Source of the DNA: an uncultured Pseudomonadales bacterium
GTDB taxonomy: Bacteria > Patescibacteriota > Microgenomatia > UBA1400 > Chazhemtobacteraceae
Assembly: GCA_964422035.1 (NCBI GenBank)
Contig: CAYQZQ010000001.1
Span: forward strand, 249,013-313,012
Length of the DNA stretch: 64,000 nt
Direction of reading: 5' to 3'
This document shows, piece by piece, positions 1 to 64,000 of the stretch. Position numbers and translations under genes: made by a program. Each line of letters begins with the position of its first letter. Position 1 is the stretch's first letter. Under the pieces are notes generated by a model. It did no database searches. It saw nothing but the letters and a program-made list of their open reading frames with translations, and was not told where the DNA came from.

Positions 1-626
1 GCTTGAGGAGCTTTAATGGACAACTGACCTGCAATGTCTCTGCTGTTACTGGAGGTAATTAGAACACCAGGCTGGGTGACTTCAAGATCTGTCTGTCCTA
101 GATAACCATGGGTGAAGGCAAGAATTTGAATTCCAGTAAGAGGAGATTGTGGGTCAAATTTTAGACGCAGATCTGAAGTGCTGGTTTCTCCATCGATAAA
201 GACAAAGGTGTCTTTTAAAACATGAAGATTGTCACCTAAAGTAAAGTTAGTTTTGACGGTGCCAGTGCTTAGATCTTCATCAAAACTGCAGCTGCCACCC
301 GCGCTGCAGGTACCTAATAAAAAAGACCTGGTGTAAGGCAGATCGGTGGGAAATTCTACTGTGGCTCGACCTCCTTTGAGAGAGTTACCTGACAAGTACT
401 CGATTTCAAGCTTTGCTTCGGGAATATCTCCTGGCTTGTCAATCATCAAGGTTAAAAGTTTGCCGGTTGGGTGAGGAAAGAGAGCCACAAAGGGTCTTTG
501 GTTTATTTCAAGTTGATTAATTATTCTTTGAGTTGTCTTGGCCTCTTCTTGAGGAGCTTTTTTACCACAAGCACCCAAAAGAAGAGCAAAAGAGATTATT
601 AGTGTTAGTTTTAAGAATTTTTTCAT
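1..626 (-). CDS. Lipoprotein, partial (N-terminal part only; continues beyond window start)
   Basis: The minus-strand translation begins MKKFLKLTLIISFALLLGAC GKK. This is a signal peptide plus lipobox (LGAC). Its ATG (626..624) overlaps the glyQS TGA stop (625..623) as ATGA. The ORF runs off the window at position 1. It is not in the ORF track because it lacks an in-window stop. Confidence 0.55.
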   Translation of the reverse strand, partial: MKKFLKLTLIISFALLLGACGKKAPQEEAKTTQRIINQLEINQRPFVALFPHPTGKLLTLMIDKPGDIPEAKLEIEYLSGNSLKGGRATVEFPTDLPYTRSFLLGTCSAGGSCSFDEDLSTGTVKTNFTLGDNLHVLKDTFVFIDGETSTSDLRLKFDPQSPLTGIQILAFTHGYLGQTDLEVTQPGVLITSSNSRDIAGQLSIKAPQ

Positions 627-1990
627 TTAAGTTTTTCTTGTAGATAATTTCTAAGTTTACCAATGGCAACTCTTTGTTGGCCAGTGGTATCTCTATCTCT
701 GACAGTGACGGTGTCATCTTCTAAGGTATCGTAGTCGATTGTAATACAAAATGGGGTACCTATCTCGTCTTGGGTGTAGTAGCGCTTGCCGATATTGCCT
801 CGATCATCCCAAGCGGTAACCATATCTTGGTATAGAAGTCCGTGAACTTCTTTAGCTTTGCCGACGATGTCTTCTTTGTTGCTAACCAGTGGGAAGATGG
901 CTGTTTTGTAAGGAGATAGATGATTTGGAAGCTTGAGGACTGTTCTGTCGTTGGCTTTGTCCTCCCAATAGGAATTGATTAAGACGGTTGTTAGGGAGCG
1001 GGTAATACCAAAAGTTGGCTCGATGACATGAGGAATAAATTTTTCTTGAGTATGAGGATCGGTATAGTGCAGATCAGTGCCTGATTTATCCATGTGGTTT
1101 TTAAGATCAAAGTTTGTTCTGTATGCAATGGCAAACCATTCCTTGTATCCAAACGGGTATTTATATTCGAGATCTTCTGTCTTTTTTGAGTAGTGAGAGA
1201 GCTCATCTTCAGTATGTGGACGCCAGCGGAGTTTGTCATCCTCTACTCCAAGTAGGTTGGCGAAGCTTTGGGTTCTTTCTTTCCAGAAGTCATACCATTG
1301 AACCCATTCATCTTCTCTGATGAAGTATTCAAATTCAGCTAGATCAAACTCTAAAACCCTGAAGGTAAACTGACCCATGGTTATCTCATTGCGAAAGGCT
1401 TTGCCGACTTGAGCAAGACCAAAGGGAAGTTTGGGATGAAGAGAGTCTAGTACATTTTTGAAGTTAACAAACATTCCCTGAGCAGTCTCCCCTCTTAGAT
1501 AAGTAGTGTTTTTTTCATCTGTAATAAGACCAACGCTGGTTTCAAATAAAAGATTAAACGCCCTGGGTTCCGTCCAGTCGAATTGACCGCAAACCGGACA
1601 GTGAATTTCTTCCTTGTCAATAATGTCAGCTAGTTGCTTAGGTGACTTGCCCTCTACTTTGATGTCATCTAGTTTATTTTCAATTAAATGATCAGCTCTG
1701 GTGCGGTTTTGACAGTTTTTGCAATCCAGCAAGACATCTGTAAAGCTATCTGCATGTCCTGATGCATGCCAGACTTGAGGACTCATTAAAACTCCAGTGT
1801 CTAGACCATAAACTTCTGGTCTTCTGTGAACGAATTCCTGCCACCAAAGATTAACAATATTTCTTTTTAGCTCAACTCCTAAGGGACCAAGATCATAAGT
1901 ATTGGCTAGGCCTCCATAAATATCAGAGCCTGGATATATAAAACCTCTGCGCTTGCTTAATGAAACTACTTTTTCTAACAAATTAGCCAT
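623..1990 (-). CDS. glyQS: Glycine--tRNA ligase, single-chain alpha2 (GlyQS) type
   Basis: 455 aa. The N-terminus MANLLEKVVSLSKRRGFIYPGSDIYGGLANTYDLGPLGVELKRN is the hallmark start of class II GlyRS of the glyQS type. HIGH-free class II motifs are present further in. It ends with TGA. Confidence 0.85.
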   Translation of the reverse strand: MANLLEKVVSLSKRRGFIYPGSDIYGGLANTYDLGPLGVELKRNIVNLWWQEFVHRRPEVYGLDTGVLMSPQVWHASGHADSFTDVLLDCKNCQNRTRADHLIENKLDDIKVEGKSPKQLADIIDKEEIHCPVCGQFDWTEPRAFNLLFETSVGLITDEKNTTYLRGETAQGMFVNFKNVLDSLHPKLPFGLAQVGKAFRNEITMGQFTFRVLEFDLAEFEYFIREDEWVQWYDFWKERTQSFANLLGVEDDKLRWRPHTEDELSHYSKKTEDLEYKYPFGYKEWFAIAYRTNFDLKNHMDKSGTDLHYTDPHTQEKFIPHVIEPTFGITRSLTTVLINSYWEDKANDRTVLKLPNHLSPYKTAIFPLVSNKEDIVGKAKEVHGLLYQDMVTAWDDRGNIGKRYYTQDEIGTPFCITIDYDTLEDDTVTVRDRDTTGQQRVAIGKLRNYLQEKLK

Positions 1991-2011
1991 AGAAGTATTT
2001 TATCAGAAGTA

Positions 2012-2566
2012 TTAATCCAGACTTGATTTGGCAATCAAGCGGGAATCAATGATGTATTCAAAGTAATTTTTAAGACTTTCGAGATCTTTGTGTTTGGGTT
2101 GGCCGTAGCCTAGATGTTCTAAGAGGTTAAGTTGAAATTTTTTAACTCCGGCTTGTTGATGAAATTTGTTTTGGCGATTCGTCTCCTCCAGGAAAGAAAG
2201 TAATACTAAAAGTTCATTGAAGACATGAGGGTGAGCTTGTTGTTCTGGTAGAAGTTTGTCTAGTATCTCACCTACCTGAAAAGTTAAACTCATGGTAGAT
2301 AGTTCTTCTCGAAGTGAGGAGAATGAGCGAATTGTTTCGGCTTGAGTAACCAAAGGAATGAATTTGGTGCGAACTAAGTGAAGCTTGCTGTGAACGAAAG
2401 GTTCTAGATGGGGACCTTTTTTAGAAGTGGTTTTTCTAACTCCTTTGGCGACGATGTTCATCTTGCCATAGTTTTTGAAAAAAACTGTGATGATGCGGTC
2501 AGCTTCTTTGTAATTGAAACGTTTGAAAATTATTGCTTGATCAGTAAAGTTTCGGGGCAAACTCAT
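2012..2566 (-). CDS. recO: DNA repair protein RecO (short form)
   Basis: 184 aa. The N-terminal OB-fold pattern AIIFKRFNYKEADRIITVFFKNYGKMNIVAKGVRK matches the RecO N-terminal consensus (ahVL..r.y.EsD.i...ft...G.....AKGar). The recO-glyQ adjacency is conserved in many bacteria. Confidence 0.55.
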   Translation of the reverse strand: MSLPRNFTDQAIIFKRFNYKEADRIITVFFKNYGKMNIVAKGVRKTTSKKGPHLEPFVHSKLHLVRTKFIPLVTQAETIRSFSSLREELSTMSLTFQVGEILDKLLPEQQAHPHVFNELLVLLSFLEETNRQNKFHQQAGVKKFQLNLLEHLGYGQPKHKDLESLKNYFEYIIDSRLIAKSSLD

Positions 2567-2567
2567 G

Positions 2568-4544
2568 TTACTGCAAGTTAATTTTCAGATCTCCTGCAAC
2601 CTCTTCTTCATAAACATTACCGTTGTAGATGATTTGGTGTTTGATATTGGATTTACCTGGTTGCTTTTGAATCATAAGTGGCAAGTCTTGGGAGTATTCA
2701 CCTGAGAGCCTGTATTTGAAAACAAGCTTACTTGAAGACTGAGGTCGCAAGGTAAAGGAAGACTCAAAGACGGTTTTGCCAAGATCTTCACTTTCAGCTG
2801 CAGCTGTTTCTGAACCTATGACCTCAATTAACTGGGCACCCTTGGGAACATATAATCGAACCCATTGATGCAAAACGGCATTCAGACAAAGACCGGGAGC
2901 TTCTGGATCGCAGTTGGATGAAGGGTGGGGGTTGTTGTAGTTGATGGTAACTGTTTTTTCTACTTGACCATTATTGTTGGTGATTTCCTGTTCGACGGAC
3001 TGCTCGACAAAGAGGTTAGACTTAGCACCGCCAAAGTTAGCGTCATTGATATGAAGATAATCGCCATCAAATGGTCTGATTCTGCCAGCAGCTTGGAAAC
3101 TTTCAGCTGAATCTTGGGAACTTTCGTCAAAGAAATAGAAGAGTAAGTGCTTTTCTTGAATAGAACTAAGGCCAACGTTAAGTAATTTAGGCCATAAATG
3201 CTTAGGTGAGCCCATGGCATTAGCTAGAATTGAGTGCATTAAGGGACCTAAAACAGCTTTTCTATCCTCCCTTATATAACCAACTTGTCTGGTGGCGATG
3301 TTTTCTAAAGCGTAAACGACTTGAGGAATATTCCAGCGTTCATCTATTTCAGCACTAAACTCGCCCCATCCTCCTACTCCAACCGGACCAAGTACTTCTA
3401 GAAGACGAACCGGAACTTGTGTATCGATGGCGATAACTCCATCGACTTCTCGAGTGCCAGGAACATCTCTGAAATGGCCCATGAAAGTGTCCATGCTTGT
3501 TTTAAAATCTGGACTTAAGTTCATGTTGCGCAAGTGCCAGGTGTACTCATCTAAAAACTTCTTGATAGCTGGAGGTGCTTCAACGTTTTTGTTGAATCTG
3601 GCATCCAGATGGTAAATATCGCGTGACTCAAGCGGGGTAATCTTGCCGTTATGAACCTTTATATATGCGTAAGCGGTCAGAAAACCTCCGGTAGGCCGTA
3701 TTTCTCCGTCGTTTTGGAAAAGAAGTAGATAAATTTTTTCTTCATCTTGGCCTAAAAGTTGAGGTAGTAACTCGATTAGTGGCTTGGACTCGGAAAGGGC
3801 TTTCTGAGATTCTTTGAAGGTGTCTTGAGCTTTTGTGATGTTAGGTCTTATTTTTTTGCCAGCTATTGAGTAGGGGTAGTGGTTGGGATTGATCTGATCT
3901 AGCTCTTCTTGTGCTTTCTGAAGATCTGAGTTTATTTCCTCAAGCTGTGGAGAGATGGCATCAAGAGTTTGAGTGAGGAAGAGTATTCTTTCTTCAGCAG
4001 TCTGGGTCTCTACCTGGCCTTGACCTCCTTTGGCTTTAAAGCCAAGCAAGTCCGCATACGGATTTATAGCTGTAATTAGCTTTTGGCCTGCTTGAAGAGA
4101 ATGAGAGGCAGCATTAAGACCATGTTGTCCGTCAAGGTAGTAGATGCGTAAACCGGGAACAAATTTAAGCCAAACCAATCTTTGATATCGCTTATCGACT
4201 GTTTCTAGACTTTGCTTGGTTTCATCAAGGTGAGTTTGGGCGGCAGCAAGATCCTGATCTTGAATGCTGTCTACAATTTGTCTGCCTGAGTTTGCGGTCT
4301 CTTGTAGTGGTTGGCGCATGGAATATGCAGGAATACCAATGGCAAGGCTTAGGAGAAGAATAAGAGCCAACAAGCCACCCACTATGTATATTGCAGGGGA
4401 AAACTTTGCAGAAAAACCTGAAAATTTGGGAAGTGAGAGAGATTTAAATGAAAAACTAGGCAAACTAAATTTCTTTTTAGTCTTTTTATTATTCTCAGTC
4501 TCTTGAGAATTTTCTTGGTCGTTGTCTATCTTTTTTAGCTCCAT
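2568..4544 (-). CDS. Large N-terminally anchored extracytoplasmic protein, DUF4012-like
   Basis: 658 aa. It has a Lys/Ser-rich cytoplasmic tail with repeated FSxPxFS units (FSLPSFSFKSLSLPKFSGFSAKFS), then one TM (IYIVGGLLALILLLSLAIGI), then a long soluble domain. The motif YLLLFQNDGEIRPTGGFLTAYAYIKVHNGKI resembles the DUF4012 core as I recall it. Confidence 0.4.
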   Translation of the reverse strand: MELKKIDNDQENSQETENNKKTKKKFSLPSFSFKSLSLPKFSGFSAKFSPAIYIVGGLLALILLLSLAIGIPAYSMRQPLQETANSGRQIVDSIQDQDLAAAQTHLDETKQSLETVDKRYQRLVWLKFVPGLRIYYLDGQHGLNAASHSLQAGQKLITAINPYADLLGFKAKGGQGQVETQTAEERILFLTQTLDAISPQLEEINSDLQKAQEELDQINPNHYPYSIAGKKIRPNITKAQDTFKESQKALSESKPLIELLPQLLGQDEEKIYLLLFQNDGEIRPTGGFLTAYAYIKVHNGKITPLESRDIYHLDARFNKNVEAPPAIKKFLDEYTWHLRNMNLSPDFKTSMDTFMGHFRDVPGTREVDGVIAIDTQVPVRLLEVLGPVGVGGWGEFSAEIDERWNIPQVVYALENIATRQVGYIREDRKAVLGPLMHSILANAMGSPKHLWPKLLNVGLSSIQEKHLLFYFFDESSQDSAESFQAAGRIRPFDGDYLHINDANFGGAKSNLFVEQSVEQEITNNNGQVEKTVTINYNNPHPSSNCDPEAPGLCLNAVLHQWVRLYVPKGAQLIEVIGSETAAAESEDLGKTVFESSFTLRPQSSSKLVFKYRLSGEYSQDLPLMIQKQPGKSNIKHQIIYNGNVYEEEVAGDLKINLQ

Positions 4545-4587
4545 TAATCCAGTTTACCGTTTTGTTAAGGGTTAAATCAATACTTGC

Positions 4588-5238
4588 CTACCACTTAGAA
4601 ATCATAGCCAGAGGAGTACGCAGGATTATAAGCAGATCGTTGATAATGTTTCTTTTGTTGGCGTAGCGGGCGTCTATCTGAACTCTTTCATCCCAGGGGA
4701 TGTCGTTTCTGCCTGACACCTGCCAACGCCCGGTTAGTCCAGGTTTAACTCTCAAACTTTCGTCGATGTAAGCCTCAATCTTTTTTCCATAGCGCTTGAT
4801 GGCATCATCAAGTTCTTTTTGGACATAAGCTCTGGGACCAACTAAACTCATCTCTCCCATGAAGATATTAAAAACTTGAGGAGTTTCATCCAGTGATGTC
4901 TGTCTCATTATTTTGCCCAGCTTGGTGATTCGAGGATCTTCATCAAGACCCAGTTTCCATCCTTGCTTTTTATATTTTTCGTACAACTTTTTATCTTTTT
5001 CCCAGTATTTGACTGCGTGAACCAGTTCTCCATCTACTTTGAACATGCGCATAGAACGGAATTTGAGCATTTTAAAAGGTTTTCCACCTTGGCCAACCCT
5101 GATTGGTTTGTAAAAAATTGGACCAGGTGAGTCAAGTTTTATTAAGATGGGAATAATGATCCAGATGGGAAGAAAGAGAACAGCGAGAATTAGAGAAGCA
5201 ATGATATCAATCAAGCGCTTAGTTATTTTATAAAACAT
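4588..5238 (-). CDS. Small polyprenyl-phosphate phosphoglycosyltransferase (bacterial sugar transferase, PglC/WbaP C-terminal-domain type)
   Basis: 216 aa. It has an N-terminal re-entrant hydrophobic helix. The motifs SLVGPRA and KPGLTGRWQVSGRNDIPWDERVQIDARY are canonical for the PF02397 sugar-transferase family. Confidence 0.8.
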   Translation of the reverse strand: MFYKITKRLIDIIASLILAVLFLPIWIIIPILIKLDSPGPIFYKPIRVGQGGKPFKMLKFRSMRMFKVDGELVHAVKYWEKDKKLYEKYKKQGWKLGLDEDPRITKLGKIMRQTSLDETPQVFNIFMGEMSLVGPRAYVQKELDDAIKRYGKKIEAYIDESLRVKPGLTGRWQVSGRNDIPWDERVQIDARYANKRNIINDLLIILRTPLAMISKW

Positions 5239-5243
5239 TAATT

Positions 5244-6365
5244 TTAGGTGTATTTATTAAGTTTTTGCTTTTTGAGTAGGTTAACTAATTTTTTGACATC
5301 TTCTGCTTTGTCTTTGTGGCAAACTAAGAGAGCATCTTTGGTATCGACGATGATTAAGTCCTCCACACCAATTGTAGCAATTAACTGATCATCAAAGTGA
5401 ATAAGAGTGTTTTTTGTATCTATACTATGGTGACTACCCTCTTGTCCGTAGCTGATAACCACATTTCCGTCCTCATCTTTTTGTGAGAGGTCATAAACCG
5501 CCTGCCAATCTCCAATGTCACTCCAGCCGAATTTACCGGGAATGACAACGAGTTTGTCTGTTTTTTCCGAGATGGCATAGTCAATTGAGTCTGGACGAGC
5601 TTGTTTGTATTGCTCTATTAAAACGTCTTGTTGATCTGACTGGCCTATCGATTGATAGATTGTGTCGATGTTTTTGTATAAATCAGGGTCAAGTTTTTTG
5701 AATTCATCCAAGATGGTTTGTGAAGGCCAAACGTAGTTGTTGGCATTCCAGTAGTAGTTGCCTGCTTGAAGGAAACTTTGAGCTGATTTCAGGTCAGGTT
5801 TTTCTTTGAAGGCAGTGACTTTGTGAACTTCAGTACCGTTTACATCTCTCATCTTTTCTCCTGCCTCAATGTAACCTAGGCCGACGTGAGGAAACTTAGG
5901 TTGGATACCTACGGTAACAATCAGTTTTTCTTGAAAGGCTACTTTAGCAGCTTGCTTAAGTGTTGTTTGATATAAATCGACATCGTTAATAAGATGATCT
6001 GTGGCCAAGTTAATAATGACAGCATCAGGATCTTGTTTGTGAATATGAGCTGCCGCTACCCCCATGGCAAGGGCGGTGTTTTTCTTTTCTGGTTCTCCGA
6101 TTATGTTTTCTTCAGGAATAAGGGGTTCTTGATTTTGAATGTCCTCAACGTAGCTATCATTGGTGATAACAAAAACTCTTGAAAGAGGAATTAGATCTTT
6201 GACTCTTTTGATGGTTTGCTGGAAAAGTGTGTGGTGATGAAAAAGAGAGCTGAATTGTTTAGGGCTTGATTTGCGGGAGCGAGGCCAAAGTCTGGTACCT
6301 GTACCGCCAGCCAGAAGGCAGATATATGTATGATCTAGATAGTTTTCTGTTGATGGTTCTCCCAT
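5244..6365 (-). CDS. manC: Mannose-1-phosphate guanylyltransferase (nucleotidyltransferase domain only, no cupin/PMI domain)
   Basis: It carries LLAGGTGTRLWPRSR...PKQF, EPEKKNTALA, GIQPKFPHVGLGYIE and FKEKPD..AQSFLQAGNYYWNANNYVW, followed by SIDYAISEKT. Together these are the ManC/CpsB motif set. Confidence 0.75.
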   Translation of the reverse strand: MGEPSTENYLDHTYICLLAGGTGTRLWPRSRKSSPKQFSSLFHHHTLFQQTIKRVKDLIPLSRVFVITNDSYVEDIQNQEPLIPEENIIGEPEKKNTALAMGVAAAHIHKQDPDAVIINLATDHLINDVDLYQTTLKQAAKVAFQEKLIVTVGIQPKFPHVGLGYIEAGEKMRDVNGTEVHKVTAFKEKPDLKSAQSFLQAGNYYWNANNYVWPSQTILDEFKKLDPDLYKNIDTIYQSIGQSDQQDVLIEQYKQARPDSIDYAISEKTDKLVVIPGKFGWSDIGDWQAVYDLSQKDEDGNVVISYGQEGSHHSIDTKNTLIHFDDQLIATIGVEDLIIVDTKDALLVCHKDKAEDVKKLVNLLKKQKLNKYT

Positions 6366-7459
6366 AGAGTTTTGGTTTTTTGTTTAGTTAATTTTTGAAA
6401 ACGAGATTGGTTAAAGTTTTCAGCTTGATGTTGACATAGTTTATCAGAAAACTGATTAGTCATGTTTTCAAACTGACCAATAGTTTTGATGATAGCAGAT
6501 GGAGTTTGGTTTTTGAAAAACAAGCCAGTTTTACCCTCAATGACTGTTTCGGTGGCGCCACCTTTTTTATAAGCAATTACGGGAGTGCCAGCGGCCTGAG
6601 CTTCAAGAGGAACTATGCCAAAATCTTCCAACTGAGGAAAGACTAAAGCTTTAGCTTGAGAGTAGAGACTGCGCAGGTGCTGATCACTGACGTGGCCAAG
6701 AAACTGAATGTTTTGCTTAGCCATTTTTTGGAGCTTGTTGATCTGTGAGCCGGTACCAACTATTTTTAACTTTTTTTCTGACATTTGGTTGAAGGCTTTA
6801 ACTACTATGCTGGTTTTTTTGTATGACTCCAAACGAGAGACTAAAAGATAGAAGTCTTGTGTTTGCTGAGTGTCAGCTGAAAAGTACTGATAATTAACGG
6901 GTGGATAAATAACTTGCGACTGGCGATTATAAAATTTCTCAATCCTTTTTTGTACGGTTTTGGAGATAGCCAGATACTTATCTGGCCTTTGGGCAAAGAT
7001 ATAATCGCGTTTTTTAAGTCTTGGGCGGAATAGTTTGAAAAAGGGTTTAATCAGAGGAGACAAAAGACCAAAAGCGGGGTGTTTTAGATAATCTTGTTGA
7101 GCTGACCAAAGATATCGAGTGGGAGTCAGACAGTAACAGATATGCAGGGTGTCAGGCTTGGTAATAATACACTTGGCTGACTCTGAGGTGAGAGAAATGA
7201 CTAGATCAAAATCACGGAAGTCAAAACTTTCAAAACCTAAGGGGGCCAGGAGAGCTAAAAGCTGATGTCTAGTGCGTAAAAATTTAATTTTATTAAAGAA
7301 ACTAGGAATAACCTCTATGTGGCTGGCCCAGGTGGCAGTCCGGGGATTATGAACCAAGGTGTATAGGGGAGCATCCGGGAAAACTTTATGAAGTTGAAGT
7401 AGCAGTCTTTCCGCCCCACCAAACTTATTTACCCGATCGTAGACTAGTGCAACTTTCAT
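6335..7459 (-). CDS. GT4-family glycosyltransferase
   Basis: C-terminal EDFGIVPLEAQAAGTPVIAYKKGGATETV (E-x7-E GT4 motif). The track ORF starts at 7519, but the likely start is MKVALVYDR at 7459, whose ATG overlaps the upstream gene's TGA as ATGA. Confidence 0.8.
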   Translation of the reverse strand: MKVALVYDRVNKFGGAERLLLQLHKVFPDAPLYTLVHNPRTATWASHIEVIPSFFNKIKFLRTRHQLLALLAPLGFESFDFRDFDLVISLTSESAKCIITKPDTLHICYCLTPTRYLWSAQQDYLKHPAFGLLSPLIKPFFKLFRPRLKKRDYIFAQRPDKYLAISKTVQKRIEKFYNRQSQVIYPPVNYQYFSADTQQTQDFYLLVSRLESYKKTSIVVKAFNQMSEKKLKIVGTGSQINKLQKMAKQNIQFLGHVSDQHLRSLYSQAKALVFPQLEDFGIVPLEAQAAGTPVIAYKKGGATETVIEGKTGLFFKNQTPSAIIKTIGQFENMTNQFSDKLCQHQAENFNQSRFQKLTKQKTKTLWENHQQKTI

Positions 7460-8571
7460 GATTTTGCTGAAAGAACCTGTTGATAAGCTTGTAGTGTTTT
7501 TAGGGCTGTTTTTTTCCAAGAAAATTTGGTTACATGTTTTTTGCCTCTTTGGGAGAGCTCCTGTCTTAAGCTTTGATCTTGAACAATTTTTTCAAGCTTT
7601 AAGATAAAGTCTATTTGGTCGTGTGGGTCAAAATATAGAGCCGCATCTGAGTAAACTTCGGGCAGGCAGCTGGCAGATGAAGATAGCACAGGTAAACCAA
7701 CCCTCATTGCTTCCAGACCAGTTAATCCAAACCCCTCCAGTAAAGAAGGTTGCACTAAAGCTAAGCCTTGAGAATAAAGCTGAGCCATCTCATCGTCGGG
7801 AACATAACCTAAGGGCTTTATGTACTTGGTAGTTGAGAATCTGTCATGAAAAGCGTCACGAGCGCTTATTAGAGCCAAGGTGACTTTGTTGTGGTGATTT
7901 TTGTTGTACTGCTTTACTGCCTTAACCAGAAAGTCAACGTTTTTATGAGGATATAAATTGCCAGTATAGACGATAAATGGTTTTTGGAGTTTGTATTTGG
8001 AGAGAATCTTTTTATCTACTTTACGGGGGATTTTGAAATCACTGGTGACAGCTTCGTAAGTAACATGGATTTTTTGGGGATCAAGAGACATGTTGTTGAT
8101 TAAGTAATTTTTCCAGTAATGAGAGGGGGTAATGACGGCGTTTGATTTTTTGATGGTTTGATTTAAAACCAGCTTGTACCCCAAGCGCTTGACTTGATAC
8201 TGCCAGGGCGGCAAGGTACTGGTTTTAGTGCCAGTTGAAAAGTGTTTTATTAAATCATGTAAGGTGATAACTAGTGGCTGGTTGTAAAAGATGGGAGCAT
8301 TGAAATGAGGAACATGAAGAAGATCAAGATTTTGCTTTTTGAACTTGAATAAATTGACTAACTGCTCAGAAAAACTGTAAATTCTAGTCTTTAAGGGGAC
8401 GATTTTAATTTGAGAGGAGTTAAAGTCTTGTTGCAAAAGATCTGGATCTCCAAAAAGTACATACTGGTTTTTTTTATCAAGATTTATTAACTGACGAAGA
8501 AGATTTTGAGTGTATCGGCCGATACCGGTGTGTTTAGGGCCGTATAGACGTGCATCAATACCTATTTTCAT
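7456..8571 (-). CDS. GT4-family glycosyltransferase
   Basis: N-terminal MKIGIDARLYGPKHTGIGRYTQNLL and C-terminal EGFGLTGLEAMRVGLPVLSSSASCLPEV. Confidence 0.85.
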   Translation of the reverse strand: MKIGIDARLYGPKHTGIGRYTQNLLRQLINLDKKNQYVLFGDPDLLQQDFNSSQIKIVPLKTRIYSFSEQLVNLFKFKKQNLDLLHVPHFNAPIFYNQPLVITLHDLIKHFSTGTKTSTLPPWQYQVKRLGYKLVLNQTIKKSNAVITPSHYWKNYLINNMSLDPQKIHVTYEAVTSDFKIPRKVDKKILSKYKLQKPFIVYTGNLYPHKNVDFLVKAVKQYNKNHHNKVTLALISARDAFHDRFSTTKYIKPLGYVPDDEMAQLYSQGLALVQPSLLEGFGLTGLEAMRVGLPVLSSSASCLPEVYSDAALYFDPHDQIDFILKLEKIVQDQSLRQELSQRGKKHVTKFSWKKTALKTLQAYQQVLSAKS

Positions 8572-8586
8572 GTTTGTTGACCTAAT

Positions 8587-9507
8587 TTAAGACAATTTGT
8601 GTTTTAACACTCTGAAAAAACCTAAGAGTGAGATACCGCCCAGAACAAAACTAGTAACTATTTTGGGGTACTTATCTTTATAAAATTTCCTGTAAAAGAT
8701 CTTCATAGCCTTTACTGATGATTTGGCTACTTTAACTCGAGTGGCTTTAGGAGGTTTGGCGATTTCTTTGCTTTCCTTCCTTAAGCCTGAGCTGGCACCC
8801 TTATAGTGCATAACGACTGTGTGAGGATAGTAGACAATGTCTTTTCCAGCTTGATGTATCTGGTAGCAAAGGTCGATGTCTTCACCGTAAAAGAAGTACT
8901 CTTCTCCCCAACCACCAACTTGTAAAAAGAGTTCTTTGGGCATTAATAGATATGATCCAGCCGCTACCTCGATAGAGTGAGTTTCGTCAAAATTTTTGTA
9001 TGACTGGTAATATTGATTGAAGAGTTTGCTTTGGGGAAAGAGTCGGTCTAGGAAAGTGAAGTGGGTAATTGAAGTCCAGGGAGTGGGAAAACCGCGATGA
9101 TTGTCTGGATCTAGATCACCTGAGGCGAGTTTGAGCTTGACGGTTAAAGCCCCCACCTGAGGGTTCTCTTGCATGTATTTGACCGGTTTGGTTAGTGAGT
9201 TTTTGTTGACGACGGTGTCTGAATTTAGAAATAGAACGTATTCTCCGGTAGATATGTCTACCCCTTGATTGTTGGCAGCTGCAAAGCCGGTGTTATCCTT
9301 GTTAGCTATTAACTTTACCTGAGGGAATTCCTTTTTCACCATAGCAACACTGTCATCGGGGGAGTTGTTGTCCACTACTATAATTTCCAAACCACCCTCT
9401 GGGTGATCTGCTTTTTGTAGTGACTCAATGCAGTTTTTTAATAAGTTCTTGGTGTTGTAGGAGATGATGATAACTGAAAGTTTGTTTTGATATTTAGACA
9501 TTGGCAA
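8587..9507 (-). CDS. GT2-family glycosyltransferase
   Basis: LSVIIISYNTKNLL...EIIVVDNNSPDDS, with the DxD motif in LFLNSDTVV. Confidence 0.85.
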   Translation of the reverse strand: MPMSKYQNKLSVIIISYNTKNLLKNCIESLQKADHPEGGLEIIVVDNNSPDDSVAMVKKEFPQVKLIANKDNTGFAAANNQGVDISTGEYVLFLNSDTVVNKNSLTKPVKYMQENPQVGALTVKLKLASGDLDPDNHRGFPTPWTSITHFTFLDRLFPQSKLFNQYYQSYKNFDETHSIEVAAGSYLLMPKELFLQVGGWGEEYFFYGEDIDLCYQIHQAGKDIVYYPHTVVMHYKGASSGLRKESKEIAKPPKATRVKVAKSSVKAMKIFYRKFYKDKYPKIVTSFVLGGISLLGFFRVLKHKLS

Positions 9508-10696
9508 CTTTTTGATAGATATTACTCAATTTACTGGCTATTGATTTGTAACTATATTCTTTTTCTACAAAACGACGAGACTTTTTGGCCATTTTTTCTG
9601 CTTGTTGGGGGTTTTTAATCAGCTGAACCACGTACTGAGCCATTTTCTGGGGATCTTGAGAAACTAGAGCATATTCGCCTTCATTTATTCCCAATCCACT
9701 TATTCCTACAGGAGAGGAAACTATTGGAAGTTGGCTAGCCATGGCGGCCAGAGTTTTTAGTCTGGTCCCCCCCGGTCCAAATAGAGGGGCCACAAAAACA
9801 TCAGAGTTGTGATAAGCGTCGACGATGCCCTGGACATCGTCTTCTGCAAGCTCGTTTATTATCACGGAGTCGTTGGCTAGTTCTTTAAGATCATCGGGTT
9901 GATGTTGACCGACGATGTGAACTTGAGATCTGGGAAGCTGTTTTTGAACTATGGGAAAAACCTTGTTGATTAAGAACTTAGCAGCTTCTGTGTTCTGCAA
10001 CCAGTGAAAGTTGCCGATGAAGAGGAGTTTGGGGCTGTCTGTTTGCCAACTGGTTTTCTTTTTGAATAAATCAAGATTGACCCCGTTGGGGACGATGTTA
10101 ACGTCAAGATCTGGCTCGAGCTGGAGCATTTGCTCTTTGTCCTGTGAGGAGACAGCAATGGCTCTGTCGGCTTTTTGCCAGTAATGGCGCTCCCAGTACT
10201 TTAATTTGGCTACATCAAGATACATAAGGGGTTTAAGCGGCCAGAGAGCCGTCTTTTCTGTGTAGTGCTGATAGACTTTGTATTCGATTGTTTGGTCAAC
10301 TAAAACTACGGGGATATCAGTCTCGGGTATATGAGGCATGGCATAAAAGGTTTCGACGTGGATTAGATCGTAGTCGCCTTTCTGCAGTTCTTTTTCAATG
10401 GCTTTTTTGGCATCAGAGGAAAAGTTTCTGACGACTAGGAAGGGTTTTAGTGAAAAAGCGCTGTTAATTACATTTTTGAATGTAAAAGGTTTTTGGGAGC
10501 GCAGAAAGACTTTAACTTTTTTGCAGAAATCTTTTTCCAGAATAGGTATGTATTGCTTTTCTTTGGGATCTTTAATCAAAGAAAACAAAGTAATGTCGTG
10601 ATCGGATTTTAAGTGCTTGAGAAGATTCTGGGTGCGAATTTGCCCTCCGGAAGAGTCTGGATACGGCAGATATGGGGTGAGCATTAATATCTTCAT
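9494..10696 (-). CDS. GT-B fold glycosyltransferase (GT4-like)
   Basis: 400 aa. C-terminal PLFGPGGTRLKTLAAMASQLPIVSSPVGISG, with a GT-B N-terminal Rossmann-like region. Confidence 0.65.
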   Translation of the reverse strand: MKILMLTPYLPYPDSSGGQIRTQNLLKHLKSDHDITLFSLIKDPKEKQYIPILEKDFCKKVKVFLRSQKPFTFKNVINSAFSLKPFLVVRNFSSDAKKAIEKELQKGDYDLIHVETFYAMPHIPETDIPVVLVDQTIEYKVYQHYTEKTALWPLKPLMYLDVAKLKYWERHYWQKADRAIAVSSQDKEQMLQLEPDLDVNIVPNGVNLDLFKKKTSWQTDSPKLLFIGNFHWLQNTEAAKFLINKVFPIVQKQLPRSQVHIVGQHQPDDLKELANDSVIINELAEDDVQGIVDAYHNSDVFVAPLFGPGGTRLKTLAAMASQLPIVSSPVGISGLGINEGEYALVSQDPQKMAQYVVQLIKNPQQAEKMAKKSRRFVEKEYSYKSIASKLSNIYQKVANV

Positions 10697-12114
10697 GTTC
10701 GATCTAATTTTACAATGACATAGTCTTCGGTTTTCTCGATAACTTGGTGAGCGGGGTTGTTAAGTATATTACTGGTAGTTTGATCAAAGTTTATAGACAC
10801 ATAGTGGGTAGCACCCTGATCAATTAACTTTGTAAGATCGGTGGTAACAGCCGGCCAGCCCTGTCTTTTAATTTGATAGAGGAAGGCCGTATCACCATTG
10901 TATGGAGCAATCACTTTGGCATCATCAGGAAGTATTCTGTCAGCTTTTTGACCAACGGACACGATAGGAGGATTGTTGATTTTGTAGTATTCACGAACTT
11001 GATACCAGGAGAGGAAAACCATCATACCCAGTGAAAAGATAGATATGAGAATGGTTAGGGGTCTAATTAAGTTATTTTGGGGAGAGAAGAGATAAATTAA
11101 GCCTTTGGCAACAAAGACAGCCACAACTGGAGTGATGATGAACTGATAATAGTCATGAGTAACGTTGCCGCCAGCGAAGATAACCAGATAAGCGAAAATC
11201 CCTAACAACCAAAAGTGATAAAACCATTTCTCGGTCTTGAGTGGTTTTTGTAAAAGCCCAAAGACAAACAGTGGCAGACCCCAGTAGCCTAAGATGAGCT
11301 TTGATAAGCGCTCAGCAAATAACCATCTCCACCAAGCGGGGCGCAGGCGGATGTTGTCCATATTTAAAAGCCAGGCATTGACAGGGATACCGGCAGGGAA
11401 GTTTTGAATCCAGAGGCGCCAAAGAACCAGAGGAATAAAGACCAAAAGCGGATATAAGTAGAAGAGTGGTTTTTTAAAAAGCTTTATGCCCCATTTTTTG
11501 AGAGCTAAGGCAAACAAAGGCAGGAAGAAGAATAAGGTGTAGGGCTTTACCAGTAGAGACGCAGCTAAAAGCAAAGAGGAGATAAGAAAGTTTATGGCTT
11601 TAGTCTCTTCAATCATGCGCACGAAAAAATAGCTGCCAGCCATTAACAAAAAGAGCATTAAAGGCTCTGGCAGGATGGTACGTGAGTAGAAGATATTGAA
11701 AGGCATGATGGCAAGAATAAAAGCTGAAAGAAGAGCAGTTTTAGAGTTGGAAATCTTCTCGATAATTAGATACAAAAAGATGATAGTGCCCAGAGAAAAA
11801 GCAACAGAGAGGGCTCTGCCCCATTGGTCTAGTGTCCAGAAATCGCCGGCTTTGGCCAGTGAGGCATGGATAGCGTTGTAGAGGGGAAACTCAACCATGC
11901 GATAACCTTGAGGATTGTATTCACCTGAGGGGATGTTAGATAAGTCATGATAACTGGGGCGGAGCAGGTCGATGCCGTTTTTAAGATACTGATGTGAGAC
12001 TGAAGCGGTGTCTGCTTGGCGAAATGAATGCCAGTCGGCAACTGGGGCGTCAATTTTGTACCAGCGAGTAAAAAGAGCTAGTGCCAAGATGAGAGTTAAG
12101 GCAATTTTCTTCAT
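10693..12114 (-). CDS. Polytopic membrane protein, GT-C-like glycosyltransferase candidate
   Basis: 473 aa with at least 10 predicted TM helices and a C-terminal soluble domain of about 100 aa. Its start overlaps the upstream stop as ATGA. Confidence 0.5.
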   Translation of the reverse strand: MKKIALTLILALALFTRWYKIDAPVADWHSFRQADTASVSHQYLKNGIDLLRPSYHDLSNIPSGEYNPQGYRMVEFPLYNAIHASLAKAGDFWTLDQWGRALSVAFSLGTIIFLYLIIEKISNSKTALLSAFILAIMPFNIFYSRTILPEPLMLFLLMAGSYFFVRMIEETKAINFLISSLLLAASLLVKPYTLFFFLPLFALALKKWGIKLFKKPLFYLYPLLVFIPLVLWRLWIQNFPAGIPVNAWLLNMDNIRLRPAWWRWLFAERLSKLILGYWGLPLFVFGLLQKPLKTEKWFYHFWLLGIFAYLVIFAGGNVTHDYYQFIITPVVAVFVAKGLIYLFSPQNNLIRPLTILISIFSLGMMVFLSWYQVREYYKINNPPIVSVGQKADRILPDDAKVIAPYNGDTAFLYQIKRQGWPAVTTDLTKLIDQGATHYVSINFDQTTSNILNNPAHQVIEKTEDYVIVKLDRT

Positions 12115-12116
12115 GG

Positions 12117-13508
12117 TTATTTTTTATTTATAAAACCAACTGCAAGGCCGGTGTACATCCAAAACAAGGTAGCAACTTTACTGGCTTCAAATACATCCAA
12201 AAATGAAGCTATAGCCAAAAACCCGATCACCATGGAGACAATTCCTACAAGGAATTGATTAACGAAGTTATCTTTGACGATTTTTAATCCCTTGAAAAGG
12301 GCTGCCAGAAGAGAGAGTATGACTGAGGCAAAGGCAACAAAACCAAGAAGACCTGTTTCTCCTATGGCTCTTAGATAGTCATTGTCGGTGGCAAGCCCCA
12401 GCGAGCCGTAGCCTGTGCCCAAGAAGGGGTTTTTCTTAAATGAACGGATGGCCATTGGCCACTCAACATCAAACCTAATTGAAGTTGACCTGTCTTGCTG
12501 GATAGGCCTTAAAGCTGGTGCGGGAGCTGTGTCCTGTTGAGCATAAATTGGCTTGATTAGTAAGCTGCGATCATCAAACACTCCTTTAACTTGCTCTTGC
12601 ACGCTCTTGAACTGCAGAACTTTGATTAAACTACCAAAACGACTGGAGATGGCCGGAGTATTGGCTAAGCCTATTGCCGCTACAACAAAGACAGGAATAA
12701 TCCAGACAGGCTTGCGTGAAAGAAGCAGCGACAAGGGTAGTGAGATTAGAAGAGCAAAGAAAGCGATTCTGGAACCGGTTCGCAGTTGAAGCCAAAACAA
12801 GCCCAGTGAAAGAACTATCAAGAATAATTTCTGCCAGGATTTTTTGACCGCGAAAATTAAAGCTGAAAAGATTGATAAAGTCATGACTAGATAGGTGGCC
12901 AGGTCATAATGGCCGGCAAAAGTAGAGGCTAGATTTACCCCCGGCTCTAGGGTAAGAGCAAAGCCTTTGGAAAATTCAGCATTTTGAGTGGAGATTACAG
13001 GGGCCTTAAGATAAATCTGGGCCAGGCCATAGAAGAGCACCCCGACTGCAGTCACGACAATCACTTCAATGAAAAAACGTAGATTCTTCTTGTTGGCAAG
13101 AATTAAGCCAGCGAAGAAAGGAATAGCGTATTCAATACGTCGCAGCCAGTGAAGGGCAGCTATTTTAATTGAGACTGTGTGAGTTAAGAATGCTCCACTT
13201 ATTGTGGCTAAAAGACCAATTAGAAAGAAGATTATTAGCGACCTAACAACAAGAGATTTTTTAATCTGCTCTAGGTAATACGGTAAAGATAAGAGCAGAA
13301 GAAGAGCCAGGAAGGCGATAATAAAGTCTTCCAGACGAATGGCTACTGAAGTAAAGGGAAGAGTAAATAAGGGGAATTTGGGATACAAGGGAATAAACAC
13401 CAACAGAACTGCAAAGGTGTACTTTATGAGAGTGTTTAGTTTTTGTTTAGACAGATAATGCTTTAAGATAGACATCCCTTTTTTGTGAATCGTTTTTAAT
13501 AATACCAA
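12117..13508 (-). CDS. O-antigen ligase / Wzy-like polymerase family membrane protein
   Basis: Multi-TM. The periplasmic-loop motif NPFLGTGYGSLGLATDNDYLRAIGETGLLGFVAF resembles the Wzy_C (PF04932) signature G.G.G....HN.yL....E.G..G. Confidence 0.6.
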   Translation of the reverse strand: MVLLKTIHKKGMSILKHYLSKQKLNTLIKYTFAVLLVFIPLYPKFPLFTLPFTSVAIRLEDFIIAFLALLLLLSLPYYLEQIKKSLVVRSLIIFFLIGLLATISGAFLTHTVSIKIAALHWLRRIEYAIPFFAGLILANKKNLRFFIEVIVVTAVGVLFYGLAQIYLKAPVISTQNAEFSKGFALTLEPGVNLASTFAGHYDLATYLVMTLSIFSALIFAVKKSWQKLFLIVLSLGLFWLQLRTGSRIAFFALLISLPLSLLLSRKPVWIIPVFVVAAIGLANTPAISSRFGSLIKVLQFKSVQEQVKGVFDDRSLLIKPIYAQQDTAPAPALRPIQQDRSTSIRFDVEWPMAIRSFKKNPFLGTGYGSLGLATDNDYLRAIGETGLLGFVAFASVILSLLAALFKGLKIVKDNFVNQFLVGIVSMVIGFLAIASFLDVFEASKVATLFWMYTGLAVGFINKK

Positions 13509-14331
13509 AGACTAAAATGCGCAAAAGCGAACCAGCTTTAAATGCAAGTGCAGCAAGTGGCAATTGCCAAGCAGGTTTGTGTTTTCTAAAAAAGTATTTG
13601 ATGCCTTTGATCTCTGAGATAAGAGAGTAGCTAACGGATGAAGACTTGGCTTGAAGATGGGTGATGGTGGCAACTGGATCGTAAATAGCTTTGTAACCTT
13701 GTTTTTTAATCCGGTAGCACAACTCTAGCTCTTCGGCATACATGAAGATGTCAGGATCAAAACCGCCAGTTTTTTCATATACCTTTTTGGGGATGATGCT
13801 GAAAGCACCGGTTACCCAGTCAAGATTTCTTTTTTGGGTGTAGTGAGAAACTGGAGGATGAACTGATTTAATTAGTTTGGAGACAAAGGGTAGATCATCG
13901 ATAAAAAGTTGCCAAGCATATAAATTGCAGAGGGTGGGGAAGTAACCGCCGGTGGGTTGCAAGTCACCATCTTTGTAAACCAGTTTGCAAGTAAAAGCAC
14001 CGATCTTATCAATATTTTTGGCTGCATCTAAAGATGTTTTTAAGGCGTTGTCGTGAAGCAAGGTGTCGGAGTTTAAAAGCAAGATGTATTCACCTTTGGC
14101 CTGCTTAACCGCTTGATTGTTAGCTTTACCAAACCCGAGATTTTCCTTATTAGCAATTAAGTTAACCTGGGAGAATTTTTCTTTTATCATTTTAGGCGAG
14201 CCGTCATGAGAGTCGTTGTCTACAACGATAACTTCAAACTCGATGCCTTTGGTGTGTTTGTAGATGGAGTTGAGACAGTTTTGAGTGTCTTTTTTGGTGT
14301 TGTATGAGGGGATGATAATAGTTAGATCCAT
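13447..14331 (-). CDS. GT2-family glycosyltransferase
   Basis: LTIIIPSYNTKKDT...EVIVVDNDSHDGS and LLLNSDTLL. Confidence 0.85.
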   Translation of the reverse strand: MDLTIIIPSYNTKKDTQNCLNSIYKHTKGIEFEVIVVDNDSHDGSPKMIKEKFSQVNLIANKENLGFGKANNQAVKQAKGEYILLLNSDTLLHDNALKTSLDAAKNIDKIGAFTCKLVYKDGDLQPTGGYFPTLCNLYAWQLFIDDLPFVSKLIKSVHPPVSHYTQKRNLDWVTGAFSIIPKKVYEKTGGFDPDIFMYAEELELCYRIKKQGYKAIYDPVATITHLQAKSSSVSYSLISEIKGIKYFFRKHKPAWQLPLAALAFKAGSLLRILVFGIIKNDSQKRDVYLKALSV

Positions 14332-14924
14332 TATTGTTTTAAGTAACTGTTAATACTGGAGACAAAAGTTTTTGAAGAAATAAATAATTGCTTGAAAGCA
14401 AAATATGAAGCAGGAAAGATGGCTGTCCAGATTAAGACTCTGATCAAAAAGCTCGAGTAATAGGGATTGAGAATAATTTTTGAGCGATAAACTTTGTCTT
14501 TGAAGATAATTAATCTTTCGCTAATATCACCTTCTGACAAGTGAGCATATCGGGGAGATTTGCGTGGATTCCAGCCATGAACAAACAGTGACTCTCTTAA
14601 GGGGTGGACAACTTCTTCAAGATAGTAAGAGTCAATGTGTTTTCTAATGTACTTGTCTGCCTCTTCAGGTCGGTAGTTTAGTCTATAAGAAGGGATGGTT
14701 AAGCCAAAGAGCTTAAGAGAAAAATCTTCTTGCAGGGATGGCAAGACTTGTTTTCTTTCCCAGTTGGTGAAGTAAGCTGTTTGATTGGGGTTTTGCCAGG
14801 TATCACCGGGCTCGTCTGATATAGCGGCGTCAGGCAGTTGAGGAACTTTGGGAGCTGGAAGTGATAGATAAACTAAGCCTAAAATATAAACAAGTAAAAC
14901 GGGAATTATAAATATTTTTTTCAT
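14331..14924 (-). CDS. Hypothetical membrane-anchored protein
   Basis: 197 aa with an N-terminal signal anchor and a C-terminal hydrophobic segment. No recognisable domain. Confidence 0.5.
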   Translation of the reverse strand: MKKIFIIPVLLVYILGLVYLSLPAPKVPQLPDAAISDEPGDTWQNPNQTAYFTNWERKQVLPSLQEDFSLKLFGLTIPSYRLNYRPEEADKYIRKHIDSYYLEEVVHPLRESLFVHGWNPRKSPRYAHLSEGDISERLIIFKDKVYRSKIILNPYYSSFLIRVLIWTAIFPASYFAFKQLFISSKTFVSSINSYLKQ

Positions 14925-14927
14925 AGT

Positions 14928-15563
14928 TTATTGGAATAGACGAGGCCTACCTAAACGATAGTCTAGTTTTTCAAGATTTCTTTTCCCGATTGGTTTGGCA
15001 GGAATACCGCCAACGATGGTTTTTTCAGGAACATCCTTGGTGACGACCGCACCAGCTGCAATGACGGCGCCATCCCCTATTGTTACCCCAGGCAGAATAA
15101 TTACCCGAGGACCAATAAAAACGTAGTCGCCTATTTTGACCGGTTCTTCTGTAGCTGTCATGTCTGGATCGTGGATGTCGTGTTGTGAGTTATAGATCAT
15201 CACCTCTGAGGCGATGTCAGTGTGGGAGCCAATTTGGATAGTGTCGCGACCATCAAGGAAGGCACGGAAGCCAATGATTGTGCCTTTACCAACTTTAATA
15301 TTTTTAGGTTGGAAGAAATGCGCCCCGGTGTGAAAGGTTGAACCTCTACCAATTTTAATACCACAGAGCCTGAAGAAGTTGTTTCTAATCAAGTGAGAAG
15401 GTACCCAGCTTACCCAGAACATAACAAAAAGCTTAAAGTCCAAGTACCAATGATAGAAGCGGTTAAAAATCTTTTTGATGGCAGAGCTTACTTTTAGTTT
15501 GTTGTTGTGCTTATCAACAAAGTATATTCCCTGGGCTGAAATATTAAGATTTAAGATTTTCAT
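14928..15563 (-). CDS. Hexapeptide-repeat (left-handed beta-helix) sugar O-acetyltransferase
   Basis: [35 protein letters not shown] shows typical LbH repeats, WcaF/NodL-like. Confidence 0.8.
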
Positions 15564-15575
15564 AGGATCATTCTA

Positions 15576-16691
15576 TCAACTTTTAGCTACTTTCACTAAA
15601 GAGTCAAGGGTTTGCTTGGCTGCTTTGTCCCAAGAGAAGCGCTGAACGTTCTCTTTAGCGAGACTTTTACGCCTGACTCGCTCTTGCTTGGGCATGGAGA
15701 AAGCAGTTCTAAGAGCCTCGGCAATTTGCTTGACTGAGCGAGGGTCTTCTATATATATAGAGGCTGGACCAGCTATTTCTGGCAGGCTGGAGACGTTTGA
15801 TACCACGGTTTGAGCTCCACAAGCTTGGGCTTCGATGACCGGAATCCCAAAACCTTCGTAAAGTGAGGGAAGCACATATGCCTGAGAGGCTTTGTATAGA
15901 GCGGGAATGTCTTGATCAGGAGCAAAGCCGGTGAATATTACATCATCCTCAAGATCAAGATCTTTGACTTGTTGGAATATCTTTTCATAAAGCCAGCCCT
16001 TTTTGCCGACGATTACTAGTTTGCCGGTATTTAAGATTGAAAACGCTTCAATCAGACGAGAGATGTTTTTGCGGGGCTGTAGGGTGCCAAGATACAAAAG
16101 GTACTTGCCTTTAATGGCATATTTTTCTCTAACCTGCTTTTGTTTGGTTAAGGGGACACGACGGTGATAAAGATCTTGGTTGTAGCCTGGGTATATAACC
16201 TTGATCTTTTCTGAGGAAACTTGATAATACTCTTGGATATCTTTTTTTGTAGTTTGGGAGATAGTAGTGATCAACTTAGCTTTTTTGGCAGAAGCTCTTG
16301 TCCAGCGGCGTAGTTGATGCAGGTCTTTGGTTTTAAAATATTTTTCACCAAATTTTTCATAGGACAAATCCATAATAGAAAATACCTGCGGGACTGGAGA
16401 GAATAAGGGAATGTAATGGCTAGGTGAGAAAAAGATATCCGGTCTGGGTTTTTTAAACCATAAATTCCAGGTTAGACCCGTTAGCACCCAGGCCTTTTGA
16501 GGACCGAAAACTTTATAGGTAAAGTTGTCTGAAGGCTCGGGCAAGTCAGGAAGAGGTCTGTCTTTTAGATAAACAACAAATTTGTGCTCTGTATCTAGTT
16601 TGGATAGGTGCTGAATTAATTTAAAAGCTACCTGGTTTACTCCCACTCGCTGAGGAATGTTGGCTTCATTACCATCGATACCTATTATCAT
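15576..16691 (-). CDS. GT4-family glycosyltransferase
   Basis: MIIGIDGNEA... and EGFGIPVIEAQACGAQTVVSNVSSLPEIAGPAS. Confidence 0.85.
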   Translation of the reverse strand: MIIGIDGNEANIPQRVGVNQVAFKLIQHLSKLDTEHKFVVYLKDRPLPDLPEPSDNFTYKVFGPQKAWVLTGLTWNLWFKKPRPDIFFSPSHYIPLFSPVPQVFSIMDLSYEKFGEKYFKTKDLHQLRRWTRASAKKAKLITTISQTTKKDIQEYYQVSSEKIKVIYPGYNQDLYHRRVPLTKQKQVREKYAIKGKYLLYLGTLQPRKNISRLIEAFSILNTGKLVIVGKKGWLYEKIFQQVKDLDLEDDVIFTGFAPDQDIPALYKASQAYVLPSLYEGFGIPVIEAQACGAQTVVSNVSSLPEIAGPASIYIEDPRSVKQIAEALRTAFSMPKQERVRRKSLAKENVQRFSWDKAAKQTLDSLVKVAKS

Positions 16692-16700
16692 AGCCTTAGA

Positions 16701-17798
16701 TTATTGGTGATTGTTTATTATCTTTTGATAAACTTCTAACGTTTTTTCGGCAGTCTTTTGCCAAGAAAACTGTTCATTTCTTTGCTGACCTTTTTGTATT
16801 AAATCCTGTCTATTCTCGAACGCTTTGATTATACCAGTTTTGATGCTAGAAACGTCCTCTGGATCAACTTGAACCGCTGCATTACCAGCCACCTCGGGCA
16901 TGCTCGAGACATTACTGGTTACCACTGGTGTCTGGCTGGCAAAAGCATCCAGTATTGGTAAGCCAAAACCTTCATATAAAGAAGTGTATAAAACTAAGGC
17001 TGAGTTTTGATATAAAACAGGGATGTGTCTTTGATCAACAAAGCCTGTGAAGCGAACGTTTGCAGACTGGAGCTTTATCTCCTCTTCTGATGGCCGGCCA
17101 AAGATTGCCAACTGGTGGCTGGGAAGATCTGCTTGTTTGAAGGCCTGGATTTGACGATCGATGTTTTTGCGTGGATGGCCACAGCCGGGAATTAAGATGT
17201 AGGGCTTTTTAATGGCAAGCCTTTTTAGTATCCTTTCTTGTTCTTTTGTTGAAAAGTCTTGTTTTTTGGTTAAGGTGGTGGCCTCGTGAATGACGCTGAT
17301 GCGCTCTGGTTTAATTTTTAATAAATCAACCACATCCTTTTTGGTAGCGTGTGAGGGAGTGATTATATGGTCAGACTCTTTTTTAACCCAGAAAAGCTTC
17401 TTGCGATGAGTGCGCCTTATTGAGCCTGAAGCATACTGAGGGTTTTTCAGATGTGCCAGGTCGTGGATGGTAGTAACTTTAAGGGCATTTCTTACGGGTG
17501 GCTCTGCCCAGTCTGAGGTGTGAACCAGATCAATTGGGCCGGTTAGAAACTCTAAAGGAAGCAGATGCCATGTATTCCAAAGCAAGTTTAGAAACTTGGG
17601 AGGAATCGGCAGAATCTTTTTTTCAGCTGGCAAGCGATTGACTAGAAGCTTAAGCTTTTCTTTTTGACGCAGTGAGCCTGCAAAAAGCAGGAACTGATGA
17701 TCGGAGCCGGCCTTTAGGATATTTTCAACCAGATGTTGAGTGTAGCGAGAGACACCAGTGCCATAAACAATTTGGGAAACGTCGATACATATACGCAT
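16701..17798 (-). CDS. GT4-family glycosyltransferase
   Basis: EGFGLPILDAFASQTPVVTSNVSSMPEVAGNAAVQVDP. Confidence 0.85.
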   Translation of the reverse strand: MRICIDVSQIVYGTGVSRYTQHLVENILKAGSDHQFLLFAGSLRQKEKLKLLVNRLPAEKKILPIPPKFLNLLWNTWHLLPLEFLTGPIDLVHTSDWAEPPVRNALKVTTIHDLAHLKNPQYASGSIRRTHRKKLFWVKKESDHIITPSHATKKDVVDLLKIKPERISVIHEATTLTKKQDFSTKEQERILKRLAIKKPYILIPGCGHPRKNIDRQIQAFKQADLPSHQLAIFGRPSEEEIKLQSANVRFTGFVDQRHIPVLYQNSALVLYTSLYEGFGLPILDAFASQTPVVTSNVSSMPEVAGNAAVQVDPEDVSSIKTGIIKAFENRQDLIQKGQQRNEQFSWQKTAEKTLEVYQKIINNHQ

Positions 17799-17802
17799 AA
17801 GC

Positions 17803-19146
17803 TTAGTTTATCGCATCAGCTGATTTATATATATGCAAGGGGCCGACTGAGTCTGTCATTTGATAGTTTTGATAAACGTACTGAAGGACAGATGAGGCGT
17901 ATTTTTTGATACCAACACCCCCGAGAGAGCTTTGGGTGTTGATAATTACCGGAGCTTGAGGGTTGTTTTTTAGGGCATTGATTTGTTTTTGTACAAAATC
18001 AGGATTGGCGTGGTACCAGGGAAGACTGGGAAGATAGATATTGCCAGTGGGAGTTGAGTTGGTTAGCTGATAAAGCTGATCTGGCCCGCCGAGAATATAT
18101 AGCTGATCAAGGTTGGTCTTGCTTTCGATCTGGGCAGCTGTTGTTTGCAAGGAGGAGGGGTTAAAAAAGTTGATAGATTTGAAGGGGTGTATGTAGACAA
18201 GTAAAGACAGAGACAAAGCAACCCAGCCTAAAAGAAGTTTTTTGTTAACTTTTGAGGGAAGCAGGATCAAAATGGTGAGAGCGGCAGGTAAAAGATGAAT
18301 CAGCTCAAAGCGCGGATAAGCGCCGATTGATAGGGTGGCAAAAAAGATAAGTAGTAAGACGAGCTGGTCTTTTTTATGGACGATAAACACTAACAGTAAG
18401 ACTAGTAAGGTGATTATCAGATGATTAAAGTTGGGAGCTTTGGAGGAGAGAGATATGTAAAAACTTGAGTTAAACTGCATTAGCTGTAAGAAGGAGGGCC
18501 ATAACTGGTTTGCGGTTAACCAGATAAGTTGAGAAAGAGGGTACAAGGCGGAGGCAAGGATGAAGCTTGAGCCAAGGCTTTTTCTTTTTTGATAGACCAA
18601 GATTGCAAAAAAGAGCAAAAGAGTGGGGCGGGTACCTAAGGCCAGACCAAAGAGAAGACCTGAGATAACTTTTGCCCAGCTGGACGGATGGAAAAAAAGG
18701 TATAGACCCCAGATGAGAAATAGCAAGATAAAGCTTTCTAGCCAGAAATTACCTGAAGATAAAAGTATATAAGTGATGATGAAACCTGCAAAAACCAAAA
18801 GCTTGTCAACCTTTTGGGAGAGCTTTTTGTTAATCAGCAAAAGAGCGCCTAAGTTGGTTAAAAGCAAAACAGCAAGATAAGCATATAAAGCTGAAGTGGG
18901 TGTGGTGATGGAAAAGAAAGATAAATTAAAGGGACCAAAAAAAATGGCGGGGAAGTGTTGATCAATTAATTGGGTGTAGGGAGTGAGACCCTTGGTGATC
19001 AAGTATGGGTATAGGCTAATCTCGGGGAAGATATAGAAGGCCGAAGTGAAGGTAAAAAACAAATGAAATGAGCTGCCTAGTATGAAGGTTATTACAAGAA
19101 AGATCATCAGCTTAGTGCTGATATTGATAAACAAAACCCACTCCAT
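17803..19146 (-). CDS. Polytopic membrane protein (GT-C-like candidate) with C-terminal soluble domain
   Basis: 447 aa with about 10 TM helices and a C-terminal extracytoplasmic region. Confidence 0.45.
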   Translation of the reverse strand: MEWVLFINISTKLMIFLVITFILGSSFHLFFTFTSAFYIFPEISLYPYLITKGLTPYTQLIDQHFPAIFFGPFNLSFFSITTPTSALYAYLAVLLLTNLGALLLINKKLSQKVDKLLVFAGFIITYILLSSGNFWLESFILLFLIWGLYLFFHPSSWAKVISGLLFGLALGTRPTLLLFFAILVYQKRKSLGSSFILASALYPLSQLIWLTANQLWPSFLQLMQFNSSFYISLSSKAPNFNHLIITLLVLLLVFIVHKKDQLVLLLIFFATLSIGAYPRFELIHLLPAALTILILLPSKVNKKLLLGWVALSLSLLVYIHPFKSINFFNPSSLQTTAAQIESKTNLDQLYILGGPDQLYQLTNSTPTGNIYLPSLPWYHANPDFVQKQINALKNNPQAPVIINTQSSLGGVGIKKYASSVLQYVYQNYQMTDSVGPLHIYKSADAIN

Positions 19147-20551
19147 TGAAGTTGTAGATTTGTTCCTGGTTGTAGCCGGCGTTATTTAACCAGGCGGGAA
19201 TGTTGTCTTTAGGGTCAGTTAGTTCTGATAGGTATTCAAAGTAGTAGACGGTGTCTTTGCCGGTAGTGATTTGGCTTAGATTTAGATCAAGTTCTTGGGG
19301 ATCAATTGATAGATCAGTTAATGCACCCGATGAGTTTAGTTGAGGAGCATACCAGCGAACAGGAGCAAATGGCTGAGGAAAGGCAAATACAGAGACTGAT
19401 TGCTGGTCTTGTTTTTGTAATACAAAATCCGTTGCTTGTTTCCAGTTTTCGCGATGAAAACTGGGCGTGGTCCAAAACAAGAAATTGGAAAAGAGAAAAG
19501 TAATTGATAAAAGCAGGATGTTAACCATGCTTAGTTTGGCAGGTAGATGGAAGATACCGATGGCCAAAAGAGACGAAAAAGCAGGAAGCAAAAACAGATA
19601 ACGCCAGTAGCCAAGCATAGGTATTTTAAAGGAAAGAGCTACCCCGATTAAGAGAGGAACAACTAACCATAACCAGAAAAGACGGGAGAGTTTTTGGAAC
19701 AGTGACAAGGCCATTAAAGAAAAGGTGTAAAGAAGTGAAGCGATAATAGCTAGTAAATAAAAATCATCAGAGGAGATATTAACTCTACCTAAGATAAACT
19801 TAACAGGAATCAGGGCGATGTTTTTTAAGGATAAGTCACCAGATAGCTGACTCCAGTTGGGAAGAGCCTCAACAAGATACTGACCCCCCTGGGTTTGCTT
19901 TATAAAAGTTGGTAGCCAAGGCAAGAAAGAAAGGGCGGTGAGAAATGTCCAAGGTAGTAGCTTTTTAAGTAGTTTTTTGTCAGCCAGAAGCAAGTAAATT
20001 AATTGAGAAAGAATGTTAAAGCCAGAAAGATAGTAGGTGTAAAGACCAAGGGTATTGGTTAATGCCCAGAGAATAAACCAGCTATTTTTATTGCTTTTTT
20101 GAGCTGAGACAAGAAAGTACCAGGAAGCAGTAACTAGGAAAGCAGCGGGGGCAAACATGCGCAGCTCTTGAGAGTAGTAGATGTGCAGGGGATTTAATGC
20201 CAAAAATAAGGCAGCTGTTGCAGGCAGGCTAAGCTTAACGGGGCCAATGACTAATTTTGGCATCTTGTTACCAAGAGCTTTTTTGAAAAGCAAGTAAAGC
20301 AAATATATAGCAGCGACGGAAAAAAGAATGTTGGGAAGTCGTAAGAACCATTCTTGAGTTAGACCTATTTTTAGCCAAAAATGCATAAAAAGATAGTACA
20401 GAGGAGGATGGAAGTCACCAGCAAGACTGGATATCAGTTGAGTAAGATCTTGTCTGGCAATAATTAAGGAAGCAGCCTCATCGAGCCAAAAACTTTGATT
20501 GACTAAGATGAGTCTTAAAACTGCTGCTAGAACAAGAATAAAATAGATCAT
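19112..20551 (-). CDS. GT-C fold glycosyltransferase, ArnT/PMT (GT39/GT83)-like
   Basis: The first-loop motif FWLDEAASLIIARQ follows TM1 (the DE motif of ArnT/PMT-family enzymes). About 11 TM helices and a C-terminal soluble domain. Confidence 0.6.
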   Translation of the reverse strand: MIYFILVLAAVLRLILVNQSFWLDEAASLIIARQDLTQLISSLAGDFHPPLYYLFMHFWLKIGLTQEWFLRLPNILFSVAAIYLLYLLFKKALGNKMPKLVIGPVKLSLPATAALFLALNPLHIYYSQELRMFAPAAFLVTASWYFLVSAQKSNKNSWFILWALTNTLGLYTYYLSGFNILSQLIYLLLADKKLLKKLLPWTFLTALSFLPWLPTFIKQTQGGQYLVEALPNWSQLSGDLSLKNIALIPVKFILGRVNISSDDFYLLAIIASLLYTFSLMALSLFQKLSRLFWLWLVVPLLIGVALSFKIPMLGYWRYLFLLPAFSSLLAIGIFHLPAKLSMVNILLLSITFLFSNFLFWTTPSFHRENWKQATDFVLQKQDQQSVSVFAFPQPFAPVRWYAPQLNSSGALTDLSIDPQELDLNLSQITTGKDTVYYFEYLSELTDPKDNIPAWLNNAGYNQEQIYNFNGVGFVYQYQH

Positions 20552-21747
20552 TTTTCTTCAACGGATTGCATGTCACCGGCGTGACGCAAAGCCAATGAGT
20601 GCCTTAATACACTAATTATAGTAAATGGAACTAGCGATATGGCAAAAATAACACCTTCTAGTGCTCCAGGGTCTTTTAAGCTGACATTTAAAAATATTAG
20701 GACAAGGATGGGGATCAAGCGTCCAAAGCTTTGATAAATCTGAGAGAAAATGCCGTATTCAACAACAAGATCTTCGTTTAAAGAATCAAGAGAGGAGATT
20801 TGGCTGTTAATTGGATTGATGGTTAAACTGAAAGTGGTATTAAGAAGAGTGTAAGTAGTGGCAAACAGAATTAAACCGGTGAGATTAAACTGAGAAGCAA
20901 AGGCAATACTGCCGGCTGTAAAGGCCACTGCGCCGAAAGCAAGTAAAACCAAAGATTGTTCTTGATCAAAAAGATATTGATAAATTATCCCCAACAAGAA
21001 CGAGAAAGCACCAAGAGCAAAGGTAAATATTCCCCACCCTCTTAAACCACCTACTAAGAAAAAGATAATGATATTTAATAGCGAGAAGAAAAAGCCGTCT
21101 TTAATTCCCATAAGAAAGTGCGCTTTAGCAAGAATAGGTTTTTCAGGATTGGTTTTTCTTGTAGGTAAAAGTGCTGCCTTAAGATTAAACTTAAAATCTG
21201 TTGAAGGAAAGGGGGCAAGAATGGTGAATATAGAGAGAATTATCAGTGAGATTAGACCGAGCCTGAATATCAAACCAAATGAGTTGTAACTTAAAGCAAT
21301 AAAGGCGAGTACGGGAGGCATGGCAACTTTAACCAATGAGCTGATGGATGAGAATCGACCAATGTCTGCTTCTGTACGGGACAGCTTAGTTTGCAGAAAA
21401 TCAGCCACAGTTAACAAGCTACCCAAAGAGACACCTTTTATTAGGCCTAAAAGAAAAGGCTGGGCTACTATAAGGTCTTGAGTGAAGATTAAGACAAGGA
21501 CAAAACTAATTGAAAAGAATATGGCTAGTAAGTAGCTGATTTTGGGACCGATGTATTCAATTAACCAAGCGATGATAAAAGCCATGAGGGGCAAGGTTAT
21601 AAAGGCACCAAGATTGTAGATGAGAATGGTGCGCAGTGATTGAGTCTGCTGCCAAAGAAAAAGATCAACAAAAGCACCAGAGGCTACCGTAGATAGATGA
21701 AAAAAGAAGTTATGTAACAGCCAAACGGGGGTTATTGTGGCAAACAT
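20548..21747 (-). CDS. Polytopic membrane protein (about 12 TM; transporter/flippase-like)
   Basis: 399 aa and uniformly hydrophobic. No catalytic motifs recognised. Confidence 0.45.
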   Translation of the reverse strand: MFATITPVWLLHNFFFHLSTVASGAFVDLFLWQQTQSLRTILIYNLGAFITLPLMAFIIAWLIEYIGPKISYLLAIFFSISFVLVLIFTQDLIVAQPFLLGLIKGVSLGSLLTVADFLQTKLSRTEADIGRFSSISSLVKVAMPPVLAFIALSYNSFGLIFRLGLISLIILSIFTILAPFPSTDFKFNLKAALLPTRKTNPEKPILAKAHFLMGIKDGFFFSLLNIIIFFLVGGLRGWGIFTFALGAFSFLLGIIYQYLFDQEQSLVLLAFGAVAFTAGSIAFASQFNLTGLILFATTYTLLNTTFSLTINPINSQISSLDSLNEDLVVEYGIFSQIYQSFGRLIPILVLIFLNVSLKDPGALEGVIFAISLVPFTIISVLRHSLALRHAGDMQSVEEK

Positions 21748-21759
21748 GGGACTAGTATA

Positions 21760-22497
21760 TCAGTTGGAAAGTGTGTAAAGCTTAACTTGAACTACCTGGT
21801 GATAAATAGCTTGCAAGATACTTAAAAACAAACCGTGCAAGCCGTCTAGGAAACCCAGTTTGTAAAAGTAGCGCTTGGAAAAATCCATAACCGGATCTAT
21901 AAAAAAACAGAACAAAGAGAATCTTTCCCCATTTTGATGTAGTCTTTGAGCTTGCAGGGTGGAATAATGATTTAGTTTGCGTATATATTCAGACACAGTG
22001 CTGTAATTGTAGTGAATTAAATAGTTATCAAGTGATTCTGGTTTTACGTTGGTTATAAACTGCTCGTGCACTTGTGCTTGCCATTTGCCCAGACTCTTGT
22101 GATAAAGCCTAATATGGTTATCATCTCTTGGTCCCCAATCTGTGTGTAGAATCGGCTTGCCCCAGATGATATTTATTCGACCGATTTTGTAAGCGGCTGG
22201 TTTACTAGGCAAACTAGCTATCTCTTCAGCGAGACTTGAGGGCACTTGAACGTCTGCATCGACCGAGAGAATCCACTGATTATCTGCCTTTTGGTCAGCA
22301 AAGTTTCTGGTATCAGCAAAGTTTTTAAATTGGTGATGGACAACGTCTGCGCCGTAGCTTTTAGCTATTTCAACTGTTTTGTCTTCAGAGCCGGAGTCAA
22401 CAATTAACACTTGGTCAGCAAAATCTAGTGAATCAAGAAGTCTGGGTAGGTTTTCTTGTTCATTATATGTTGGCACTGCCACTGTAATTTTTTTCAT
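21760..22497 (-). CDS. GT2-family glycosyltransferase
   Basis: ITVAVPTYNEQENLPRLLDSL...VDSGSEDKTVEIA. Confidence 0.8.
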   Translation of the reverse strand: MKKITVAVPTYNEQENLPRLLDSLDFADQVLIVDSGSEDKTVEIAKSYGADVVHHQFKNFADTRNFADQKADNQWILSVDADVQVPSSLAEEIASLPSKPAAYKIGRINIIWGKPILHTDWGPRDDNHIRLYHKSLGKWQAQVHEQFITNVKPESLDNYLIHYNYSTVSEYIRKLNHYSTLQAQRLHQNGERFSLFCFFIDPVMDFSKRYFYKLGFLDGLHGLFLSILQAIYHQVVQVKLYTLSN

Positions 22498-23522
22498 AAG
22501 TTTGTGAATAATTCTATGTACTCTTCAGCTATTTTATCCCAGTCAAATTTTTTAGCTTGTTTTCTGGGTAGATTTCTCCAGTTTTTTTCCAGTGCGGATC
22601 TGAGTAACCTGGCATACCTATCGGTATCTGAAGGATCATCTATATATAAGCCTGCGGGTCCTACGATTTCGTGTCTTGAAAAGTCATCGGTGGCAACCAC
22701 AGGCAGACCAGAGGCAAGGGCCTCAAGATAGACGATGCCAAAAGCCTCACTTGATTGTGATACTAAAGTAAACAGATCGGCAGATCTGTAGTATTTAGGC
22801 ATTTGATTGTGCGACGTGGTAGTGTGAAGGTAGCGTTTTTCTCCCAACAGTCTTTGAGCTAAATTATCCAAGTGTTCATCAAGTGGGCCTTTTCCTAAAA
22901 ATAATAACGAACCTTTTTTTAACTGTGAGACTGCTTTTATTGTCTCCCCTACCCTTTTGTATTTTTGTGAAGCGGCTACACAGATAATAATTGGACGTTC
23001 TAGTTTAAGCTTGACTGTCCTGCCCTCAAGTGAAAACTTTTTTAGATCAACTCCGTTGGGAATAGTGCTAAAGTACTGGTTTTTATATATAGAAGCTTTT
23101 TTGGCCCAGGACAGTTGACTTTGGGTGAGACAAACAAAGGCGTTTGGTTTCCAGAGAAGATTCCAGCGATCATCCCAGCCAGGCCCGGATTGTCCAACTA
23201 GAACTAGACTTTTACCCTTTAACCAGGTCCATATGCGTAGAATCGCTGTTTGCCAGCCATTGTTTAGTCCCAGTACAATGTCGGGGTTAAATTTAGCTAA
23301 ACGAGGAAGAACTGAAAATGTCCAGCGACATATTTTTAGACTGGCTTTATCCAAAAAGAAGCGTCGAAGTATAGTTAAAGTAGATTTTCCAACTTGAGCA
23401 TCATCTGGACCTGATAAAACCAGAACTTGATGATCGACTAGACGACCAGACAGCTGGTCGACATAGGTTTCCAGGCCTCTGTCTACTGCCTCTTGATAGT
23501 AGTTTAAGAATGCTATTTTCAT
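22494..23522 (-). CDS. GT4-family glycosyltransferase
   Basis: EAFGIVYLEALASGLPVVATDDFSRHEIVGPAGLYIDDP. Confidence 0.8.
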   Translation of the reverse strand: MKIAFLNYYQEAVDRGLETYVDQLSGRLVDHQVLVLSGPDDAQVGKSTLTILRRFFLDKASLKICRWTFSVLPRLAKFNPDIVLGLNNGWQTAILRIWTWLKGKSLVLVGQSGPGWDDRWNLLWKPNAFVCLTQSQLSWAKKASIYKNQYFSTIPNGVDLKKFSLEGRTVKLKLERPIIICVAASQKYKRVGETIKAVSQLKKGSLLFLGKGPLDEHLDNLAQRLLGEKRYLHTTTSHNQMPKYYRSADLFTLVSQSSEAFGIVYLEALASGLPVVATDDFSRHEIVGPAGLYIDDPSDTDRYARLLRSALEKNWRNLPRKQAKKFDWDKIAEEYIELFTNL

Positions 23523-23544
23523 AGATTAAGTATACAAGTGAAGA

Positions 23545-24387
23545 TTAGTAGCCCCTAGTGGGTGGAAACAACGATCTTTTTAGGCGGCGCAGAGGTGTTA
23601 GCAGTGCAGCAATTATCCAGAAAGATAGGGGGGCTTTGGGGGTAACATCAGGAACTTGAGGAGGTTTGTTTTCAAAAAAGACTTGAGGAATATCTTGATC
23701 GGGTATTTTTTCTCCCAGCTCGTATTTGTATTTACCAGGCCTTTTGATTACTTTTTTGTCCTCTACCCTACTTGAAGATCTTTGCAGATGAGTGGCGTGA
23801 TGATAGAAAAGGTCAAAGAATTTAATTTTCTGAGGATTTCTGTCCTGCACCAGAGTGCCGTTTTTATCAAAATATCCTTGCTGCCCATGAGGGCGGGAGA
23901 CGTTAAGGCCAGGAATTGTTTTTAAATTCATAAAGCGTAAACTTAGGTGTCCCTGCCTCCCGGCTAGTGAATAGTTGCCGGCGGACTCAGGTAAACGATG
24001 ATAAATATCACCTACCAAGTTATGAGTTCTCAGGACAATTGATTCGTAGTCGGGGCTGTTGACAGCAAAATCAGTAATTTTTTTAAGAGTATCGTGCGGC
24101 CAGACTTCGTCACCATCTAAAAGCATCAACCAGGTGTATTTTTCAGGAGTCTTTTCTAGCATTTGGTTGCGCATTTGGGTGAAAGTATGGGGGTCAACAG
24201 ATTCTTTTTGCTGAAAATCGATTTTGTCGGACTTGATTGACTTGATTATTTCTACGGTTTTATCAGTTGAGCCGGTGTCCCAAACCATAATCTTGTCTAC
24301 AAAAGGCAGGACTGATTTAAGAGAGTAGTAGATGAATCTTTCTTCGTTTTTAACCAGTGAGTGGGCAATAATTTGAGTCTTGTCCAT
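23545..24387 (-). CDS. GT-A fold glycosyltransferase (GT2-like)
   Basis: IIAHSLVKNEERFI...MVWDTGSTDKTVEII, with DxD in LLDGDEVW. Confidence 0.65.
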   Translation of the reverse strand: MDKTQIIAHSLVKNEERFIYYSLKSVLPFVDKIMVWDTGSTDKTVEIIKSIKSDKIDFQQKESVDPHTFTQMRNQMLEKTPEKYTWLMLLDGDEVWPHDTLKKITDFAVNSPDYESIVLRTHNLVGDIYHRLPESAGNYSLAGRQGHLSLRFMNLKTIPGLNVSRPHGQQGYFDKNGTLVQDRNPQKIKFFDLFYHHATHLQRSSSRVEDKKVIKRPGKYKYELGEKIPDQDIPQVFFENKPPQVPDVTPKAPLSFWIIAALLTPLRRLKRSLFPPTRGY

Positions 24388-24459
24388 ATATGTATTTTAC
24401 ACATACTGTTAAATTTATCTGGCAGAAAAGGGGTTTGTAAATTACTATTTGTAACTGAT

Positions 24460-26352
24460 ATGATGGGAGTGATGAGCTTAGTAACACTGGCTATTTCAGT
24501 AATTTTGGCAACATTAATAGGAATCCAGCAGATGATGCCTTCTTTTACATATGGATTGATTAATCTGGAAGGAATTATGCCCGCATGGAGAGGAGTTGTG
24601 TTTGTAACCATCAGTATCTGGATTGGTGGATTGTTGATCTGGTTGTTGTTATGGCAGATTGGGAAAATGGTTTCAAAGAAAATTAATGTTTTGGAAGAGA
24701 TAATGACCAATCAAAGAGTTGTTGATCTAATGATGTTTGGAGTTTTTCTTAGTTTGGGGATGTTTCTTTTTATATTAGAAAAGGTGCCTTTGTTTGCCAC
24801 ACCCTATCCCCTACTTGCATATGGGGTAACCATCTTGATGATTGGGTCGTTTAACCTTGTGGTTGGCTTGATGATATATGGAAGTTTAGAGTTCTATAAA
24901 AAATGGATAGACAAAATTAAGTTCACAGACGTGGTGGCAAAAAGCTTGGCTGGTTTGTTGGTGGTTTTTTGGTTAGTGATGCTGGTACCTGTGGTGGTAG
25001 CCAGAATGGGATTGAGAACTAGAAACTCCGATCTGAAAAACGTAGTTTTGATAACATCTGATACTTTAAGAGGTGACAGATTCTCCCCAGAGTACATGCC
25101 AGAGACTTATCAGTGGTTTGAGGACAAGGGAATTATTTTCAAGCAAGCATATTCGACGTCGCCTTGGACAACTCCTTCTTTTGCTTCGATGATGACTGGC
25201 AGGTATCCAGCGGAATTGGGGGCTGATCAGAATGTGGCTTGGGTGCGAGAAAACTTAATTATTTTACCTGAAATTGAAACCATGGCTGAAAAGTTTCAAG
25301 ACAAAGATTACTATACAGCAGCTATCTTGACTAATACTTGGCTGCAAGAAGAAAGAGGATTTGATCAGGGCTTTGATTACTTTGAAAATATTGAAATTCC
25401 AGATGTCTATCATTGGGGAATGACTGTGAAGGATTCGGGATGGCACAAAGTAATCGAAGAACTTGGAATAAAGAAAGTAACCAGGCTGGGTTTTGAGTAT
25501 TTTGTGGGGACAACGAGCGAAGAAAATGATTTTAGAGCAAATGCTGACATGGTTAGCAGGGAAGCAATCTGGAAATTAAAAGAATTACCTGAACCGTTTT
25601 TTATGTGGGTACACTATGTTGATCCTCACGCTCCATACGAGCCACCACAAGAAATGGGGCCTGATCTTTCAAAGTTATCTGAAAAATTAAGATTCAGTGT
25701 TGTTCGAGGTGATCTTGTACCCGAGCAAAAGCACCTAAGACCAACTGTGGTTGAGTTATACGATGGAGAGGTGCGATATCACGACAAAGAAATAGCTAAA
25801 ATCTTAAGATTTCTTGATAAAAGAGGGTTGAGTAAAAAGACTGCTGTAGTATTTACAGCCGACCACGGAGAACAGCTTTATGAAAATGATGTCATAGGAC
25901 ATGGGCTGTCATTGCGTAGAGAAGAAATTAATGTGCCCTTAGGCGTTTATCCAAAATTTCCAGTAGAGCAAGAAGTTGTTGATAACGAAGAAGTAAGCCT
26001 ACATTTACTTGGAGATTGGTTGCTAAAAATGGGAGAAAACAAAGCTGAGGAATGGTTGGCAGAAGAAATTGACAGGTCGGTATTTGCTGAAGGATTAAAT
26101 CGGGGAAATGAAAAGAAGGGCATTGTTGAAGGAGGGTGGAAATTGGTGTGGGAAGATAATAAAGATACAAATACCTGGGTTAGATCAGAAAATGATGAAG
26201 AAGTAATGTTACCTTACTATTACCCTACCCAAGCTAAAGACATGCAAAGTAAATTAGAAAGCTGGAGAGAAAGTAATCTTGAAGATAAAGAAAATTATTC
26301 TAAGAAATTGGAAAGACAGGATCTTATGCTAGAGGGAGCTGCTGGTTATTAA
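24460..26352 (+). CDS. Membrane-anchored alkaline-phosphatase/sulfatase-fold enzyme, Thr-nucleophile type (LtaS/EptA/OpgB-like phosphotransferase candidate), paralog A
   Basis: About 5 N-terminal TM helices. The catalytic-domain motifs are VVLITSDTLRGDRF, SPWTTPSFASMMTGRYP (T where type I sulfatases have the C of CxPxR, and no R), FFMWVHYVDPHAPYEPP and FTADHGEQ. The start was chosen at MMGVMSL (24460) by alignment with the paralogs. The track ORF starts at 24361 and overlaps the divergent upstream gene. Confidence 0.75.
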   Translation: MMGVMSLVTLAISVILATLIGIQQMMPSFTYGLINLEGIMPAWRGVVFVTISIWIGGLLIWLLLWQIGKMVSKKINVLEEIMTNQRVVDLMMFGVFLSLGMFLFILEKVPLFATPYPLLAYGVTILMIGSFNLVVGLMIYGSLEFYKKWIDKIKFTDVVAKSLAGLLVVFWLVMLVPVVVARMGLRTRNSDLKNVVLITSDTLRGDRFSPEYMPETYQWFEDKGIIFKQAYSTSPWTTPSFASMMTGRYPAELGADQNVAWVRENLIILPEIETMAEKFQDKDYYTAAILTNTWLQEERGFDQGFDYFENIEIPDVYHWGMTVKDSGWHKVIEELGIKKVTRLGFEYFVGTTSEENDFRANADMVSREAIWKLKELPEPFFMWVHYVDPHAPYEPPQEMGPDLSKLSEKLRFSVVRGDLVPEQKHLRPTVVELYDGEVRYHDKEIAKILRFLDKRGLSKKTAVVFTADHGEQLYENDVIGHGLSLRREEINVPLGVYPKFPVEQEVVDNEEVSLHLLGDWLLKMGENKAEEWLAEEIDRSVFAEGLNRGNEKKGIVEGGWKLVWEDNKDTNTWVRSENDEEVMLPYYYPTQAKDMQSKLESWRESNLEDKENYSKKLERQDLMLEGAAGY

Positions 26353-26404
26353 TGATCATGAATATATTAACAATCCTTGATTTTAAGGAAGATAATTAAC
26401 TGAT

Positions 26405-28282
26405 ATGCTAATAGAGATGAACTTAGTAGCACTGGCTATTTCAATAACTTTGGCAACACTAATAGGTATCCAGCAGATGATGCCTTCTTTTACCTTTGGG
26501 TTGGCTAGTAGTCAATACCTGTTGCCAGCTTGGAGGGGAGTAGCAGTAGTAAGTGTTTTTATCTGGTTGGCGGGAGTGATCATTTTTATAGCAATAAAGG
26601 AAAGTTTTTTACTGACAACCAAGAAGGTTAAGTTTTTGGCAGAAATCAAGCTGAGTGAACAACTGAAGAGTATTTTGATGTTGGGAATATTTTTAAGTCT
26701 GGGAATGTTTTTGTTTATTAGCGAGAAAGTGCCTATATTTGCAGCGCCCTATCCGCTACTGGCTTATGGAGTGACGATTTTGGCGATTGGTCTTTTTAAT
26801 ACTGTTTTGGGCCTGATGGTCTACGCAAGTTTAGAGTTTTACAAAAAATGGCTCAATAAAATCAACTGGCAGATACCGGCAAAGGTGATGGCAGGAGCAA
26901 TATTGTTTTTCTGGATGGGACTACTGCTACCAGTAGTAGTTAAGAGGGTAGGAATTAGAGCCAAGACAAACGACAAGAAGAATGTGGTCGTAATCACCTC
27001 AGACGCTTTAAGAGGTGATAGGTTTAACACTGAGTACATGCCAGAAACTTACAGCTGGTTTGAAAATAAGGGAGTAATATTTGAAAATGCTTACGTACCA
27101 GCGCCTTGGACGGTGGCTTCATTTACAAGCATGATGAGTGGTAAGTATCCATCTCAGCTGGGAGCTGACAGAGGAGTAACTTGGATTAGAGAGAATTTGA
27201 TTTTATTACCAGAACTGGAATTGATAGCAGAAAGATTTCAGGATGAAGATTATTACACTGCAGCAGTATTAACAAACACTTGGTTGACTGAAGAGAGAGG
27301 GTTTGATCAAGGTTTTGATTATTTTGAAAATATTGAAAAACCAGATCTATATCATTGGGGAATGACAGTGAAAGATTCGGGATGGTTTAAGGTATTAGAA
27401 CAGTTAGGAGTAGACAAGAAAGTAAGACTGGTATACGAGTATTTTGTGGGAGCCACCAGTGAAGAGAATGACTTTAAAGCAAATGCTGACATGGTAAGCA
27501 GAGCGGCGATTTCAAAAATCAAGGAGTTACCGGAACCCTTTTTTATCTGGATTCATTATGTTGATCCCCATGATCCTTATGAACCACCGGTAGAACTGGG
27601 ACCTGATATCTCACAACTCTCAGAGGAAAAAAGACAGGATATTGTCAGTGGTAATCTAAATGAAAATGAAAAAGATCTAATAGAAATAATGATAGGGCTT
27701 TACGACGGGGAGGTAAGGTATCACGACAAAGAAATTGTCAAGATATTAAACTTTCTGGACAGAAGAGGGTTAAGCAAAAGAACAACGGTAGTGTTTTCAT
27801 CGGATCACGGCGAGGAATTAAATGAAGTAGGAGAGATTGGGCACGGACTATCTTTACGCGAGGAAGAAGTAAATATTCCCTTGGCTATATACCCCAGAGT
27901 AACCGAGGAATCTCTAATAAATGATGAAGTAAATCTGTGGAACATAGGAGATTTGTTGTTGGAGCTTGGTGATGGCAAAATAGACGAGTGGTTATCTAGT
28001 CAAAATGAAGGAGAAGTATTTTTAGAAAGCTTAAGTTACGGTAGTGAGAGAAAGGCAATAGTTAGTAATGGGAAAAAACTAGTCAGATTTATGGAGGAAG
28101 GAAGATACGAATTAAAAGATCTGAGAGGAGATGAATCTATAGCTCTCCCCTACTCGGCTCTAGCAAGAGAGTTGCAAGTTAAGTTAGACAACTGGATTGA
28201 AGGCAATCTAGAAGAAAGAGAAGAATACTCCAAAAAAATGGAAAGGCAAGATCTTATGCTTGAAGGAGCTGCAGGTTATTAA
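26405..28282 (+). CDS. Same family, paralog B
   Basis: VVVITSDALRGDRF, APWTVASFTSMMSGKYP, FFIWIHYVDPHDPYEPP, FSSDHGEE. The C-terminus MERQDLMLEGAAGY is nearly identical to that of paralog A. Confidence 0.75.
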   Translation: MLIEMNLVALAISITLATLIGIQQMMPSFTFGLASSQYLLPAWRGVAVVSVFIWLAGVIIFIAIKESFLLTTKKVKFLAEIKLSEQLKSILMLGIFLSLGMFLFISEKVPIFAAPYPLLAYGVTILAIGLFNTVLGLMVYASLEFYKKWLNKINWQIPAKVMAGAILFFWMGLLLPVVVKRVGIRAKTNDKKNVVVITSDALRGDRFNTEYMPETYSWFENKGVIFENAYVPAPWTVASFTSMMSGKYPSQLGADRGVTWIRENLILLPELELIAERFQDEDYYTAAVLTNTWLTEERGFDQGFDYFENIEKPDLYHWGMTVKDSGWFKVLEQLGVDKKVRLVYEYFVGATSEENDFKANADMVSRAAISKIKELPEPFFIWIHYVDPHDPYEPPVELGPDISQLSEEKRQDIVSGNLNENEKDLIEIMIGLYDGEVRYHDKEIVKILNFLDRRGLSKRTTVVFSSDHGEELNEVGEIGHGLSLREEEVNIPLAIYPRVTEESLINDEVNLWNIGDLLLELGDGKIDEWLSSQNEGEVFLESLSYGSERKAIVSNGKKLVRFMEEGRYELKDLRGDESIALPYSALARELQVKLDNWIEGNLEEREEYSKKMERQDLMLEGAAGY

Positions 28283-28382
28283 GCAATCTTTGATTATTTC
28301 TATAATTTAATTAAATCTATAGCGAAGTAAAAAGACACAGAGAGAGCTTTGGGCCTTTTTGGCAAACCGATGGGTAACTGAT

Positions 28383-30266
28383 ATGCTAGAAGTGATGAAT
28401 TTGTCTACACTATCTATCTCATTTATCTTGGGAGCCCTAATAGGCACCCAACAAACTTTAAAGACCTTGATTTATGGCTTGAGTAATAGAGAAGATTTAT
28501 TGGTTTCTCTAAGGGGCTCGATTATAGTGACGATAACTATCTGGTTGATCGGCTTTTTAATCTGCGGTGTTCTCAAAAGCTTGATCAAGATATTGAGCGA
28601 CAAAAACAAAAAAATTAGCGAACTGAATAAGGATAGAAGATTTAACGATCTGGTAATGGCAGGAGTATTTTTGAGCATTGGTATGTTTTTGTTTGCTGCC
28701 GAGAGAGTGCCACTGTTTGCCACCCCATATCCCCTATTGGCTTATAGCGGATTGGTTATGATCGTTGTCTTGATAAGTACTGTCATGGGTTTAATGGTTT
28801 ATGCTAGCTTGGATTACTACAAAAAATGGATTAATAAAATAAATTGGAATATTTGGATAAATGCTTTGGGAGGAGTAGTGTTGGTATTTTGGATAGGAGT
28901 AACTACACCTCTTTTGATTAAGAGGTTGGGACTGAGAATTCGAAGAACTGATAAAACAAATGTTGTATTGATTACTTCAGACACACTGAGAGGAGACAGA
29001 TTTACTGCTGAATACATGCCAGAAACATATGAGTGGTTTAGTAAAGGAACCATCTTTGAAAGAGCATATTCCACTTCTCCTTGGACAGTGCCCTCTTTTG
29101 CAAGCATGATGACCGGCAAGTATTCGGGTGAGTTGAGTGCAGACAATTTTCAATGGTGGATTGATGACAATTTTTTATTATTACCTAAGGAAGAAACATT
29201 GGCAGAGAAATTTCAAGATCGCGGCTATAGTACAACAGCAGTGTTGACAAATGGTTATTTAGTAGAAGACAGGGGGTTTGACCAGGGATTTGATGTCTAT
29301 GAAAATGTGGAGTTTACAAAGAGCTATCATTGGAGGCCAGCAATGAAAGAAACAGGATTGTATATAACCCTGGAACAACTTGGCCTGGAGAACCAGATGA
29401 GAAAAGTGTATGAATATTTTGTGGGCATGACTGAAGAGAGCGATGAGCTGATAGCTGACGCTGAGATGGTGAGTAGCGAAGCTATTCGCCAAATACAAGG
29501 GTTAAAGGAGCCATTCTTTGTCTGGATTCACTACTATGACGCTCACGGTATATATAATCCACCAGAAGGATATGGGCCAGATATTTCTAATTTATCTGAT
29601 GATTTGAAAAAAGCTGTGATGTCAGGTGATATTGACAAAGACAACTTGGAACTCAGAGAAGTAGTGATTGGCTTATACGACGGAGAAGTGCGTTATCACG
29701 ATAAGGAAATTGCACGAGTGTTAAGATTTCTAGACAGAAGAGGGCTAAGCAAACGTACAGCGGTGGTATTTACAGCAGATCATGGTGAACAGTTTTGGGA
29801 AGGAGGTCAGTACGGACACGGGTTTAGCTTGCGTAATGAAGAGATTAGGGTGCCTTTGGCAGTATCCTCAATCTTTGATTTTGATAATCAAATAGCAGAA
29901 AATAACGAAGTGAGCTTATATCTTTTAGGAGATTGGCTGCTAGATATGGCAGAAGGAGATCCCGATCACTGGTTAGAAGAAGAGTTGAGCAGGTCGGTGT
30001 TCGCTGAGGGTTTGAGAAGTGGAGTAGAAAAGAAAGGAATAGTAAATGAAGAGTGGAAACTGGTGTGGGAGATAGAAAATAACAATACAAGCTTGAAAAA
30101 CGCCTTTAATGATGAATCATACAGAGGTTATATGTATCCAAGCATAAGCGGTACTCTTGAGTCAGAACTTAGATCATGGAATGAAAATAATGAGGAAGCA
30201 GGGGGAAACTACCGTAAAGCTTTGGAGAGAGTTGATGTTAATTTACCAGAAGTTTCTGGTTACTGA
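28383..30266 (+). CDS. Same family, paralog C
   Basis: VVLITSDTLRGDRF, SPWTVPSFASMMTGKYS, FFVWIHYYDAHGIYNPP, FTADHGEQ. Start chosen at MLEVMNLS (28383). The track ORF begins at an upstream TTG (28359). Confidence 0.7.
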   Translation: MLEVMNLSTLSISFILGALIGTQQTLKTLIYGLSNREDLLVSLRGSIIVTITIWLIGFLICGVLKSLIKILSDKNKKISELNKDRRFNDLVMAGVFLSIGMFLFAAERVPLFATPYPLLAYSGLVMIVVLISTVMGLMVYASLDYYKKWINKINWNIWINALGGVVLVFWIGVTTPLLIKRLGLRIRRTDKTNVVLITSDTLRGDRFTAEYMPETYEWFSKGTIFERAYSTSPWTVPSFASMMTGKYSGELSADNFQWWIDDNFLLLPKEETLAEKFQDRGYSTTAVLTNGYLVEDRGFDQGFDVYENVEFTKSYHWRPAMKETGLYITLEQLGLENQMRKVYEYFVGMTEESDELIADAEMVSSEAIRQIQGLKEPFFVWIHYYDAHGIYNPPEGYGPDISNLSDDLKKAVMSGDIDKDNLELREVVIGLYDGEVRYHDKEIARVLRFLDRRGLSKRTAVVFTADHGEQFWEGGQYGHGFSLRNEEIRVPLAVSSIFDFDNQIAENNEVSLYLLGDWLLDMAEGDPDHWLEEELSRSVFAEGLRSGVEKKGIVNEEWKLVWEIENNNTSLKNAFNDESYRGYMYPSISGTLESELRSWNENNEEAGGNYRKALERVDVNLPEVSGY

Positions 30267-30268
30267 AT

Positions 30269-32149
30269 ATGATTAACGCTATGACATTGATAAGTTACTG
30301 GGTAGTTCTGGGGATCATGGTGGGAGCACAACAACTTATGCCAGTAACTGTTTTTGCTTTCTTAAAGCCCTGGCAGGCTGAAATTTCCTTTAGAGCAGTG
30401 ATGGCATTTTCAATCTGGTTGATTTTTTTAGGCGGGGCATTAGTAGCACTACTTAGGGGGCTTATTAAAACTGTTAGCAGAAAACTTGAGTGGAACAGTA
30501 TTAGAAAAGCAAGTGATGAGTTGGGCTTTGGACTGGCTTTGAGTACAGCAGTGTTTTTGACAATGGGAGTGTTTCTCCTTTCAGTTGAAAAAATTCCGGT
30601 TTTGGAAAAGGAAAAACTTTTAGGAGCAGTGTTGATGAGCAGTTTAGTGTTAATTATTTTGACCACCTTTGTTTTTTACGGAGCATGGAAGTATTACGAG
30701 AAATGGATCGAAAAATATGCCAGGATAACTATCTTGGGCCTAGGTGGTTTAGTAGTTTTGCTAACCACTACTTTGTTTGGAGTTAAGCTTATTGGAGATC
30801 GATGGCCTATTAAGGCAGAAAAGTCAGATAAGCCCAGTGTTATCTGGGTAACAGTAGATGCCTTAAGACATGACAGATTCACATTAGAGTATATGCCACA
30901 AACTTATCAGTGGTTTGAGGAGGAGGGGTATATTTTTGAAAACGCCATGGCTCCTGCCCCCTGGACTGTCCCCTCTTTTGCATCCATGGTTACAGGCGAG
31001 TATCCATCTCAGATGCGAGCGGATCTGCCAATGAATGAACAGGAAAAGAATTTTGAGGTTTTGCCAGAAAAAATTACCATAGCAGAGGAATTTAAGGATC
31101 TGGGGTACAGTACAGCTGCGGTAGTAACCAACGGTTGGCTAAATGAGAGAAGAGGTTTTGATCAGGGGTTTGACTATTTTGTTAATCTGGAAGCGACAAA
31201 TGTCTACGACTGGGGGAAAGTCACTCATGATTCTGGGTTTTATAAATTAAGCGAGGCAATTGGCTGGGAAAATAAATTAAAAAACTGGTACCAGGGCCTG
31301 GTAAGAGTGAGAAGTACTGAATCGGCTTTTGAAATTGACGGTGAAGTGGTGGTGAATGAGGCGCTGAAGGTGAGAGAGCGCTTGCAGGAACCATACTTTT
31401 TATGGATTCACCTGATTGACCCGCACGGACCATACATTCCACCAATTGAGTTTTACCCCAACACAGCTGGTTACACAGGAGATGAGGTTTATAAAGCAGA
31501 ACACATGGTTGACCGGGAAGCCTCTGATAAGCTGCGTGAGCTTACGGTTACTTTTTATGATCAACTGGTCGCCTATACTGATCAACAGCTTTACAGACTG
31601 TTCTCAGAGCTGGAGAAGAGCGATGAGAGCATGGTGATAGTGTTTAACAGCGATCATGGAGAGCAGTTTTGGGAGAATGATGGGGAAATCGGACATGGTC
31701 ACAATTTGTATGCTGAAAATGTTCATGTACCAATGGCAATTGCCACAGATGGAGATTGGGAGTGGAAAGAAGAATCAGAGGACCTGGTGGACTTAAAAGA
31801 GATTAAAAACATCATGCTTTCTATTGCTGAAATTGAAGAGGTAGATTTTTTGGGAGAGGACAAGATGGTGTTTGTGGAGGGCAGAATTGAGGGACCAGGT
31901 CAGCAAGCAGTAATAAATCCTGACACCTGGAAGCTGATCACCAAAAAAGGAGCTGAAGAACTTTACATTTTGCTTTTCGATCCTAAAGAAATGATGAATC
32001 TACGAGCAGTTAGAAGGTATTTGGGCGGGAGACTAAGCGGTCAGATTGAAGACTGGCAGAGCGGTATGCAGCAGAAAAGAAAAGAATACGCCAGAAAGTT
32101 AGAACAAAGACATGGAGGAGAAAGCTTGCCAGATGTGGCAGGTTATTAG
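30269..32149 (+). CDS. Same family, paralog D (most divergent)
   Basis: VIWVTVDALRHDRF, APWTVPSFASMVTGEYP, YFLWIHLIDPHGPYIPP, FNSDHGEQ. Its start is 2 nt after the paralog C stop. The C-terminus ...SLPDVAGY matches the family tail. Confidence 0.7.
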   Translation: MINAMTLISYWVVLGIMVGAQQLMPVTVFAFLKPWQAEISFRAVMAFSIWLIFLGGALVALLRGLIKTVSRKLEWNSIRKASDELGFGLALSTAVFLTMGVFLLSVEKIPVLEKEKLLGAVLMSSLVLIILTTFVFYGAWKYYEKWIEKYARITILGLGGLVVLLTTTLFGVKLIGDRWPIKAEKSDKPSVIWVTVDALRHDRFTLEYMPQTYQWFEEEGYIFENAMAPAPWTVPSFASMVTGEYPSQMRADLPMNEQEKNFEVLPEKITIAEEFKDLGYSTAAVVTNGWLNERRGFDQGFDYFVNLEATNVYDWGKVTHDSGFYKLSEAIGWENKLKNWYQGLVRVRSTESAFEIDGEVVVNEALKVRERLQEPYFLWIHLIDPHGPYIPPIEFYPNTAGYTGDEVYKAEHMVDREASDKLRELTVTFYDQLVAYTDQQLYRLFSELEKSDESMVIVFNSDHGEQFWENDGEIGHGHNLYAENVHVPMAIATDGDWEWKEESEDLVDLKEIKNIMLSIAEIEEVDFLGEDKMVFVEGRIEGPGQQAVINPDTWKLITKKGAEELYILLFDPKEMMNLRAVRRYLGGRLSGQIEDWQSGMQQKRKEYARKLEQRHGGESLPDVAGY

Positions 32150-33384
32150 AGCAGACTTTTTAATTTCCAGCCAGTTAAGACTAAAACGACGGTGTTTGAG
32201 ACAGCTAAAGCTATGGTTGGGGCCATAGGGCCCATGGTGGGAATAAGAATTACTTCAATAATGACCAGTAACCCCACCTGTATAGCGGTAGCAAGAGCGG
32301 TGAAGTTGGGTTTATTGAAAAAGTATATTAATGGATTAGTAGTGATAATGGAAAGCAAAAACGGGATCATGGCTAAGGTCAGATATCTAAACACAGGAAT
32401 GGCCGCAGCATATTGGCTACCAAAGACTGTGTTGACGATGAGAGGAGCCAGCAGGATAGACAAAACCATTAAGACTGAGATTCCTCCGATTAGAAGTGAG
32501 GTCTTTTTAATGTAGGCGGTTACTTGTTTTTTCTTATTAAATGACGAGAAGCGAGGAGCAACCACACTACCAAGAGAGGAAACCAGCAAGGCAAAAAGCA
32601 TGGTGATGCGGGAAGCAGCAGCGTATATGCCCGCCTGATGGTTAGTGCCAAGGGCATTTAGCAGAATTACATCAACACGAGAGATGGCCACACTGAAGCT
32701 TCGCATGATGGCAACCCATTTTGTGAAGTGGAATATTCTTTTCAGGTACTGTTTGGGGAAGATAAAAGAGATGTTGCCCAGCTCTTTGAAAAGACCAATG
32801 CTGGCAGCTAGAGTAACTGAACCAATAATGGATAAGAGAACTATGCGGATGTCTAACGTAAATAAGAAGAACAATAAGCCAACGGGAATTAATTTTCCGA
32901 CAGATTCGATTATTTGAACTATAGCTGAGTACAAGAAATTCTTTTCTGCTTTAAGAAGGTATTGAGCAAACCCACTGATTAGAGCGGCAGAAGTAAGAAT
33001 GGGTAATAAAAGAAAGTGAGTAAGAGTTGAGCCGGGGATTATCTGACTGTGCCAAGGACTAACAACTAGAATTAAGAGAGCTAAGAAAATGGCAATTATT
33101 ATCTGAATCCAGAAAGACAGGGAAACAATAGAGTTCCTGTCTGACTTGTACTTGGGAATAAAATTAACTAAGGCTGAGGATATGCCCATGTCCCCTAAGC
33201 TAGCTAGCAGAATAGCTGTAGAGGTTAAGGCTGACAAGACACCAAACTGGGAGGGAGCCAGACCTCGAGCTACCAGAATGGTAAAGGTAGCGCCAGAGAC
33301 AGCCACTATGCCGTTGCCCATTAAGGTAATAAAGGTATCTTTGGAAGTGTCTGAAAAAACCAGGTGTTTAATTTTGCTGATCAT
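32146..33384 (-). CDS. wzx: Polysaccharide biosynthesis / Wzx-like flippase (MOP superfamily)
   Basis: 412 aa with about 12 TM. The N-terminus FITLMGNGIVAVSGATFTILVARGLAPSQFGV is typical of Polysacc_synt/Wzx proteins. Its stop overlaps the paralog D stop by 4 nt (convergent). Confidence 0.55.
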   Translation of the reverse strand: MISKIKHLVFSDTSKDTFITLMGNGIVAVSGATFTILVARGLAPSQFGVLSALTSTAILLASLGDMGISSALVNFIPKYKSDRNSIVSLSFWIQIIIAIFLALLILVVSPWHSQIIPGSTLTHFLLLPILTSAALISGFAQYLLKAEKNFLYSAIVQIIESVGKLIPVGLLFFLFTLDIRIVLLSIIGSVTLAASIGLFKELGNISFIFPKQYLKRIFHFTKWVAIMRSFSVAISRVDVILLNALGTNHQAGIYAAASRITMLFALLVSSLGSVVAPRFSSFNKKKQVTAYIKKTSLLIGGISVLMVLSILLAPLIVNTVFGSQYAAAIPVFRYLTLAMIPFLLSIITTNPLIYFFNKPNFTALATAIQVGLLVIIEVILIPTMGPMAPTIALAVSNTVVLVLTGWKLKSLL

Positions 33385-34954
33385 TGCTGACTAGAATTGT
33401 ACCGATAAATTCACGATTTTCGTAGATTTGACCGGGATTAATTTCAAATGTAGTTAAAACTTGATAATTTTCTGAGAGAAACTCATTTTCAATATTTTTA
33501 GGGCTGTAAACCACCTCACTCCACTCCCCTAGTGCAAAATCTGCATCGTGCTCTTTGTAGTTGGTAATAACTATGTAATCTACTTTATTTTGGAATCCCT
33601 CAAGCATATCTGGCTTAATAGGAAACCACATAGTAGTTAAGCCTTCATACCAAGCTGCCCAAGCGTCTAGGTTGGTGATTATCAAATGATCTTTAGGAAT
33701 GTGCTGAGCCATAATGCGAGAGATTTCACGATAAACGGGCGGTTTATTAGTGTTATATTTTTGAGCTCTGAAGCGAGCATCTATAGTGAAGTGCCCTATT
33801 GATGGCAGGAGAATGAAAAATACAACAACAGATAAAGCCAGATTGGAAAACTTGAGATTTGCTTTTTTGATGATCTGGACTAAAGAAATAGATGCAGAGA
33901 TAAAAACCAGTGGCATAGCTGGATGGATATAGCGGGCGTTAGGTAAGGTAAGAGCCGAGGAGAGAATAAATAAGGATAGAGTGATAAGAGTAAAGAGGTT
34001 AAATTTTTTGATTTTAGCAGGCAAATTTCTTAGGAAAAAGCCTAAGATGAAGAAGATAAAGATGCCGGCAGGGGCTAAGCGAGAAGGGTCTTTAAGGAAA
34101 TTGTAAGTGTTGTAAAAAAGTTTAGAAGCTGTTTGAAATAGGGAAGTTGATGAGTAGCCACCACCTCGAATGAAGGTTCCTGGATTTAGAGACGGAAGAA
34201 TGTTTATAGACCCTAAATGAGAGGTAAAAACAGACAAAAAACCAAGCGCTCTGAGAAGGAAAAAGATAACCGCAATGCCGATGAGACGAGGAGCTAAATA
34301 ATTGAACTGTTTGCGTTTGGATTGTTTGGTTTTGGCTAAGATGAGTAGTAAGTAGAGGCTAAAGGCTAAATAAATTATGATTGCTTGAGGGCGAGTAAAA
34401 TACATTAATATCAGGGGGATAAAGCCAAGATATTTATATCTAGATTTGACGATAATAAATAGATAGACAGATAATAAGATTTCAAGTGTAAAGATAATCT
34501 CTGTAGAAAAATTCAAAGAATATTCAAAGAAAAAGAGATTGGTAAGGAGAAGCAAGCAAGCAATGATAGCTGATTTCAGGTGAGAAATCTTTTTAGTGAT
34601 TTTGAAAACAATAACAGCTGAGATGAGCAAAACAAAGAAACCTGTCAAAGCTACCGAGGTGTCAGAGGCGGGGAAAATTCTAAAGACTAAGTTGAGAATA
34701 ATACTGATTAGGGGCCTGAAGTTGCTGGAAAAACCGCCTCCCGTATATTCGGCTAGAACAACAGGGTTAAAAAAACTGTGGTTGATGGCTAATATACCTT
34801 TATTGAGTAAATTGTTGGCAGCTTGGGCATATTTAGCAGAATCAGAAAATGATAGATAGAAGCTCATATGCTTAATTGTACCTGAAAGAATGATCTTGTT
34901 TAATTCTTCCAGCACACTAGTATAATTTGTACTTATGATAGGAAGTGTTGTCAC
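33368..34954 (-). CDS. GT-C fold glycosyltransferase candidate (ArnT/GT39-like, degenerate DE motif)
   Basis: 528 aa, polytopic. SFSDSAKYAQAANNLLNKG resembles the (D-E..Y.A..A.NM) first-loop motif of ArnT-like enzymes, with D-S in place of D-E. The start is uncertain; an alternative M lies at MSFYLSF. Confidence 0.45.
   Translation of the reverse strand: MTTLPIISTNYTSVLEELNKIILSGTIKHMSFYLSFSDSAKYAQAANNLLNKGILAINHSFFNPVVLAEYTGGGFSSNFRPLISIILNLVFRIFPASDTSVALTGFFVLLISAVIVFKITKKISHLKSAIIACLLLLTNLFFFEYSLNFSTEIIFTLEILLSVYLFIIVKSRYKYLGFIPLILMYFTRPQAIIIYLAFSLYLLLILAKTKQSKRKQFNYLAPRLIGIAVIFFLLRALGFLSVFTSHLGSINILPSLNPGTFIRGGGYSSTSLFQTASKLFYNTYNFLKDPSRLAPAGIFIFFILGFFLRNLPAKIKKFNLFTLITLSLFILSSALTLPNARYIHPAMPLVFISASISLVQIIKKANLKFSNLALSVVVFFILLPSIGHFTIDARFRAQKYNTNKPPVYREISRIMAQHIPKDHLIITNLDAWAAWYEGLTTMWFPIKPDMLEGFQNKVDYIVITNYKEHDADFALGEWSEVVYSPKNIENEFLSENYQVLTTFEINPGQIYENREFIGTILVSNDQQN
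34896..34926 (+). promoter_or_regulatory. Candidate sigma70-type promoter (TTGTTT ...19 nt... TATAAT) 8 nt upstream of the ATG at 34935
   Basis: A perfect TATAAT hexamer sits at 34921..34926 and a TTGTTT at 34896..34901. This implies a very short leader for the plus-strand membrane-protein gene. Confidence 0.3.
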
Positions 34955-37088
34955 AGTTTTGGCGTTTCTAATCCTGAGTTATTGTATATATAAACTCTTT
35001 GAATACTTAGTGGATTGGGACAAAGTGACATTACTCCTTTTGTCTTTTGTCCTGGGCCCAATGGTTTTGGGGTGGTTTTTATTTGAATTAATATTGTTGG
35101 TGCCAGGACAAAGAACTTATTTTTATCCAATCGTAGTTTTATCTTTATCTGTAATACTTTTTTTAATTAAACCAGTTAAGGAAGTAGTTTTTGATTTTAA
35201 AAAAGCATTAGAAAAGGTGTTAGAAATAATCAGAAGCTTTTCTAATATGGACAAGGATGTGATGTGCTTAACCGTATTGATTCTATGTATCTTGGTGGGG
35301 ATTATGACTTTAGTTGTTTTTTGGCCTCCCTCGTGGAGTGACCAGCTGACATACATCTTACAAGCGAAAGGGGTGGTGATAAATCGAAACTTATCGGTAT
35401 TTGGCAAGCTTCAACAGTTCAGATTTTCTGGTTCATGGTTCAGTAATAATACAATGGTTAGACCCGGACTAACAATGGTTTATGCGTTTTATTTTTTTTG
35501 TAAACCAAGCTTTTTATACCTAGGCCATATCGTCAATTTTGTCGCTACATACTACTGGATAATTATGGTGGCAACTGCGTTTTACGTGTCTTACAGAAGG
35601 AGGGGTGTCGAGGTTGGATTGCTAACAGTATTATTGACCATCACTGTGCCCTATCTAAACAAATTTTTGATTATGGGATCAAAAGAACTAATATTGATTC
35701 CGCTTATTCTGCTGTTGATAGACCTAATCTCATCATCAGATGCGGCGTATACCAATATAGAGATGTTGGTTTTCGGATTGATTCTGGGATTTATGAGTAT
35801 GATTAATTTTAGTGGTGTTATCATGGCTTCGATAATTGGAATATTGGCATTGATATTCAGGAGACGGAGTAAAACTTTGATTGGCTCTCTGCTACTACTT
35901 ATAGGAGTTTGCCTGATTGCCCATTTTGAGATCAGCTTCTTTTTAAACTGGCTGGACATAGACTGGTTTAGTATAGATTTGAGCAATCTTTCTAACGGAG
36001 CAAGAAAAATTTCATTAATAAAAGATATTGTGACAACGAAAGATACTATTGGGAGCGAACTAGCACAAACCGAGTTACCAGGATATGGTATCGCCAATAA
36101 GTTGCAGATATTTACCAATGGTAAATTGCAAGCATTTACTCATATTCATCACTATGGATTGTTATTTTGGGGGTTTTTAATTACAAGTGCTTTAAATTTC
36201 AAAAAGATTGTAAAGAACAGGTTTCTGAAGATCAACATGATTTGGATCATAGTCTATTATGTGTTGATAATAGATCTGTTTAACTTGAATCCGCACCCTA
36301 GAGCATATGTGTTAACCATTAATCCTAAATATCATATGATGATTGCTCCATCGATGGCAGTAATGTTAGCTAGCTTAATGTCAGAATCTGGAATAATTTC
36401 CAATAATAAAGCGCAAAGATTGTGGAAATTTACGGGCATTACAGTAGGTGTGTTGTCTTTATTAATATTCATCTATCCCAAGTTTTTTATTCATTTGTTA
36501 GGCAAGGTATGGGGACGGGTGTTACCTTTAACATTAAGCGCAATATATTACACTGATAAATTGAGAGTGGTGGGAGGTGCCTTGATAGTTGGTTTTGTAG
36601 TTGTTAAGTTATTATCTTTTTTGTGGAAGGATAGTAAAAATAAAAACGCTCTGAGGAAATGCTTAATATATTGGATGGTTTTTGTGGTGCCATTTTTATC
36701 TTATTTTGGCACAGAGTACCAATTTGATATCTATAAACATCTTTTTGGAGCTCCAATTGAGAAAGCTGAAGCATTTAGTAAAGGAAATCGCAATTTTTTC
36801 CCGATAATTAAATTTTTAAACAAAGAGTCTAAATATGAAAACAGTTTGATAATTACTAGCTCTGGTCATTATCCTAAGATGCTGTTCTATCTTGATAAAC
36901 ATAAATACTCTGTTGCCAGGTGGTCAAAAATGAATGCATTTCAAAAGGAGATACAAAAGAATAAATCAATTATTTTGGTGTGGCCTGCCGGCAAGGTTAA
37001 TAACATGCTAGAACGATTTAGTGGTAGCAGCAAACTTATATATGAGCGGAATGGATTAGTTGTATATTATATATATGAAGATGAGTAG
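34935..37088 (+). CDS. Large polytopic membrane protein (about 14 or more TM), unknown function
   Basis: 717 aa and hydrophobic throughout, with short loops. It sits inside the glycan locus. No catalytic motif recognised. Confidence 0.5.
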   Translation: MIGSVVTVLAFLILSYCIYKLFEYLVDWDKVTLLLLSFVLGPMVLGWFLFELILLVPGQRTYFYPIVVLSLSVILFLIKPVKEVVFDFKKALEKVLEIIRSFSNMDKDVMCLTVLILCILVGIMTLVVFWPPSWSDQLTYILQAKGVVINRNLSVFGKLQQFRFSGSWFSNNTMVRPGLTMVYAFYFFCKPSFLYLGHIVNFVATYYWIIMVATAFYVSYRRRGVEVGLLTVLLTITVPYLNKFLIMGSKELILIPLILLLIDLISSSDAAYTNIEMLVFGLILGFMSMINFSGVIMASIIGILALIFRRRSKTLIGSLLLLIGVCLIAHFEISFFLNWLDIDWFSIDLSNLSNGARKISLIKDIVTTKDTIGSELAQTELPGYGIANKLQIFTNGKLQAFTHIHHYGLLFWGFLITSALNFKKIVKNRFLKINMIWIIVYYVLIIDLFNLNPHPRAYVLTINPKYHMMIAPSMAVMLASLMSESGIISNNKAQRLWKFTGITVGVLSLLIFIYPKFFIHLLGKVWGRVLPLTLSAIYYTDKLRVVGGALIVGFVVVKLLSFLWKDSKNKNALRKCLIYWMVFVVPFLSYFGTEYQFDIYKHLFGAPIEKAEAFSKGNRNFFPIIKFLNKESKYENSLIITSSGHYPKMLFYLDKHKYSVARWSKMNAFQKEIQKNKSIILVWPAGKVNNMLERFSGSSKLIYERNGLVVYYIYEDE

Positions 37089-37875
37089 CTCAGATCCTTT
37101 TTTTTCAGTCATTACCTGTACGAAGAATGTGGGTCGGCATTTAAAAGAAAATATTGACTCCGTAAAGAATCAGGACTTTAATAATTATGAACATCTGTTT
37201 GTAGATGGTTATTCAACTGATAATACTGAAGCTTTGATTAAAAAATACATGAAGAAGGGCAGCCGAGTGCGCTTAGTTTCAAGGAAACCCGAAGGGATCT
37301 CCAGGGCCATGAACGAAGGTATCAGAGTTAGTCGAGGAAGATACTTAATCCATCTACACGGGGATGATCGTTTGTCTGACGACCAAACGTTAATGCGGTT
37401 GCATAATTTCTTGATTAGTAGCCCAAGACTGGATTGGTTATATGGCAAGATAAAGGTAATTGAGAAAGATGAAAGAATAATAGGTAGTTTTCCGGAAAAT
37501 AGATTGCTTCAGCTTGGTTCTCAGAATTGTCTTACCTATCAATTATTGAAATTTTATAATTTTATACCTCATCAGGCAGTGGTGATAAAAAGAAAAGTGT
37601 TTCAAAGATTTGACATGTTTGATGAGTCACTTAGTTCAAAGATGGATTATGATCTATGGCTAAGGATAGCAAAAAATACAAACTGGTCTTTCTTTGACAG
37701 TTATATTAGTAATTTTATGATCAGGGCAGGGGCCCAATCATCTTCGATCGACAAGAAAAAAGAGAACTGGAAGAATTTAAATACAGTGCAGAAAAGGTAT
37801 CTTAATATTGTTGAATTGTGTTTTGCACGATTGATGAACAAGGCGCTGTATTTTTTTGCTAGGAACACTAGATAG
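37060..37875 (+). CDS. GT2-family glycosyltransferase
   Basis: FFSVITCTKNVGRHLKENIDSV...FVDGYSTDNTEALI. Confidence 0.8.
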   Translation: MYIIYMKMSSSDPFFSVITCTKNVGRHLKENIDSVKNQDFNNYEHLFVDGYSTDNTEALIKKYMKKGSRVRLVSRKPEGISRAMNEGIRVSRGRYLIHLHGDDRLSDDQTLMRLHNFLISSPRLDWLYGKIKVIEKDERIIGSFPENRLLQLGSQNCLTYQLLKFYNFIPHQAVVIKRKVFQRFDMFDESLSSKMDYDLWLRIAKNTNWSFFDSYISNFMIRAGAQSSSIDKKKENWKNLNTVQKRYLNIVELCFARLMNKALYFFARNTR

Positions 37876-37922
37876 TAATGGGTGGAGTGATTGCAGTTAA
37901 TTTTGTAAGTAAATCTTTGTAC

Positions 37923-38993
37923 TTATTTGATTAAAGAGCGGTAAACTTCGTATGTTTTTTCTGATGTCTTACGCCAAGTAAATTTTTTTATTCTTTTTCT
38001 ACCTTTCTTGATTTGAGATATTTGGTTGTTTTTTAGATTACCGATGTAATCTTGGACCGTTGATCGCATGCTTTGTATCGAATAGGGGTCAAAATATATT
38101 CCTGCATTGCCTGCTACTTCGGGGGGAGAGGATGTATTACTAGTAATTACTGGGCAGTCACAACCCATTGCCTCAACTATTGGTAGACCGAAACCTTCGT
38201 ATAGAGAGGGGTAAATAACCGCCAGCGATTTTGAGTATATGAAGGCCAGTTGATTGTCAGTAGCTGATCGTTGAGATACTAATCGAATAACTTGGTGTCT
38301 GTCTAATAACTTTTTTTCTTGCTTGGTAAATTTCCCTCCTCCTACACACAGAAGATTTATCTTGCTTTGCATTAATATTGGACTTATGGCCTTGATCAGA
38401 TTATCAAAGTTTTTATATGAGTTACGCGCTCCGACAAACGTGAAGTAATTATCAGGTACGTTGGTTTCTATTTTATTTTTTAGACTGATGGATGACGCCA
38501 AGTGAATAGTTTTAATTAATTCTGGCTTTATCTTGTAATAGTTTACTAGATCTTTTTTTGTATTCCTTGAAATAGATATTATTACCTTGGCATTTTGAAT
38601 CACCATCTTCTTTTTTTGGGAAGTATCGTCATAAAATGGGAATTTTTTTGGAAAAAGTTCGTGAACCAAGTCAAAAACTGTTAGGACATAAGGGATTTTG
38701 AGCTCAAGTACATATGGATCATAATAAGTGGGGTGGATTAAGTTAATATTTTCTTTCTGAATATGCCTTCTGGTTGAGATTACATTTCTTTTGTGTATTC
38801 TTTTTCTATTAGTTAGATTGCTGATTTTATGAAGTGGATTGTGTGTGTACGTTTGGTGGTATTTATACGGGCAATATATTTGTGTATCGATGTCTGGAGC
38901 ATAATGGGAAAATTTGTTTAGATTGATAAAGTAGCGCTTAATGCCTCGAATTCCTGGTGCTTGGAACTTTTGAAAATCGTAGAGTACTTTCAC
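37923..38993 (-). CDS. GT4-family glycosyltransferase
   Basis: EGFGLPIVEAMGCDCPVITSNTSSPPEVAGNAGIYFDP. Confidence 0.8.
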   Translation of the reverse strand: MKVLYDFQKFQAPGIRGIKRYFINLNKFSHYAPDIDTQIYCPYKYHQTYTHNPLHKISNLTNRKRIHKRNVISTRRHIQKENINLIHPTYYDPYVLELKIPYVLTVFDLVHELFPKKFPFYDDTSQKKKMVIQNAKVIISISRNTKKDLVNYYKIKPELIKTIHLASSISLKNKIETNVPDNYFTFVGARNSYKNFDNLIKAISPILMQSKINLLCVGGGKFTKQEKKLLDRHQVIRLVSQRSATDNQLAFIYSKSLAVIYPSLYEGFGLPIVEAMGCDCPVITSNTSSPPEVAGNAGIYFDPYSIQSMRSTVQDYIGNLKNNQISQIKKGRKRIKKFTWRKTSEKTYEVYRSLIK

Positions 38994-39133
38994 GTTTTAT
39001 TAGAAAATAATTTTCATTATGCAGCTATTTTTGTTTTATTCAGTGTATAAGGAGAATTATAATGTATTAATGAGTTTGCTTACTTGGTCGACCATATTTT
39101 TTGATTTAGAAATAATTCTAATTCAGGCCTTGA

Positions 39134-39637
39134 TCAAGGTTTCACGGTATGAGTTTCTTTAACTTCGGATGTAATTTTGTCTTGATCAATTCCAAGAAAA
39201 TAAAATTTGACATCAAAAGTGTTGTTGTGATGAGACATTGAAAGAGCATAGCAAATGATTTTCTTATTTTTAGATATTGAGATTTCGCTTTCTTTGTTTC
39301 TGAGAGGATCGTTGTGTACAGCTGATAAATACCAACAATATAACAACAACATTGCCCCTTTTTTAAGGTGTGAGTGAGTATTTTCTAGGAAACTAGCAAA
39401 ATCGCTGTTTGTTGCTTGATAACCTACTACATTAAACAGTGATATCGCTGCGTCAAACTTATTAGATAAAGTAAAATTTCTTACATCTAGTTGGTGTAGT
39501 TTTATTTTTAATTCTAGACTCTTTTTTTTATTTTTTTTAGCTATTTTGAGCATGGGTAGCAAGATATCAAGCCCCTCAATGCGATATCTTTGAGACAAGT
39601 AGATTTCATGACCGCATGTTTCACAACCCAAACTCAA
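39134..39637 (-). CDS. Class I SAM-methyltransferase-like remnant (N-terminally truncated; possible pseudogene)
   Basis: 167 aa starting at TTG. The upstream in-frame sequence reads stop-TECIIRLLGKFDISDNSSI before SLGCETCGHE, so only about 20 codons precede a degenerate motif I (LSLGCETCG vs the usual LDLGCGTG). Motif II-like FDAAISLFNVV is present. It is flanked by AT-rich non-coding DNA on both sides. Confidence 0.4.
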   Translation of the reverse strand: MSLGCETCGHEIYLSQRYRIEGLDILLPMLKIAKKNKKKSLELKIKLHQLDVRNFTLSNKFDAAISLFNVVGYQATNSDFASFLENTHSHLKKGAMLLLYCWYLSAVHNDPLRNKESEISISKNKKIICYALSMSHHNNTFDVKFYFLGIDQDKITSEVKETHTVKP

Positions 39638-39734
39638 TATCGACGAATTGTCGCTAATGTCAAATTTCCCTAAGAGGCGTATGATGCATTCTGTTTATTT
39701 CTTGCAGTCTTGGTTTTAATACAAAACAGTATAA

Positions 39735-40652
39735 TTGGAAGTAGTTATTGAAGTTATTAATTATCGCATAGTGTGTTACTATCACAATAATATCTTATTA
39801 CATTATATGAATAGATGCGACTTATGCAATTCGAGAGAGATACGTTTTTATAGTTATGGAAATCATTCTGGCAACTGGTTAAGTTTATTTTACCTAAAAC
39901 ATTTCTTGCTAAGATACGCCATGCCTTTATTTGTCGTGTCCAAGAACCTCTACAGACAACTAAAGAGCGTCAGCTTATTTACTCCTCTTGAAAATCTGGC
40001 TCGATGCGATAGTTGTGGTTATGGAAAATATCTTGCGGATATCTCTAATAAAGATTTAAATGATTACTACACTTACTTCTATTGGCAGAATAAGGATGAC
40101 GATTGTGATTTTGATCTTAATCCAAAAGCTTACAAACAATGGAGATATGTGTCAGACAAAATTAAAATTGGGTCAATTCGTAAAGCTCTTGAGATCGGGG
40201 CAGGATCAGCCGGTTTTTCTCGAGTATTGAAAGAACATATAGGTGAAAATGAGGTCAGAGTAGGAGTAATTGAACCAGCTGAGAAATATGAAAGAATGTA
40301 TAAAAAAGAAGGACTAAAAAAGGAGGCGGATTTTTTTCCTGTTATTCTAAGTCGGAAATATGATTATATTCACATGTCTCATTGGCTTGAGCATGCACTT
40401 GATTTAGGAAAAGTCATGAGTGCAATTGTTAATCTATTAGAAACCAACAGTCATGTGTATGTTGAAGTACCAAATTGCGGTAAAGATTACTTTGCATCAA
40501 ATAGTAGAGATTTGCCTCATATTCATTTTTTCAGTGATAAGTCCTTGAGGTTGTTGTTTTCAAAATGGGGTTTTAGTCCAATTGATGTGAGTACAAACGG
40601 TGACGATAATAAATGGTTGCGTGGAATTTTTAGATACAAAAACAATAATTAG
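39735..40652 (+). CDS. Class I SAM-dependent methyltransferase with N-terminal Cys4 zinc-ribbon (Methyltransf_13/14-like sugar methyltransferase candidate)
   Basis: CDLCNS...CDSCGY (two CxxC pairs), then ALEIGAGSAGFS (motif I), then the acidic motif VIEPAEKY. Confidence 0.6.
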   Translation: MEVVIEVINYRIVCYYHNNILLHYMNRCDLCNSREIRFYSYGNHSGNWLSLFYLKHFLLRYAMPLFVVSKNLYRQLKSVSLFTPLENLARCDSCGYGKYLADISNKDLNDYYTYFYWQNKDDDCDFDLNPKAYKQWRYVSDKIKIGSIRKALEIGAGSAGFSRVLKEHIGENEVRVGVIEPAEKYERMYKKEGLKKEADFFPVILSRKYDYIHMSHWLEHALDLGKVMSAIVNLLETNSHVYVEVPNCGKDYFASNSRDLPHIHFFSDKSLRLLFSKWGFSPIDVSTNGDDNKWLRGIFRYKNNN

Positions 40653-40859
40653 TAAGTGATGAAACTCAAACTCCTTAAGTTTTATCCATACATCCTAGTG
40701 ACATCTTTAGTGGTAGTGTGTAGTAAATAAATAAATTTTGGTTAGCACATGATATGGTTGTTCACAGTGTTTGTCATGCTCGTTGTGGGGACCGAAAAAA
40801 ATTGGTGCTATAAATTGATAGATTGTTTTTAAACTGAATTGTGATACTATGCTCACAGT

Positions 40860-42452
40860 ATGAAAAAGGTTGTGATTATTTTGTTGTTTTTGTTATTTGT
40901 CTTGATATATCCTGTCACCCCTTTCGTAGAAGATCTTAGAACTTTTTTCTCCGCTGCCCATCAAGCTGAGTTAACAGGTTTGAGATTCCCAATTAATGTT
41001 TATAGAGCCTGGGAGCTGAAGCTCATTGGTAACAGAATTTTCATCTTTGCTTTGTATAAACTAGCTACAACAATGGTGGATTTTTCAAATAAATTGATGT
41101 TTGAGGTCATTGTACGAAGCATATATTGCTTGTTGTTTATTGGTGCAAGTTACTATTTTTCAAGAAGTTTGTTAAAGGGTAGAAAATTTAAGTACTTTTT
41201 CTTGATTGTTGCTATAGCATTTTTGGCAGCTGGAGGTAGGATGAATATTCAGAGTGAAGAAATTGCCTTGTTACTTGCGATTTTAGGGGGAAGTATGTCT
41301 TTATCTAGTACTAAACTAATAAGGTTTTTTTCTGGGGTTTTCTTCGCTTACAGTTTTACCCTAAAAGGAGTCAGTGGTGCGATAAGCGTACAGATGTTAC
41401 TGCTTTTAGCTCTGCTTGGTACAAATAAGAAGAAAGTTAAGGACGCAATCATAAGTAGTATATTTTTTGGGTTATTATTCTTAGCTGGATTTATATTTCT
41501 TTTTCCAAATGAAATTCAAGCTATGTATGAACTGGCTGTTTATAAGTCGCTAGCTTTCCAAGGGAGAAGTTGGTTTAAGTTTGGCTATATGATGATCGTT
41601 TCGTTCTTTATGTGGTCATGGCAGCACCCGTATCTGATGGTTGCGAGCCTACTGGGCACAGTACAGTTGGCGTACTGGTTACTTGAGTCTAAATGGATGA
41701 AGTTGCTTGAGATAGGACTATTGTGGCTGCCTGGAATTATGGCGATTGCATTGCAGGCTAGAAATTTTCCCTATGACGTCTATTTTCATATAATTCCGAT
41801 CAGCTATTTAGGTTACTACTGCATTAGAAAACTAATAACTAAAGGTGTGAACAGAAAAATGCTTATATCATTGATGGTAATTTTGGTAGGAGTTATGTTG
41901 TTAGCATTATTTTGGGGACAAACCTATTATAAGCTCTATTTTTACATGTTGGTCTGGTGGTTAATTGGGTTGAGTATTTTGCTATCTAAAAAGATTCGAT
42001 TAGGTCGCATTGTGATAATTATTTTATTTGGAGTACTACTTAGTTTTAGTTTCGGGTTTATGAATGACGAATATCGCTGGAAACATCTAGAGCAAAGAAC
42101 TACTCTGGAAAGTTTATTTGCCAATCTTGACAAGACTATAGAAAATGACCACAGCTCTATACTTTATCTGGCAAGTGGTGACGCATCATATTTTTTGGGC
42201 ATGAAATCTCATTGCGAACAAACTGAACCGCATGCTGTGCAAAGAGGAAGAGAATATTCTAAGAAAAGTTTACCTAATTTCCAGGAACAAATGAACTGTG
42301 TTCTTGGATATAAAGGCAAATATATACTAATGGATTCCTGGTTTAATATAAGCGACTTGGAGAAGGTAAGGAGCAAATTGCTTAATGAGTATGGATTGAT
42401 AACCTTAAAGTCCACCAAGTATCGTTCGATGAAGCTATATAAGAGGAAGTGA
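40860..42452 (+). CDS. Polytopic membrane protein (GT-C/polymerase-like candidate)
   Basis: 530 aa with about 12 TM and a C-terminal soluble segment. Confidence 0.45.
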   Translation: MKKVVIILLFLLFVLIYPVTPFVEDLRTFFSAAHQAELTGLRFPINVYRAWELKLIGNRIFIFALYKLATTMVDFSNKLMFEVIVRSIYCLLFIGASYYFSRSLLKGRKFKYFFLIVAIAFLAAGGRMNIQSEEIALLLAILGGSMSLSSTKLIRFFSGVFFAYSFTLKGVSGAISVQMLLLLALLGTNKKKVKDAIISSIFFGLLFLAGFIFLFPNEIQAMYELAVYKSLAFQGRSWFKFGYMMIVSFFMWSWQHPYLMVASLLGTVQLAYWLLESKWMKLLEIGLLWLPGIMAIALQARNFPYDVYFHIIPISYLGYYCIRKLITKGVNRKMLISLMVILVGVMLLALFWGQTYYKLYFYMLVWWLIGLSILLSKKIRLGRIVIIILFGVLLSFSFGFMNDEYRWKHLEQRTTLESLFANLDKTIENDHSSILYLASGDASYFLGMKSHCEQTEPHAVQRGREYSKKSLPNFQEQMNCVLGYKGKYILMDSWFNISDLEKVRSKLLNEYGLITLKSTKYRSMKLYKRK

Positions 42453-42463
42453 TGCTTTACATA

Positions 42464-43324
42464 TCAAGCGGTTTTGAGTTTTTTGCGCTGGGGTTTTTCA
42501 ACCGGTAGGATGTCTTGTGTTTTGTAGGTAAGAGCTTGGGAAACATGGTCTAAGTCTCTTACTAACTTTCGCATTCCCCCAGGCTCAAGCGAGGCAGCGT
42601 GGTCTGTGCCTTTCCAAGTTCGGTCTAAAGTGAAGTGTCTTTCTATGTATTCTGCTCCAAGAGTCATGGCAGCGATATCAGCTGCTATACCCAAATGGTG
42701 GCCCGAAAACCCAATGGTTTTGACTAAATGCCCGTATTGGCGCTTAAGATGTTTTATCTCTAGTAAAGAAAGAGATGAGAATGGAGCCGGATATGCAGAG
42801 GTGCAACTATACAGGATTGTACTTTTTAAACCATTATTACTTTTTAGGAACTTAATGATTAGGTCAATTTCTTCCTTGCTGGTCATTCCTAACGAGATGT
42901 GGATTTCTCCCGAGAAATTTTTCAAAATAAAAAAGAGTAATTCAAAATTAAGATTACAAGCTGATGGAATTTTAATCATGTTGGGGCTCATACTTATTAT
43001 CTCTCTTGCGGAAGTTAGGTCCCAAACCGAAGTAGAATATTCCATATCAAGTTTCTCACAATAATCTTTAAGTTGCTGATGTTCTTTTTTTGTAAACTCA
43101 AGAAACTCCCTATGTTGGCCATATGTTTCTCCATACGAATTGTAGGGCACAGGATGAGGGGAATTGTATTCTGCTTCAGATAGCAGCTCCTTAGGGTTTC
43201 TTTTTTGAAATTTGACGACATCCACATCACAAAAATCCTTGGCTATTCGAATCATTTTCTTGGCAATTTTAAAGTCTCCTTTATGATTACAACCTATTTC
43301 TGCTATGACTTTAGGTCTGTTCAT
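42464..43324 (-). CDS. neuB: NeuB-family nonulosonic acid (sialic/KDN-like) synthase, without C-terminal SAF domain
   Basis: VIAEIGCNHKGDFKIAKKMIRIAKDFCDVDVVKFQKR, then GFSGHHLGIAADIAAMTLGAEYIERHFTLDR..GTDHAASLEP. At 286 aa it is too short to include an antifreeze-like SAF domain. Confidence 0.75.
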   Translation of the reverse strand: MNRPKVIAEIGCNHKGDFKIAKKMIRIAKDFCDVDVVKFQKRNPKELLSEAEYNSPHPVPYNSYGETYGQHREFLEFTKKEHQQLKDYCEKLDMEYSTSVWDLTSAREIISMSPNMIKIPSACNLNFELLFFILKNFSGEIHISLGMTSKEEIDLIIKFLKSNNGLKSTILYSCTSAYPAPFSSLSLLEIKHLKRQYGHLVKTIGFSGHHLGIAADIAAMTLGAEYIERHFTLDRTWKGTDHAASLEPGGMRKLVRDLDHVSQALTYKTQDILPVEKPQRKKLKTA

Positions 43325-44453
43325 TGTTTTTTTGGAAAATTTCTAATATTTCTCTTATCACTCCATGCCCCCCCTTTGTGGATGTAATATAGTTAGTACT
43401 TGTTTTTACTTTGCGGTGGGCATCTAGTGGAGCAAATGAGTAACCAGACTTTTTAATTGCACCCAGATCGTTTAGGTCGTTTCCTATATAGCATATATTT
43501 TCCCAATTATAATTATGCTTCTTTAGGAAATTCTCAATTACAGCAACTTTGTTTGTAGCTTGATCAATAACCGGTATTTTTAATTTTTCAAGTCTTTTTT
43601 TAACTACAGGATTTTTTTCGCGAGAAACAACCGAAAAACCAATATTAAGCTGGGGTAACAATATATCCAGGCCTAAACTGTCAGTTTTGGAGGTAACAAT
43701 CGTTTCTTTGCCATCTTGAGATGTCAAAATTGTATTATCAGTAAAGACTCCATCAAAATTTGAGATTATATGCTTAATCTGATGAAGTTTTGAAAGCGGG
43801 TGTTTGTTTATTAACAATTTCTCGACAATTGTCCAGTCCTCAGGCTCATCAATTTCAGTTGCAGTATCATTACTCATCTTGTAGATTCCTATGTTTCCCC
43901 CTAGTCTGTTTTTGTAATTTTTAAGTATTTCATACTTGGTTATGTAAAATGCTCCATTTTCTAAAAACGAACCCTCAAAGTCTTGCCTTCTTGGTCTGTT
44001 GAATGGATCATAATTGAATGGCTTAAAGTTATGACTCCATACAAACCGTTTAAACTCAACAGCACTGAGTAATGAATCAAGATTGTTCTCATCAAAGGTT
44101 TTGAGTGCTTTGCTCAAGTCTTGTGAAGACAGAAGTGGTGATGTGGCTTGTATGGTAACTAGGACTTCAAAATCGACTTTTTCCTGAAAGTGGAGCATGA
44201 CAGACTCTGTTGATGCAGTATCTGTGGCAAACTCAGGAGGACGTTTAATTATCTTTGCACCATATTTACGGGATATCTCAGCTATTTTTTCACCGTCGGT
44301 AGACACCCAGACTTCATCAATTTGATCACACTGCTTGGCGGCTGTGATAACCCAATAACAAAGTGGCTTTCCAGCAATAGGTTTTATGTTTTTAAGCGGA
44401 ATTGATTTAGATCCTTTTCTAAGCGGTATTAGTGCGACAATCTTTTTTTTCAT
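43311..44453 (-). CDS. neuA: Acylneuraminate (nonulosonate) cytidylyltransferase NeuA fused to KdsC-like HAD phosphatase
   Basis: The N-terminus IVALIPLRKGSKSIPLKNIKPIAGKPLCYWVI...VWVSTDGEKIAEISRKYGAKII is the CMP-NeuAc synthetase signature. The C-terminus FDGVFTD...IGNDLNDLG...KGGHGVIRE is KdsC/YrbI HAD-IIIA-like. Confidence 0.75.
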   Translation of the reverse strand: MKKKIVALIPLRKGSKSIPLKNIKPIAGKPLCYWVITAAKQCDQIDEVWVSTDGEKIAEISRKYGAKIIKRPPEFATDTASTESVMLHFQEKVDFEVLVTIQATSPLLSSQDLSKALKTFDENNLDSLLSAVEFKRFVWSHNFKPFNYDPFNRPRRQDFEGSFLENGAFYITKYEILKNYKNRLGGNIGIYKMSNDTATEIDEPEDWTIVEKLLINKHPLSKLHQIKHIISNFDGVFTDNTILTSQDGKETIVTSKTDSLGLDILLPQLNIGFSVVSREKNPVVKKRLEKLKIPVIDQATNKVAVIENFLKKHNYNWENICYIGNDLNDLGAIKKSGYSFAPLDAHRKVKTSTNYITSTKGGHGVIREILEIFQKNNEQT

Positions 44454-44524
44454 AGTGGCTTATATTTTTCTGTATTATATAGCAAACTTTTGTATGAAAC
44501 AGAAAATATAGGTTGCTATTATCA

Positions 44525-45355
44525 TCAGATGATGTCTTGATAGTTTTTTTGAGGGAATGTTTCTAGCCAAGTATCATGAGATAGATTGATAATACGACTC
44601 GGATCTTTTGCTGCCCGATAATACTTATCATATTGCTCAAAAAGTTTTAAGTTATTCTTATGGAGCTTGATTATTGAATCCCACGCTTTATTTTTTGTGG
44701 AGTTCTGGCGGACGTCGTCTTTAGGGTCATAAAAGTTTTTAGCCGTTTTACCATAGTCTCTTAGGACTGTGTGATCACAACCTAATAGATAGATTGGGTT
44801 ATACCCCATGTATAAGAGTACCGGCAGCACCATAATGGGAACTGATTGGGGACTTAAGACTGGTTTTGTAATATCTGTATTAATTTTTAGTAACGAGGAT
44901 GTTATTAGATAGTATATTTCTCTATTGGGAAAAAGGTTGAATTTTTTAACTAAAGCTTGATCAGTATGACCTAGAAAGATGTTCGTTTGCGGCGGCAAGA
45001 TACCATCAGCTCTTTTCATCCACCTTACGAAGTTTTTTAATTTCAATGGGGAGTGAAAGGGAGCGAAAAAGTGGAATTTAGGTTTAATAATTTTAATATC
45101 CTTGTGAAGAAAAGCATTGCTGACAGAAAACACATCTTCGTTTTTTAGTTTTTTTAAGTTGTACTTTTTAATACTGGGACCTGTAGCCAGTAGAAAGGCT
45201 TGCTTGTTTTTACCCTTGCCTTTTAGTTTGGTGTTCTTAGCCGTAAGGTGTTGGTGTCTCAAATAAGAGTAGTTTTTAGCCAAGATAACCTTAAGAGGTG
45301 ATGGCAGAACTTGACTGAGTGCTGTAATCGATAGGGGTATTTTTTTATTTAACAT
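44525..45355 (-). CDS. DUF115/MptE-fold (Maf-like) protein; candidate nonulosonic-acid transferase
   Basis: LLATGPSIKKYNLKKLKNEDVFSVSNAF and LLGCDHT are reminiscent of the DUF115 GPSL...N and G.D motifs. It is adjacent to neuA/neuB. Confidence 0.35.
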   Translation of the reverse strand: MLNKKIPLSITALSQVLPSPLKVILAKNYSYLRHQHLTAKNTKLKGKGKNKQAFLLATGPSIKKYNLKKLKNEDVFSVSNAFLHKDIKIIKPKFHFFAPFHSPLKLKNFVRWMKRADGILPPQTNIFLGHTDQALVKKFNLFPNREIYYLITSSLLKINTDITKPVLSPQSVPIMVLPVLLYMGYNPIYLLGCDHTVLRDYGKTAKNFYDPKDDVRQNSTKNKAWDSIIKLHKNNLKLFEQYDKYYRAAKDPSRIINLSHDTWLETFPQKNYQDII

Positions 45356-45373
45356 TTCTTACTACTTTACATA

Positions 45374-46501
45374 TTAGAATATTTTTTTAGGTTTTGTTTT
45401 TAGATCGGTTATAAAGCATTCAGAAGGCAATTCTTGGGTAATACTATCATAGTATTCAACTATGCTTTTACTAAAAGGAAAAATTTTGTAGTAAAGATAT
45501 CCGTTGAGGGCAAAGTTTACTGCTGTACTTATTCCTGTGCTACTAATGCTAAAAACAGAGTGAATTGATTTAGCATTCTTAAGCAAGAAAACTTCTAGGT
45601 TGTCTTGTTTGCTTAAGATTTTAAACTTTTTGAGATCTATCATTTTGATTTCTTTGGTTTCTCGGGGGTGAGGTTTGTATAACAACTGGTAGTTCGGGTA
45701 ACTAGATCTAATATGGTTAAGGCACCGGTTCATACATTGAGCATATTTTTGGTGATCAAGATTATCAAAACATAAAAATATGGATCCTAGAAATAGAATG
45801 TGCTTTTTCTTCTGATCGGATTGGGAAAATACTCTAAAGGGGTAATGCATTTGGACAATGTTTTTTTGTTTTTTTTTGGTTTGTTTTGTAATTGGAACCA
45901 GATGAACTTGCTGATCATAAACTTTGACCGATCCTTCCCTATATTGCAATCTCAAAGCCCCATCTTCAGACTTAGTTTGATAACCAAATATCTGATTTTC
46001 CTTCTGAACGAGATAGTCGGTTTTGTGCATTTTGAACAAGGGGAAGATTAAGGAATTCGCAATTTTTCCTTCAATCTTGGGGACAAAATTGTGTTGATCA
46101 TATAGATAATTATCATATTGATATTTGGGAATTATCAATGTAGAGAGTGCTTGATCATAGTTAGAAATAAGGTAATTAGATATAAACTGGCAATCAGCAA
46201 AGCAGTAAATTTTATCCTTAGAAGTAATATTTATTTTTGAAATTGCATGCGCAGCCTTGAACAAACGATAGATTTGTATTGGAAAAAAAAATGAGTAATC
46301 CGGCCTTGATAGATATAGCACTTGAGAAAAGTATTTTTTGGGTAGCTTCTTATCTATGTATTGCCAATAATTATGTAGGGAGACTATGAGTATGGATTGA
46401 TTTTTAAGTATTTTTTTTGTTTTACGATACCCAATAGCTGCAATCAGCTGCTTGGGATGATCTACGCTGAATACATGCTTTATGTCTTTTGAGTGGCCCA
46501 T
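45374..46501 (-). CDS. Hypothetical protein, possible GT-B-like transferase
   Basis: 375 aa. The C-terminal half HILFLGS...LLYKPHPRE...SVFSISSTGIS resembles Rossmann-type sugar or phosphate transferase cores. No confident family call. Confidence 0.3.
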   Translation of the reverse strand: MGHSKDIKHVFSVDHPKQLIAAIGYRKTKKILKNQSILIVSLHNYWQYIDKKLPKKYFSQVLYLSRPDYSFFFPIQIYRLFKAAHAISKINITSKDKIYCFADCQFISNYLISNYDQALSTLIIPKYQYDNYLYDQHNFVPKIEGKIANSLIFPLFKMHKTDYLVQKENQIFGYQTKSEDGALRLQYREGSVKVYDQQVHLVPITKQTKKKQKNIVQMHYPFRVFSQSDQKKKHILFLGSIFLCFDNLDHQKYAQCMNRCLNHIRSSYPNYQLLYKPHPRETKEIKMIDLKKFKILSKQDNLEVFLLKNAKSIHSVFSISSTGISTAVNFALNGYLYYKIFPFSKSIVEYYDSITQELPSECFITDLKTKPKKIF

Positions 46502-46528
46502 CCTTGAGATCTAAATGATATTTTCATG

Positions 46529-47803
46529 TTACTTAGGTGAGTTCTTACATCTAGGATTAATCTTTTTTGTCTTCCATTCTGGTAGAAAGGCCAGTTCATT
46601 ATTGTGATGTCTTGGAATTTTATTTACTGGAGCAACCTTGGATTTTTGGTCTAGGAAAGATATATGAATTCCGTCTTGCTGGTCGATTACCTGCCCTCTT
46701 CTTTCCAGCTTGACTAATAACTCATAATCATTGCTGTTAAAGCTGATCTCTCCTTGAGGGTGATATGTCAAGGTTGAGGTATATTTGCCCTCACTTCTGG
46801 TCTTTGGTTTGTTGAAGTGGGTTTCCGAGGTGGCAAATAGTTCTCTACCTGTTGGAGTTCTGAAAATAATTTTTAATTCAGCAGAAGGGGTGTCGTGATT
46901 TAGTTGATAGTTGATTTTGATTCTGAAAGGTTGAGATACATCAAAAATAGAGCTTTGCTTGTCGTTTGTATAAAGAGTGATTTGGTTGATTTGCCCTTCT
47001 TTTTTATCTAGTTTGGGAAAGATATATTGCGATTTTTGTTTTTGGGTTGTGCTTAAATATTGCTCTACCACTTCGTTAGTGAGACCAAGGTTTTTGACCT
47101 TTCCGTTTTCTATGTGCAAAGTTTTTTGACAGATGTTTTGGATAGCGGTCATATCGTGGCTGACTAATATTAGTGTTTGTCCTTGGTTGGCAACGTTACT
47201 CATTTTTTTGAGACTTTTTCTTTGGAAGTCTGCGTCACCGACTGATAGAACCTCGTCTACTAGAAGGATCTCCGGTTGGAGATGAGCCGCCACGGAAAAG
47301 GCAAGTCTGAGGCGCATGCCGGAGGAATAGTGCTTGATTGGTGTGTCGATGAATTCTTCTACCTCTGCAAATTTAATTATTTTTTCAAGTTTGTCTTCTA
47401 CCTCACTTCTGGTCATACCAAGGATAACTCCGCTTAAAAAAATGTTTTCTTTACCGGTAAGCTCTTGGTGAAAACCGGTACCCACTTCTAGCAGGCTACC
47501 CACTCTGCCTCTAAGAATGGCCTCTCCAGAGGTGGGAGTAGTGATTCGACTGAGAACTTTTAAGAGAGTGCTTTTACCAGCTCCATTTTTGCCGATGATA
47601 CCTAGAACCTCCCCTTTTTGCACTGAAAATGAGATGTTTTTTAAGGCCCAAAATTCATTTTTTTGAAGATTATCTAATGGTTTGATGTTTTGGGTTGGGT
47701 TTTTGAGGATACCTGAGATTGTATCTCTGAGGGAGTAGTAAAGTTGCTTTTCACCTTTACGGTATTTTTTGGAGATATTTTTGACTTCGATTATTGGTTT
47801 CAT
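46529..47803 (-). CDS. wzt: ABC transporter ATP-binding protein, Wzt/TagH-like, with about 170-aa C-terminal beta-rich extension (carbohydrate-binding-domain candidate)
   Basis: Walker A GKNGAGKST, signature LSGGMRLRLAF and Walker B LLVDEVLSVGD. It extends about 170 aa beyond the nucleotide-binding domain. Confidence 0.8.
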   Translation of the reverse strand: MKPIIEVKNISKKYRKGEKQLYYSLRDTISGILKNPTQNIKPLDNLQKNEFWALKNISFSVQKGEVLGIIGKNGAGKSTLLKVLSRITTPTSGEAILRGRVGSLLEVGTGFHQELTGKENIFLSGVILGMTRSEVEDKLEKIIKFAEVEEFIDTPIKHYSSGMRLRLAFSVAAHLQPEILLVDEVLSVGDADFQRKSLKKMSNVANQGQTLILVSHDMTAIQNICQKTLHIENGKVKNLGLTNEVVEQYLSTTQKQKSQYIFPKLDKKEGQINQITLYTNDKQSSIFDVSQPFRIKINYQLNHDTPSAELKIIFRTPTGRELFATSETHFNKPKTRSEGKYTSTLTYHPQGEISFNSNDYELLVKLERRGQVIDQQDGIHISFLDQKSKVAPVNKIPRHHNNELAFLPEWKTKKINPRCKNSPK

Positions 47804-48633
47804 GTTATGTCAGCAAAGAATTTTTCAGTGAGATTAAAGTAGACAAGTCCAAGGATAAGTGCTAATACAGCGGCTACAGATGATATTGCCAAATTGAAAG
47901 TATTTAGAGAAGATGAAAATGCAAGACTGCTTCTAACCGCCTCAATAACTCCTGTCATGGGGTTGAGAGCTAGTATGAATTGATTTGATTCCCGAACTAT
48001 GGAGGTGGGATAAATGACAGGCGCAACAAAAATCAGAAGCTGGATAAAGAAGGGTAGGATATAGCGCACATCGCGATATTTGACATTAATAGAGGCAAGC
48101 AGAGTTCCCAGCCCGGAGGCAGCAATGAAGGTAATTAAGAAGCCCAAGGGGACTATCCATAACGAAGAAAGAGTTGGAGGGTGAGAGAAATACAAAGAAG
48201 CTAGAAGTAAAAGAGCTAGATTAATAACAAAGTCTATTGAGCTGGTGATGACTGATGATAGGGGTAAAATAAGGCGAGGAAAATATACTTTTTTAATTAG
48301 GTGTTCGTTGGATATAAATGAGTTGGCAGCATTGGTGAGCGATTGAGAAAAAAAGTTCCAGAAAACTAAACCGGTGAGGACAAAAAGAGGATAGGGCAGA
48401 TCTCCTGATGGTACTTTGGCTAGTTTGCCGAAAAAAACGGTAAAGATAAAGGTACTCATAAGTGGCTGGAGAATGACCCAAAGGATGCCTAGGACAGTTT
48501 GTTTGTAACGAACTTTGATATTACGCCAAGCAAAGATAATTAAGAGTTCTCGATAGCGATATAGTTCTTTGAGATCTGGTAAGAAAGAACTACCTTTGGG
48601 TTTGATAGTGATAGTGTGAGGATTTTTACTCAT
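47800..48633 (-). CDS. wzm: ABC-2 type polysaccharide export permease (Wzm/TagG-like)
   Basis: 6-TM ABC-2 permease pattern. The track start is at 48690, but the likely start is MSKNPHT at 48633, whose ATG overlaps the upstream methyltransferase TGA as ATGA. Confidence 0.75.
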   Translation of the reverse strand: MSKNPHTITIKPKGSSFLPDLKELYRYRELLIIFAWRNIKVRYKQTVLGILWVILQPLMSTFIFTVFFGKLAKVPSGDLPYPLFVLTGLVFWNFFSQSLTNAANSFISNEHLIKKVYFPRLILPLSSVITSSIDFVINLALLLLASLYFSHPPTLSSLWIVPLGFLITFIAASGLGTLLASINVKYRDVRYILPFFIQLLIFVAPVIYPTSIVRESNQFILALNPMTGVIEAVRSSLAFSSSLNTFNLAISSVAAVLALILGLVYFNLTEKFFADIT

Positions 48634-49346
48634 ATGTTTTCTTTTTTGATTGCAACCATGATTATATTGGATGCAAGCAGTTGTGGCCAAAGTTGTCTGA
48701 TATTAAACAATAAGCCTGACTGGGTTTTTTTGATGATTTGAAAGTTGTGCTGCCTTAAAAGATCGGTTAGAGATCTGTGAGTAAAGTAGTGAAGATGACC
48801 GATGTCATAGTCACTCTGTCCTGAGCCAGTGCGCGGCAGTTTACCCAATAAGATACTAAGGCGGCGAGGTAAAAATGCGAGATTGGGAACCTCAATTATC
48901 AACTGGCCACCTAGTTTAAGTATACGATGGACTTCTTTGAGAACAAAATTGACATCAAAGACGTGTTCTAAAACTGCTACCATGGTGATGGTGCCAAAAT
49001 AGTTGCTTTGATAGTCGGTTTTGTTGTCAATATTGTGGACTGATAGTGTAGTATCGAGTTTTTCTGAGTTTAGGTTTTTGTTGGCTTGCTTAACAAGATC
49101 TTTTGAGATATCAAGCCCATGTAACTGACTGAAGCCTTTATCGCTGGCTTTGATGAGAAGATTGCCTGCGCCTGTTCCAATATCAAGAATATTTCCGCCT
49201 GGTTTTAGGAGATTGACAACGGCATCGGTGCGGTGGAGTTCATAGTTGATTAGAGAGTAGTGGATTCTTTCAAGTAAGGTGAGGTCTTTGCTGTTCTTGT
49301 TGAGTCTTTTTTGGTAGAAATGAGTGGCAGTGTTGTTATTTGGCAT
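48630..49346 (-). CDS. Class I SAM-dependent methyltransferase
   Basis: ILDIGTGAGNLLIKASDKGFSQLHGLDIS (motif I plus the post-I acidic residue). Confidence 0.75.
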   Translation of the reverse strand: MPNNNTATHFYQKRLNKNSKDLTLLERIHYSLINYELHRTDAVVNLLKPGGNILDIGTGAGNLLIKASDKGFSQLHGLDISKDLVKQANKNLNSEKLDTTLSVHNIDNKTDYQSNYFGTITMVAVLEHVFDVNFVLKEVHRILKLGGQLIIEVPNLAFLPRRLSILLGKLPRTGSGQSDYDIGHLHYFTHRSLTDLLRQHNFQIIKKTQSGLLFNIRQLWPQLLASNIIMVAIKKENI

Positions 49347-50442
49347 AGTGATGGTATAGATTTTCTATTTGACTCAGGTGTTTTTTCCAAGTGAACTGTT
49401 TTATTATTTTATCTCCTTTTTTTGTTTTTTGAGATGAAAGTTTGTCTGACGAAATAAGCTTCTCTAATGCTTTGCAAATATCTTTGGGCTCTTGAGGATC
49501 AAAGTAGACTGCGGCATCTTGTAGGATTTCAGGAAAGGTGTTGTTTTGGGCAGCTGCGATAGGGGTGTGGCAGGCTAGAGCTTCAAGAGACGGGAGACCA
49601 AAACCTTCATAAAACGAAGGAAGGGCACAGAGTCTGGCTGTCTTCATAATTTTTATTACTTTGGCGTAGTTTACCCAGCCAAGGAAGTTGACTCTATTGT
49701 CTAAGTTGTTTTTTTTAATGATATTCTTGATTTCATTTTGGGCTTTGCCTTGGCTGCCGGAGATGATTAACTTGTAGTGTTTGAATTCTTTATCTTGAAT
49801 TAGGAGAGTGTAGGCTTGGACTAAGTTTTTGAGATTTTTATGAGGGTGAGTGGCAGAGGGGGTGAAGATGATTGGATCGCGTTTTTTGAGAGGTGTCTTG
49901 TCTTGTGAAGGTAGTGGTGTTCCCCAGGATATTTTTTTGATTGGGGTAAGTTTGGTTAGCAAAGGGAAGTTATCTTGGATTTGTTTTTTGATTGCATCAG
50001 TAGCAGTGATAATTTGGTTATTGGTTACGATAACCAGAGGCAAAAGAAGCCTGTAAGCCAATCTGGTAAGTATAGGGACTGTTTGAGGGTGGGGTTGGTA
50101 TTGGAGGTCGTGAATGACTGTTATCTTAGGGCAAGGAGTGATAGGAGGCGAAGTGTAGCCTAAGGAATGAAGTAGATCCGATTTGTTACACAATAAATAG
50201 AAGGGGAGAATTATGATTTCAATTAGAATTCTTTTTATTTTGTTTTTAGCTGAGTTAATTATTGGTTTTAGGTTTATATTTTGGTATTGATACTTTTGAG
50301 TAAAACTTTTGGTGCAATAGACGTCTACTTGATTGTTTGTAGCGAATTGTTTATCAAGTTCTTTGAGGAAGCAAGTTGATATAATCTCAGTCCCCCCTAC
50401 TCTACCCGGCTCCAAAAACAAAATATTAATTGCAATTTTCAT
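49336..50442 (-). CDS. GT4-family glycosyltransferase
   Basis: EGFGLPSLEALACHTPIAAAQNNTFPEILQDAAVYFDP. Confidence 0.8.
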   Translation of the reverse strand: MKIAINILFLEPGRVGGTEIISTCFLKELDKQFATNNQVDVYCTKSFTQKYQYQNINLKPIINSAKNKIKRILIEIIILPFYLLCNKSDLLHSLGYTSPPITPCPKITVIHDLQYQPHPQTVPILTRLAYRLLLPLVIVTNNQIITATDAIKKQIQDNFPLLTKLTPIKKISWGTPLPSQDKTPLKKRDPIIFTPSATHPHKNLKNLVQAYTLLIQDKEFKHYKLIISGSQGKAQNEIKNIIKKNNLDNRVNFLGWVNYAKVIKIMKTARLCALPSFYEGFGLPSLEALACHTPIAAAQNNTFPEILQDAAVYFDPQEPKDICKALEKLISSDKLSSQKTKKGDKIIKQFTWKKHLSQIENLYHHYAK

Positions 50443-51563
50443 AAACTGTTAATTGTTTGATGAAAGTTGTCAGCGGCATGTGTGGGAGTAAAGTTTTGAA
50501 TAATTTTGAGACTGTATTTTGACATTCTCTCTTTGTCAGTAAGGATTTCCTGAACCTTATCTGCAAGTTCTGAAATAGAATCCGGTTGAAAAGTAAAGCC
50601 ATTTTTATCTGATTTAACTAAATCTGAAGCAGCACCACATTTGCTTGAGACTATAACCGGAAGACCTGAAGCCATAGCTTCGTTGACCACTAGCCCCCAA
50701 ACTTCTTCATAAGACGGTACAACAAGTAGATCTGCCAGGTTGTATATAGCTGGCATGTGTTGATAGGGAATATGATCTGAAAAGTGTACTTCATGGAGTC
50801 CTAGACTGCTAACCTGTTCTTCTAACTTCTGCTTTAAAGGACCATAGCCTTGTAAGATCAGACCTATCTTTTTTCCCTTTTGTTGCAAATTTGAGACAGC
50901 CTCTATGAGAGTGGAAACATTTTTCCTCTCAATAAACTGGCCAACATAAAGAATATACTGCCAATTTGATTTTAGAGAAAGTTTACTTTTTAACCCTTCG
51001 ACAAAGGTCTGATTTTGATAACTATTGAAGTGCTTAGTATCAATATTGTTATAAGCAATACTAATATCTTTTTTGTTTGCCCCCAAGCTTTGTAGATATT
51101 GTTTAGACTTACTACCAATGGCAATATATTTATCAGCTAGGCTGACAAGAAGCTTGGTGTATGGTTTGGTAATCCGCCTGAGAAAGCTCTTTTCACTTTC
51201 TGTGCTGCCGGACCAGAGAATTAATTTGTAACCAATAAGGGGTTTTAAGAGAATAGCTAGCTGTATAGTAATGTCTAGCCAGCCAGAAACAATTACCACA
51301 TCATCTTTATTCAAAGAAAAAAGCCATTTAATGGTTTTGGGGTTAATGTTTATTTCGTTCCAGTCTTTAAGACCAAAACCAAATTTAATACCTGATTCAA
51401 CTCGAGATTTAAATCCAGTGTCTTGTGATGTTTCCCAGCACCTGTTTTTTGCTGATGAGCTTAAGAAGATAATTTCAAGCTCATCATTTAACAGATCACT
51501 AAGTTTTTTGAAGAAAGTAAAACGGTAAGGAGTTATGGTCGGATGGATGATGTAAATACTCAT
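50439..51563 (-). CDS. GT4-family glycosyltransferase
   Basis: EVWGLVVNEAMASGLPVIVSSKCGAASDLV. Confidence 0.8.
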   Translation of the reverse strand: MSIYIIHPTITPYRFTFFKKLSDLLNDELEIIFLSSSAKNRCWETSQDTGFKSRVESGIKFGFGLKDWNEININPKTIKWLFSLNKDDVVIVSGWLDITIQLAILLKPLIGYKLILWSGSTESEKSFLRRITKPYTKLLVSLADKYIAIGSKSKQYLQSLGANKKDISIAYNNIDTKHFNSYQNQTFVEGLKSKLSLKSNWQYILYVGQFIERKNVSTLIEAVSNLQQKGKKIGLILQGYGPLKQKLEEQVSSLGLHEVHFSDHIPYQHMPAIYNLADLLVVPSYEEVWGLVVNEAMASGLPVIVSSKCGAASDLVKSDKNGFTFQPDSISELADKVQEILTDKERMSKYSLKIIQNFTPTHAADNFHQTINSL

Positions 51564-51583
51564 AAATAAGCTGTGTTGTAACT

Positions 51584-52969
51584 TTATTCTATCACTGAGG
51601 CTTTTAATTTATTGTTTGCGTCTAAGACAGTTATTAGAACTGAAGTTCCAGGGTCACGAGGAAAATCTGTCGCGGGGTACTTGTGTTGGAGATAGTCCCA
51701 CCAAATGGCGATGTTACCTTTAATTTCTTCTTTGTATCGAGGTGAAGGAGGTTGTTGAAAAGAGATGTTATACCGGCTAGGGAAAGATGGGTGAAGTTGT
51801 TTAATAAATGATTGATGATTGGTAAAGAGGTGTGGGTGAGCGTAGTTAGGATTGATGGTCCTGATGGCGTGCGTAACAAGGAACGGATTAATGTGTCCGG
51901 AGCCCGAAAGAAGAGAGATAGTAAATGGAATAAAAGAAAGAAGGGCTAGTCGCTTCAATTTGGTAGTCTTCTTGAAATACAAAATGAATATATCTAAGAA
52001 ATAGTAAAGGTAGAGTGCAAAAATAGGTAGATAGTAAACATATTGACGAGGAGTAAAAAAAAATGATTGAGAACGGGTAACTAAGAATGAAACCGGGCCC
52101 AGAATAATCCAGCCTAAAGAGGTTAGAGTAGCCTTGAAGCTGGCTTTGCGAGAGTTGAGATAATGATAGAGACTTAAGACTGAACCAGTAATAATTAGAG
52201 GGATAAAGTTTCGGTAGTATTCCCAAAACAATGAGAAAGATGTATCAAAGTTCCAAGAATGAACATGGCGAGCATAAAAAACGGACACCAAAGAAGCAAT
52301 TAAGACACTGATTATAGGCTTACTTACCCTGAACTCTGAATGAAATATAAGTTGAGAAAATAGAAGTGTAGATAACAGGGTGGCAAACTGAAAAATACTG
52401 GCCGTAGAGGTTGCGGCCAGAGCCAAAAGGGTAATCGTAAAAAGGATTAATGGTTTATTGTTGAGCTCAATAACGTAAAGCAGTAAGAACGAAAGAGAGA
52501 TCCATAAGCTGTATGGTCGCATCTGACTGGCATATTGAACCATAGCAGGATTAAAGAGAAATAAGGGCAGGCTGAGGGTGAAAAACAAGAAGTATTTAAG
52601 TTTTTTGTAGAGATAGATTAGATAGGTAATGATTCCAATCGTAAAGTGAGTTGCTAAGAGATAGTAAAGACGAAAGTACTGATGGGGTGCGAGAAACAAA
52701 TATTTTAGTGGTTTACGTATTAAGTAGAAAATCCGAAGGATAAAGTAATCAAGAGGGGCCGGGCTACCTTGATAAGCAACTCCTAACAAGATCGATTTTA
52801 AACTAGAAGTAGATATAGTTCTATTGAAACTCGCTAATTCATCTATCCAAAACAATTTTTGATTGGCAAGCTCAAACCAATTGAGAGAGAAGAGTGTAAG
52901 TTGGGCAAAAATCAGCAAAAGACAAAATAGATAGAGGGTTTTTTTATTTTTTAGGTTCATTACCAGCAA
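51584..52969 (-). CDS. GT-C fold glycosyltransferase candidate (DE first-loop motif)
   Basis: LFWIDELASFNRT follows TM1. About 12 TM helices. Confidence 0.5.
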   Translation of the reverse strand: MLVMNLKNKKTLYLFCLLLIFAQLTLFSLNWFELANQKLFWIDELASFNRTISTSSLKSILLGVAYQGSPAPLDYFILRIFYLIRKPLKYLFLAPHQYFRLYYLLATHFTIGIITYLIYLYKKLKYFLFFTLSLPLFLFNPAMVQYASQMRPYSLWISLSFLLLYVIELNNKPLILFTITLLALAATSTASIFQFATLLSTLLFSQLIFHSEFRVSKPIISVLIASLVSVFYARHVHSWNFDTSFSLFWEYYRNFIPLIITGSVLSLYHYLNSRKASFKATLTSLGWIILGPVSFLVTRSQSFFFTPRQYVYYLPIFALYLYYFLDIFILYFKKTTKLKRLALLSFIPFTISLLSGSGHINPFLVTHAIRTINPNYAHPHLFTNHQSFIKQLHPSFPSRYNISFQQPPSPRYKEEIKGNIAIWWDYLQHKYPATDFPRDPGTSVLITVLDANNKLKASVIE

Positions 52970-54356
52970 TTATATAGACTGATTGACCAAAGGGCGGTTT
53001 TATGCTCTTTTCAACCAATTTCATTAGAGGAACAATCATTTGGTCAAAGATAGAAATCTGACCTGAGAGTGTTTGACTCGATGGAGTTGTGCACAAAAGC
53101 TTGTTTAGGTACCAACCAAAGGCACCGATGATATTGAAGTACTTTGATTTGATAATTTTGAAATCATTTTTTTTGAGCAGCTGAGAAAGTGAGTGATGGT
53201 TGTATCTTCTGTAATGACTGACGCTTTTATCCCATCGGCTGTAAAGGCGTTGGTGAGCAGGAACAAAGATAAATATTTTACCCCGTGATTTTAGGATTTT
53301 TTTAATATTTTGAATCATCTGCTCTTGGTTTTTTACATGCTCAAGAGTATTGATAAGAACTACTAAGTCATATTTGCGTGGCAATTCTTTTGCCTGATCG
53401 ACTTGTGATAGATCAAGAATCCATGGCTCGACATTGCGATGTGACTTGAATTTATTTTTTAACTGCTGATGATATTGCTCATCTACTTCTAGGATGTCTA
53501 AGTGTTGTGCGCGGGGAGCAATCAAAGAAGAAAAAGTGCCTATTCCCCCGCCAATTTCAAGGACATTCCCCTTAATGTAGTGACAGAATTGACTAAATAT
53601 CCAGTTGTTATAGTTCTCGGCTTGGGAAACTTTGTGTAAACCGGTAACTAGCTGGTTGGGTGGAAAAAACTTATACTTTAAAAGGGTTTGGATGGCTACT
53701 AAGCCGTCTTTCCAATTGATCTTTTTGCCCTGTTTAACACTTCGCGGTTGGTAGCTGATAGGAAGCTCAATTATCTTTTCACCTCTTAGACCAAGTTTGG
53801 CTGTTACTTCGGGGCAAAACTCAAATCCAGTACACTCAAGATTTAGATTTTTTAGAAGATCAGTTTTTATGAGCTTGTAGCAGGTCGGCTCGTCGGTTAT
53901 TTCAAGACCAAAGAGAAGATTAGCCAGTTGGGTGACAAATTTGCCCCCAAGATAGAAGAAGCGACTTGAATAAATTCCCCTTTGAGCATATTTAAAGCGA
54001 GAACCGTAGACGACATTGGTTTTATCTTTTAAGACTGGGTAGATCAGAACTTCAAGATCCTTGGGGTTGTATTCCAAATCTGCATCCTGAATAACTGTAA
54101 AACTTCCGGTGGCTTCTTCTAGACCTGTTCGAATAGCACTACCTTTTCCTTTATTTATGTCATGGAATTTCTTTATGAGTGGTTTTGTAGTCTTAACTTT
54201 TTTGATTATTTGAGTCGAACCATCAGTTGAACCATCATCCACCATAATAATTTGCACATCGAGATCTATGGAGTCAACTTTAGAGACAAGTTCTTTGATG
54301 GTGTTTTTCTCATTATACACAGGGATTATAACAGATAGTATGGGAGGTTGATTCAC
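52944..54356 (-). CDS. Bifunctional GT2 glycosyltransferase (N-terminal) and class I SAM methyltransferase (C-terminal)
   Basis: N-terminal LSVIIPVYNEKNTIKELVSKV...IMVDDGSTDGS...DADL. C-terminal VLEIGGGIGTFSSLIAPRAQHLDILEVD. Confidence 0.75.
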   Translation of the reverse strand: MNQPPILSVIIPVYNEKNTIKELVSKVDSIDLDVQIIMVDDGSTDGSTQIIKKVKTTKPLIKKFHDINKGKGSAIRTGLEEATGSFTVIQDADLEYNPKDLEVLIYPVLKDKTNVVYGSRFKYAQRGIYSSRFFYLGGKFVTQLANLLFGLEITDEPTCYKLIKTDLLKNLNLECTGFEFCPEVTAKLGLRGEKIIELPISYQPRSVKQGKKINWKDGLVAIQTLLKYKFFPPNQLVTGLHKVSQAENYNNWIFSQFCHYIKGNVLEIGGGIGTFSSLIAPRAQHLDILEVDEQYHQQLKNKFKSHRNVEPWILDLSQVDQAKELPRKYDLVVLINTLEHVKNQEQMIQNIKKILKSRGKIFIFVPAHQRLYSRWDKSVSHYRRYNHHSLSQLLKKNDFKIIKSKYFNIIGAFGWYLNKLLCTTPSSQTLSGQISIFDQMIVPLMKLVEKSIKPPFGQSVYIIAGNEPKK

Positions 54357-54433
54357 AAGTAACCCGTTTAATTTATAAATAATTGAGCTTCATGACAGCA
54401 TATCATAGCTCTAAAAAGACAGGGTCTTTACTA

Positions 54434-55768
54434 CTATGAAAGCTTGTTAGAATTGATCAATTGATGACGCTTAATATTGTAGGTTATTTTTTTCCAAAGA
54501 GTGCGTAACTTTTGGAAGATTTTACCCACAACATCAGGTCTAACTTTGGAGACAAGATGTCTGGCTGGTTTGGTGCCCAAGAGCAGAAATAAGCTGCTGA
54601 TAACAATCTCCATAAGATAACGAGAGAAAGGGAAGCCTTTGATTTGATAGCCATAATCTGGAACAGGGAAGCCTAATTTTTTAAGAAACTGGATACGAAT
54701 AAAAGCTCCACGTTTTTTTAAATCATAACCATGTGAGTGCATCTTGATGGCTTTGTCTTTTGAGATATTTTTTAAGCTGATAACACCTTGGTGCTGCATC
54801 TTTTCAAGAATATTTTGGCCCTTTTGAGACCTGACTATGACCATGGAAAAACCCTTACCTTTTTGTTCATATTTGGGAGCCCATGCATCACCGACTGAGA
54901 TGTCAGTAAACTCATTAGTCAGATCAGTAGAAAGAAGGCTACGTTTGACAATGTGAAATGGAATCAGGTAGTTAGCATAGAACTTAGGTAGTTTAATGAC
55001 TTCTCCCGATTGGAGGACGATTTTGGTGTATCCAGGCCACTTTCCTTCTCGGAAAGACAGACTTTTTATTTTTTTATGATCATCGATACCATAGGACTTA
55101 AGTAGGTATTTGATTGAACTGAAGTGCAAGGTATTGCCGTAGAAGGGACCAATTATGTATTTGATTTTTTTAACGACCTCATCATTGACCATTTGCAATT
55201 TGCGAATTGAATGGACTTGAGGAGGAATACCAACAAGGGCGAGGTTTTCCTGAGAATCAGTTACATGAGAGAGGGCCTGATTATTGGAGCTTAATAGATA
55301 TTTACTACCAGCCGCAGAGATGATTTGCTCGGGGGTGGTAGCAATAAAAGGTCTGGTAAGCCATGGTTTCTTTTCATCCATGCCTAAAACCACTGCTCCA
55401 GAGATTTTTTTGTTTTGCAAAAGCCAAAGGAGAACCTGGGTAATGATTCCTCCGCTACTAGCCAGTCGTCTAATTTTTTGGTTGGTGGTAAAACCTATGT
55501 GTAGTGACCGGTAATGCCCCAGATACTGATCTCTTTTTGGAGAATTGTAAACAAATTGATTTAAACGCGGAAAGTTAACATTTTGAGCTGGACAGCCAGT
55601 CCAGATTCTTTTTGCCAGGTCGTCTTCTAAATCGATTGGTATCTTGGGTAGATAATTACCCTCCTTATCTTTAAATTTAATTTTCCCCTGAGAGAGCCCT
55701 ATGCAAGTACCACAACGGTTACATAAACCGTTTTTGGTAACGTCAATGAGTTTATTTTTTGCAGACAT
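54434..55768 (-). CDS. FrhB/FdhB-like protein (coenzyme F420 hydrogenase beta-subunit family) with N-terminal Cys cluster
   Basis: CNRCGTCIGL...WTGCPAQN (four Cys, consistent with a 4Fe-4S site), followed by a long FrhB_C-like region. This family recurs in polysaccharide loci next to pyruvyl/acyl-modifying enzymes. Confidence 0.45.
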   Translation of the reverse strand: MSAKNKLIDVTKNGLCNRCGTCIGLSQGKIKFKDKEGNYLPKIPIDLEDDLAKRIWTGCPAQNVNFPRLNQFVYNSPKRDQYLGHYRSLHIGFTTNQKIRRLASSGGIITQVLLWLLQNKKISGAVVLGMDEKKPWLTRPFIATTPEQIISAAGSKYLLSSNNQALSHVTDSQENLALVGIPPQVHSIRKLQMVNDEVVKKIKYIIGPFYGNTLHFSSIKYLLKSYGIDDHKKIKSLSFREGKWPGYTKIVLQSGEVIKLPKFYANYLIPFHIVKRSLLSTDLTNEFTDISVGDAWAPKYEQKGKGFSMVIVRSQKGQNILEKMQHQGVISLKNISKDKAIKMHSHGYDLKKRGAFIRIQFLKKLGFPVPDYGYQIKGFPFSRYLMEIVISSLFLLLGTKPARHLVSKVRPDVVGKIFQKLRTLWKKITYNIKRHQLINSNKLS

Positions 55769-56462
55769 AGAATTGGCGAATACCTAATTCCGAGATGAAT
55801 GTATTCTGAAAGCGTTTGATAATTTTTTCTGCCAATGACTTGATAACGGTAGGACCTAAGGGAAGCAATAGGGTACCCTTGTGGCTAATAAGCTTCCATC
55901 CCGACTTTTCCAGCAAATCTTTGACTTGTCTTGAGGTCAGGAAGCGATGAGGGCCTTCACCGTGACCGCCATAAAAGAAGGTATAGACCCTGTAGGGGAT
56001 TTCTGCTGTGGCCGGTGGGCAACTTAAGACCAGAGTTGCATCATCCTTGGCCACTCGATGCAGTTGTTTAAGAAATTCCAAAGGGCGGGAGACATGCTCT
56101 AGTGTTTCCAGGCTGACGATGACATCAAAGCTTTGATCTTCAAGGGGGAGTTGAGAATAAGTGGAGATTTTGACCTGCTTGGCTTTAGGATACAGGCGTT
56201 TGGCTTGGGAGATTAACTTTGAGGATATTTCTGCATTAACTAGTTGGCAGGAAGGGCAGGCTTTTTTTATGAAGGGGTAAAGACCGCTATCACGACTGGA
56301 TATATTCAGTATCTTTTGATTTTTTTTGAGATCGAGAAGTTCTAGAGTTTGGTGGAAGCGTTGATTGTGAGCTTGGTCGACTTTTTGGTTTTCTCTTATA
56401 TAAATGTCGGCTACGCTATTCCAAAACTTTTCTACTTGTTTGTCTGTCCAAGTATTTTGCAT
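55752..56462 (-). CDS. Class I SAM-dependent methyltransferase
   Basis: KILNISSRDSGLY... and DVIVSLETLEHV (motif II/III). The MTase fold signature is weak at motif I. Confidence 0.55.
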   Translation of the reverse strand: MQNTWTDKQVEKFWNSVADIYIRENQKVDQAHNQRFHQTLELLDLKKNQKILNISSRDSGLYPFIKKACPSCQLVNAEISSKLISQAKRLYPKAKQVKISTYSQLPLEDQSFDVIVSLETLEHVSRPLEFLKQLHRVAKDDATLVLSCPPATAEIPYRVYTFFYGGHGEGPHRFLTSRQVKDLLEKSGWKLISHKGTLLLPLGPTVIKSLAEKIIKRFQNTFISELGIRQFYVCKK

Positions 56463-56463
56463 G

Positions 56464-57330
56464 TTAAGTGGATTTTTGTTTTAAATTAAGCATCGATATT
56501 TGGTCTGCCAACAACCCAAAGAAGAAGAGCAGCATGCCTAAAACAGTGATTAGAATAGAGCTATTGGGGACTCTGGGACCGATGATAAAGCCATAGAGAG
56601 CCCATGATAATCCTAAAAAAGTAGTAGTTAAACTGGCTGGAAAAAAAAGCTTCAAAGGGTTAAAAAGCATGATAATACGCATAATTAAGAGTAAAGTTTT
56701 GCTGCCGTCTTTGATTAAGTTCAAATTACTGGGACGACCTTGTCTTTTTTTGGTTTTGATGGGAAAGGTGGCTACATCGTGACCCAGTTTATAAAAAGCA
56801 AAAGTGGAGGTGGTAGAAAATGAAAACCCATTAGGCATTAAGTGAAGTAAGTTGAAGATCTTTTGGCGGTGAAAACCCCGAAAACCAGAGTTAAAGTCTG
56901 GTAGATCCTGTTCTAGAAGATACTGGCCAAGTTTTTTCAAAACTGCTTTGCCAAGCAACCTAGATTGATGTTGAGAGCTTTCGTCGGTTCTCTCTCCTAT
57001 GACCAAGGGGTGCTTGGGTAAAAGTTTTTTCAGCTGATCTAGATATTTTATTGAGTGCTGACCGTCTGAATCCATGGTTATGATAAACTCAGTTTGGCTG
57101 TATCGAATACCGGTTTTTAGGGCAGCTCCATAGCCTTTGTTTTGAGTATGAGAGATGATCTTGATAGGGTATTTTTTAACTATTTGTGACGTTTTATCTG
57201 TAGAACCGTCATTGACAACTAGAACGTCCATTTGTTGGTGGATATTGTTTTTAATGAGCGAGTCCAAGACAGAGTTTATTGACTCGGCTTCATTGTATGC
57301 AGGAATGATGAGAGTGGTATTAGTTTTCAC
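56464..57330 (-). CDS. Polyprenyl-phosphate sugar synthase (GT2; GtrB/ArnC/DPM1-like) with C-terminal TM helices
   Basis: TLIIPAYNEAESINSVLDSL...VVNDGSTDKTSQIVKKY. Two C-terminal TM helices (LLLIMRIIMLF... and LLFFFGLLADQ) end in the ADQ/LL tail typical of GtrB-type enzymes. Confidence 0.7.
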   Translation of the reverse strand: MKTNTTLIIPAYNEAESINSVLDSLIKNNIHQQMDVLVVNDGSTDKTSQIVKKYPIKIISHTQNKGYGAALKTGIRYSQTEFIITMDSDGQHSIKYLDQLKKLLPKHPLVIGERTDESSQHQSRLLGKAVLKKLGQYLLEQDLPDFNSGFRGFHRQKIFNLLHLMPNGFSFSTTSTFAFYKLGHDVATFPIKTKKRQGRPSNLNLIKDGSKTLLLIMRIIMLFNPLKLFFPASLTTTFLGLSWALYGFIIGPRVPNSSILITVLGMLLFFFGLLADQISMLNLKQKST

Positions 57331-58585
57331 TTTTTGAAATTTTGCTTGCTAATTGATTGATAGATGATGTGACAACCGGAAAAGTAAAGCTGGTGGCTAC
57401 AATTAAGGGATATAAACTAATAAAATGTCTTTTCATGGCATTATATAAAAGAGCTTGCCACGAATTAAGAGGAAGAAAGCGCAAACGACTGGCTAAAGCC
57501 AGAGCAAACCAGGTTAAAGAATAAAATAAGGTGACAACTGAAATAGAATTAAATAATTTTTTAAACTTGGTTAATGACTGAACAATAAGGCTAGTTAAAA
57601 AAAACAACGCCAAACCACCAGATAAAGAAGGAAGAAAATAGTGAAATAAAGCTTTTGCAGTTGCTAAAATCATAAAAGGGAGATCATTAACAATAGTGGG
57701 AACATTTTTGAATGAGTTAACTTGAGTGCTTGAGAGGTCAAGATGATATTTTTTAAAGTACCCCCAAGGAAGGGTGAAAAGGGTATAGAACAGAATAATG
57801 ATAAATAAGTGGCGGTAGTTTTTAGTTCTTACAAATTTATAAGCTATCAATATAAGGCTTGTTAGAAAAAAGGGTAAATTGGCTGGCCGAGTCCAGGCTG
57901 CAAAGGAAAGCATAGCACTAGTAAGGGTTAAGGAAGATAAAGAAGAGTCTGTAAGATAGTTAGCCAGATATAGTCCGGACAAAGAAAGATAAATCATATA
58001 AGGAAAATTTGTGTAAGCAATGCGACTTTGAAAAAAAGCCCAAGGAATAGAGACAACAAAAAGACAGGCTAAAAGAGCGGTGAGAGATTGAGAACGCCTT
58101 TTTATATAGGAAAAGAAGACCAACAAAAAACCAATTAAAAGGAAACTATAGAAAACCTTAGGATTTGAAAAGCCTAGAATGTAAAGGGCAGTGTGAGCCA
58201 ACGAGGTGTACAAAGGATAGCTGCCATGATAGCTGTTACCTATTCCTGTGATGTCTCGGTGATGAACGAAAAGTTTGGCTCTAAAATCATACATTGTGAG
58301 AGTATCGAAAAAATAAGGAGGGTAGTACCAATTGAAAATAAAGTTAAGTATGACGACAGATAATACAAGTGCGAGAAGTAATATAGAAAATGAATTGAAT
58401 TTCAGCTTAATCTTGTTTTTTTTGATGAGTTTAACCAGCATTAGTGATAGTAGTGAGGCTGGCAAAAAACTTAATAATAAACTGGTTAAATTGATGGGAA
58501 TGTTTAAAAAGACATTAGACAAGAACCAAAAAAAGGTGGTAAATGGAAAAATGGAAATGATACCTATACCAATAGCTTCAATCAT
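57320..58585 (-). CDS. Polytopic membrane protein (GT-C-like candidate)
   Basis: 421 aa with about 11 TM. Confidence 0.45.
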   Translation of the reverse strand: MIEAIGIGIISIFPFTTFFWFLSNVFLNIPINLTSLLLSFLPASLLSLMLVKLIKKNKIKLKFNSFSILLLALVLSVVILNFIFNWYYPPYFFDTLTMYDFRAKLFVHHRDITGIGNSYHGSYPLYTSLAHTALYILGFSNPKVFYSFLLIGFLLVFFSYIKRRSQSLTALLACLFVVSIPWAFFQSRIAYTNFPYMIYLSLSGLYLANYLTDSSLSSLTLTSAMLSFAAWTRPANLPFFLTSLILIAYKFVRTKNYRHLFIIILFYTLFTLPWGYFKKYHLDLSSTQVNSFKNVPTIVNDLPFMILATAKALFHYFLPSLSGGLALFFLTSLIVQSLTKFKKLFNSISVVTLFYSLTWFALALASRLRFLPLNSWQALLYNAMKRHFISLYPLIVATSFTFPVVTSSINQLASKISKSEN

Positions 58586-59108
58586 TTTGCAGGTTGATAA
58601 TTCCCCATGGTGGTTTTTCCTGTATTAGAGTCACTTGGCTGGGAGGATAGTCCTTGCGGGGCCAGAGATACTGGTCTTGTTCAAGTCCGGAGACTTCTCC
58701 CCAAATCAAAAAAACGTGAGTGGCAGATGCAGGAGGAGGATGATTGACTGACTCAGGGCGAACAAGTTTGCGAGGATATAAAAAGTAGTTCATATATAAC
58801 CCGGAGGAGGTGTTAGGCCAAGCTGGGCCAGAGGGTGGCAGAGCAATGACTGCATCTGGGGGGAGATTATTTTGAGCGTATTGAATGAAATCAAACAAGG
58901 GCGAGCCTAATTTAGACTTTAGGCGTTGGTCATATGGCAAACGAGAGTTATTAATGATGAATTTTAATTCTTCTTTATCTGAAATAAGAAAGTAGAAGTT
59001 GATAACCAGGGAAATAGCAAGGATAAACAAGACGATAGGGTGTTTTTTAGTCAAAAGTAATGGCTGAATTTTAAAAATATATTGTCCATGTGATTTGTCT
59101 TTGGCCAA
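58578..59108 (-). CDS. Hypothetical single-pass membrane protein with Pro/Trp-rich extracytoplasmic domain
   Basis: 176 aa. TM at IVLFILAISLVINFYFLI. No known domain. Confidence 0.45.
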   Translation of the reverse strand: MAKDKSHGQYIFKIQPLLLTKKHPIVLFILAISLVINFYFLISDKEELKFIINNSRLPYDQRLKSKLGSPLFDFIQYAQNNLPPDAVIALPPSGPAWPNTSSGLYMNYFLYPRKLVRPESVNHPPPASATHVFLIWGEVSGLEQDQYLWPRKDYPPSQVTLIQEKPPWGIINLQND

Positions 59109-60507
59109 TTATCTGCTGATTTTCTAAATTGTTGTTAAAGACTGCTTTGAGAAAACTTATCAGGCCTTGGTTAATTATAGGTGATGAACGGAAGATTGAC
59201 ACTTTTTCTTTGTTTTTGGTGTATTTTGAAAGTTTTTTAGAGTCTAAATGTTGAAACTTATTCCAAATTATTATCATTTCATTTTCCTTACCTTGAGGAT
59301 TTTTTTGCCAAATATAATATGCTTGAGGGCTAAGATCATAAAATAGATCTAGATGTTGACCGGTCTCTTTAAACCACTCCTGGGCGTTGATGTCTCGATT
59401 GAAATTAAAATAGATTGTGGTTTGATTATTTGAGTATCGGGCTAATGTTGAGATCATTTCGCTGTTGGCTTTTTCTCGAGCAAAATAACCGGAGACAAAA
59501 ATGAAAGAGTTGAGAGATGAATAAAAAAGGGAAAAAATAATAAATGGAACCCAGATCAGTTTTGTTAAAAGAGAGCCCTGTCTGCAGGCTTGAAGTAGGT
59601 AAAAAGCTATAATGATACTTAAATGCAAAACAACTGGGAATAGATAGCGTAGTAAAGAGTGGGGCCAAAATGAATGAAGAATTAGATATGAGAAAGCTGC
59701 TATGAAATTCAAGATTACTAACGGAGGTATTGTTTTATTCTTAAAATAGTCTTTGAAAATTAATATGCCAGAAATAGCAAGTAAAAAGAGATGACCTGAG
59801 TTAAGGAGATGGATAAGATTTTTTTTGAAAGTATTAAGTATGAGACCAAGATTAAAAGTTGTGTTAGCAGCATAGCCTTTTTGTGTGAGAGCAAAAGAAA
59901 GCAATAGAAGAATGCTAGAGGCAACTAGATTAAAAATTAAGTAAATAGATTGTTTTTTAGTGAGTTTATCTTTGATTAGAACAGCCGCCATTAAAAAGAC
60001 TGGAAGCAGATAAAAACTGGTTTCTTTGCTAGTAAATAATAAAAATGAGGAGAGAAGAGCAGGCCAGAGCTTGTTTTTATAGGCAAACCAAAGGGATAGA
60101 ACAAGCCAAAGAACCAATAAAGTTTCCTGAGTTCCTAACCTCCAGAAATTGATGACTGTGCCGGGAAAAATAAAAGTTAACAAAATCGACAGAGTAGCAA
60201 AGTACTTATTTTTAAAGTTTTTAAAAAATTTAAAAAGCAGGACAATTGTGACAAGTAAAATCAATAACTGAAAAGCGTGGTGAGCAAAAACGGAAGTGCC
60301 AAATAGCTTATATTTGAATTTGTGGAATAGCCAATATGATGGTCGTAGTCTGCCCAGGTTTTTATCAATAAAAAAAAGATTAGACAGTTTTTGACTCCGG
60401 AGATTGGTAAGAATTTGACCATCATCGATAAGTGACCATGGGAGAAGAAGTGAGGGGAGATAGAAGGAAATTATAATTGTAATTAGAATAAAGAAAAGAA
60501 AAAGCAT
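59071..60507 (-). CDS. GT-C fold glycosyltransferase candidate (DD first-loop motif)
   Basis: SLIDDGQILTNL follows TM1. About 12 TM helices. Confidence 0.5.
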   Translation of the reverse strand: MLFLFFILITIIISFYLPSLLLPWSLIDDGQILTNLRSQKLSNLFFIDKNLGRLRPSYWLFHKFKYKLFGTSVFAHHAFQLLILLVTIVLLFKFFKNFKNKYFATLSILLTFIFPGTVINFWRLGTQETLLVLWLVLSLWFAYKNKLWPALLSSFLLFTSKETSFYLLPVFLMAAVLIKDKLTKKQSIYLIFNLVASSILLLLSFALTQKGYAANTTFNLGLILNTFKKNLIHLLNSGHLFLLAISGILIFKDYFKNKTIPPLVILNFIAAFSYLILHSFWPHSLLRYLFPVVLHLSIIIAFYLLQACRQGSLLTKLIWVPFIIFSLFYSSLNSFIFVSGYFAREKANSEMISTLARYSNNQTTIYFNFNRDINAQEWFKETGQHLDLFYDLSPQAYYIWQKNPQGKENEMIIIWNKFQHLDSKKLSKYTKNKEKVSIFRSSPIINQGLISFLKAVFNNNLENQQIIGQRQITWTIYF

Positions 60508-60518
60508 CGTGAATGGAT

Positions 60519-62735
60519 TTAGAGCTTATGTAGGTGCCAAATGTATGAAGATGAATAGGTGGGAATCAGAGGAGTGCCTGACTCAACAAGCGTTTTTAAG
60601 CTGTCTTTAAGAATAGGATTATACTGCTGAGTCTTTGTTTCAATTTTTTTGAGCAAAACATCATCGCTGAGAGAGCTAATTGGGATTTGATTGTCAGGGA
60701 AAGACCAAGTTGCTAAAAATTCTACATCGCTTTTTTCATTAAATAGGCTGGTTTTAAGATCTGACCTATTATGAAATAGTCGAAAATGCCTCTCTGCTTC
60801 ACTAATCCACTCATAATGATTAGGGTTCTTTTCAAAATTAAAGTATAAGGTTGAATTTTTGGGCATACTTTTTACTGCGGTATCGACCATCACGGCATTA
60901 GCTTTCTCGCGGGCGACAAAGTCTGTAGCAATATTTAATGACTGAATGGTGTTGGTAAAAATAAAATTTGCCCAATAGTAAACAAAGACACCCAGTAGTA
61001 TTACAAAAATTGGATTCTTTAATGAATACTTAATTTGTCGATAAGTTTCGAAAGCGATGAATAGACCAATGGCAGGGAGAACAGGTGTTAAATAACGCCC
61101 CAGAGCTAATTTCCAAGGAAGCAAGATCAGAAAGGAGGCTGACAGCCAAACCAGAGATATCAGTGAAATTTTAAGTCTATCCTTTTTAATTGCTGCAATC
61201 ACTAAAGAAATACCTGACAGTTGAAGTAGTCTGGACAGCCAGGAGGAATCAAGTTGGAGCTTGTATTCTTGAAAAGTCTTAAACCAAGTCTGAAGATCAA
61301 CTTTAAAATTTGATGAATAATTTTGCTTGCCATAATTGAAAAATCTAGCAATAAAAATGTATGCTATGCCAATTAGTGAAGTTAAAAATAATTGTTGCCA
61401 TGTCTTCTCGTTTTCTTTGTCAATAAGTAACCCCAGTAGTAATAAAGGGACAACAAATATTGCTGTTTCTTTGGTTAAAATCGCAGACAAGATCAAAAGT
61501 GGGCCAACAATCTTTCCCAGCCATTTTTTTTTAAACTCAAAAGCTAGCACTATGCCTAACAACAAAAATAAAGTCATGGGTATTTCTTGAGAGACAAGTC
61601 GGTAAAAGTTCTCAACATTGCGATAAAAAAGCAAAGCTGGCAAAGAAGCTAGGATTCCTACAAATTTGGATTTGGTTAGTTTATAAGATATGTAATAAAC
61701 AAGTGATATTAATGATGCTGAGAATATGATTCTCAAAATATGGAGAGTAAATGAATTATTACCTACAAACCAGTACTGTATAAACATGAACAGCCAAAAA
61801 ATGGGCCTGCTTCTACCAGTCCTAGATTCTAATAATAACCAGTCAAGTTCTCTAAAATTTAAATTAGTAATTTTGGACACAAATTCATTTGACTTGTCGA
61901 TTACTAAACCATCATCGATTAATGAAAAAGGTAGCTGAAGAGAAGATTTCATTATAAGCAATGAAATGATTACTAAAGCAAGCATTGGCCAGTACTGAAA
62001 AATTGATTTACGATGCCAGGATGAGAGATTTTCTCGAAGAAAATAGAATTTTAGTTTGACTAAATCTTTTAATGTTTTTAAGCCTCTGACAAATATTGAT
62101 GACCTAGACTGTCTTTTTTCTATAACTGATATTGGCAACTCTCCTATTTCAAAATTATTCTTTTGAGCTCTAAGCAATAGCTCTGTATCAAAAAGTTCTT
62201 TTGTCATCCGCGATTGTTTAATCAGCGGCAAAAATTTCTTTCTCTTGAGAATTTTTATCCCATGAGTATCAGATATTTTTAGGCCGAAAAGCATTTTCAA
62301 GATTGAACTAAACACTAGTGTTGCAAAACGACGATGAATTGACCTTGTATCTTGGGATTCCGGATCCAACTTGCTACCGACTACCACGTCATATTTATTC
62401 ATTTTGAGAATAGCTTGATCAATAAAATTTGTATCATAGTAATCAAGATCAAATAGTACTAAGTAGTCTCCATCTGCAGCTAAGAAGCCCTTTTTAACAG
62501 CCAGACCATAATCCGGATTGGGAGAGGTAAGCACTTGGACATCCTTGGTGCGCTTTGCATATTCCTGGGCTAGTTGTAGGGTATTGTCACTGCTTCCATT
62601 CTCTGAGACTATCAGTTGCCAGTTGAAAGAGGTTTTGTTTAGTTTCCAAACTAGTTCGGGTAAGAACTTAAAAAGGTAATTCTCTTCATTGTGGATGGGA
62701 ATTATTATGGAAATTTTGGGAGTATCCTGGTTCAT
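60519..62735 (-). CDS. Fusion protein: N-terminal GT2 (polyprenyl-phosphate sugar synthase-like) plus C-terminal polytopic GT-C-like domain
   Basis: N-terminal ISIIIPIHNEENYLFKFLPEL...VSENGSSDNTLQLAQEY...FDLDY (GT-A). After about 240 aa come at least 11 TM helices, with SLIDDGLVIDKSNEF after the first TM. This is the same LIDDG motif as in 59071..60507. Confidence 0.65.
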   Translation of the reverse strand: MNQDTPKISIIIPIHNEENYLFKFLPELVWKLNKTSFNWQLIVSENGSSDNTLQLAQEYAKRTKDVQVLTSPNPDYGLAVKKGFLAADGDYLVLFDLDYYDTNFIDQAILKMNKYDVVVGSKLDPESQDTRSIHRRFATLVFSSILKMLFGLKISDTHGIKILKRKKFLPLIKQSRMTKELFDTELLLRAQKNNFEIGELPISVIEKRQSRSSIFVRGLKTLKDLVKLKFYFLRENLSSWHRKSIFQYWPMLALVIISLLIMKSSLQLPFSLIDDGLVIDKSNEFVSKITNLNFRELDWLLLESRTGRSRPIFWLFMFIQYWFVGNNSFTLHILRIIFSASLISLVYYISYKLTKSKFVGILASLPALLFYRNVENFYRLVSQEIPMTLFLLLGIVLAFEFKKKWLGKIVGPLLILSAILTKETAIFVVPLLLLGLLIDKENEKTWQQLFLTSLIGIAYIFIARFFNYGKQNYSSNFKVDLQTWFKTFQEYKLQLDSSWLSRLLQLSGISLVIAAIKKDRLKISLISLVWLSASFLILLPWKLALGRYLTPVLPAIGLFIAFETYRQIKYSLKNPIFVILLGVFVYYWANFIFTNTIQSLNIATDFVAREKANAVMVDTAVKSMPKNSTLYFNFEKNPNHYEWISEAERHFRLFHNRSDLKTSLFNEKSDVEFLATWSFPDNQIPISSLSDDVLLKKIETKTQQYNPILKDSLKTLVESGTPLIPTYSSSYIWHLHKL

Positions 62736-62770
62736 TAAATGACTTATTGTTGATCTGGGGCAGGATATTT

Positions 62771-63619
62771 TTATGCTTGTTTACAAGCCGTTACCTTCAT
62801 TATATCCCAAAGATTAACTGGAACAACAAGAGAGTTAATTTTTTTTGGAATTGATAGTTTTAAATCATAGAGACTGCCAAGTTTGTGTGAAAGATATGAT
62901 AAGGGATAGTAGGCAGGGGGATGAGAAATTTGGATATCTGAAAAACCAATTGAGGACAACAGGGTCTTGATAGTTTTGGGTGAAAAATAACTTAGATGTT
63001 GAGGGGGGTTATATAGATGCCATTTTTTACCTAATATCTTGGCTAAAAGTGAGTTTACATTGCCCGTCGAGAGAGCAAACCTGCCACTGCCTTTTAGAAG
63101 ATCAAAGATAATTTTTAAATCTTGCTTGGGGTTGTTCAAGTGCTCTATAACATCCCACATGGTAATCAGGTCAAACTTTTCTCTTGGAAATGTGTTTGAT
63201 TCTAGTTTGCCAATTTTGATGCTGGCATCGGGATTATTTTTTTTAGCTTTCTGGGCTGCATGGGATGAAATTTCGATTCCAAATTTATTCCATGAGCTTG
63301 GCATTTGTTGTAAAAAATACCCATAAGCACAGCCAAAATCCAAAGCGTTTCCCTGGCTCTCTTTTTTAATGCTCAAACTATCAATTCTACACTTGAAAGT
63401 CTGATTGAGAGATTTCTTCTCAGTGGAGTAATCATCATAACTTCTTTTGTTCTCCCCTTGGATAAAGTAGTCTTTTTTGTAAAAATCTTGATAAAAATTT
63501 TTGTCTGGTGAAAAATTAGTAATAATTAATGAACAATCTTGGCATTCTACTATCCAAAAATTATATTTTTTGAACTTCTTTTTAAAATTTGAACTACCGC
63601 AAACACGACATTTATCCAT
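62771..63619 (-). CDS. Class I SAM-dependent methyltransferase with N-terminal Cys4 zinc-ribbon
   Basis: CRVCGS...CQDCS, then ALDFGCAYGYFLQQM (motif I), then DLITMWDVIEHL. Confidence 0.65.
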   Translation of the reverse strand: MDKCRVCGSSNFKKKFKKYNFWIVECQDCSLIITNFSPDKNFYQDFYKKDYFIQGENKRSYDDYSTEKKSLNQTFKCRIDSLSIKKESQGNALDFGCAYGYFLQQMPSSWNKFGIEISSHAAQKAKKNNPDASIKIGKLESNTFPREKFDLITMWDVIEHLNNPKQDLKIIFDLLKGSGRFALSTGNVNSLLAKILGKKWHLYNPPQHLSYFSPKTIKTLLSSIGFSDIQISHPPAYYPLSYLSHKLGSLYDLKLSIPKKINSLVVPVNLWDIMKVTACKQA

Positions 63620-63621
63620 AT

Positions 63622-64000
63622 TTATTTGTAAAGTTTGTAAATTAGAACAGTAATTTGCATTAGAAGCCAGTGAATTGCGGTAAGCAGAGGGTTGTAATTG
63701 TACCTGGACAGAACTTGCAGATCTTCTTTAAACTGCTGGTTGAATTCTTTTGAACCCTTAGATTGGGAGTGGACACGAAAAACAGCCAGCTTGTCTTTGA
63801 ACCTGTCCGGCAGGGAAACTTCAAGACAGCGAAGCCAGTAGTCATAGTCGAATGCGTAGTTTAGGCTTTGATCAAACTCCCCTACTTTGTCTACGAGTTC
63901 TTTTTTAATAAAGACAGCCGGTTGATTAATGGTGTTGAATATTTTTAGGAAAAATCTTGCTTTATCAATCGGCCAGATATGTTTTATCTTAAAAGTCCAT
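63622..64000 (-). CDS. GT2-family glycosyltransferase, C-terminal fragment (gene continues beyond window end)
   Basis: The minus-strand translation reads ...INQPAVFIKKELVDKVGEFDQSLNYAFDYDYWLRCLEV...KLYK-stop. This is a typical GT2 C-terminal region. It is not in the ORF track because there is no in-window start. The track ORF 63660..63845 is in another frame and is probably spurious. Confidence 0.55.
   Translation of the reverse strand, partial: WTFKIKHIWPIDKARFFLKIFNTINQPAVFIKKELVDKVGEFDQSLNYAFDYDYWLRCLEVSLPDRFKDKLAVFRVHSQSKGSKEFNQQFKEDLQVLSRYNYNPLLTAIHWLLMQITVLIYKLYK

Follow-up and report, generated by a model that had tools for sequence, protein, structure and literature searches.

Analysis of the window, the whole 64-kb stretch of DNA under study, showed four co-directional genes (46501..42464, minus strand) that probably form a module for CMP-KDN biosynthesis and transfer of the Bacteroides thetaiotaomicron/Prymnesium parvum type; we put the probability of this reading at about 0.75. 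The pathway is already known and the architecture is common rather than unusual. New here are an Asn at the nucleophile position of the fused phosphatase domain (N232), a remote relation of the DUF115 protein to GT42 sialyltransferases together with its recurrence in such cassettes, and a sialyltransferase-like family to which the 375-aa protein belongs. The features are listed in Table 1. The initial annotation had reported the synthase, fusion and DUF115 ORFs, all of which were confirmed in position and on the minus strand, and the motifs that it had picked out (IAEIGCNH, ERHFTLDR and GTDH; FDGVFTD and GNDLND) were found in the translations. The end of the fusion gene overlaps the start of the synthase gene by 14 nt, the Wzt gene lies immediately upstream of the 375-aa gene on the same strand, and all module genes are downstream of the Wzm/Wzt exporter.

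Table 1. Features of the predicted CMP-KDN module and the adjacent exporter genes (positions in the window)
Feature	Position	Strand	Basis
SAF-less NeuB-family synthase, 286 aa, predicted KDN-9-phosphate synthase (Man-6-P + PEP)	42464..43324	-	PF03102, identity to P. parvum enzyme
Fusion protein, 380 aa, predicted CMP-nonulosonate (KDN) synthetase with KdsC-type HAD domain	43311..44453	-	
Cytidylyltransferase (NeuA) domain, aa 4-214	43812..44444	-	9t4z match
KdsC/KDN-9-P-phosphatase-like HAD (type C0) domain, aa 224-375	43329..43784	-	3mmz, 3e81 and 3ewi matches
Codon AAT = Asn232, position of the HAD motif-I nucleophile, Asp expected	43758..43760	-	DNA read directly
DUF115/MptE-like (Maf-type) protein, 276 aa, candidate CMP-KDN-dependent glycosyltransferase	44525..45355	-	PF01973, sub-threshold
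375-aa protein without Pfam family, GT-B, sialyltransferase-like, second candidate KDN transferase/polymerase	45374..46501	-	AF2 model and Foldseek
Wzt-type ABC transporter ATPase with Wzt_C domain	46529..47803	-	PF00005 83.2 bits, PF14524 31.4 bits
Wzm-type ABC-2 permease	47800..48690	-	PF01061 70.2 bits

The synthase matched the Pfam NeuB family (PF03102) with 223.8 bits over residues 24-268, and no Pfam match to the SAF domain was found in the protein. More than 8000 SAF-less relatives were found; the 120 closest listed show 64-68% identity and lengths of 282-316 aa, indicating that the small size is typical of the family and does not reflect truncation. The stop codons of the synthase gene and of a convergent gene lie 11 nt apart, which leaves no space for a split-off SAF exon downstream. 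The NeuB homologue is SAF-less, as the initial annotation had stated. Residues of the IAEIGxNH, KxQ, ERHFT and G-x-D motifs aligned to Neisseria meningitidis NeuB are retained, and E134 of the latter aligns to a Cys inside the family motif K-I-P-S-A-C-N.

The synthase aligned end to end with the Kdn-9-P synthetase of P. parvum (55% identity, 329 bits, E 6e-118), a 312-aa protein that is also SAF-less. The algal enzyme accepts only mannose-6-phosphate (Man-6-P), with 0% conversion of ManNAc-6-P, Man and ManNAc (PMC6200933). Scores against N. meningitidis NeuB (76 bits), PseI (64 bits) and the classical NeuB/PseI structures (60-87 bits) were far lower, and the synthase fell under the NCBIfam cut-offs for NeuB_NnaB (TIGR03569; 192.9 vs 399.65 bits) and PseI (TIGR03586; 132.7 vs 340.25 bits). 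It thus does not group with the non-phosphorylating enzymes, a grouping that the initial annotation had named as evidence against a 9-phosphate route. The score and the missing SAF domain, which in NeuB provides the essential Arg314 (PMC8208679), argue against a classical N-acetylneuraminate synthase (NeuB/NnaB), and the score argues against PseI.

The fusion protein matched CTP_transf_3 (PF02348) with 102.7 bits over residues 6-206 and carries a HAD domain in addition, confirming the proposed fusion of NeuA to a KdsC-like domain. The best solved-structure match of the NeuA domain was PpNeuA (9t4z, E 4.6e-53), whose aligned residues match exactly those of the P. parvum CMP-Kdn synthetase, as obtained by translating the sequence in the supplement of PMC6200933. 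Identity to this synthetase, which does not make CMP-Neu5Ac (PMC6200933), was 46.6% over 219 aa, and the E values against mouse CMAS and bacterial NeuA were 6.6e-39 and 1e-21 to 1e-26, respectively. More than 6800 fusion proteins with this architecture were found, the nearest relative being 55% identical.

In the searches, the HAD domain fell among the KdsC/KDN-9-P phosphatases rather than among unrelated ones, although under the curated cut-offs: its best NCBIfam models were the BT1713-type KDN-9-P phosphatase (NF058599; 95.8 bits, cut-off 180) and the KdsC subfamily (93.5 bits, cut-off 106.95). Matches to solved structures were 3mmz (1.7e-22), BT1713 (3e81; 4.2e-18) and the mouse CMAS C-domain (3ewi; 1.4e-17). 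Nineteen of the 20 family-conserved HAD columns are kept, including E279, R287, K290, K302, D326 and D329. E279/R287/K290, which are 99-100% conserved in 119 fusions, align with E56/R64/K67 of BT1713, the residues that reportedly determine its substrate specificity according to Lu et al. 2009 and Daughtry et al. 2013. The E56 position is occupied by Arg in KdsC; PDB entry 4hgq is the E56A variant. The motif II position is S277 in the HAD domain and T54 in BT1713.

Motif I reads N232-F-D234, placing Asn at the nucleophile position just before FDGVFTD, a detail missed when that motif was initially annotated. BT1713 and each of the 119 database homologues have Asp as the nucleophile, as do 70 of 71 other genome or metagenome loci with the domain; the motif pattern matched nothing in the remaining locus (L019). 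Asn was found at this position in none of the other approximately 190 homologues; the mouse CMAS C-domain has it (NIDGCLTNG). The substitution corresponds to a single G-to-A change and probably disables the fused phosphatase. Because the nucleophile is mutated, dephosphorylation by the HAD domain is doubtful in this genome, and a dedicated dephosphorylation step is not assured, as the domain both falls under the KDN-9-P phosphatase cut-off and is missing the catalytic Asp.

The protein encoded next to the fusion gene had been described as DUF115/Maf-like. On its own it matched PF01973 below threshold (29.5 bits, E 7.7e-7; gathering score 34.6), but all seven aligned members of its family matched PF01973 (best E 4.4e-15). 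The family profile also matched Campylobacter jejuni CstI/CstII (GT42) with E values of 1.8e-4 to 1e-3 on the GxGPS and IYLxGxD motifs, which marks the protein as a remote relative of GT42 sialyltransferases. It is a candidate user of CMP-KDN. The family is present in 25 other cassette loci, directly after neuA-HAD in about 15 of them.

No Pfam family matched the 375-aa protein, even at E up to 5, and no PDB match was obtained with its family profile. The family is small (one homologue in a word-indexed search; 232 clusters among 1.84 billion representatives) and was not found in the other 80-odd loci carrying the cassette. The AF2 model (pLDDT 93.9) showed a two-Rossmann GT-B fold, for which the top Foldseek match was polysialyltransferase 5wcn (E 1.4e-10, TM 0.55), with Neisseria NST (2yk5) and Photobacterium sialyltransferases among the further top matches. 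Within the family, H278-P279, E303 and S321 show little or no variation. A weak match (E 1.1e-5, 24.7 bits, cut-off 200) was found to NF046086, the family of Tannerella forsythia Pse/Leg transferases; the BFO_1060 family is genetically required for the addition of Pse/Leg to the O-glycan (PMC5420450). The modelled fold points to the 375-aa protein as a second candidate KDN transferase or polymerase. Identity as a divergent NeuC-type epimerase is very improbable, since sialyltransferases rank higher, the HP motif is invariant and no Epimerase_2 match was found at E up to 5.

Examination of 80 genomes from many phyla showed that SAF-less neuB adjoins neuA-HAD in about 60 of them. The gene orders in the nearest relatives are neuA-HAD, neuB, MptE-like gene, or neuB, neuA-HAD, Wzm, Wzt, and the pairing of Wzt with neuA-HAD is seen in locus L084. 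Among the ORFs of at least 150 aa across the whole 64 kb, which is part of a 725-kb contig, no UDP-GlcNAc 2-epimerase/NeuC, PseB/PseC or LegB/LegC type gene was found; the search for a missing epimerase or aminotransferase, suggested in the initial annotation as a pointer to a classical route, thus returned none. Genes for Man-6-P supply (PMI, hexokinase) were also not seen in the window. The initial annotation had counted a ManC homologue as precursor supply. This gene is 37 kb away and is irrelevant to the module, because GDP-mannose is not a KDN precursor and ManC has no PMI domain.

Domain content, homology, synteny, the N232 substitution and the fold of the 375-aa protein were established by the analysis; the chemistry of the module and the identity of its acceptor are predicted throughout. 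The SAF-less NeuB homologue would condense Man-6-P and PEP to KDN-9-phosphate, as expected from its 55% identity to an enzyme shown to perform that reaction. KDN-9-P would then be dephosphorylated, in relatives by the fused KdsC-type domain; here, the nucleophile being Asn, this step is probably slow or carried out by another phosphatase, and the HAD domain may be left with no more than a function in ligand binding or oligomerisation, as is the case in vertebrate CMAS. The N-terminal cytidylyltransferase domain would form CMP-KDN, a prediction based on its 47% identity to a KDN-specific synthetase. CMP-KDN could be used by the GT42-like DUF115 protein, by the 375-aa GT-B protein or by both, with KDN added to, or polymerised on, a glycan for which the adjacent Wzm/Wzt ABC transporter would be the exporter.

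The evidence thus supports the 9-phosphate route proposed in the initial annotation and favours KDN over Neu5Ac-9-P. That the same module instead makes Neu5Ac via ManNAc-6-P and Neu5Ac-9-P, as in animals, is improbable in our view. The fusion architecture does mirror vertebrate CMAS, and Neu5Ac-9-P is a substrate of BT1713 too, if a poorer one than KDN-9-P. Human NANS, which belongs to the wider 9-phosphate group, takes both Man-6-P and ManNAc-6-P (Km table, PMC6200933), so that homology alone is insufficient to tell KDN-9-P from Neu5Ac-9-P. However, the closest characterised synthase and cytidylyltransferase are strictly KDN-specific (PMC6200933), these P. parvum enzymes resemble the window proteins far more (55% and 47% identity) than does any solved-structure Neu5Ac enzyme, and neither UDP-GlcNAc 2-epimerase nor ManNAc kinase was found in the 64 kb. 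A classical non-phosphorylated route to Neu5Ac, legionaminic or pseudaminic acid, with an incidental HAD domain and with the 375-aa protein as a divergent NeuC-type epimerase, appears very improbable: relatives of the synthase carry the database name 'N-acetylneuraminate synthase' and UDP-GlcNAc 2-epimerases occur among the fold matches of the 375-aa protein (E about 4e-6, TM 0.44-0.48), but the synthase misses both the NeuB_NnaB and PseI cut-offs, has low identity to NeuB/PseI structures and lacks the SAF domain, source of the Arg314 essential in NeuB (PMC8208679), aminotransferase and dehydratase genes were not found in the window, and the fold comparison ranks sialyltransferases (E 1.4e-10, TM 0.55) over epimerases, with no Epimerase_2 match.

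The N232 substitution also allows for the module being in decay or non-functional, with N232 as the first sign of pseudogenisation, or for a sequencing or consensus error in a normal phosphatase gene. N232 is a singleton among approximately 190 homologues that differs by one G-to-A change, and the nearest fusion relative is only 55% identical. Decay or error is nevertheless unlikely: none of the four ORFs is interrupted and their lengths are typical of their families, only one of the 20 conserved HAD columns is altered, the HAD/NeuA identity ratio of 0.63 does not stand out from the range seen in other pairs (0.77, sd 0.16), and the NCBI and Logan assemblies, which may share reads, give an identical protein. 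Within the CMP-KDN reading, a more far-reaching combination is conceivable but doubtful, namely that the HAD domain is a pseudo-phosphatase that arose by a CMAS-like Asp-to-Asn change and that the 375-aa protein founds an undescribed family of GT-B KDN transferases or poly-KDN polymerases. If true, the fusion protein would illustrate in a bacterium how the vertebrate C-domain came to lose catalysis while a structural or ligand-binding role was kept, and the 375-aa protein, the DUF115 protein and Wzm/Wzt would build a teichulosonic-acid-like or KDN-capped surface polymer in an uncultivated bacterium with a small genome.

The database labels of the two enzymes are 'N-acetylneuraminate synthase' and 'acylneuraminate cytidylyltransferase', and the cassette most likely makes KDN via the 9-phosphate. 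As the cassette is present in thousands of bacterial and archaeal genomes, KDN may be a far commoner prokaryotic surface sugar than the sparse literature suggests. For this genome, whose host is probably an ultra-small uncultivated bacterium, a KDN-bearing, ABC-exported glycan is predicted. We are aware of few, if any, described KDN transferases from bacteria, and the DUF115 neighbour and the Pfam-less sialyltransferase-like family provide concrete candidates. N232 provides a natural test of whether the fused phosphatase is required at all, a question that applies equally to vertebrate CMAS and to phosphatase-less algae.

Comparison with known systems showed that the module resembles that of B. 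thetaiotaomicron, for which Wang et al. 2008, as cited in PMC6200933, is the source for BT1714 as KDN-9-P synthase, BT1713 as KDN-9-P phosphatase and BT1715 as CMP-KDN synthetase. The same three activities are predicted to be encoded side by side, with a phosphorylated intermediate, and the alignment of the HAD domain with BT1713 is full-length (E 4.2e-18), with E56/R64/K67, K80 and the motif IV aspartates kept. In contrast to that system, the phosphatase domain is here fused to the C-terminus of the cytidylyltransferase and has Asn at the nucleophile position; motif IV is GND instead of GDD, GND also being present in 3mmz and the nearest fusions. The P. parvum system shares the SAF-less synthase (55% identical) and the cytidylyltransferase (47% identical), and a working dedicated KDN-9-P phosphatase may be missing from both, no homologue having been found in the alga (PMC6200933). 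The algal cytidylyltransferase, however, has a C-terminal transmembrane anchor in place of the HAD domain, whereas the window genes are bacterial and clustered with transferase candidates and an ABC exporter.

Among transferases, the DUF115 family profile aligns with GT42 CstI/CstII over about 150 residues including GNGPS and IYLxGxD, although the relation is remote (E about 1e-4). Unlike the setting of Maf/DUF115 proteins, there is no flagellin context here and the neighbours are polysaccharide export genes. The GT-B sialyltransferases (GT38 5wcn, GT52 2yk5, GT80 2zwi/4r83) are the best fold matches of the 375-aa protein, which has the invariant HP motif followed by Glu and Ser-Ser-Thr, but it is only 10-16% identical to those structures and has no Pfam match; of the T. 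forsythia nonulosonate transferases BFO_1060/Tanf_01245, the BFO_1060 model gave a weak match. Vertebrate CMAS (1qwj, 3ewi) has the same order of a catalytic N-domain and a KdsC-like C-domain, and its mouse C-domain (E 1.4e-17) likewise has Asn at the nucleophile position (NIDG, compared with NFDG in the window protein) and GN-x in motif IV. In the mouse, this domain is devoid of phosphatase activity and serves as a platform for tetramerisation (PMC8636478). The vertebrate domain is more degenerate (GNEVSD; SERACSKQ around motif II), whereas the bacterial domain keeps every other conserved residue.

The three open reading frames proposed in the initial annotation were all found on the minus strand, at the positions collected in the table below, and every motif cited for them was present in the translated ORFs. 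The Pfam scan showed that the NeuB family (PF03102) covers residues 24–268 of the 286-aa synthase at 223.8 bits and that no SAF domain matches this protein, in agreement with its description as a NeuB homologue lacking SAF. The stop codon of the synthase gene lies 11 nt from that of a convergent gene for a 530-aa predicted membrane protein, and there is therefore no detached SAF coding region downstream.

A possible grouping of the synthase with the non-phosphorylating NeuB and PseI enzymes was checked against the NCBIfam models. The scores were far below both curated cut-offs (NeuB_NnaB, 192.9 versus 399.65 bits; PseI, 132.7 versus 340.25 bits), placing the protein outside both families. The top match in a search of solved structures was 6ncs, a short 290-aa 'sialic acid synthetase' (87 bits), while Neisseria meningitidis NeuB, PseI and SpsE gave 76, 64 and 60 bits, respectively; these scores indicate no more than a remote relationship between the synthase and the classical enzymes of solved structure. 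The Kdn-9-P synthetase of the alga Prymnesium parvum, translated from the CDS that Wagstaff et al. give in their supplementary data (2018; PMC6200933), is 312 aa long, also lacks SAF, and aligned with the synthase end to end, the two sharing 55% of residues (329 bits, E = 6e-118). This enzyme was found to turn only Man-6-P and PEP into Kdn-9-P, ManNAc-6-P, Man and ManNAc giving 0% conversion (PMC6200933). The tests run thus assign the synthase to the SAF-less KDN-9-P synthase clade and not to classical NeuB or PseI.

By homology, this synthase family is very large and conserved, with more than 8000 proteins at E < 1e-10, of which the best 120 (64–68% identity, 282–316 aa) come from Flavobacteriia, Paenibacillus, Bacteroidales and Candidatus Buchananbacteria. 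A separate group of NeuB proteins without SAF has previously been recognised in environmental bacteria, and E134 of N. meningitidis NeuB is described as a catalytic residue at which changes are linked to the use of phosphorylated substrates (PMC8208679). The family alignment (P0001–P0120) showed that residue 123 of the synthase aligns with E134 and that this position is Cys in 107 of the 119 sequences, within an almost invariant K-I-P-S-A-C-N motif, whereas the P. parvum synthetase carries Ser there. An insert at residues 53–77 (Y-x-x-P-H-P...S-Y-G-x-T-Y-G-x-H-R-E-F-L-E-F) is invariant in the SAF-less synthases and missing from classical NeuB.

The proposed fusion of NeuA to a KdsC-like HAD domain was confirmed, as CTP_transf_3 (residues 6–206) and, behind it, the HAD domain both match the 380-aa ORF. 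The best solved relative of the cytidylyltransferase domain is 9t4z, 'PpNeuA' (E = 4.6e-53), compared with 6.6e-39 for mouse CMAS and 1e-21 to 1e-26 for bacterial NeuA proteins, and the family tests run place the domain within NeuA. It is 46.6% identical over 219 residues to the P. parvum CMP-Kdn synthetase, an enzyme that makes no CMP-Neu5Ac (PMC6200933). Stand-alone NeuA proteins without HAD, 57–60% identical to this domain, occur in four of the loci fetched for relatives (at about 10001..10650 in L033, L034 and L053, and at 6825..7469 in L036). The sole NeuB-like match in L034, L036 and L053 is 29–33% identical to the synthase and L033 has none; therefore, the cytidylyltransferase domain alone does not predict the route.

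The highest NCBIfam score of the HAD domain was obtained with the model for the KDN-9-P phosphatase type of Bacteroides thetaiotaomicron BT1713 (95.8 bits); the model of the KdsC subfamily came next with 93.5 bits, and neither score reached its curated cut-off. The domain aligned along its entire length with the solved structures 3mmz (1.7e-22), BT1713 (3e81; 4.2e-18) and the mouse CMAS C-domain (3ewi; 1.4e-17). When the protein was aligned with 119 full-length fusion homologues, 19 of the 20 HAD columns that were at least 90% conserved were retained, among them K302, D326 and D329 as well as E279, R287 and K290, which align with E56, R64 and K67 of BT1713. We take these three BT1713 residues to be those that confer KDN-9-P specificity; KdsC carries Arg at the position of E56, and the E56A variant is represented by PDB entry 4hgq. 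By fold and specificity residues, the domain is therefore classed as KdsC/BT1713-type.

The sole lost column is the motif-I nucleophile, which is Asn232 in the window and Asp in all 119 homologues and in BT1713; the substrate-binding and metal-binding residues are all present. Among 72 loci from genomes and metagenomes that encode a KdsC-like domain, Asp was found in 70 and Asn only in the window's own contig, L019 being unmatched by the motif pattern. The fusion protein is identical in the NCBI and Logan assemblies, which may share reads, and the 64-kb window contains no second KdsC-like sequence. The HAD domain is not classed as an active KDN-9-P phosphatase because of this missing catalytic Asp. 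The ratio of HAD to NeuA identity between this fusion and its homologues was 0.63, not significantly different from that of other pairs (0.77, sd 0.16) and inside their spread, and thus gives no clear sign of relaxed constraint. The C-domain of mouse CMAS likewise has Asn at the nucleophile position (NIDGCLTNG); this domain is described as a tetramerisation platform with no phosphatase activity (PMC8636478, citing Oschlies et al. 2009). The N232 singleton, as read from the alignments, thus parallels CMAS and is of modest interest. Literature searches yielded nothing useful on a characterised bacterial NeuA–phosphatase fusion.

The SAF-less NeuB and the NeuA–KdsC fusion had been presented as unusual, a view that did not hold. 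In addition to the synthase family described above, more than 6800 relatives of the fusion were found at E < 1e-10, including proteins from Methanosarcina, Clostridium, Nitrospirota, Bacillus, Bacteroidota, Spirochaetota and Paceibacterota. A SAF-less NeuB gene, its product 55–64% identical to that of the window, directly adjoins the fusion gene in about 60 of 80 fetched loci, implying a widespread cassette rather than a peculiarity of the window. The nearest relatives (53–55% identity) have neuA-HAD, neuB, an MptE-like gene and an unannotated gene in L082 and L083, and neuB, a SIS-domain gene, neuA-HAD, Wzm and Wzt with a Wzt_C domain in L084. The SIS-domain gene (sugar-phosphate isomerase-type; L084:7432-7998, plus strand) stands between the SAF-less neuB and neuA-HAD, and its product may serve in the supply or isomerisation of a sugar-phosphate substrate.

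The 276-aa DUF115 protein matched PF01973 (MptE-like/DUF115) below threshold (29.5 versus 34.6 bits, E = 7.7e-7). In an alignment with six homologues adjoining neuA genes, all seven proteins matched PF01973 (best E = 4.4e-15), and the family profile also picked up CstI and CstII, two GT42 sialyltransferases of Campylobacter jejuni (E = 1.8e-4 to 1e-3), in an alignment that includes the GxGPS and IYLxGxD motifs. Of the 83 other loci, 25 carry a member of this family, and in about 15 it stands directly behind neuA-HAD. These results back and sharpen the earlier 'Maf-like' description: the protein is a recurrent partner of the cassette and a candidate transferase, of modest interest.

No Pfam family matched the 375-aa protein even at E up to 5, and its family profile found no match in the PDB at E up to 10. 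Searching the word-indexed database gave one homologue, a search of 1.84 billion representatives gave 232 clusters, and the family was not found in the 83 other loci. An AlphaFold2 model from a 2-sequence alignment (pLDDT 38.8) was dropped in favour of one from a 39-sequence alignment (pLDDT 93.9, pTM 0.91). The best fold match of this model among solved structures was the Mannheimia polysialyltransferase 5wcn (E = 1.4e-10, TM 0.55), other top matches being 2yk5, an LOS sialyltransferase of Neisseria, and GT80 sialyltransferases of Photobacterium, with UDP-GlcNAc 2-epimerases of the same fold lower (E about 4e-6). Within the family, H278-P279, E303 and S321 show little or no variation. Bacterial sialyltransferases are characterised by an HP motif, and knock-outs of the Tannerella forsythia genes BFO_1060/Tanf_01245 have shown that these are required for decorating the O-glycan with its pseudaminic or legionaminic acid derivative (PMC5420450); the NCBIfam model for the BFO_1060/Tanf_01245 family matched the 375-aa protein weakly (E = 1.1e-5). 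On the modelled fold, the protein belongs to a small sialyltransferase-like family lacking a Pfam model, also of modest interest. Many relatives of about 400 aa (P0262, P0278, P0279 and others) match its C-terminal half (residues about 212–370) in two separate stretches, the best of which lies at their N-terminus; some family members may thus carry a duplication of the nucleotide-binding half.

The source contig, of 725 kb, has a GC content of 34–42% and carries a DUF4012 protein; taken with the nearest named relatives, these features suggest a small-genome, CPR/Patescibacteria-like bacterium that has not been cultivated. Domain scans showed that the window is, from about 4.5 to 63.6 kb, one large glycan island with about 17 glycosyltransferases, several methyltransferases, an initiating phosphotransferase, a Wzx-type flippase, a Wzy_C protein, PMT_2-like membrane proteins and a Wzm/Wzt ABC exporter. 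The minus-strand order is Wzm, Wzt, 375-aa protein, DUF115, neuA-HAD and neuB, with spacings of 27, 18 and 71 nt from Wzt to neuA-HAD and a 14-nt overlap between neuA-HAD and neuB. A scan of every ORF of at least 150 aa in the 64-kb window turned up no gene for an Epimerase_2/NeuC, DegT aminotransferase, PseB/LegB-type dehydratase or ManNAc kinase protein. The ManC homologue, suggested as a mannose-derived precursor supply, was rejected for KDN: its match to the bifunctional model is confined to the guanylyltransferase region, it has no PMI domain, makes GDP-mannose and lies 37 kb away. A promoter and terminator scan gave sites no more numerous than in shuffled sequence. The four LtaS-like sulfatase-family genes stand in the middle of the island, and the FrhB/FdhB protein is embedded among its glycosyltransferases and methyltransferases. 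The match of the 216-aa glycosylphosphotransferase to the WbaP/WcaJ models is restricted to their catalytic C-terminal portion. The 167-aa methyltransferase aligns to Pfam models only from model position 3–4 on and may be N-terminally truncated.

Coordinates of the features in the window
Feature	Position	Strand	Basis or remark
DUF4012 protein, 658 aa (next to polyprenyl glycosylphosphotransferase of 216 aa)	2568..4544	-	Domain scans
Four tandem paralogues, 663/625/635/626 aa	24361..32149	+	Sulfatase-family (LtaS-like) domain behind long N-terminal region
Methyltransferase ORF, 167 aa, TTG start	39134..39637	-	Pfam
Methyltransferase, 305 aa	39735..40652	+	Pfam; back to back with 167-aa ORF
Predicted polytopic membrane protein, 530 aa	40860..42452	+	No Pfam/NCBIfam match
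SAF-less NeuB-family synthase, 286 aa	42464..43324	-	Pfam match
neuA-HAD fusion, 380 aa	43311..44453	-	CTP_transf_3 and HAD matches
Asn232 codon AAT, motif-I nucleophile position	43758..43760	-	DNA sequence
DUF115/MptE-like protein, 276 aa	44525..45355	-	Sub-threshold PF01973 match
Candidate transferase, 375 aa	45374..46501	-	Next gene upstream of DUF115 gene
Wzt	46529..47803	-	ABC exporter
Wzm	47800..48690	-	ABC exporter
470-aa ORF, GT2 domain (8-168) and class I methyltransferase domain (262-403)	52944..54356	-	Domain scan
FrhB/FdhB N- and C-terminal domain protein (coenzyme F420 hydrogenase beta-like)	54434..55768	-	Domain scan

Taken together, the 9-phosphate route of the initial annotation is supported and can be narrowed to KDN, the synthase and the cytidylyltransferase domain both being nearest, among the characterised enzymes compared, to those of P. 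parvum; a KDN-9-P route is considered probable for this cassette (about 0.75). From homology, synteny, the N232 substitution and the 375-aa fold, we infer the following chemistry. The SAF-less synthase would condense Man-6-P and PEP to KDN-9-P, which would be dephosphorylated, in this genome probably slowly or by another phosphatase because the HAD domain has no nucleophile; P. parvum likewise has no recognisable KDN-9-P phosphatase. The N-terminal domain of the fusion would then form CMP-KDN from KDN and CTP, and the GT42-like DUF115 protein, the GT-B sialyltransferase-like enzyme, or both would transfer KDN onto a lipid-linked glycan. Wzm/Wzt would export the KDN-bearing glycan. The product could plausibly be either a glycan capped with KDN or a polymer that contains it. 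One precedent is the export of polysialic acid capsules, which likewise depends on ABC transporters. KDN-galactose teichulosonic acids in Streptomyces walls provide another (PMC11481543). The module would work like the KDN pathways of B. thetaiotaomicron and P. parvum, and its fusion has the same domain order as vertebrate CMAS.

Follow-up and report, generated by a model that had tools for sequence, protein, structure and literature searches.

Does a single polypeptide in this locus hold both an enzyme that charges a polyprenyl lipid with a sugar and the membrane-embedded transferase that consumes the product, or have two neighboring genes merely been joined by error? The first-pass annotation of the window (the whole stretch of DNA analyzed, 64 kb) proposed such a fusion and the channeling of the lipid-linked sugar from one active site to the next. 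We addressed the reality of the fusion, the identity of its two parts, the genes around it, and finally the function that the parts could serve together.

Integrity and distribution of the fused gene

The gene lies on the minus strand, as an uninterrupted open reading frame for 738 aa that begins with ATG at 62735 and extends to 60519 (Table 1). All the strings singled out at first pass fall within this frame: ISIIIPIHNEENY at aa 8-20, VSENGSSDNT at aa 43-52, FDLDY at aa 95-99 and LIDDG at aa 272-276. The databases contain an identical protein, encoded on an NCBI/Logan contig of 725,544 bp. Separate assemblies provided six full-length relatives (P0002-P0007; 727-737 aa, 42-45% identity, 96-99% coverage), and consequently the join is not an artefact of sequencing or assembly.

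The first-pass annotation raised the possibility that a frameshift had joined two genes, and one related locus, L006, does carry the halves as neighboring, separate genes. However, the L006 halves are separated by a whole methyltransferase gene and show no broken frame; the fusion in the window is therefore not a one-base error of that layout. The GT2 protein of L006 comprises 234 aa and has no membrane helix, and the GT-C protein there comprises 530 aa. Moreover, at least 12 proteins have the fused architecture; they derive from different samples and assemblers (NCBI, JGI, ENA, Logan), yet the junction lies at the same position and a helix-linker-helix arrangement is conserved across it. We therefore assign hardly any probability to a fusion created by frameshift or mis-assembly from two genes lying side by side. 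The fusion is real and conserved.

It is also uncommon, as had been supposed. Approximately 10,600 cluster representatives matched the GT-C profile in an exhaustive HMMER search, to which a word-indexed search with the C-domain profile added two proteins only, and a GT2 domain is present on 7 of the 150 closest of these representatives. A rough neighbor-joining tree of the GT-C family distributes the fused forms over two or more branches that lie well apart. In other proteins, members of this GT2 subfamily are joined to a methyltransferase or to a domain of YdjC, a family of sugar deacetylases; such fusions fit a lipid-linked monosaccharide that undergoes modification prior to its use, as happens with ArnC and ArnD. 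Further members are fused to a second GT2 domain (P0009) or carry just a hydrophobic tail of ∼170 aa (P0008, P0011). A scan of species-representative genomes returned solely an unrelated Desulfobacteraceae GT2. From the gene content and the 725-kb contig, a CPR/Patescibacteria origin may be guessed at, no more. To our knowledge, GT2-GT-C architectures listed in domain databases are uncharacterized. A literature search of incomplete coverage, and hence weak evidence of novelty, yielded no earlier account of such a fusion.

Table 1. Features of the fusion gene and of its neighbors (positions in the window; residue numbers refer to the encoded protein).
Feature	Positions	Strand	Basis or remark
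GT2-GT-C fusion gene, 738 aa	60519..62735	minus	ORF list; stop codon 60519-60521
GT-A (GT2) domain, polyprenyl-phosphate glycosyltransferase type, presumed cytoplasmic, aa 1-∼212	62100..62735	minus	PF00535, profile, Foldseek
DXD-type metal/donor motif D96-L-D98-Y-Y-D101	62433..62450	minus	Conservation and alignment
Putative acceptor-loop segment, aa 122-139 (K122, R135, T139)	62319..62372	minus	hhalign against PfDPMS
Basic amphipathic helix and short variable linker, aa 213-244; presumed juxtamembrane helix	62004..62099	minus	Model and hydrophobic moment
First GT-C membrane helix, aa 245-267	61935..62003	minus	C-domain model helix 14-32, pLDDT >95; hydropathy peak aa 244-262
D274-D275 after first membrane helix (motif LPFSLIDD); candidate catalytic acidic pair	61911..61916	minus	Conservation
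Polytopic GT-C membrane domain, aa 245-∼623	60867..62003	minus	AF2 model and Foldseek
C-terminal alpha/beta domain, aa ∼624-738; presumed extracytoplasmic	60522..60866	minus	C-domain model residues 394-502, strands and helices
Stand-alone GT-C paralog, 478 aa	59071..60507	minus	11 nt downstream of fusion; 28% identity over 394 aa, E 3e-27
SAM-dependent methyltransferase, 282 aa	62771..63619	minus	Directly upstream, same orientation; PF13489 E 4.6e-25
Companion pair: 176-aa single-helix protein (58578-59108) and 421-aa polytopic protein (57320-58585)	57320..59108	minus	Conserved synteny
Stand-alone AglJ/GtrB-like GT2, 288 aa, two C-terminal membrane helices	56464..57330	minus	NCBIfam
GT2-methyltransferase fusion, 470 aa	52944..54356	minus	Pfam and NCBIfam

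The two domains and their conserved residues

Several searches support the view, already taken at first pass, that the N-terminal domain is a GT-A domain of the DPM1/GtrB kind. PF00535 (Glycos_transf_2) matched aa 9-166 with 72.6 bits against a cut-off of 23.3 (E 4.7e-20), and the full-length model, in which strands and helices alternate in this part, retrieved predominantly GT-A structures. The best 25 Foldseek matches of the full-length model in the PDB were exclusively ArnC, DPMS and GtrB (E 1.6e-10 to 1.2e-6), with ArnC at the top (1.6e-10); the margin of this ranking comes partly from the trailing helices, in a query model of pLDDT 66. When a profile of the domain was compared with PDB sequences, GtrB (4e-14), PfDPMS (4.5e-13) and ArnC (5e-12, aligned over positions 2-222) were recovered. 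Among NCBIfam models, the alignment spanned aa ∼5-210 of the fusion for the dolichyl/undecaprenyl-phosphate transferases AglJ, DPhHxTase, PgfS and ArnC, and was limited to the first ∼100-145 residues for the remaining GT2 models. Since all NCBIfam matches, including those of the named equivalog models (ArnC, AglJ, PgfS, PpgS, DPhHxTase), scored far under their curated cut-offs (PgfS, the best, with 40.2 bits vs. 500; ArnC with 35.9 vs. 529), the domain is an ortholog of no named enzyme. Sequence similarity to solved polyprenyl-phosphate glycosyltransferases is confined to the N-terminal, nucleotide-binding half. Profiles of the C-terminal half (aa 62-245 or 108-245) gave zero matches in the PDB, and the polyprenyl-phosphate assignment therefore rests on the fold ranking and on the residue mapping by hhalign.

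In the extended DXD motif of known enzymes, DADLQ[DNH], the first Asp is the proposed catalytic base, and the third residue and the Gln bind the metal (PMC12690121). The corresponding D96-L-D98-Y-Y-D101 of the fusion aligns to 89-DADLQH-94 of PfDPMS and 94-DADLQD-99 of GtrB, with Tyr, Phe or Trp in the position of the metal-binding Gln. All three aspartates are invariant across the 7 fused proteins; D98 is invariant in an 11-sequence GT2 profile as well, and position 96 is Asn in the YdjC-fused group. In a comparison of profile A4 with a PfDPMS fragment by hhalign, a sequence alignment alone, K122 fell on R117, R135 on R131 and T139 on S135, the residues that position dolichyl phosphate in PfDPMS (PMC12690121) and correspond to R128, R137 and S141 of ArnC. 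K122 does not vary, and neither does R135 within the fused clade; at position 139, 6 of 7 fused proteins have Ser. Judged from this alignment, the GT2 domain appears to keep counterparts of the acceptor-phosphate ligands of DPMS.

The GT2 module lacks anchor helices of its own: its chain passes without a break into the GT-C module, and in L006 the split-form protein stops after the amphipathic helix. In polyprenyl-phosphate glycosyltransferases, juxtamembrane or interface helices lead into a C-terminal membrane anchor, which consists of two helices in GtrB and ArnC and of four in PfDPMS; human DPM1 is anchored by DPM3. The full-length model places a helix at aa 214-237 (pLDDT 55-76), and aa 217-234 have the highest 18-residue hydrophobic moment within the first 270 residues (0.55). 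In the alignment of the fused proteins, length varies solely in the helix and linker of aa 213-244, which is where the stand-alone GT2 of L006 stops.

For residues ∼245-738 the AF2 model reached a pLDDT of 95.5 and a pTM of 0.93, and its best 16 Foldseek matches in the PDB were all GT-C enzymes (ALG12, STT3, ArnT, PglB, AglB, AftA, AftD, Emb, Pmt), with ALG12 first (2.5e-6) and ArnT (5ezm) at E 3.6e-5. Query-normalized TM-scores were 0.40-0.52 for the ten best and went down to 0.29 for the weakest. The proposed GT-C nature of the C-terminal part is thereby confirmed. As to the two folded domains expected from structure prediction, both folds were found; the full-length model, of moderate quality, establishes neither how they pack nor the structure of the juxtamembrane region. 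The domain models suggested at first pass also divided, in that PF00535 exceeded its cut-off and PF13231 (PMT_2), at aa 313-461, remained below its gathering threshold of 26.1, scoring 21.6 bits with the full protein and 22.5 with the isolated C-domain. PMT_2 is the sole Pfam family that touches the C-terminal domain, and it matched 11 of 75 sampled representatives of the GT-C family at E≤1e-3, so that this branch is largely unannotated. The GT-C family of the fusion is a divergent sister group of PMT_2 and, by the Pfam rule, no member of it.

D274 and D275 lie 7 residues past the helix at 249-267, are invariant in the 7 fused proteins and occur in at least 90% of the 150 family representatives; one or more acidic residues in the first extracytoplasmic loop are typically conserved in the GT-C superfamily. 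Also conserved across the family are G307, R308, R310, P311, W314, E375, E384, K422, E423, Y473, P540, W541 and Y548, and, in the C-terminal alpha/beta domain, N633, E642, R657, D659 and W733. By analogy with the architecture of ArnT and PglB, the alpha/beta domain would lie outside the cell. A count of membrane helices from the model's helix list and the positive-inside rule was discarded, several of the listed helices being clearly not membrane-spanning.

Genes around the fusion

The operon (52944-62735) comprises three DPM1/AglJ-like GT2 modules and three GT-C-type membrane proteins. The gene immediately downstream of the fusion encodes a true paralog of its C-terminal part, with LIDDG at aa 25-29 and a PMT_2 score of 24.9 bits, under the cut-off. 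The occurrence of this loop motif in both proteins, noticed at first pass, accordingly reflects homology rather than chance. A paralog adjoins the fusion in the related loci L002, L003, L004 and L014 as well. On the other side, the methyltransferase has a 53%-identical ortholog in L006, where it is the gene between the split GT2 and GT-C genes, and a methyltransferase is next to the fusion in L004, L013 and L014. The companion pair has homologs downstream of the fusion, or of the split GT-C, in L002, L003, L004, L006 and L013. The L006 relative of the 421-aa protein matched PF13231 (PMT_2) with 30.3 bits; the 421-aa protein of the window had no Pfam match, and its homolog search was uninformative. 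Its membership in the GT-C family of the fusion was considered and rejected (profile comparison probability 2.6%, no link).

The stand-alone GT2 of the operon matched TIGR04182 (AglJ) over aa 6-284 (E 2e-32) and also PpgS (4e-22); it has hydrophobic helices at aa 212-230 and 257-275, and its PDB sequence matches include PfDPMS and GtrB. Within the window, the closest relative of the GT2 domain of the fusion is that of the GT2-methyltransferase fusion (hhalign E 1.5e-17 over aa 3-207), which has orthologs in L002, L003 (60% identity) and L014. The operon adjoins genes for a Wzm/Wzt ABC-transporter and several GT4 genes.

The GtrA family (PF04138) was not found among the scanned ORFs of at least 120 aa in the 64-kb window, and the sole recognized flippase-type gene there is a Wzx-type Polysacc_synt gene (32146-33384) ∼27 kb from the fusion. 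Likewise, no flippase-type Pfam family occurs among the fusion-flanking genes listed for L002, L003, L004, L013 and L014.

Proposed function, alternatives and known relatives

On balance we lean, with modest assurance, towards a single-chain protein that performs the first and the last of the three steps in a “three-component” system of extracytoplasmic glycosylation. According to this proposal the N-terminal GT-A domain, held at the membrane by the amphipathic helix and the first GT-C membrane helix, would transfer the sugar of a nucleotide sugar to polyprenyl phosphate on the cytoplasmic face. The resulting polyprenyl-phosphate-sugar, perhaps first methylated by the product of the adjacent methyltransferase gene, would then reach the outer leaflet. 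There the GT-C module would take it as donor, using D274/D275 in the first outer loop, and glycosylate a cell-envelope acceptor, either a glycopolymer or a protein. The open reading frame, both folds, the conserved motifs, the repeated occurrence of the fusion, its split counterpart and the conserved gene neighborhood are established, and both enzymatic activities are predicted; the fusion, the synteny of the split form and the conserved residues point indirectly to a donor-maker and its consumer.

By the topology of known GT-C enzymes and polyprenyl-phosphate glycosyltransferases, the two active sites should be on opposite faces of the membrane, and the lipid-linked sugar must therefore still be flipped. 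With the sites so placed and no GtrA-type flippase in the window, our results do not support the channeling put forward at first pass; by itself, the fusion could not conduct the sugar through the membrane. The fusion would supply a helix-less GT2 with a membrane anchor, fix the ratio of synthase and consumer at 1:1 and keep them together, and it is more safely explained by anchoring, stoichiometry and co-localization than by channeling. We consider it quite improbable, though worth stating, that the fusion is self-sufficient, with the GT-C membrane domain, alone or as an oligomer, also giving the lipid-linked sugar its path through the bilayer. This would explain a 64-kb island, and five related loci around the fusion, without a GtrA-type flippase and, if true, would provide a single-chain model for the long-unresolved flipping of lipid-phosphate-sugars.

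The two domains could also belong to one pathway in another relationship, as in the scheme proposed for lactococcal WpsA/B - WpsC - WpsJ, on which this alternative is modeled: the GT2 domain would extend or cap a lipid-linked oligosaccharide at the cytoplasmic face of the membrane, and the GT-C domain would polymerize the exported, finished glycan or ligate it to its acceptor. Just upstream of the fusion, related loci contain a GacI/GacJ-like GT2 (218-220 aa) paired with a DUF2304 gene, together with further GT2 genes, an arrangement that fits such a pathway and matches the initiating GacI/GacJ-type pair described in PMC10821137. These pairs, and not the fusion, could be the real lipid-phosphate-sugar synthases. 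No DUF2304 gene was seen in the window, however. The ABC-transporter and GT4 genes beside the operon also count in its favor, the GT2-GT2 protein P0009 fits chain building too, and in its acceptor half the GT2 domain detectably matches no sequence of a solved polyprenyl-phosphate glycosyltransferase. Against this, the best structural neighbors of the domain act exclusively on polyprenyl phosphate itself, and the counterparts of the three phosphate-positioning residues of PfDPMS are conserved. We regard the oligosaccharide pathway as rather unlikely, but as an alternative to be taken seriously.

Much less probable is that just one module is active, the GT-C part being a mere anchor or scaffold, or the GT2 part a non-catalytic regulator or nucleotide-sugar sensor of an active GT-C. 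Anchoring is a real need, given that the split-form GT2 has no membrane helix, and in P0008 and P0011 a short hydrophobic tail is all that the GT2 carries. Nevertheless, a 490-residue GT-C fold with a pLDDT of 95 and polar residues conserved family-wide far exceeds what an anchor needs. Furthermore, relatives of only 42-45% identity retain without exception the DxDxxD aspartates, K122 and R135 in the GT2 domain and the DD, GRxRP and KE motifs in the GT-C domain.

Returning to the proposed synthase and consumer, several known systems invite comparison. In three-component systems a GT2 on the cytoplasmic face makes the polyprenyl-phosphate-sugar, a polytopic GT-C transfers the sugar outside the membrane, and the genes cluster with those of the glycan being modified. 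Examples are GtrA/GtrB/Gtr* of enterobacterial phages and CsbB/YfhO, GtlA/GtlB/GtcA and PgfS/PgfM of Gram-positive bacteria. Papers on such systems include PMC7389260, PMC11127046 and PMC12041528. Their synthase and GT-C are separate proteins, a flippase of the GtrA/Wzx type takes part, and the synthase, which is tetrameric in GtrB and ArnC, brings its own two membrane helices, whereas here there is one chain, a GT2 without helices of its own, and no GtrA found in the window. ArnC and ArnT (undecaprenyl-phosphate-L-Ara4FN synthase and lipid A transferase) follow the same logic of a sugar that is made inside, modified, flipped and used by a GT-C, and they are the best match of the N-domain and among the best of the C-domain, respectively. 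However, each is encoded by its own gene, ArnD, ArnE and ArnF act between the two, the fusion is just 12-18% identical to them, and DADLQ is altered in it. PfDPMS/DPM1 shares with the fusion the GT-A fold, a DXD motif and the counterparts of R117, R131 and S135, and the Pmt/ALG-type users of its product resemble the C-domain, which is touched by PMT_2 and has ALG12 as its top fold match; unlike the fusion, PfDPMS is anchored by its own four membrane helices, and its product is used by separate proteins.

Natural fusions of such synthases include Ppm1 of M. tuberculosis (an Lnt-like domain and Ppm synthase), GtrB-GtrA, and archaeal AglD-type GT2 enzymes with a polytopic C-terminus. GacJ-GacI fusions are a further case (PMC10821137). 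As here, the synthase shares its chain with a membrane partner that belongs to its pathway, but that partner is an activator, an acyltransferase-like or flippase-like domain, or a domain without a known role, and not a GT-C predicted to consume the product.

Natural fusion is strong evidence that two proteins work together, and this one links a GT-C branch of ∼10,600 cluster representatives to a specific DPM1/GtrB-like synthase subfamily. As a one-gene, 1:1 construct it could serve to study how the synthesis of a lipid-linked sugar on one membrane face is coupled to its use on the other, and it also bears on the unsolved flipping of the intermediate. The practical gain is modest, consisting of a refined annotation and suggested experiments; the fusion is a variant of a well-known glycosylation scheme and adds no new kind of chemistry.

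Rfam returned zero RNA families in the window. Glycan genes fill the 64 kb almost throughout and, in a contig of only 725 kb, this suggests that the organism invests heavily in the decoration of its surface.

A fused gene and its relatives

The fusion is encoded by an unbroken open reading frame with an ATG start (62735 to 60519, minus strand; 738 aa), and the sequence strings quoted in the first-pass annotation all occur in it, in the relative positions reported. The gene sits in a tightly packed run of same-strand genes, 35 nt from the end of the methyltransferase gene upstream and 11 nt from the start of the gene downstream (59071..60507).

The same annotation had raised the possibility that a frameshift joined two genes. 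Such a frameshift or assembly artefact is excluded for practical purposes, because the fused architecture recurs in separate assemblies, among the representatives of a profile search and at another metagenomic locus. The databases contain an identical 738-aa protein, on an NCBI/Logan contig of 725,544 bp, and six more fused proteins of full length (727-737 aa), with 42-45% identity at 96-99% coverage, come from different assemblies (JGI, ENA and Logan). These align with the fusion end to end, length varying only in the short stretch that links a basic amphipathic helix to the first membrane helix. When 1.84 billion cluster representatives were searched exhaustively with HMMER, the C-domain profile added four fused representatives (P0023, P0024, P0044 and P0104), each with PF00535 in an N-terminal extension of ~235-255 residues, and a truncated metagenome contig (L005) holds both halves in a single frame.

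The fusion is uncommon, as had been proposed. At E<=1e-3 the profile matched 10,582 representatives, a number that falls to 346 at E<=1e-30; only seven of the 150 best-matching carry the GT2 extension, and the rest stand alone, with lengths of roughly 450-600 aa. In an approximate neighbour-joining tree built on the membrane core, the fusion clusters with P0023, P0024 and two of the full-length relatives (P0002 and P0003), whereas P0044 and P0104 lie far off, among stand-alone proteins. Yet the GT2 domains of these two belong to the same subfamily as that of the fusion (34-36% identity, same motifs), which points either to repeated fusion or to one old fusion that was later split many times; so crude a tree does not discriminate between the two.

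The annotation had also asked about split orthologs, and one related locus, L006, has the halves as separate genes with a methyltransferase between them. Its 234-aa GT2 shares 54% identity with aa 7-235 of the fusion and ends where the linker starts, its methyltransferase shares 53% with the methyltransferase upstream of the fusion in the window, and its 530-aa stand-alone GT-C (27% identity over 422 aa to the C-domain) is nearer to the fusion than to the stand-alone paralog in the window. Halves fused in some loci and separate in L006 are the classic pattern of functionally linked proteins.

The two modules

The N-terminal domain matches the Pfam GT2 family well over threshold. The NCBIfam models AglJ, DPhHxTase, PgfS and ArnC, which represent enzymes glycosylating dolichyl or undecaprenyl phosphate, aligned over aa ~5-210, and models of other GT2 enzymes to the first 100-145 residues only. 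Every NCBIfam score was far under its curated cut-off, so none of the named enzymes is an ortholog of the domain. In the PDB, a profile built from the domain together with its relatives retrieved GtrB (4e-14), dolichyl-phosphate-mannose synthase (PfDPMS, 4.5e-13) and ArnC (5e-12, covering positions 2-222); with the first 61 or 107 residues left out, profiles found no match there. The full-length AF2 model is of moderate confidence (pLDDT 66; GT-A part mostly 70-90), and its 25 best PDB neighbours in a fold search are all ArnC, DPMS or GtrB, which upholds the DPM1/GtrB likeness first proposed. In an hhalign alignment with a PfDPMS fragment, D96/D98 fall on the DXD aspartates, and K122, R135 and T139 would correspond to R117, R131 and S135, which position dolichyl phosphate (roles from the ArnC structure paper, PMC12690121). 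The position of T139 is Ser in six of seven fused proteins, and the metal-binding Gln of DADLQ is replaced by Tyr/Phe/Trp in them. This substitution and the empty PDB searches with the shortened profiles both weaken the assignment.

The motifs ENGSxD, [FN][LIV]D[YF], [ST]DTHG and FDTE mark this GT2 subfamily (P0008-P0017; L007-L012), members of which elsewhere have a YdjC-family domain, a methyltransferase, a second GT2 or a ~170-aa hydrophobic tail as their fusion partner. The subfamily is a modular unit whose partners, GT-C among them, differ between organisms.

The C-terminal domain scores 21.6 bits against Pfam PMT_2, below the 26.1 threshold. PMT_2 reached only 11 of 75 sampled family members at E<=1e-3, and the GT-C family is therefore largely unannotated. 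The branch is also a large one: at E<=1e-3 it takes in about 10,600 cluster representatives (alignments A3, A6). An AF2 model built on a 150-sequence alignment reached pLDDT 95.5 and pTM 0.93; the 16 PDB structures nearest to it are without exception GT-C enzymes (ALG12, STT3, ArnT, PglB, AglB, AftA, AftD, Emb, Pmt), bearing out the suspected GT-C fold. The DD pair, seven residues past the first membrane helix, does not vary within the fused clade and occurs in at least 90% of 150 representatives; GRxRPxxW, the two glutamates of ENxYRLxxQE, the KE of TKET and PW...Y are conserved likewise. The protein ends in an alpha/beta domain of about 115 residues that would lie outside the cell. The LIDDG motif is, as noted at first reading, common to the fusion and the downstream gene, whose product aligns from IDDG onwards with the C-terminal two-thirds of the fusion (28% identity, 394 residues, E 3e-27) and, judged by this alignment, is a genuine paralog.

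A proposed function and its rival

We favor, by a modest degree, the reading that the fusion is a GtrB/GT-C-type pair within one chain. Polyprenyl-phosphate-sugar would be produced at the inner membrane face and flipped to the outer leaflet by some agent, and the GT-C module would pass the sugar to an envelope acceptor. The scanned ORFs of the 64-kb window (at least 120 aa each) include no GtrA-family protein. Fusion would give the GT2 module its missing membrane anchor, fixed stoichiometry and proximity; channelling of the lipid-linked sugar across the membrane does not follow from it.

Alternatively, the GT2 domain could extend a lipid-linked oligosaccharide for later ligation or polymerisation by the GT-C, along the lines of the lactococcal Wps scheme (PMC10821137). 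This alternative is favored by the GacI/GacJ-like pairs of related loci, in which a GT2 (~218-257 aa) stands beside a DUF2304 protein; the window showed no DUF2304 gene. However, the fold ranking of the GT2 domain and its conserved phosphate-binding positions speak against oligosaccharide extension, which we consider rather unlikely.

Known polyprenyl-phosphate synthase fusions have activators, flippase-like proteins or unrelated domains as partners, and a full-text literature search found no description of a GT2-GT-C fusion; we therefore regard it as a new variant of a known glycosylation scheme. Its main value is that it ties two protein families together and offers an experimental handle on coupling and flipping.

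Gene context

The window consists almost entirely of glycan biosynthesis genes: three further PMT_2 GT-Cs, Wzy_C, Wzx, Wzm/Wzt ABC-transporter genes, an initiating Bac_transf, NeuB, a cytidylyltransferase, many GT4 and GT2, and several methyltransferases. Counts over 1-64000 are at least 6 GT-C-type, about 10 GT2, about 9 GT4 and at least 7 methyltransferases. Since the contig recorded with the identical protein is only 725,544 bp long, glycan genes take up a very large part of what is a small genome. The closest window relatives of the fusion's GT2 are the GT2 half of a GT2-methyltransferase fusion, which is the nearest, and an AglJ/GtrB-like GT2, the remaining GT2 genes being more distant.

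In seven loci a cassette recurs around the fusion: methyltransferase, GT-C paralog, single-helix protein (~160-340 aa), polytopic protein (~415-466 aa) and GT2-methyltransferase fusion, the last of which may make and methylate a lipid-linked sugar. The pair of single-helix (176-342 aa) and polytopic (415-466 aa) proteins occurs in one or two copies per locus, and its window copies had no Pfam match. Because PMT_2 recognises a 440-aa relative of the polytopic protein in L006 (30.3 bits), this partner is probably one more divergent GT-C, accompanied by an accessory subunit, and the DPM1/AglJ-like GT2 modules and the GT-C-type proteins of operon 52944-62735 thus probably number three each.

Features of the window and of related loci
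Feature	Position	Strand	Size	Remark
Four tandem paralogs	window 24361-32149	+	625-663 aa each	N-terminal hydrophobic region and sulfatase/phosphodiesterase domain
NeuB-family synthase, cytidylyltransferase-HAD fusion, MptE-like protein	window 42464-45355	-		grouped, beside Wzm/Wzt genes
GT2-methyltransferase fusion	window 52944-54356	-	470 aa	GT2 half AglJ/PpgS-like
GT2-methyltransferase ortholog	L003 10692-12101			60% identical, syntenic
FrhB/FdhB-like (F420 hydrogenase beta subunit family)	window 54434-55768	-		between methyltransferase and GT2-methyltransferase fusion, within glycosylation operon
AglJ/GtrB-like GT2	window 56464-57330			
Single-helix and polytopic pair	window 57320-59108	-		travels with fusion
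Single-helix and polytopic pair	L006 2877-5159 and 9116-11348; L013 4369-9153			travels with fusion
GacI/GacJ-like pairs	L002 6330-7315; L003 1128-2110; L004 2885-3906; L014 106-1207			few genes upstream of fusion

The LtaS- or EptA-like architecture of the four tandem sulfatase-domain proteins suggests several phospho-substituent or polyol-phosphate transferases, and the NeuB cluster suggests that a nonulosonic (sialic-acid-like) sugar is synthesised and transferred.
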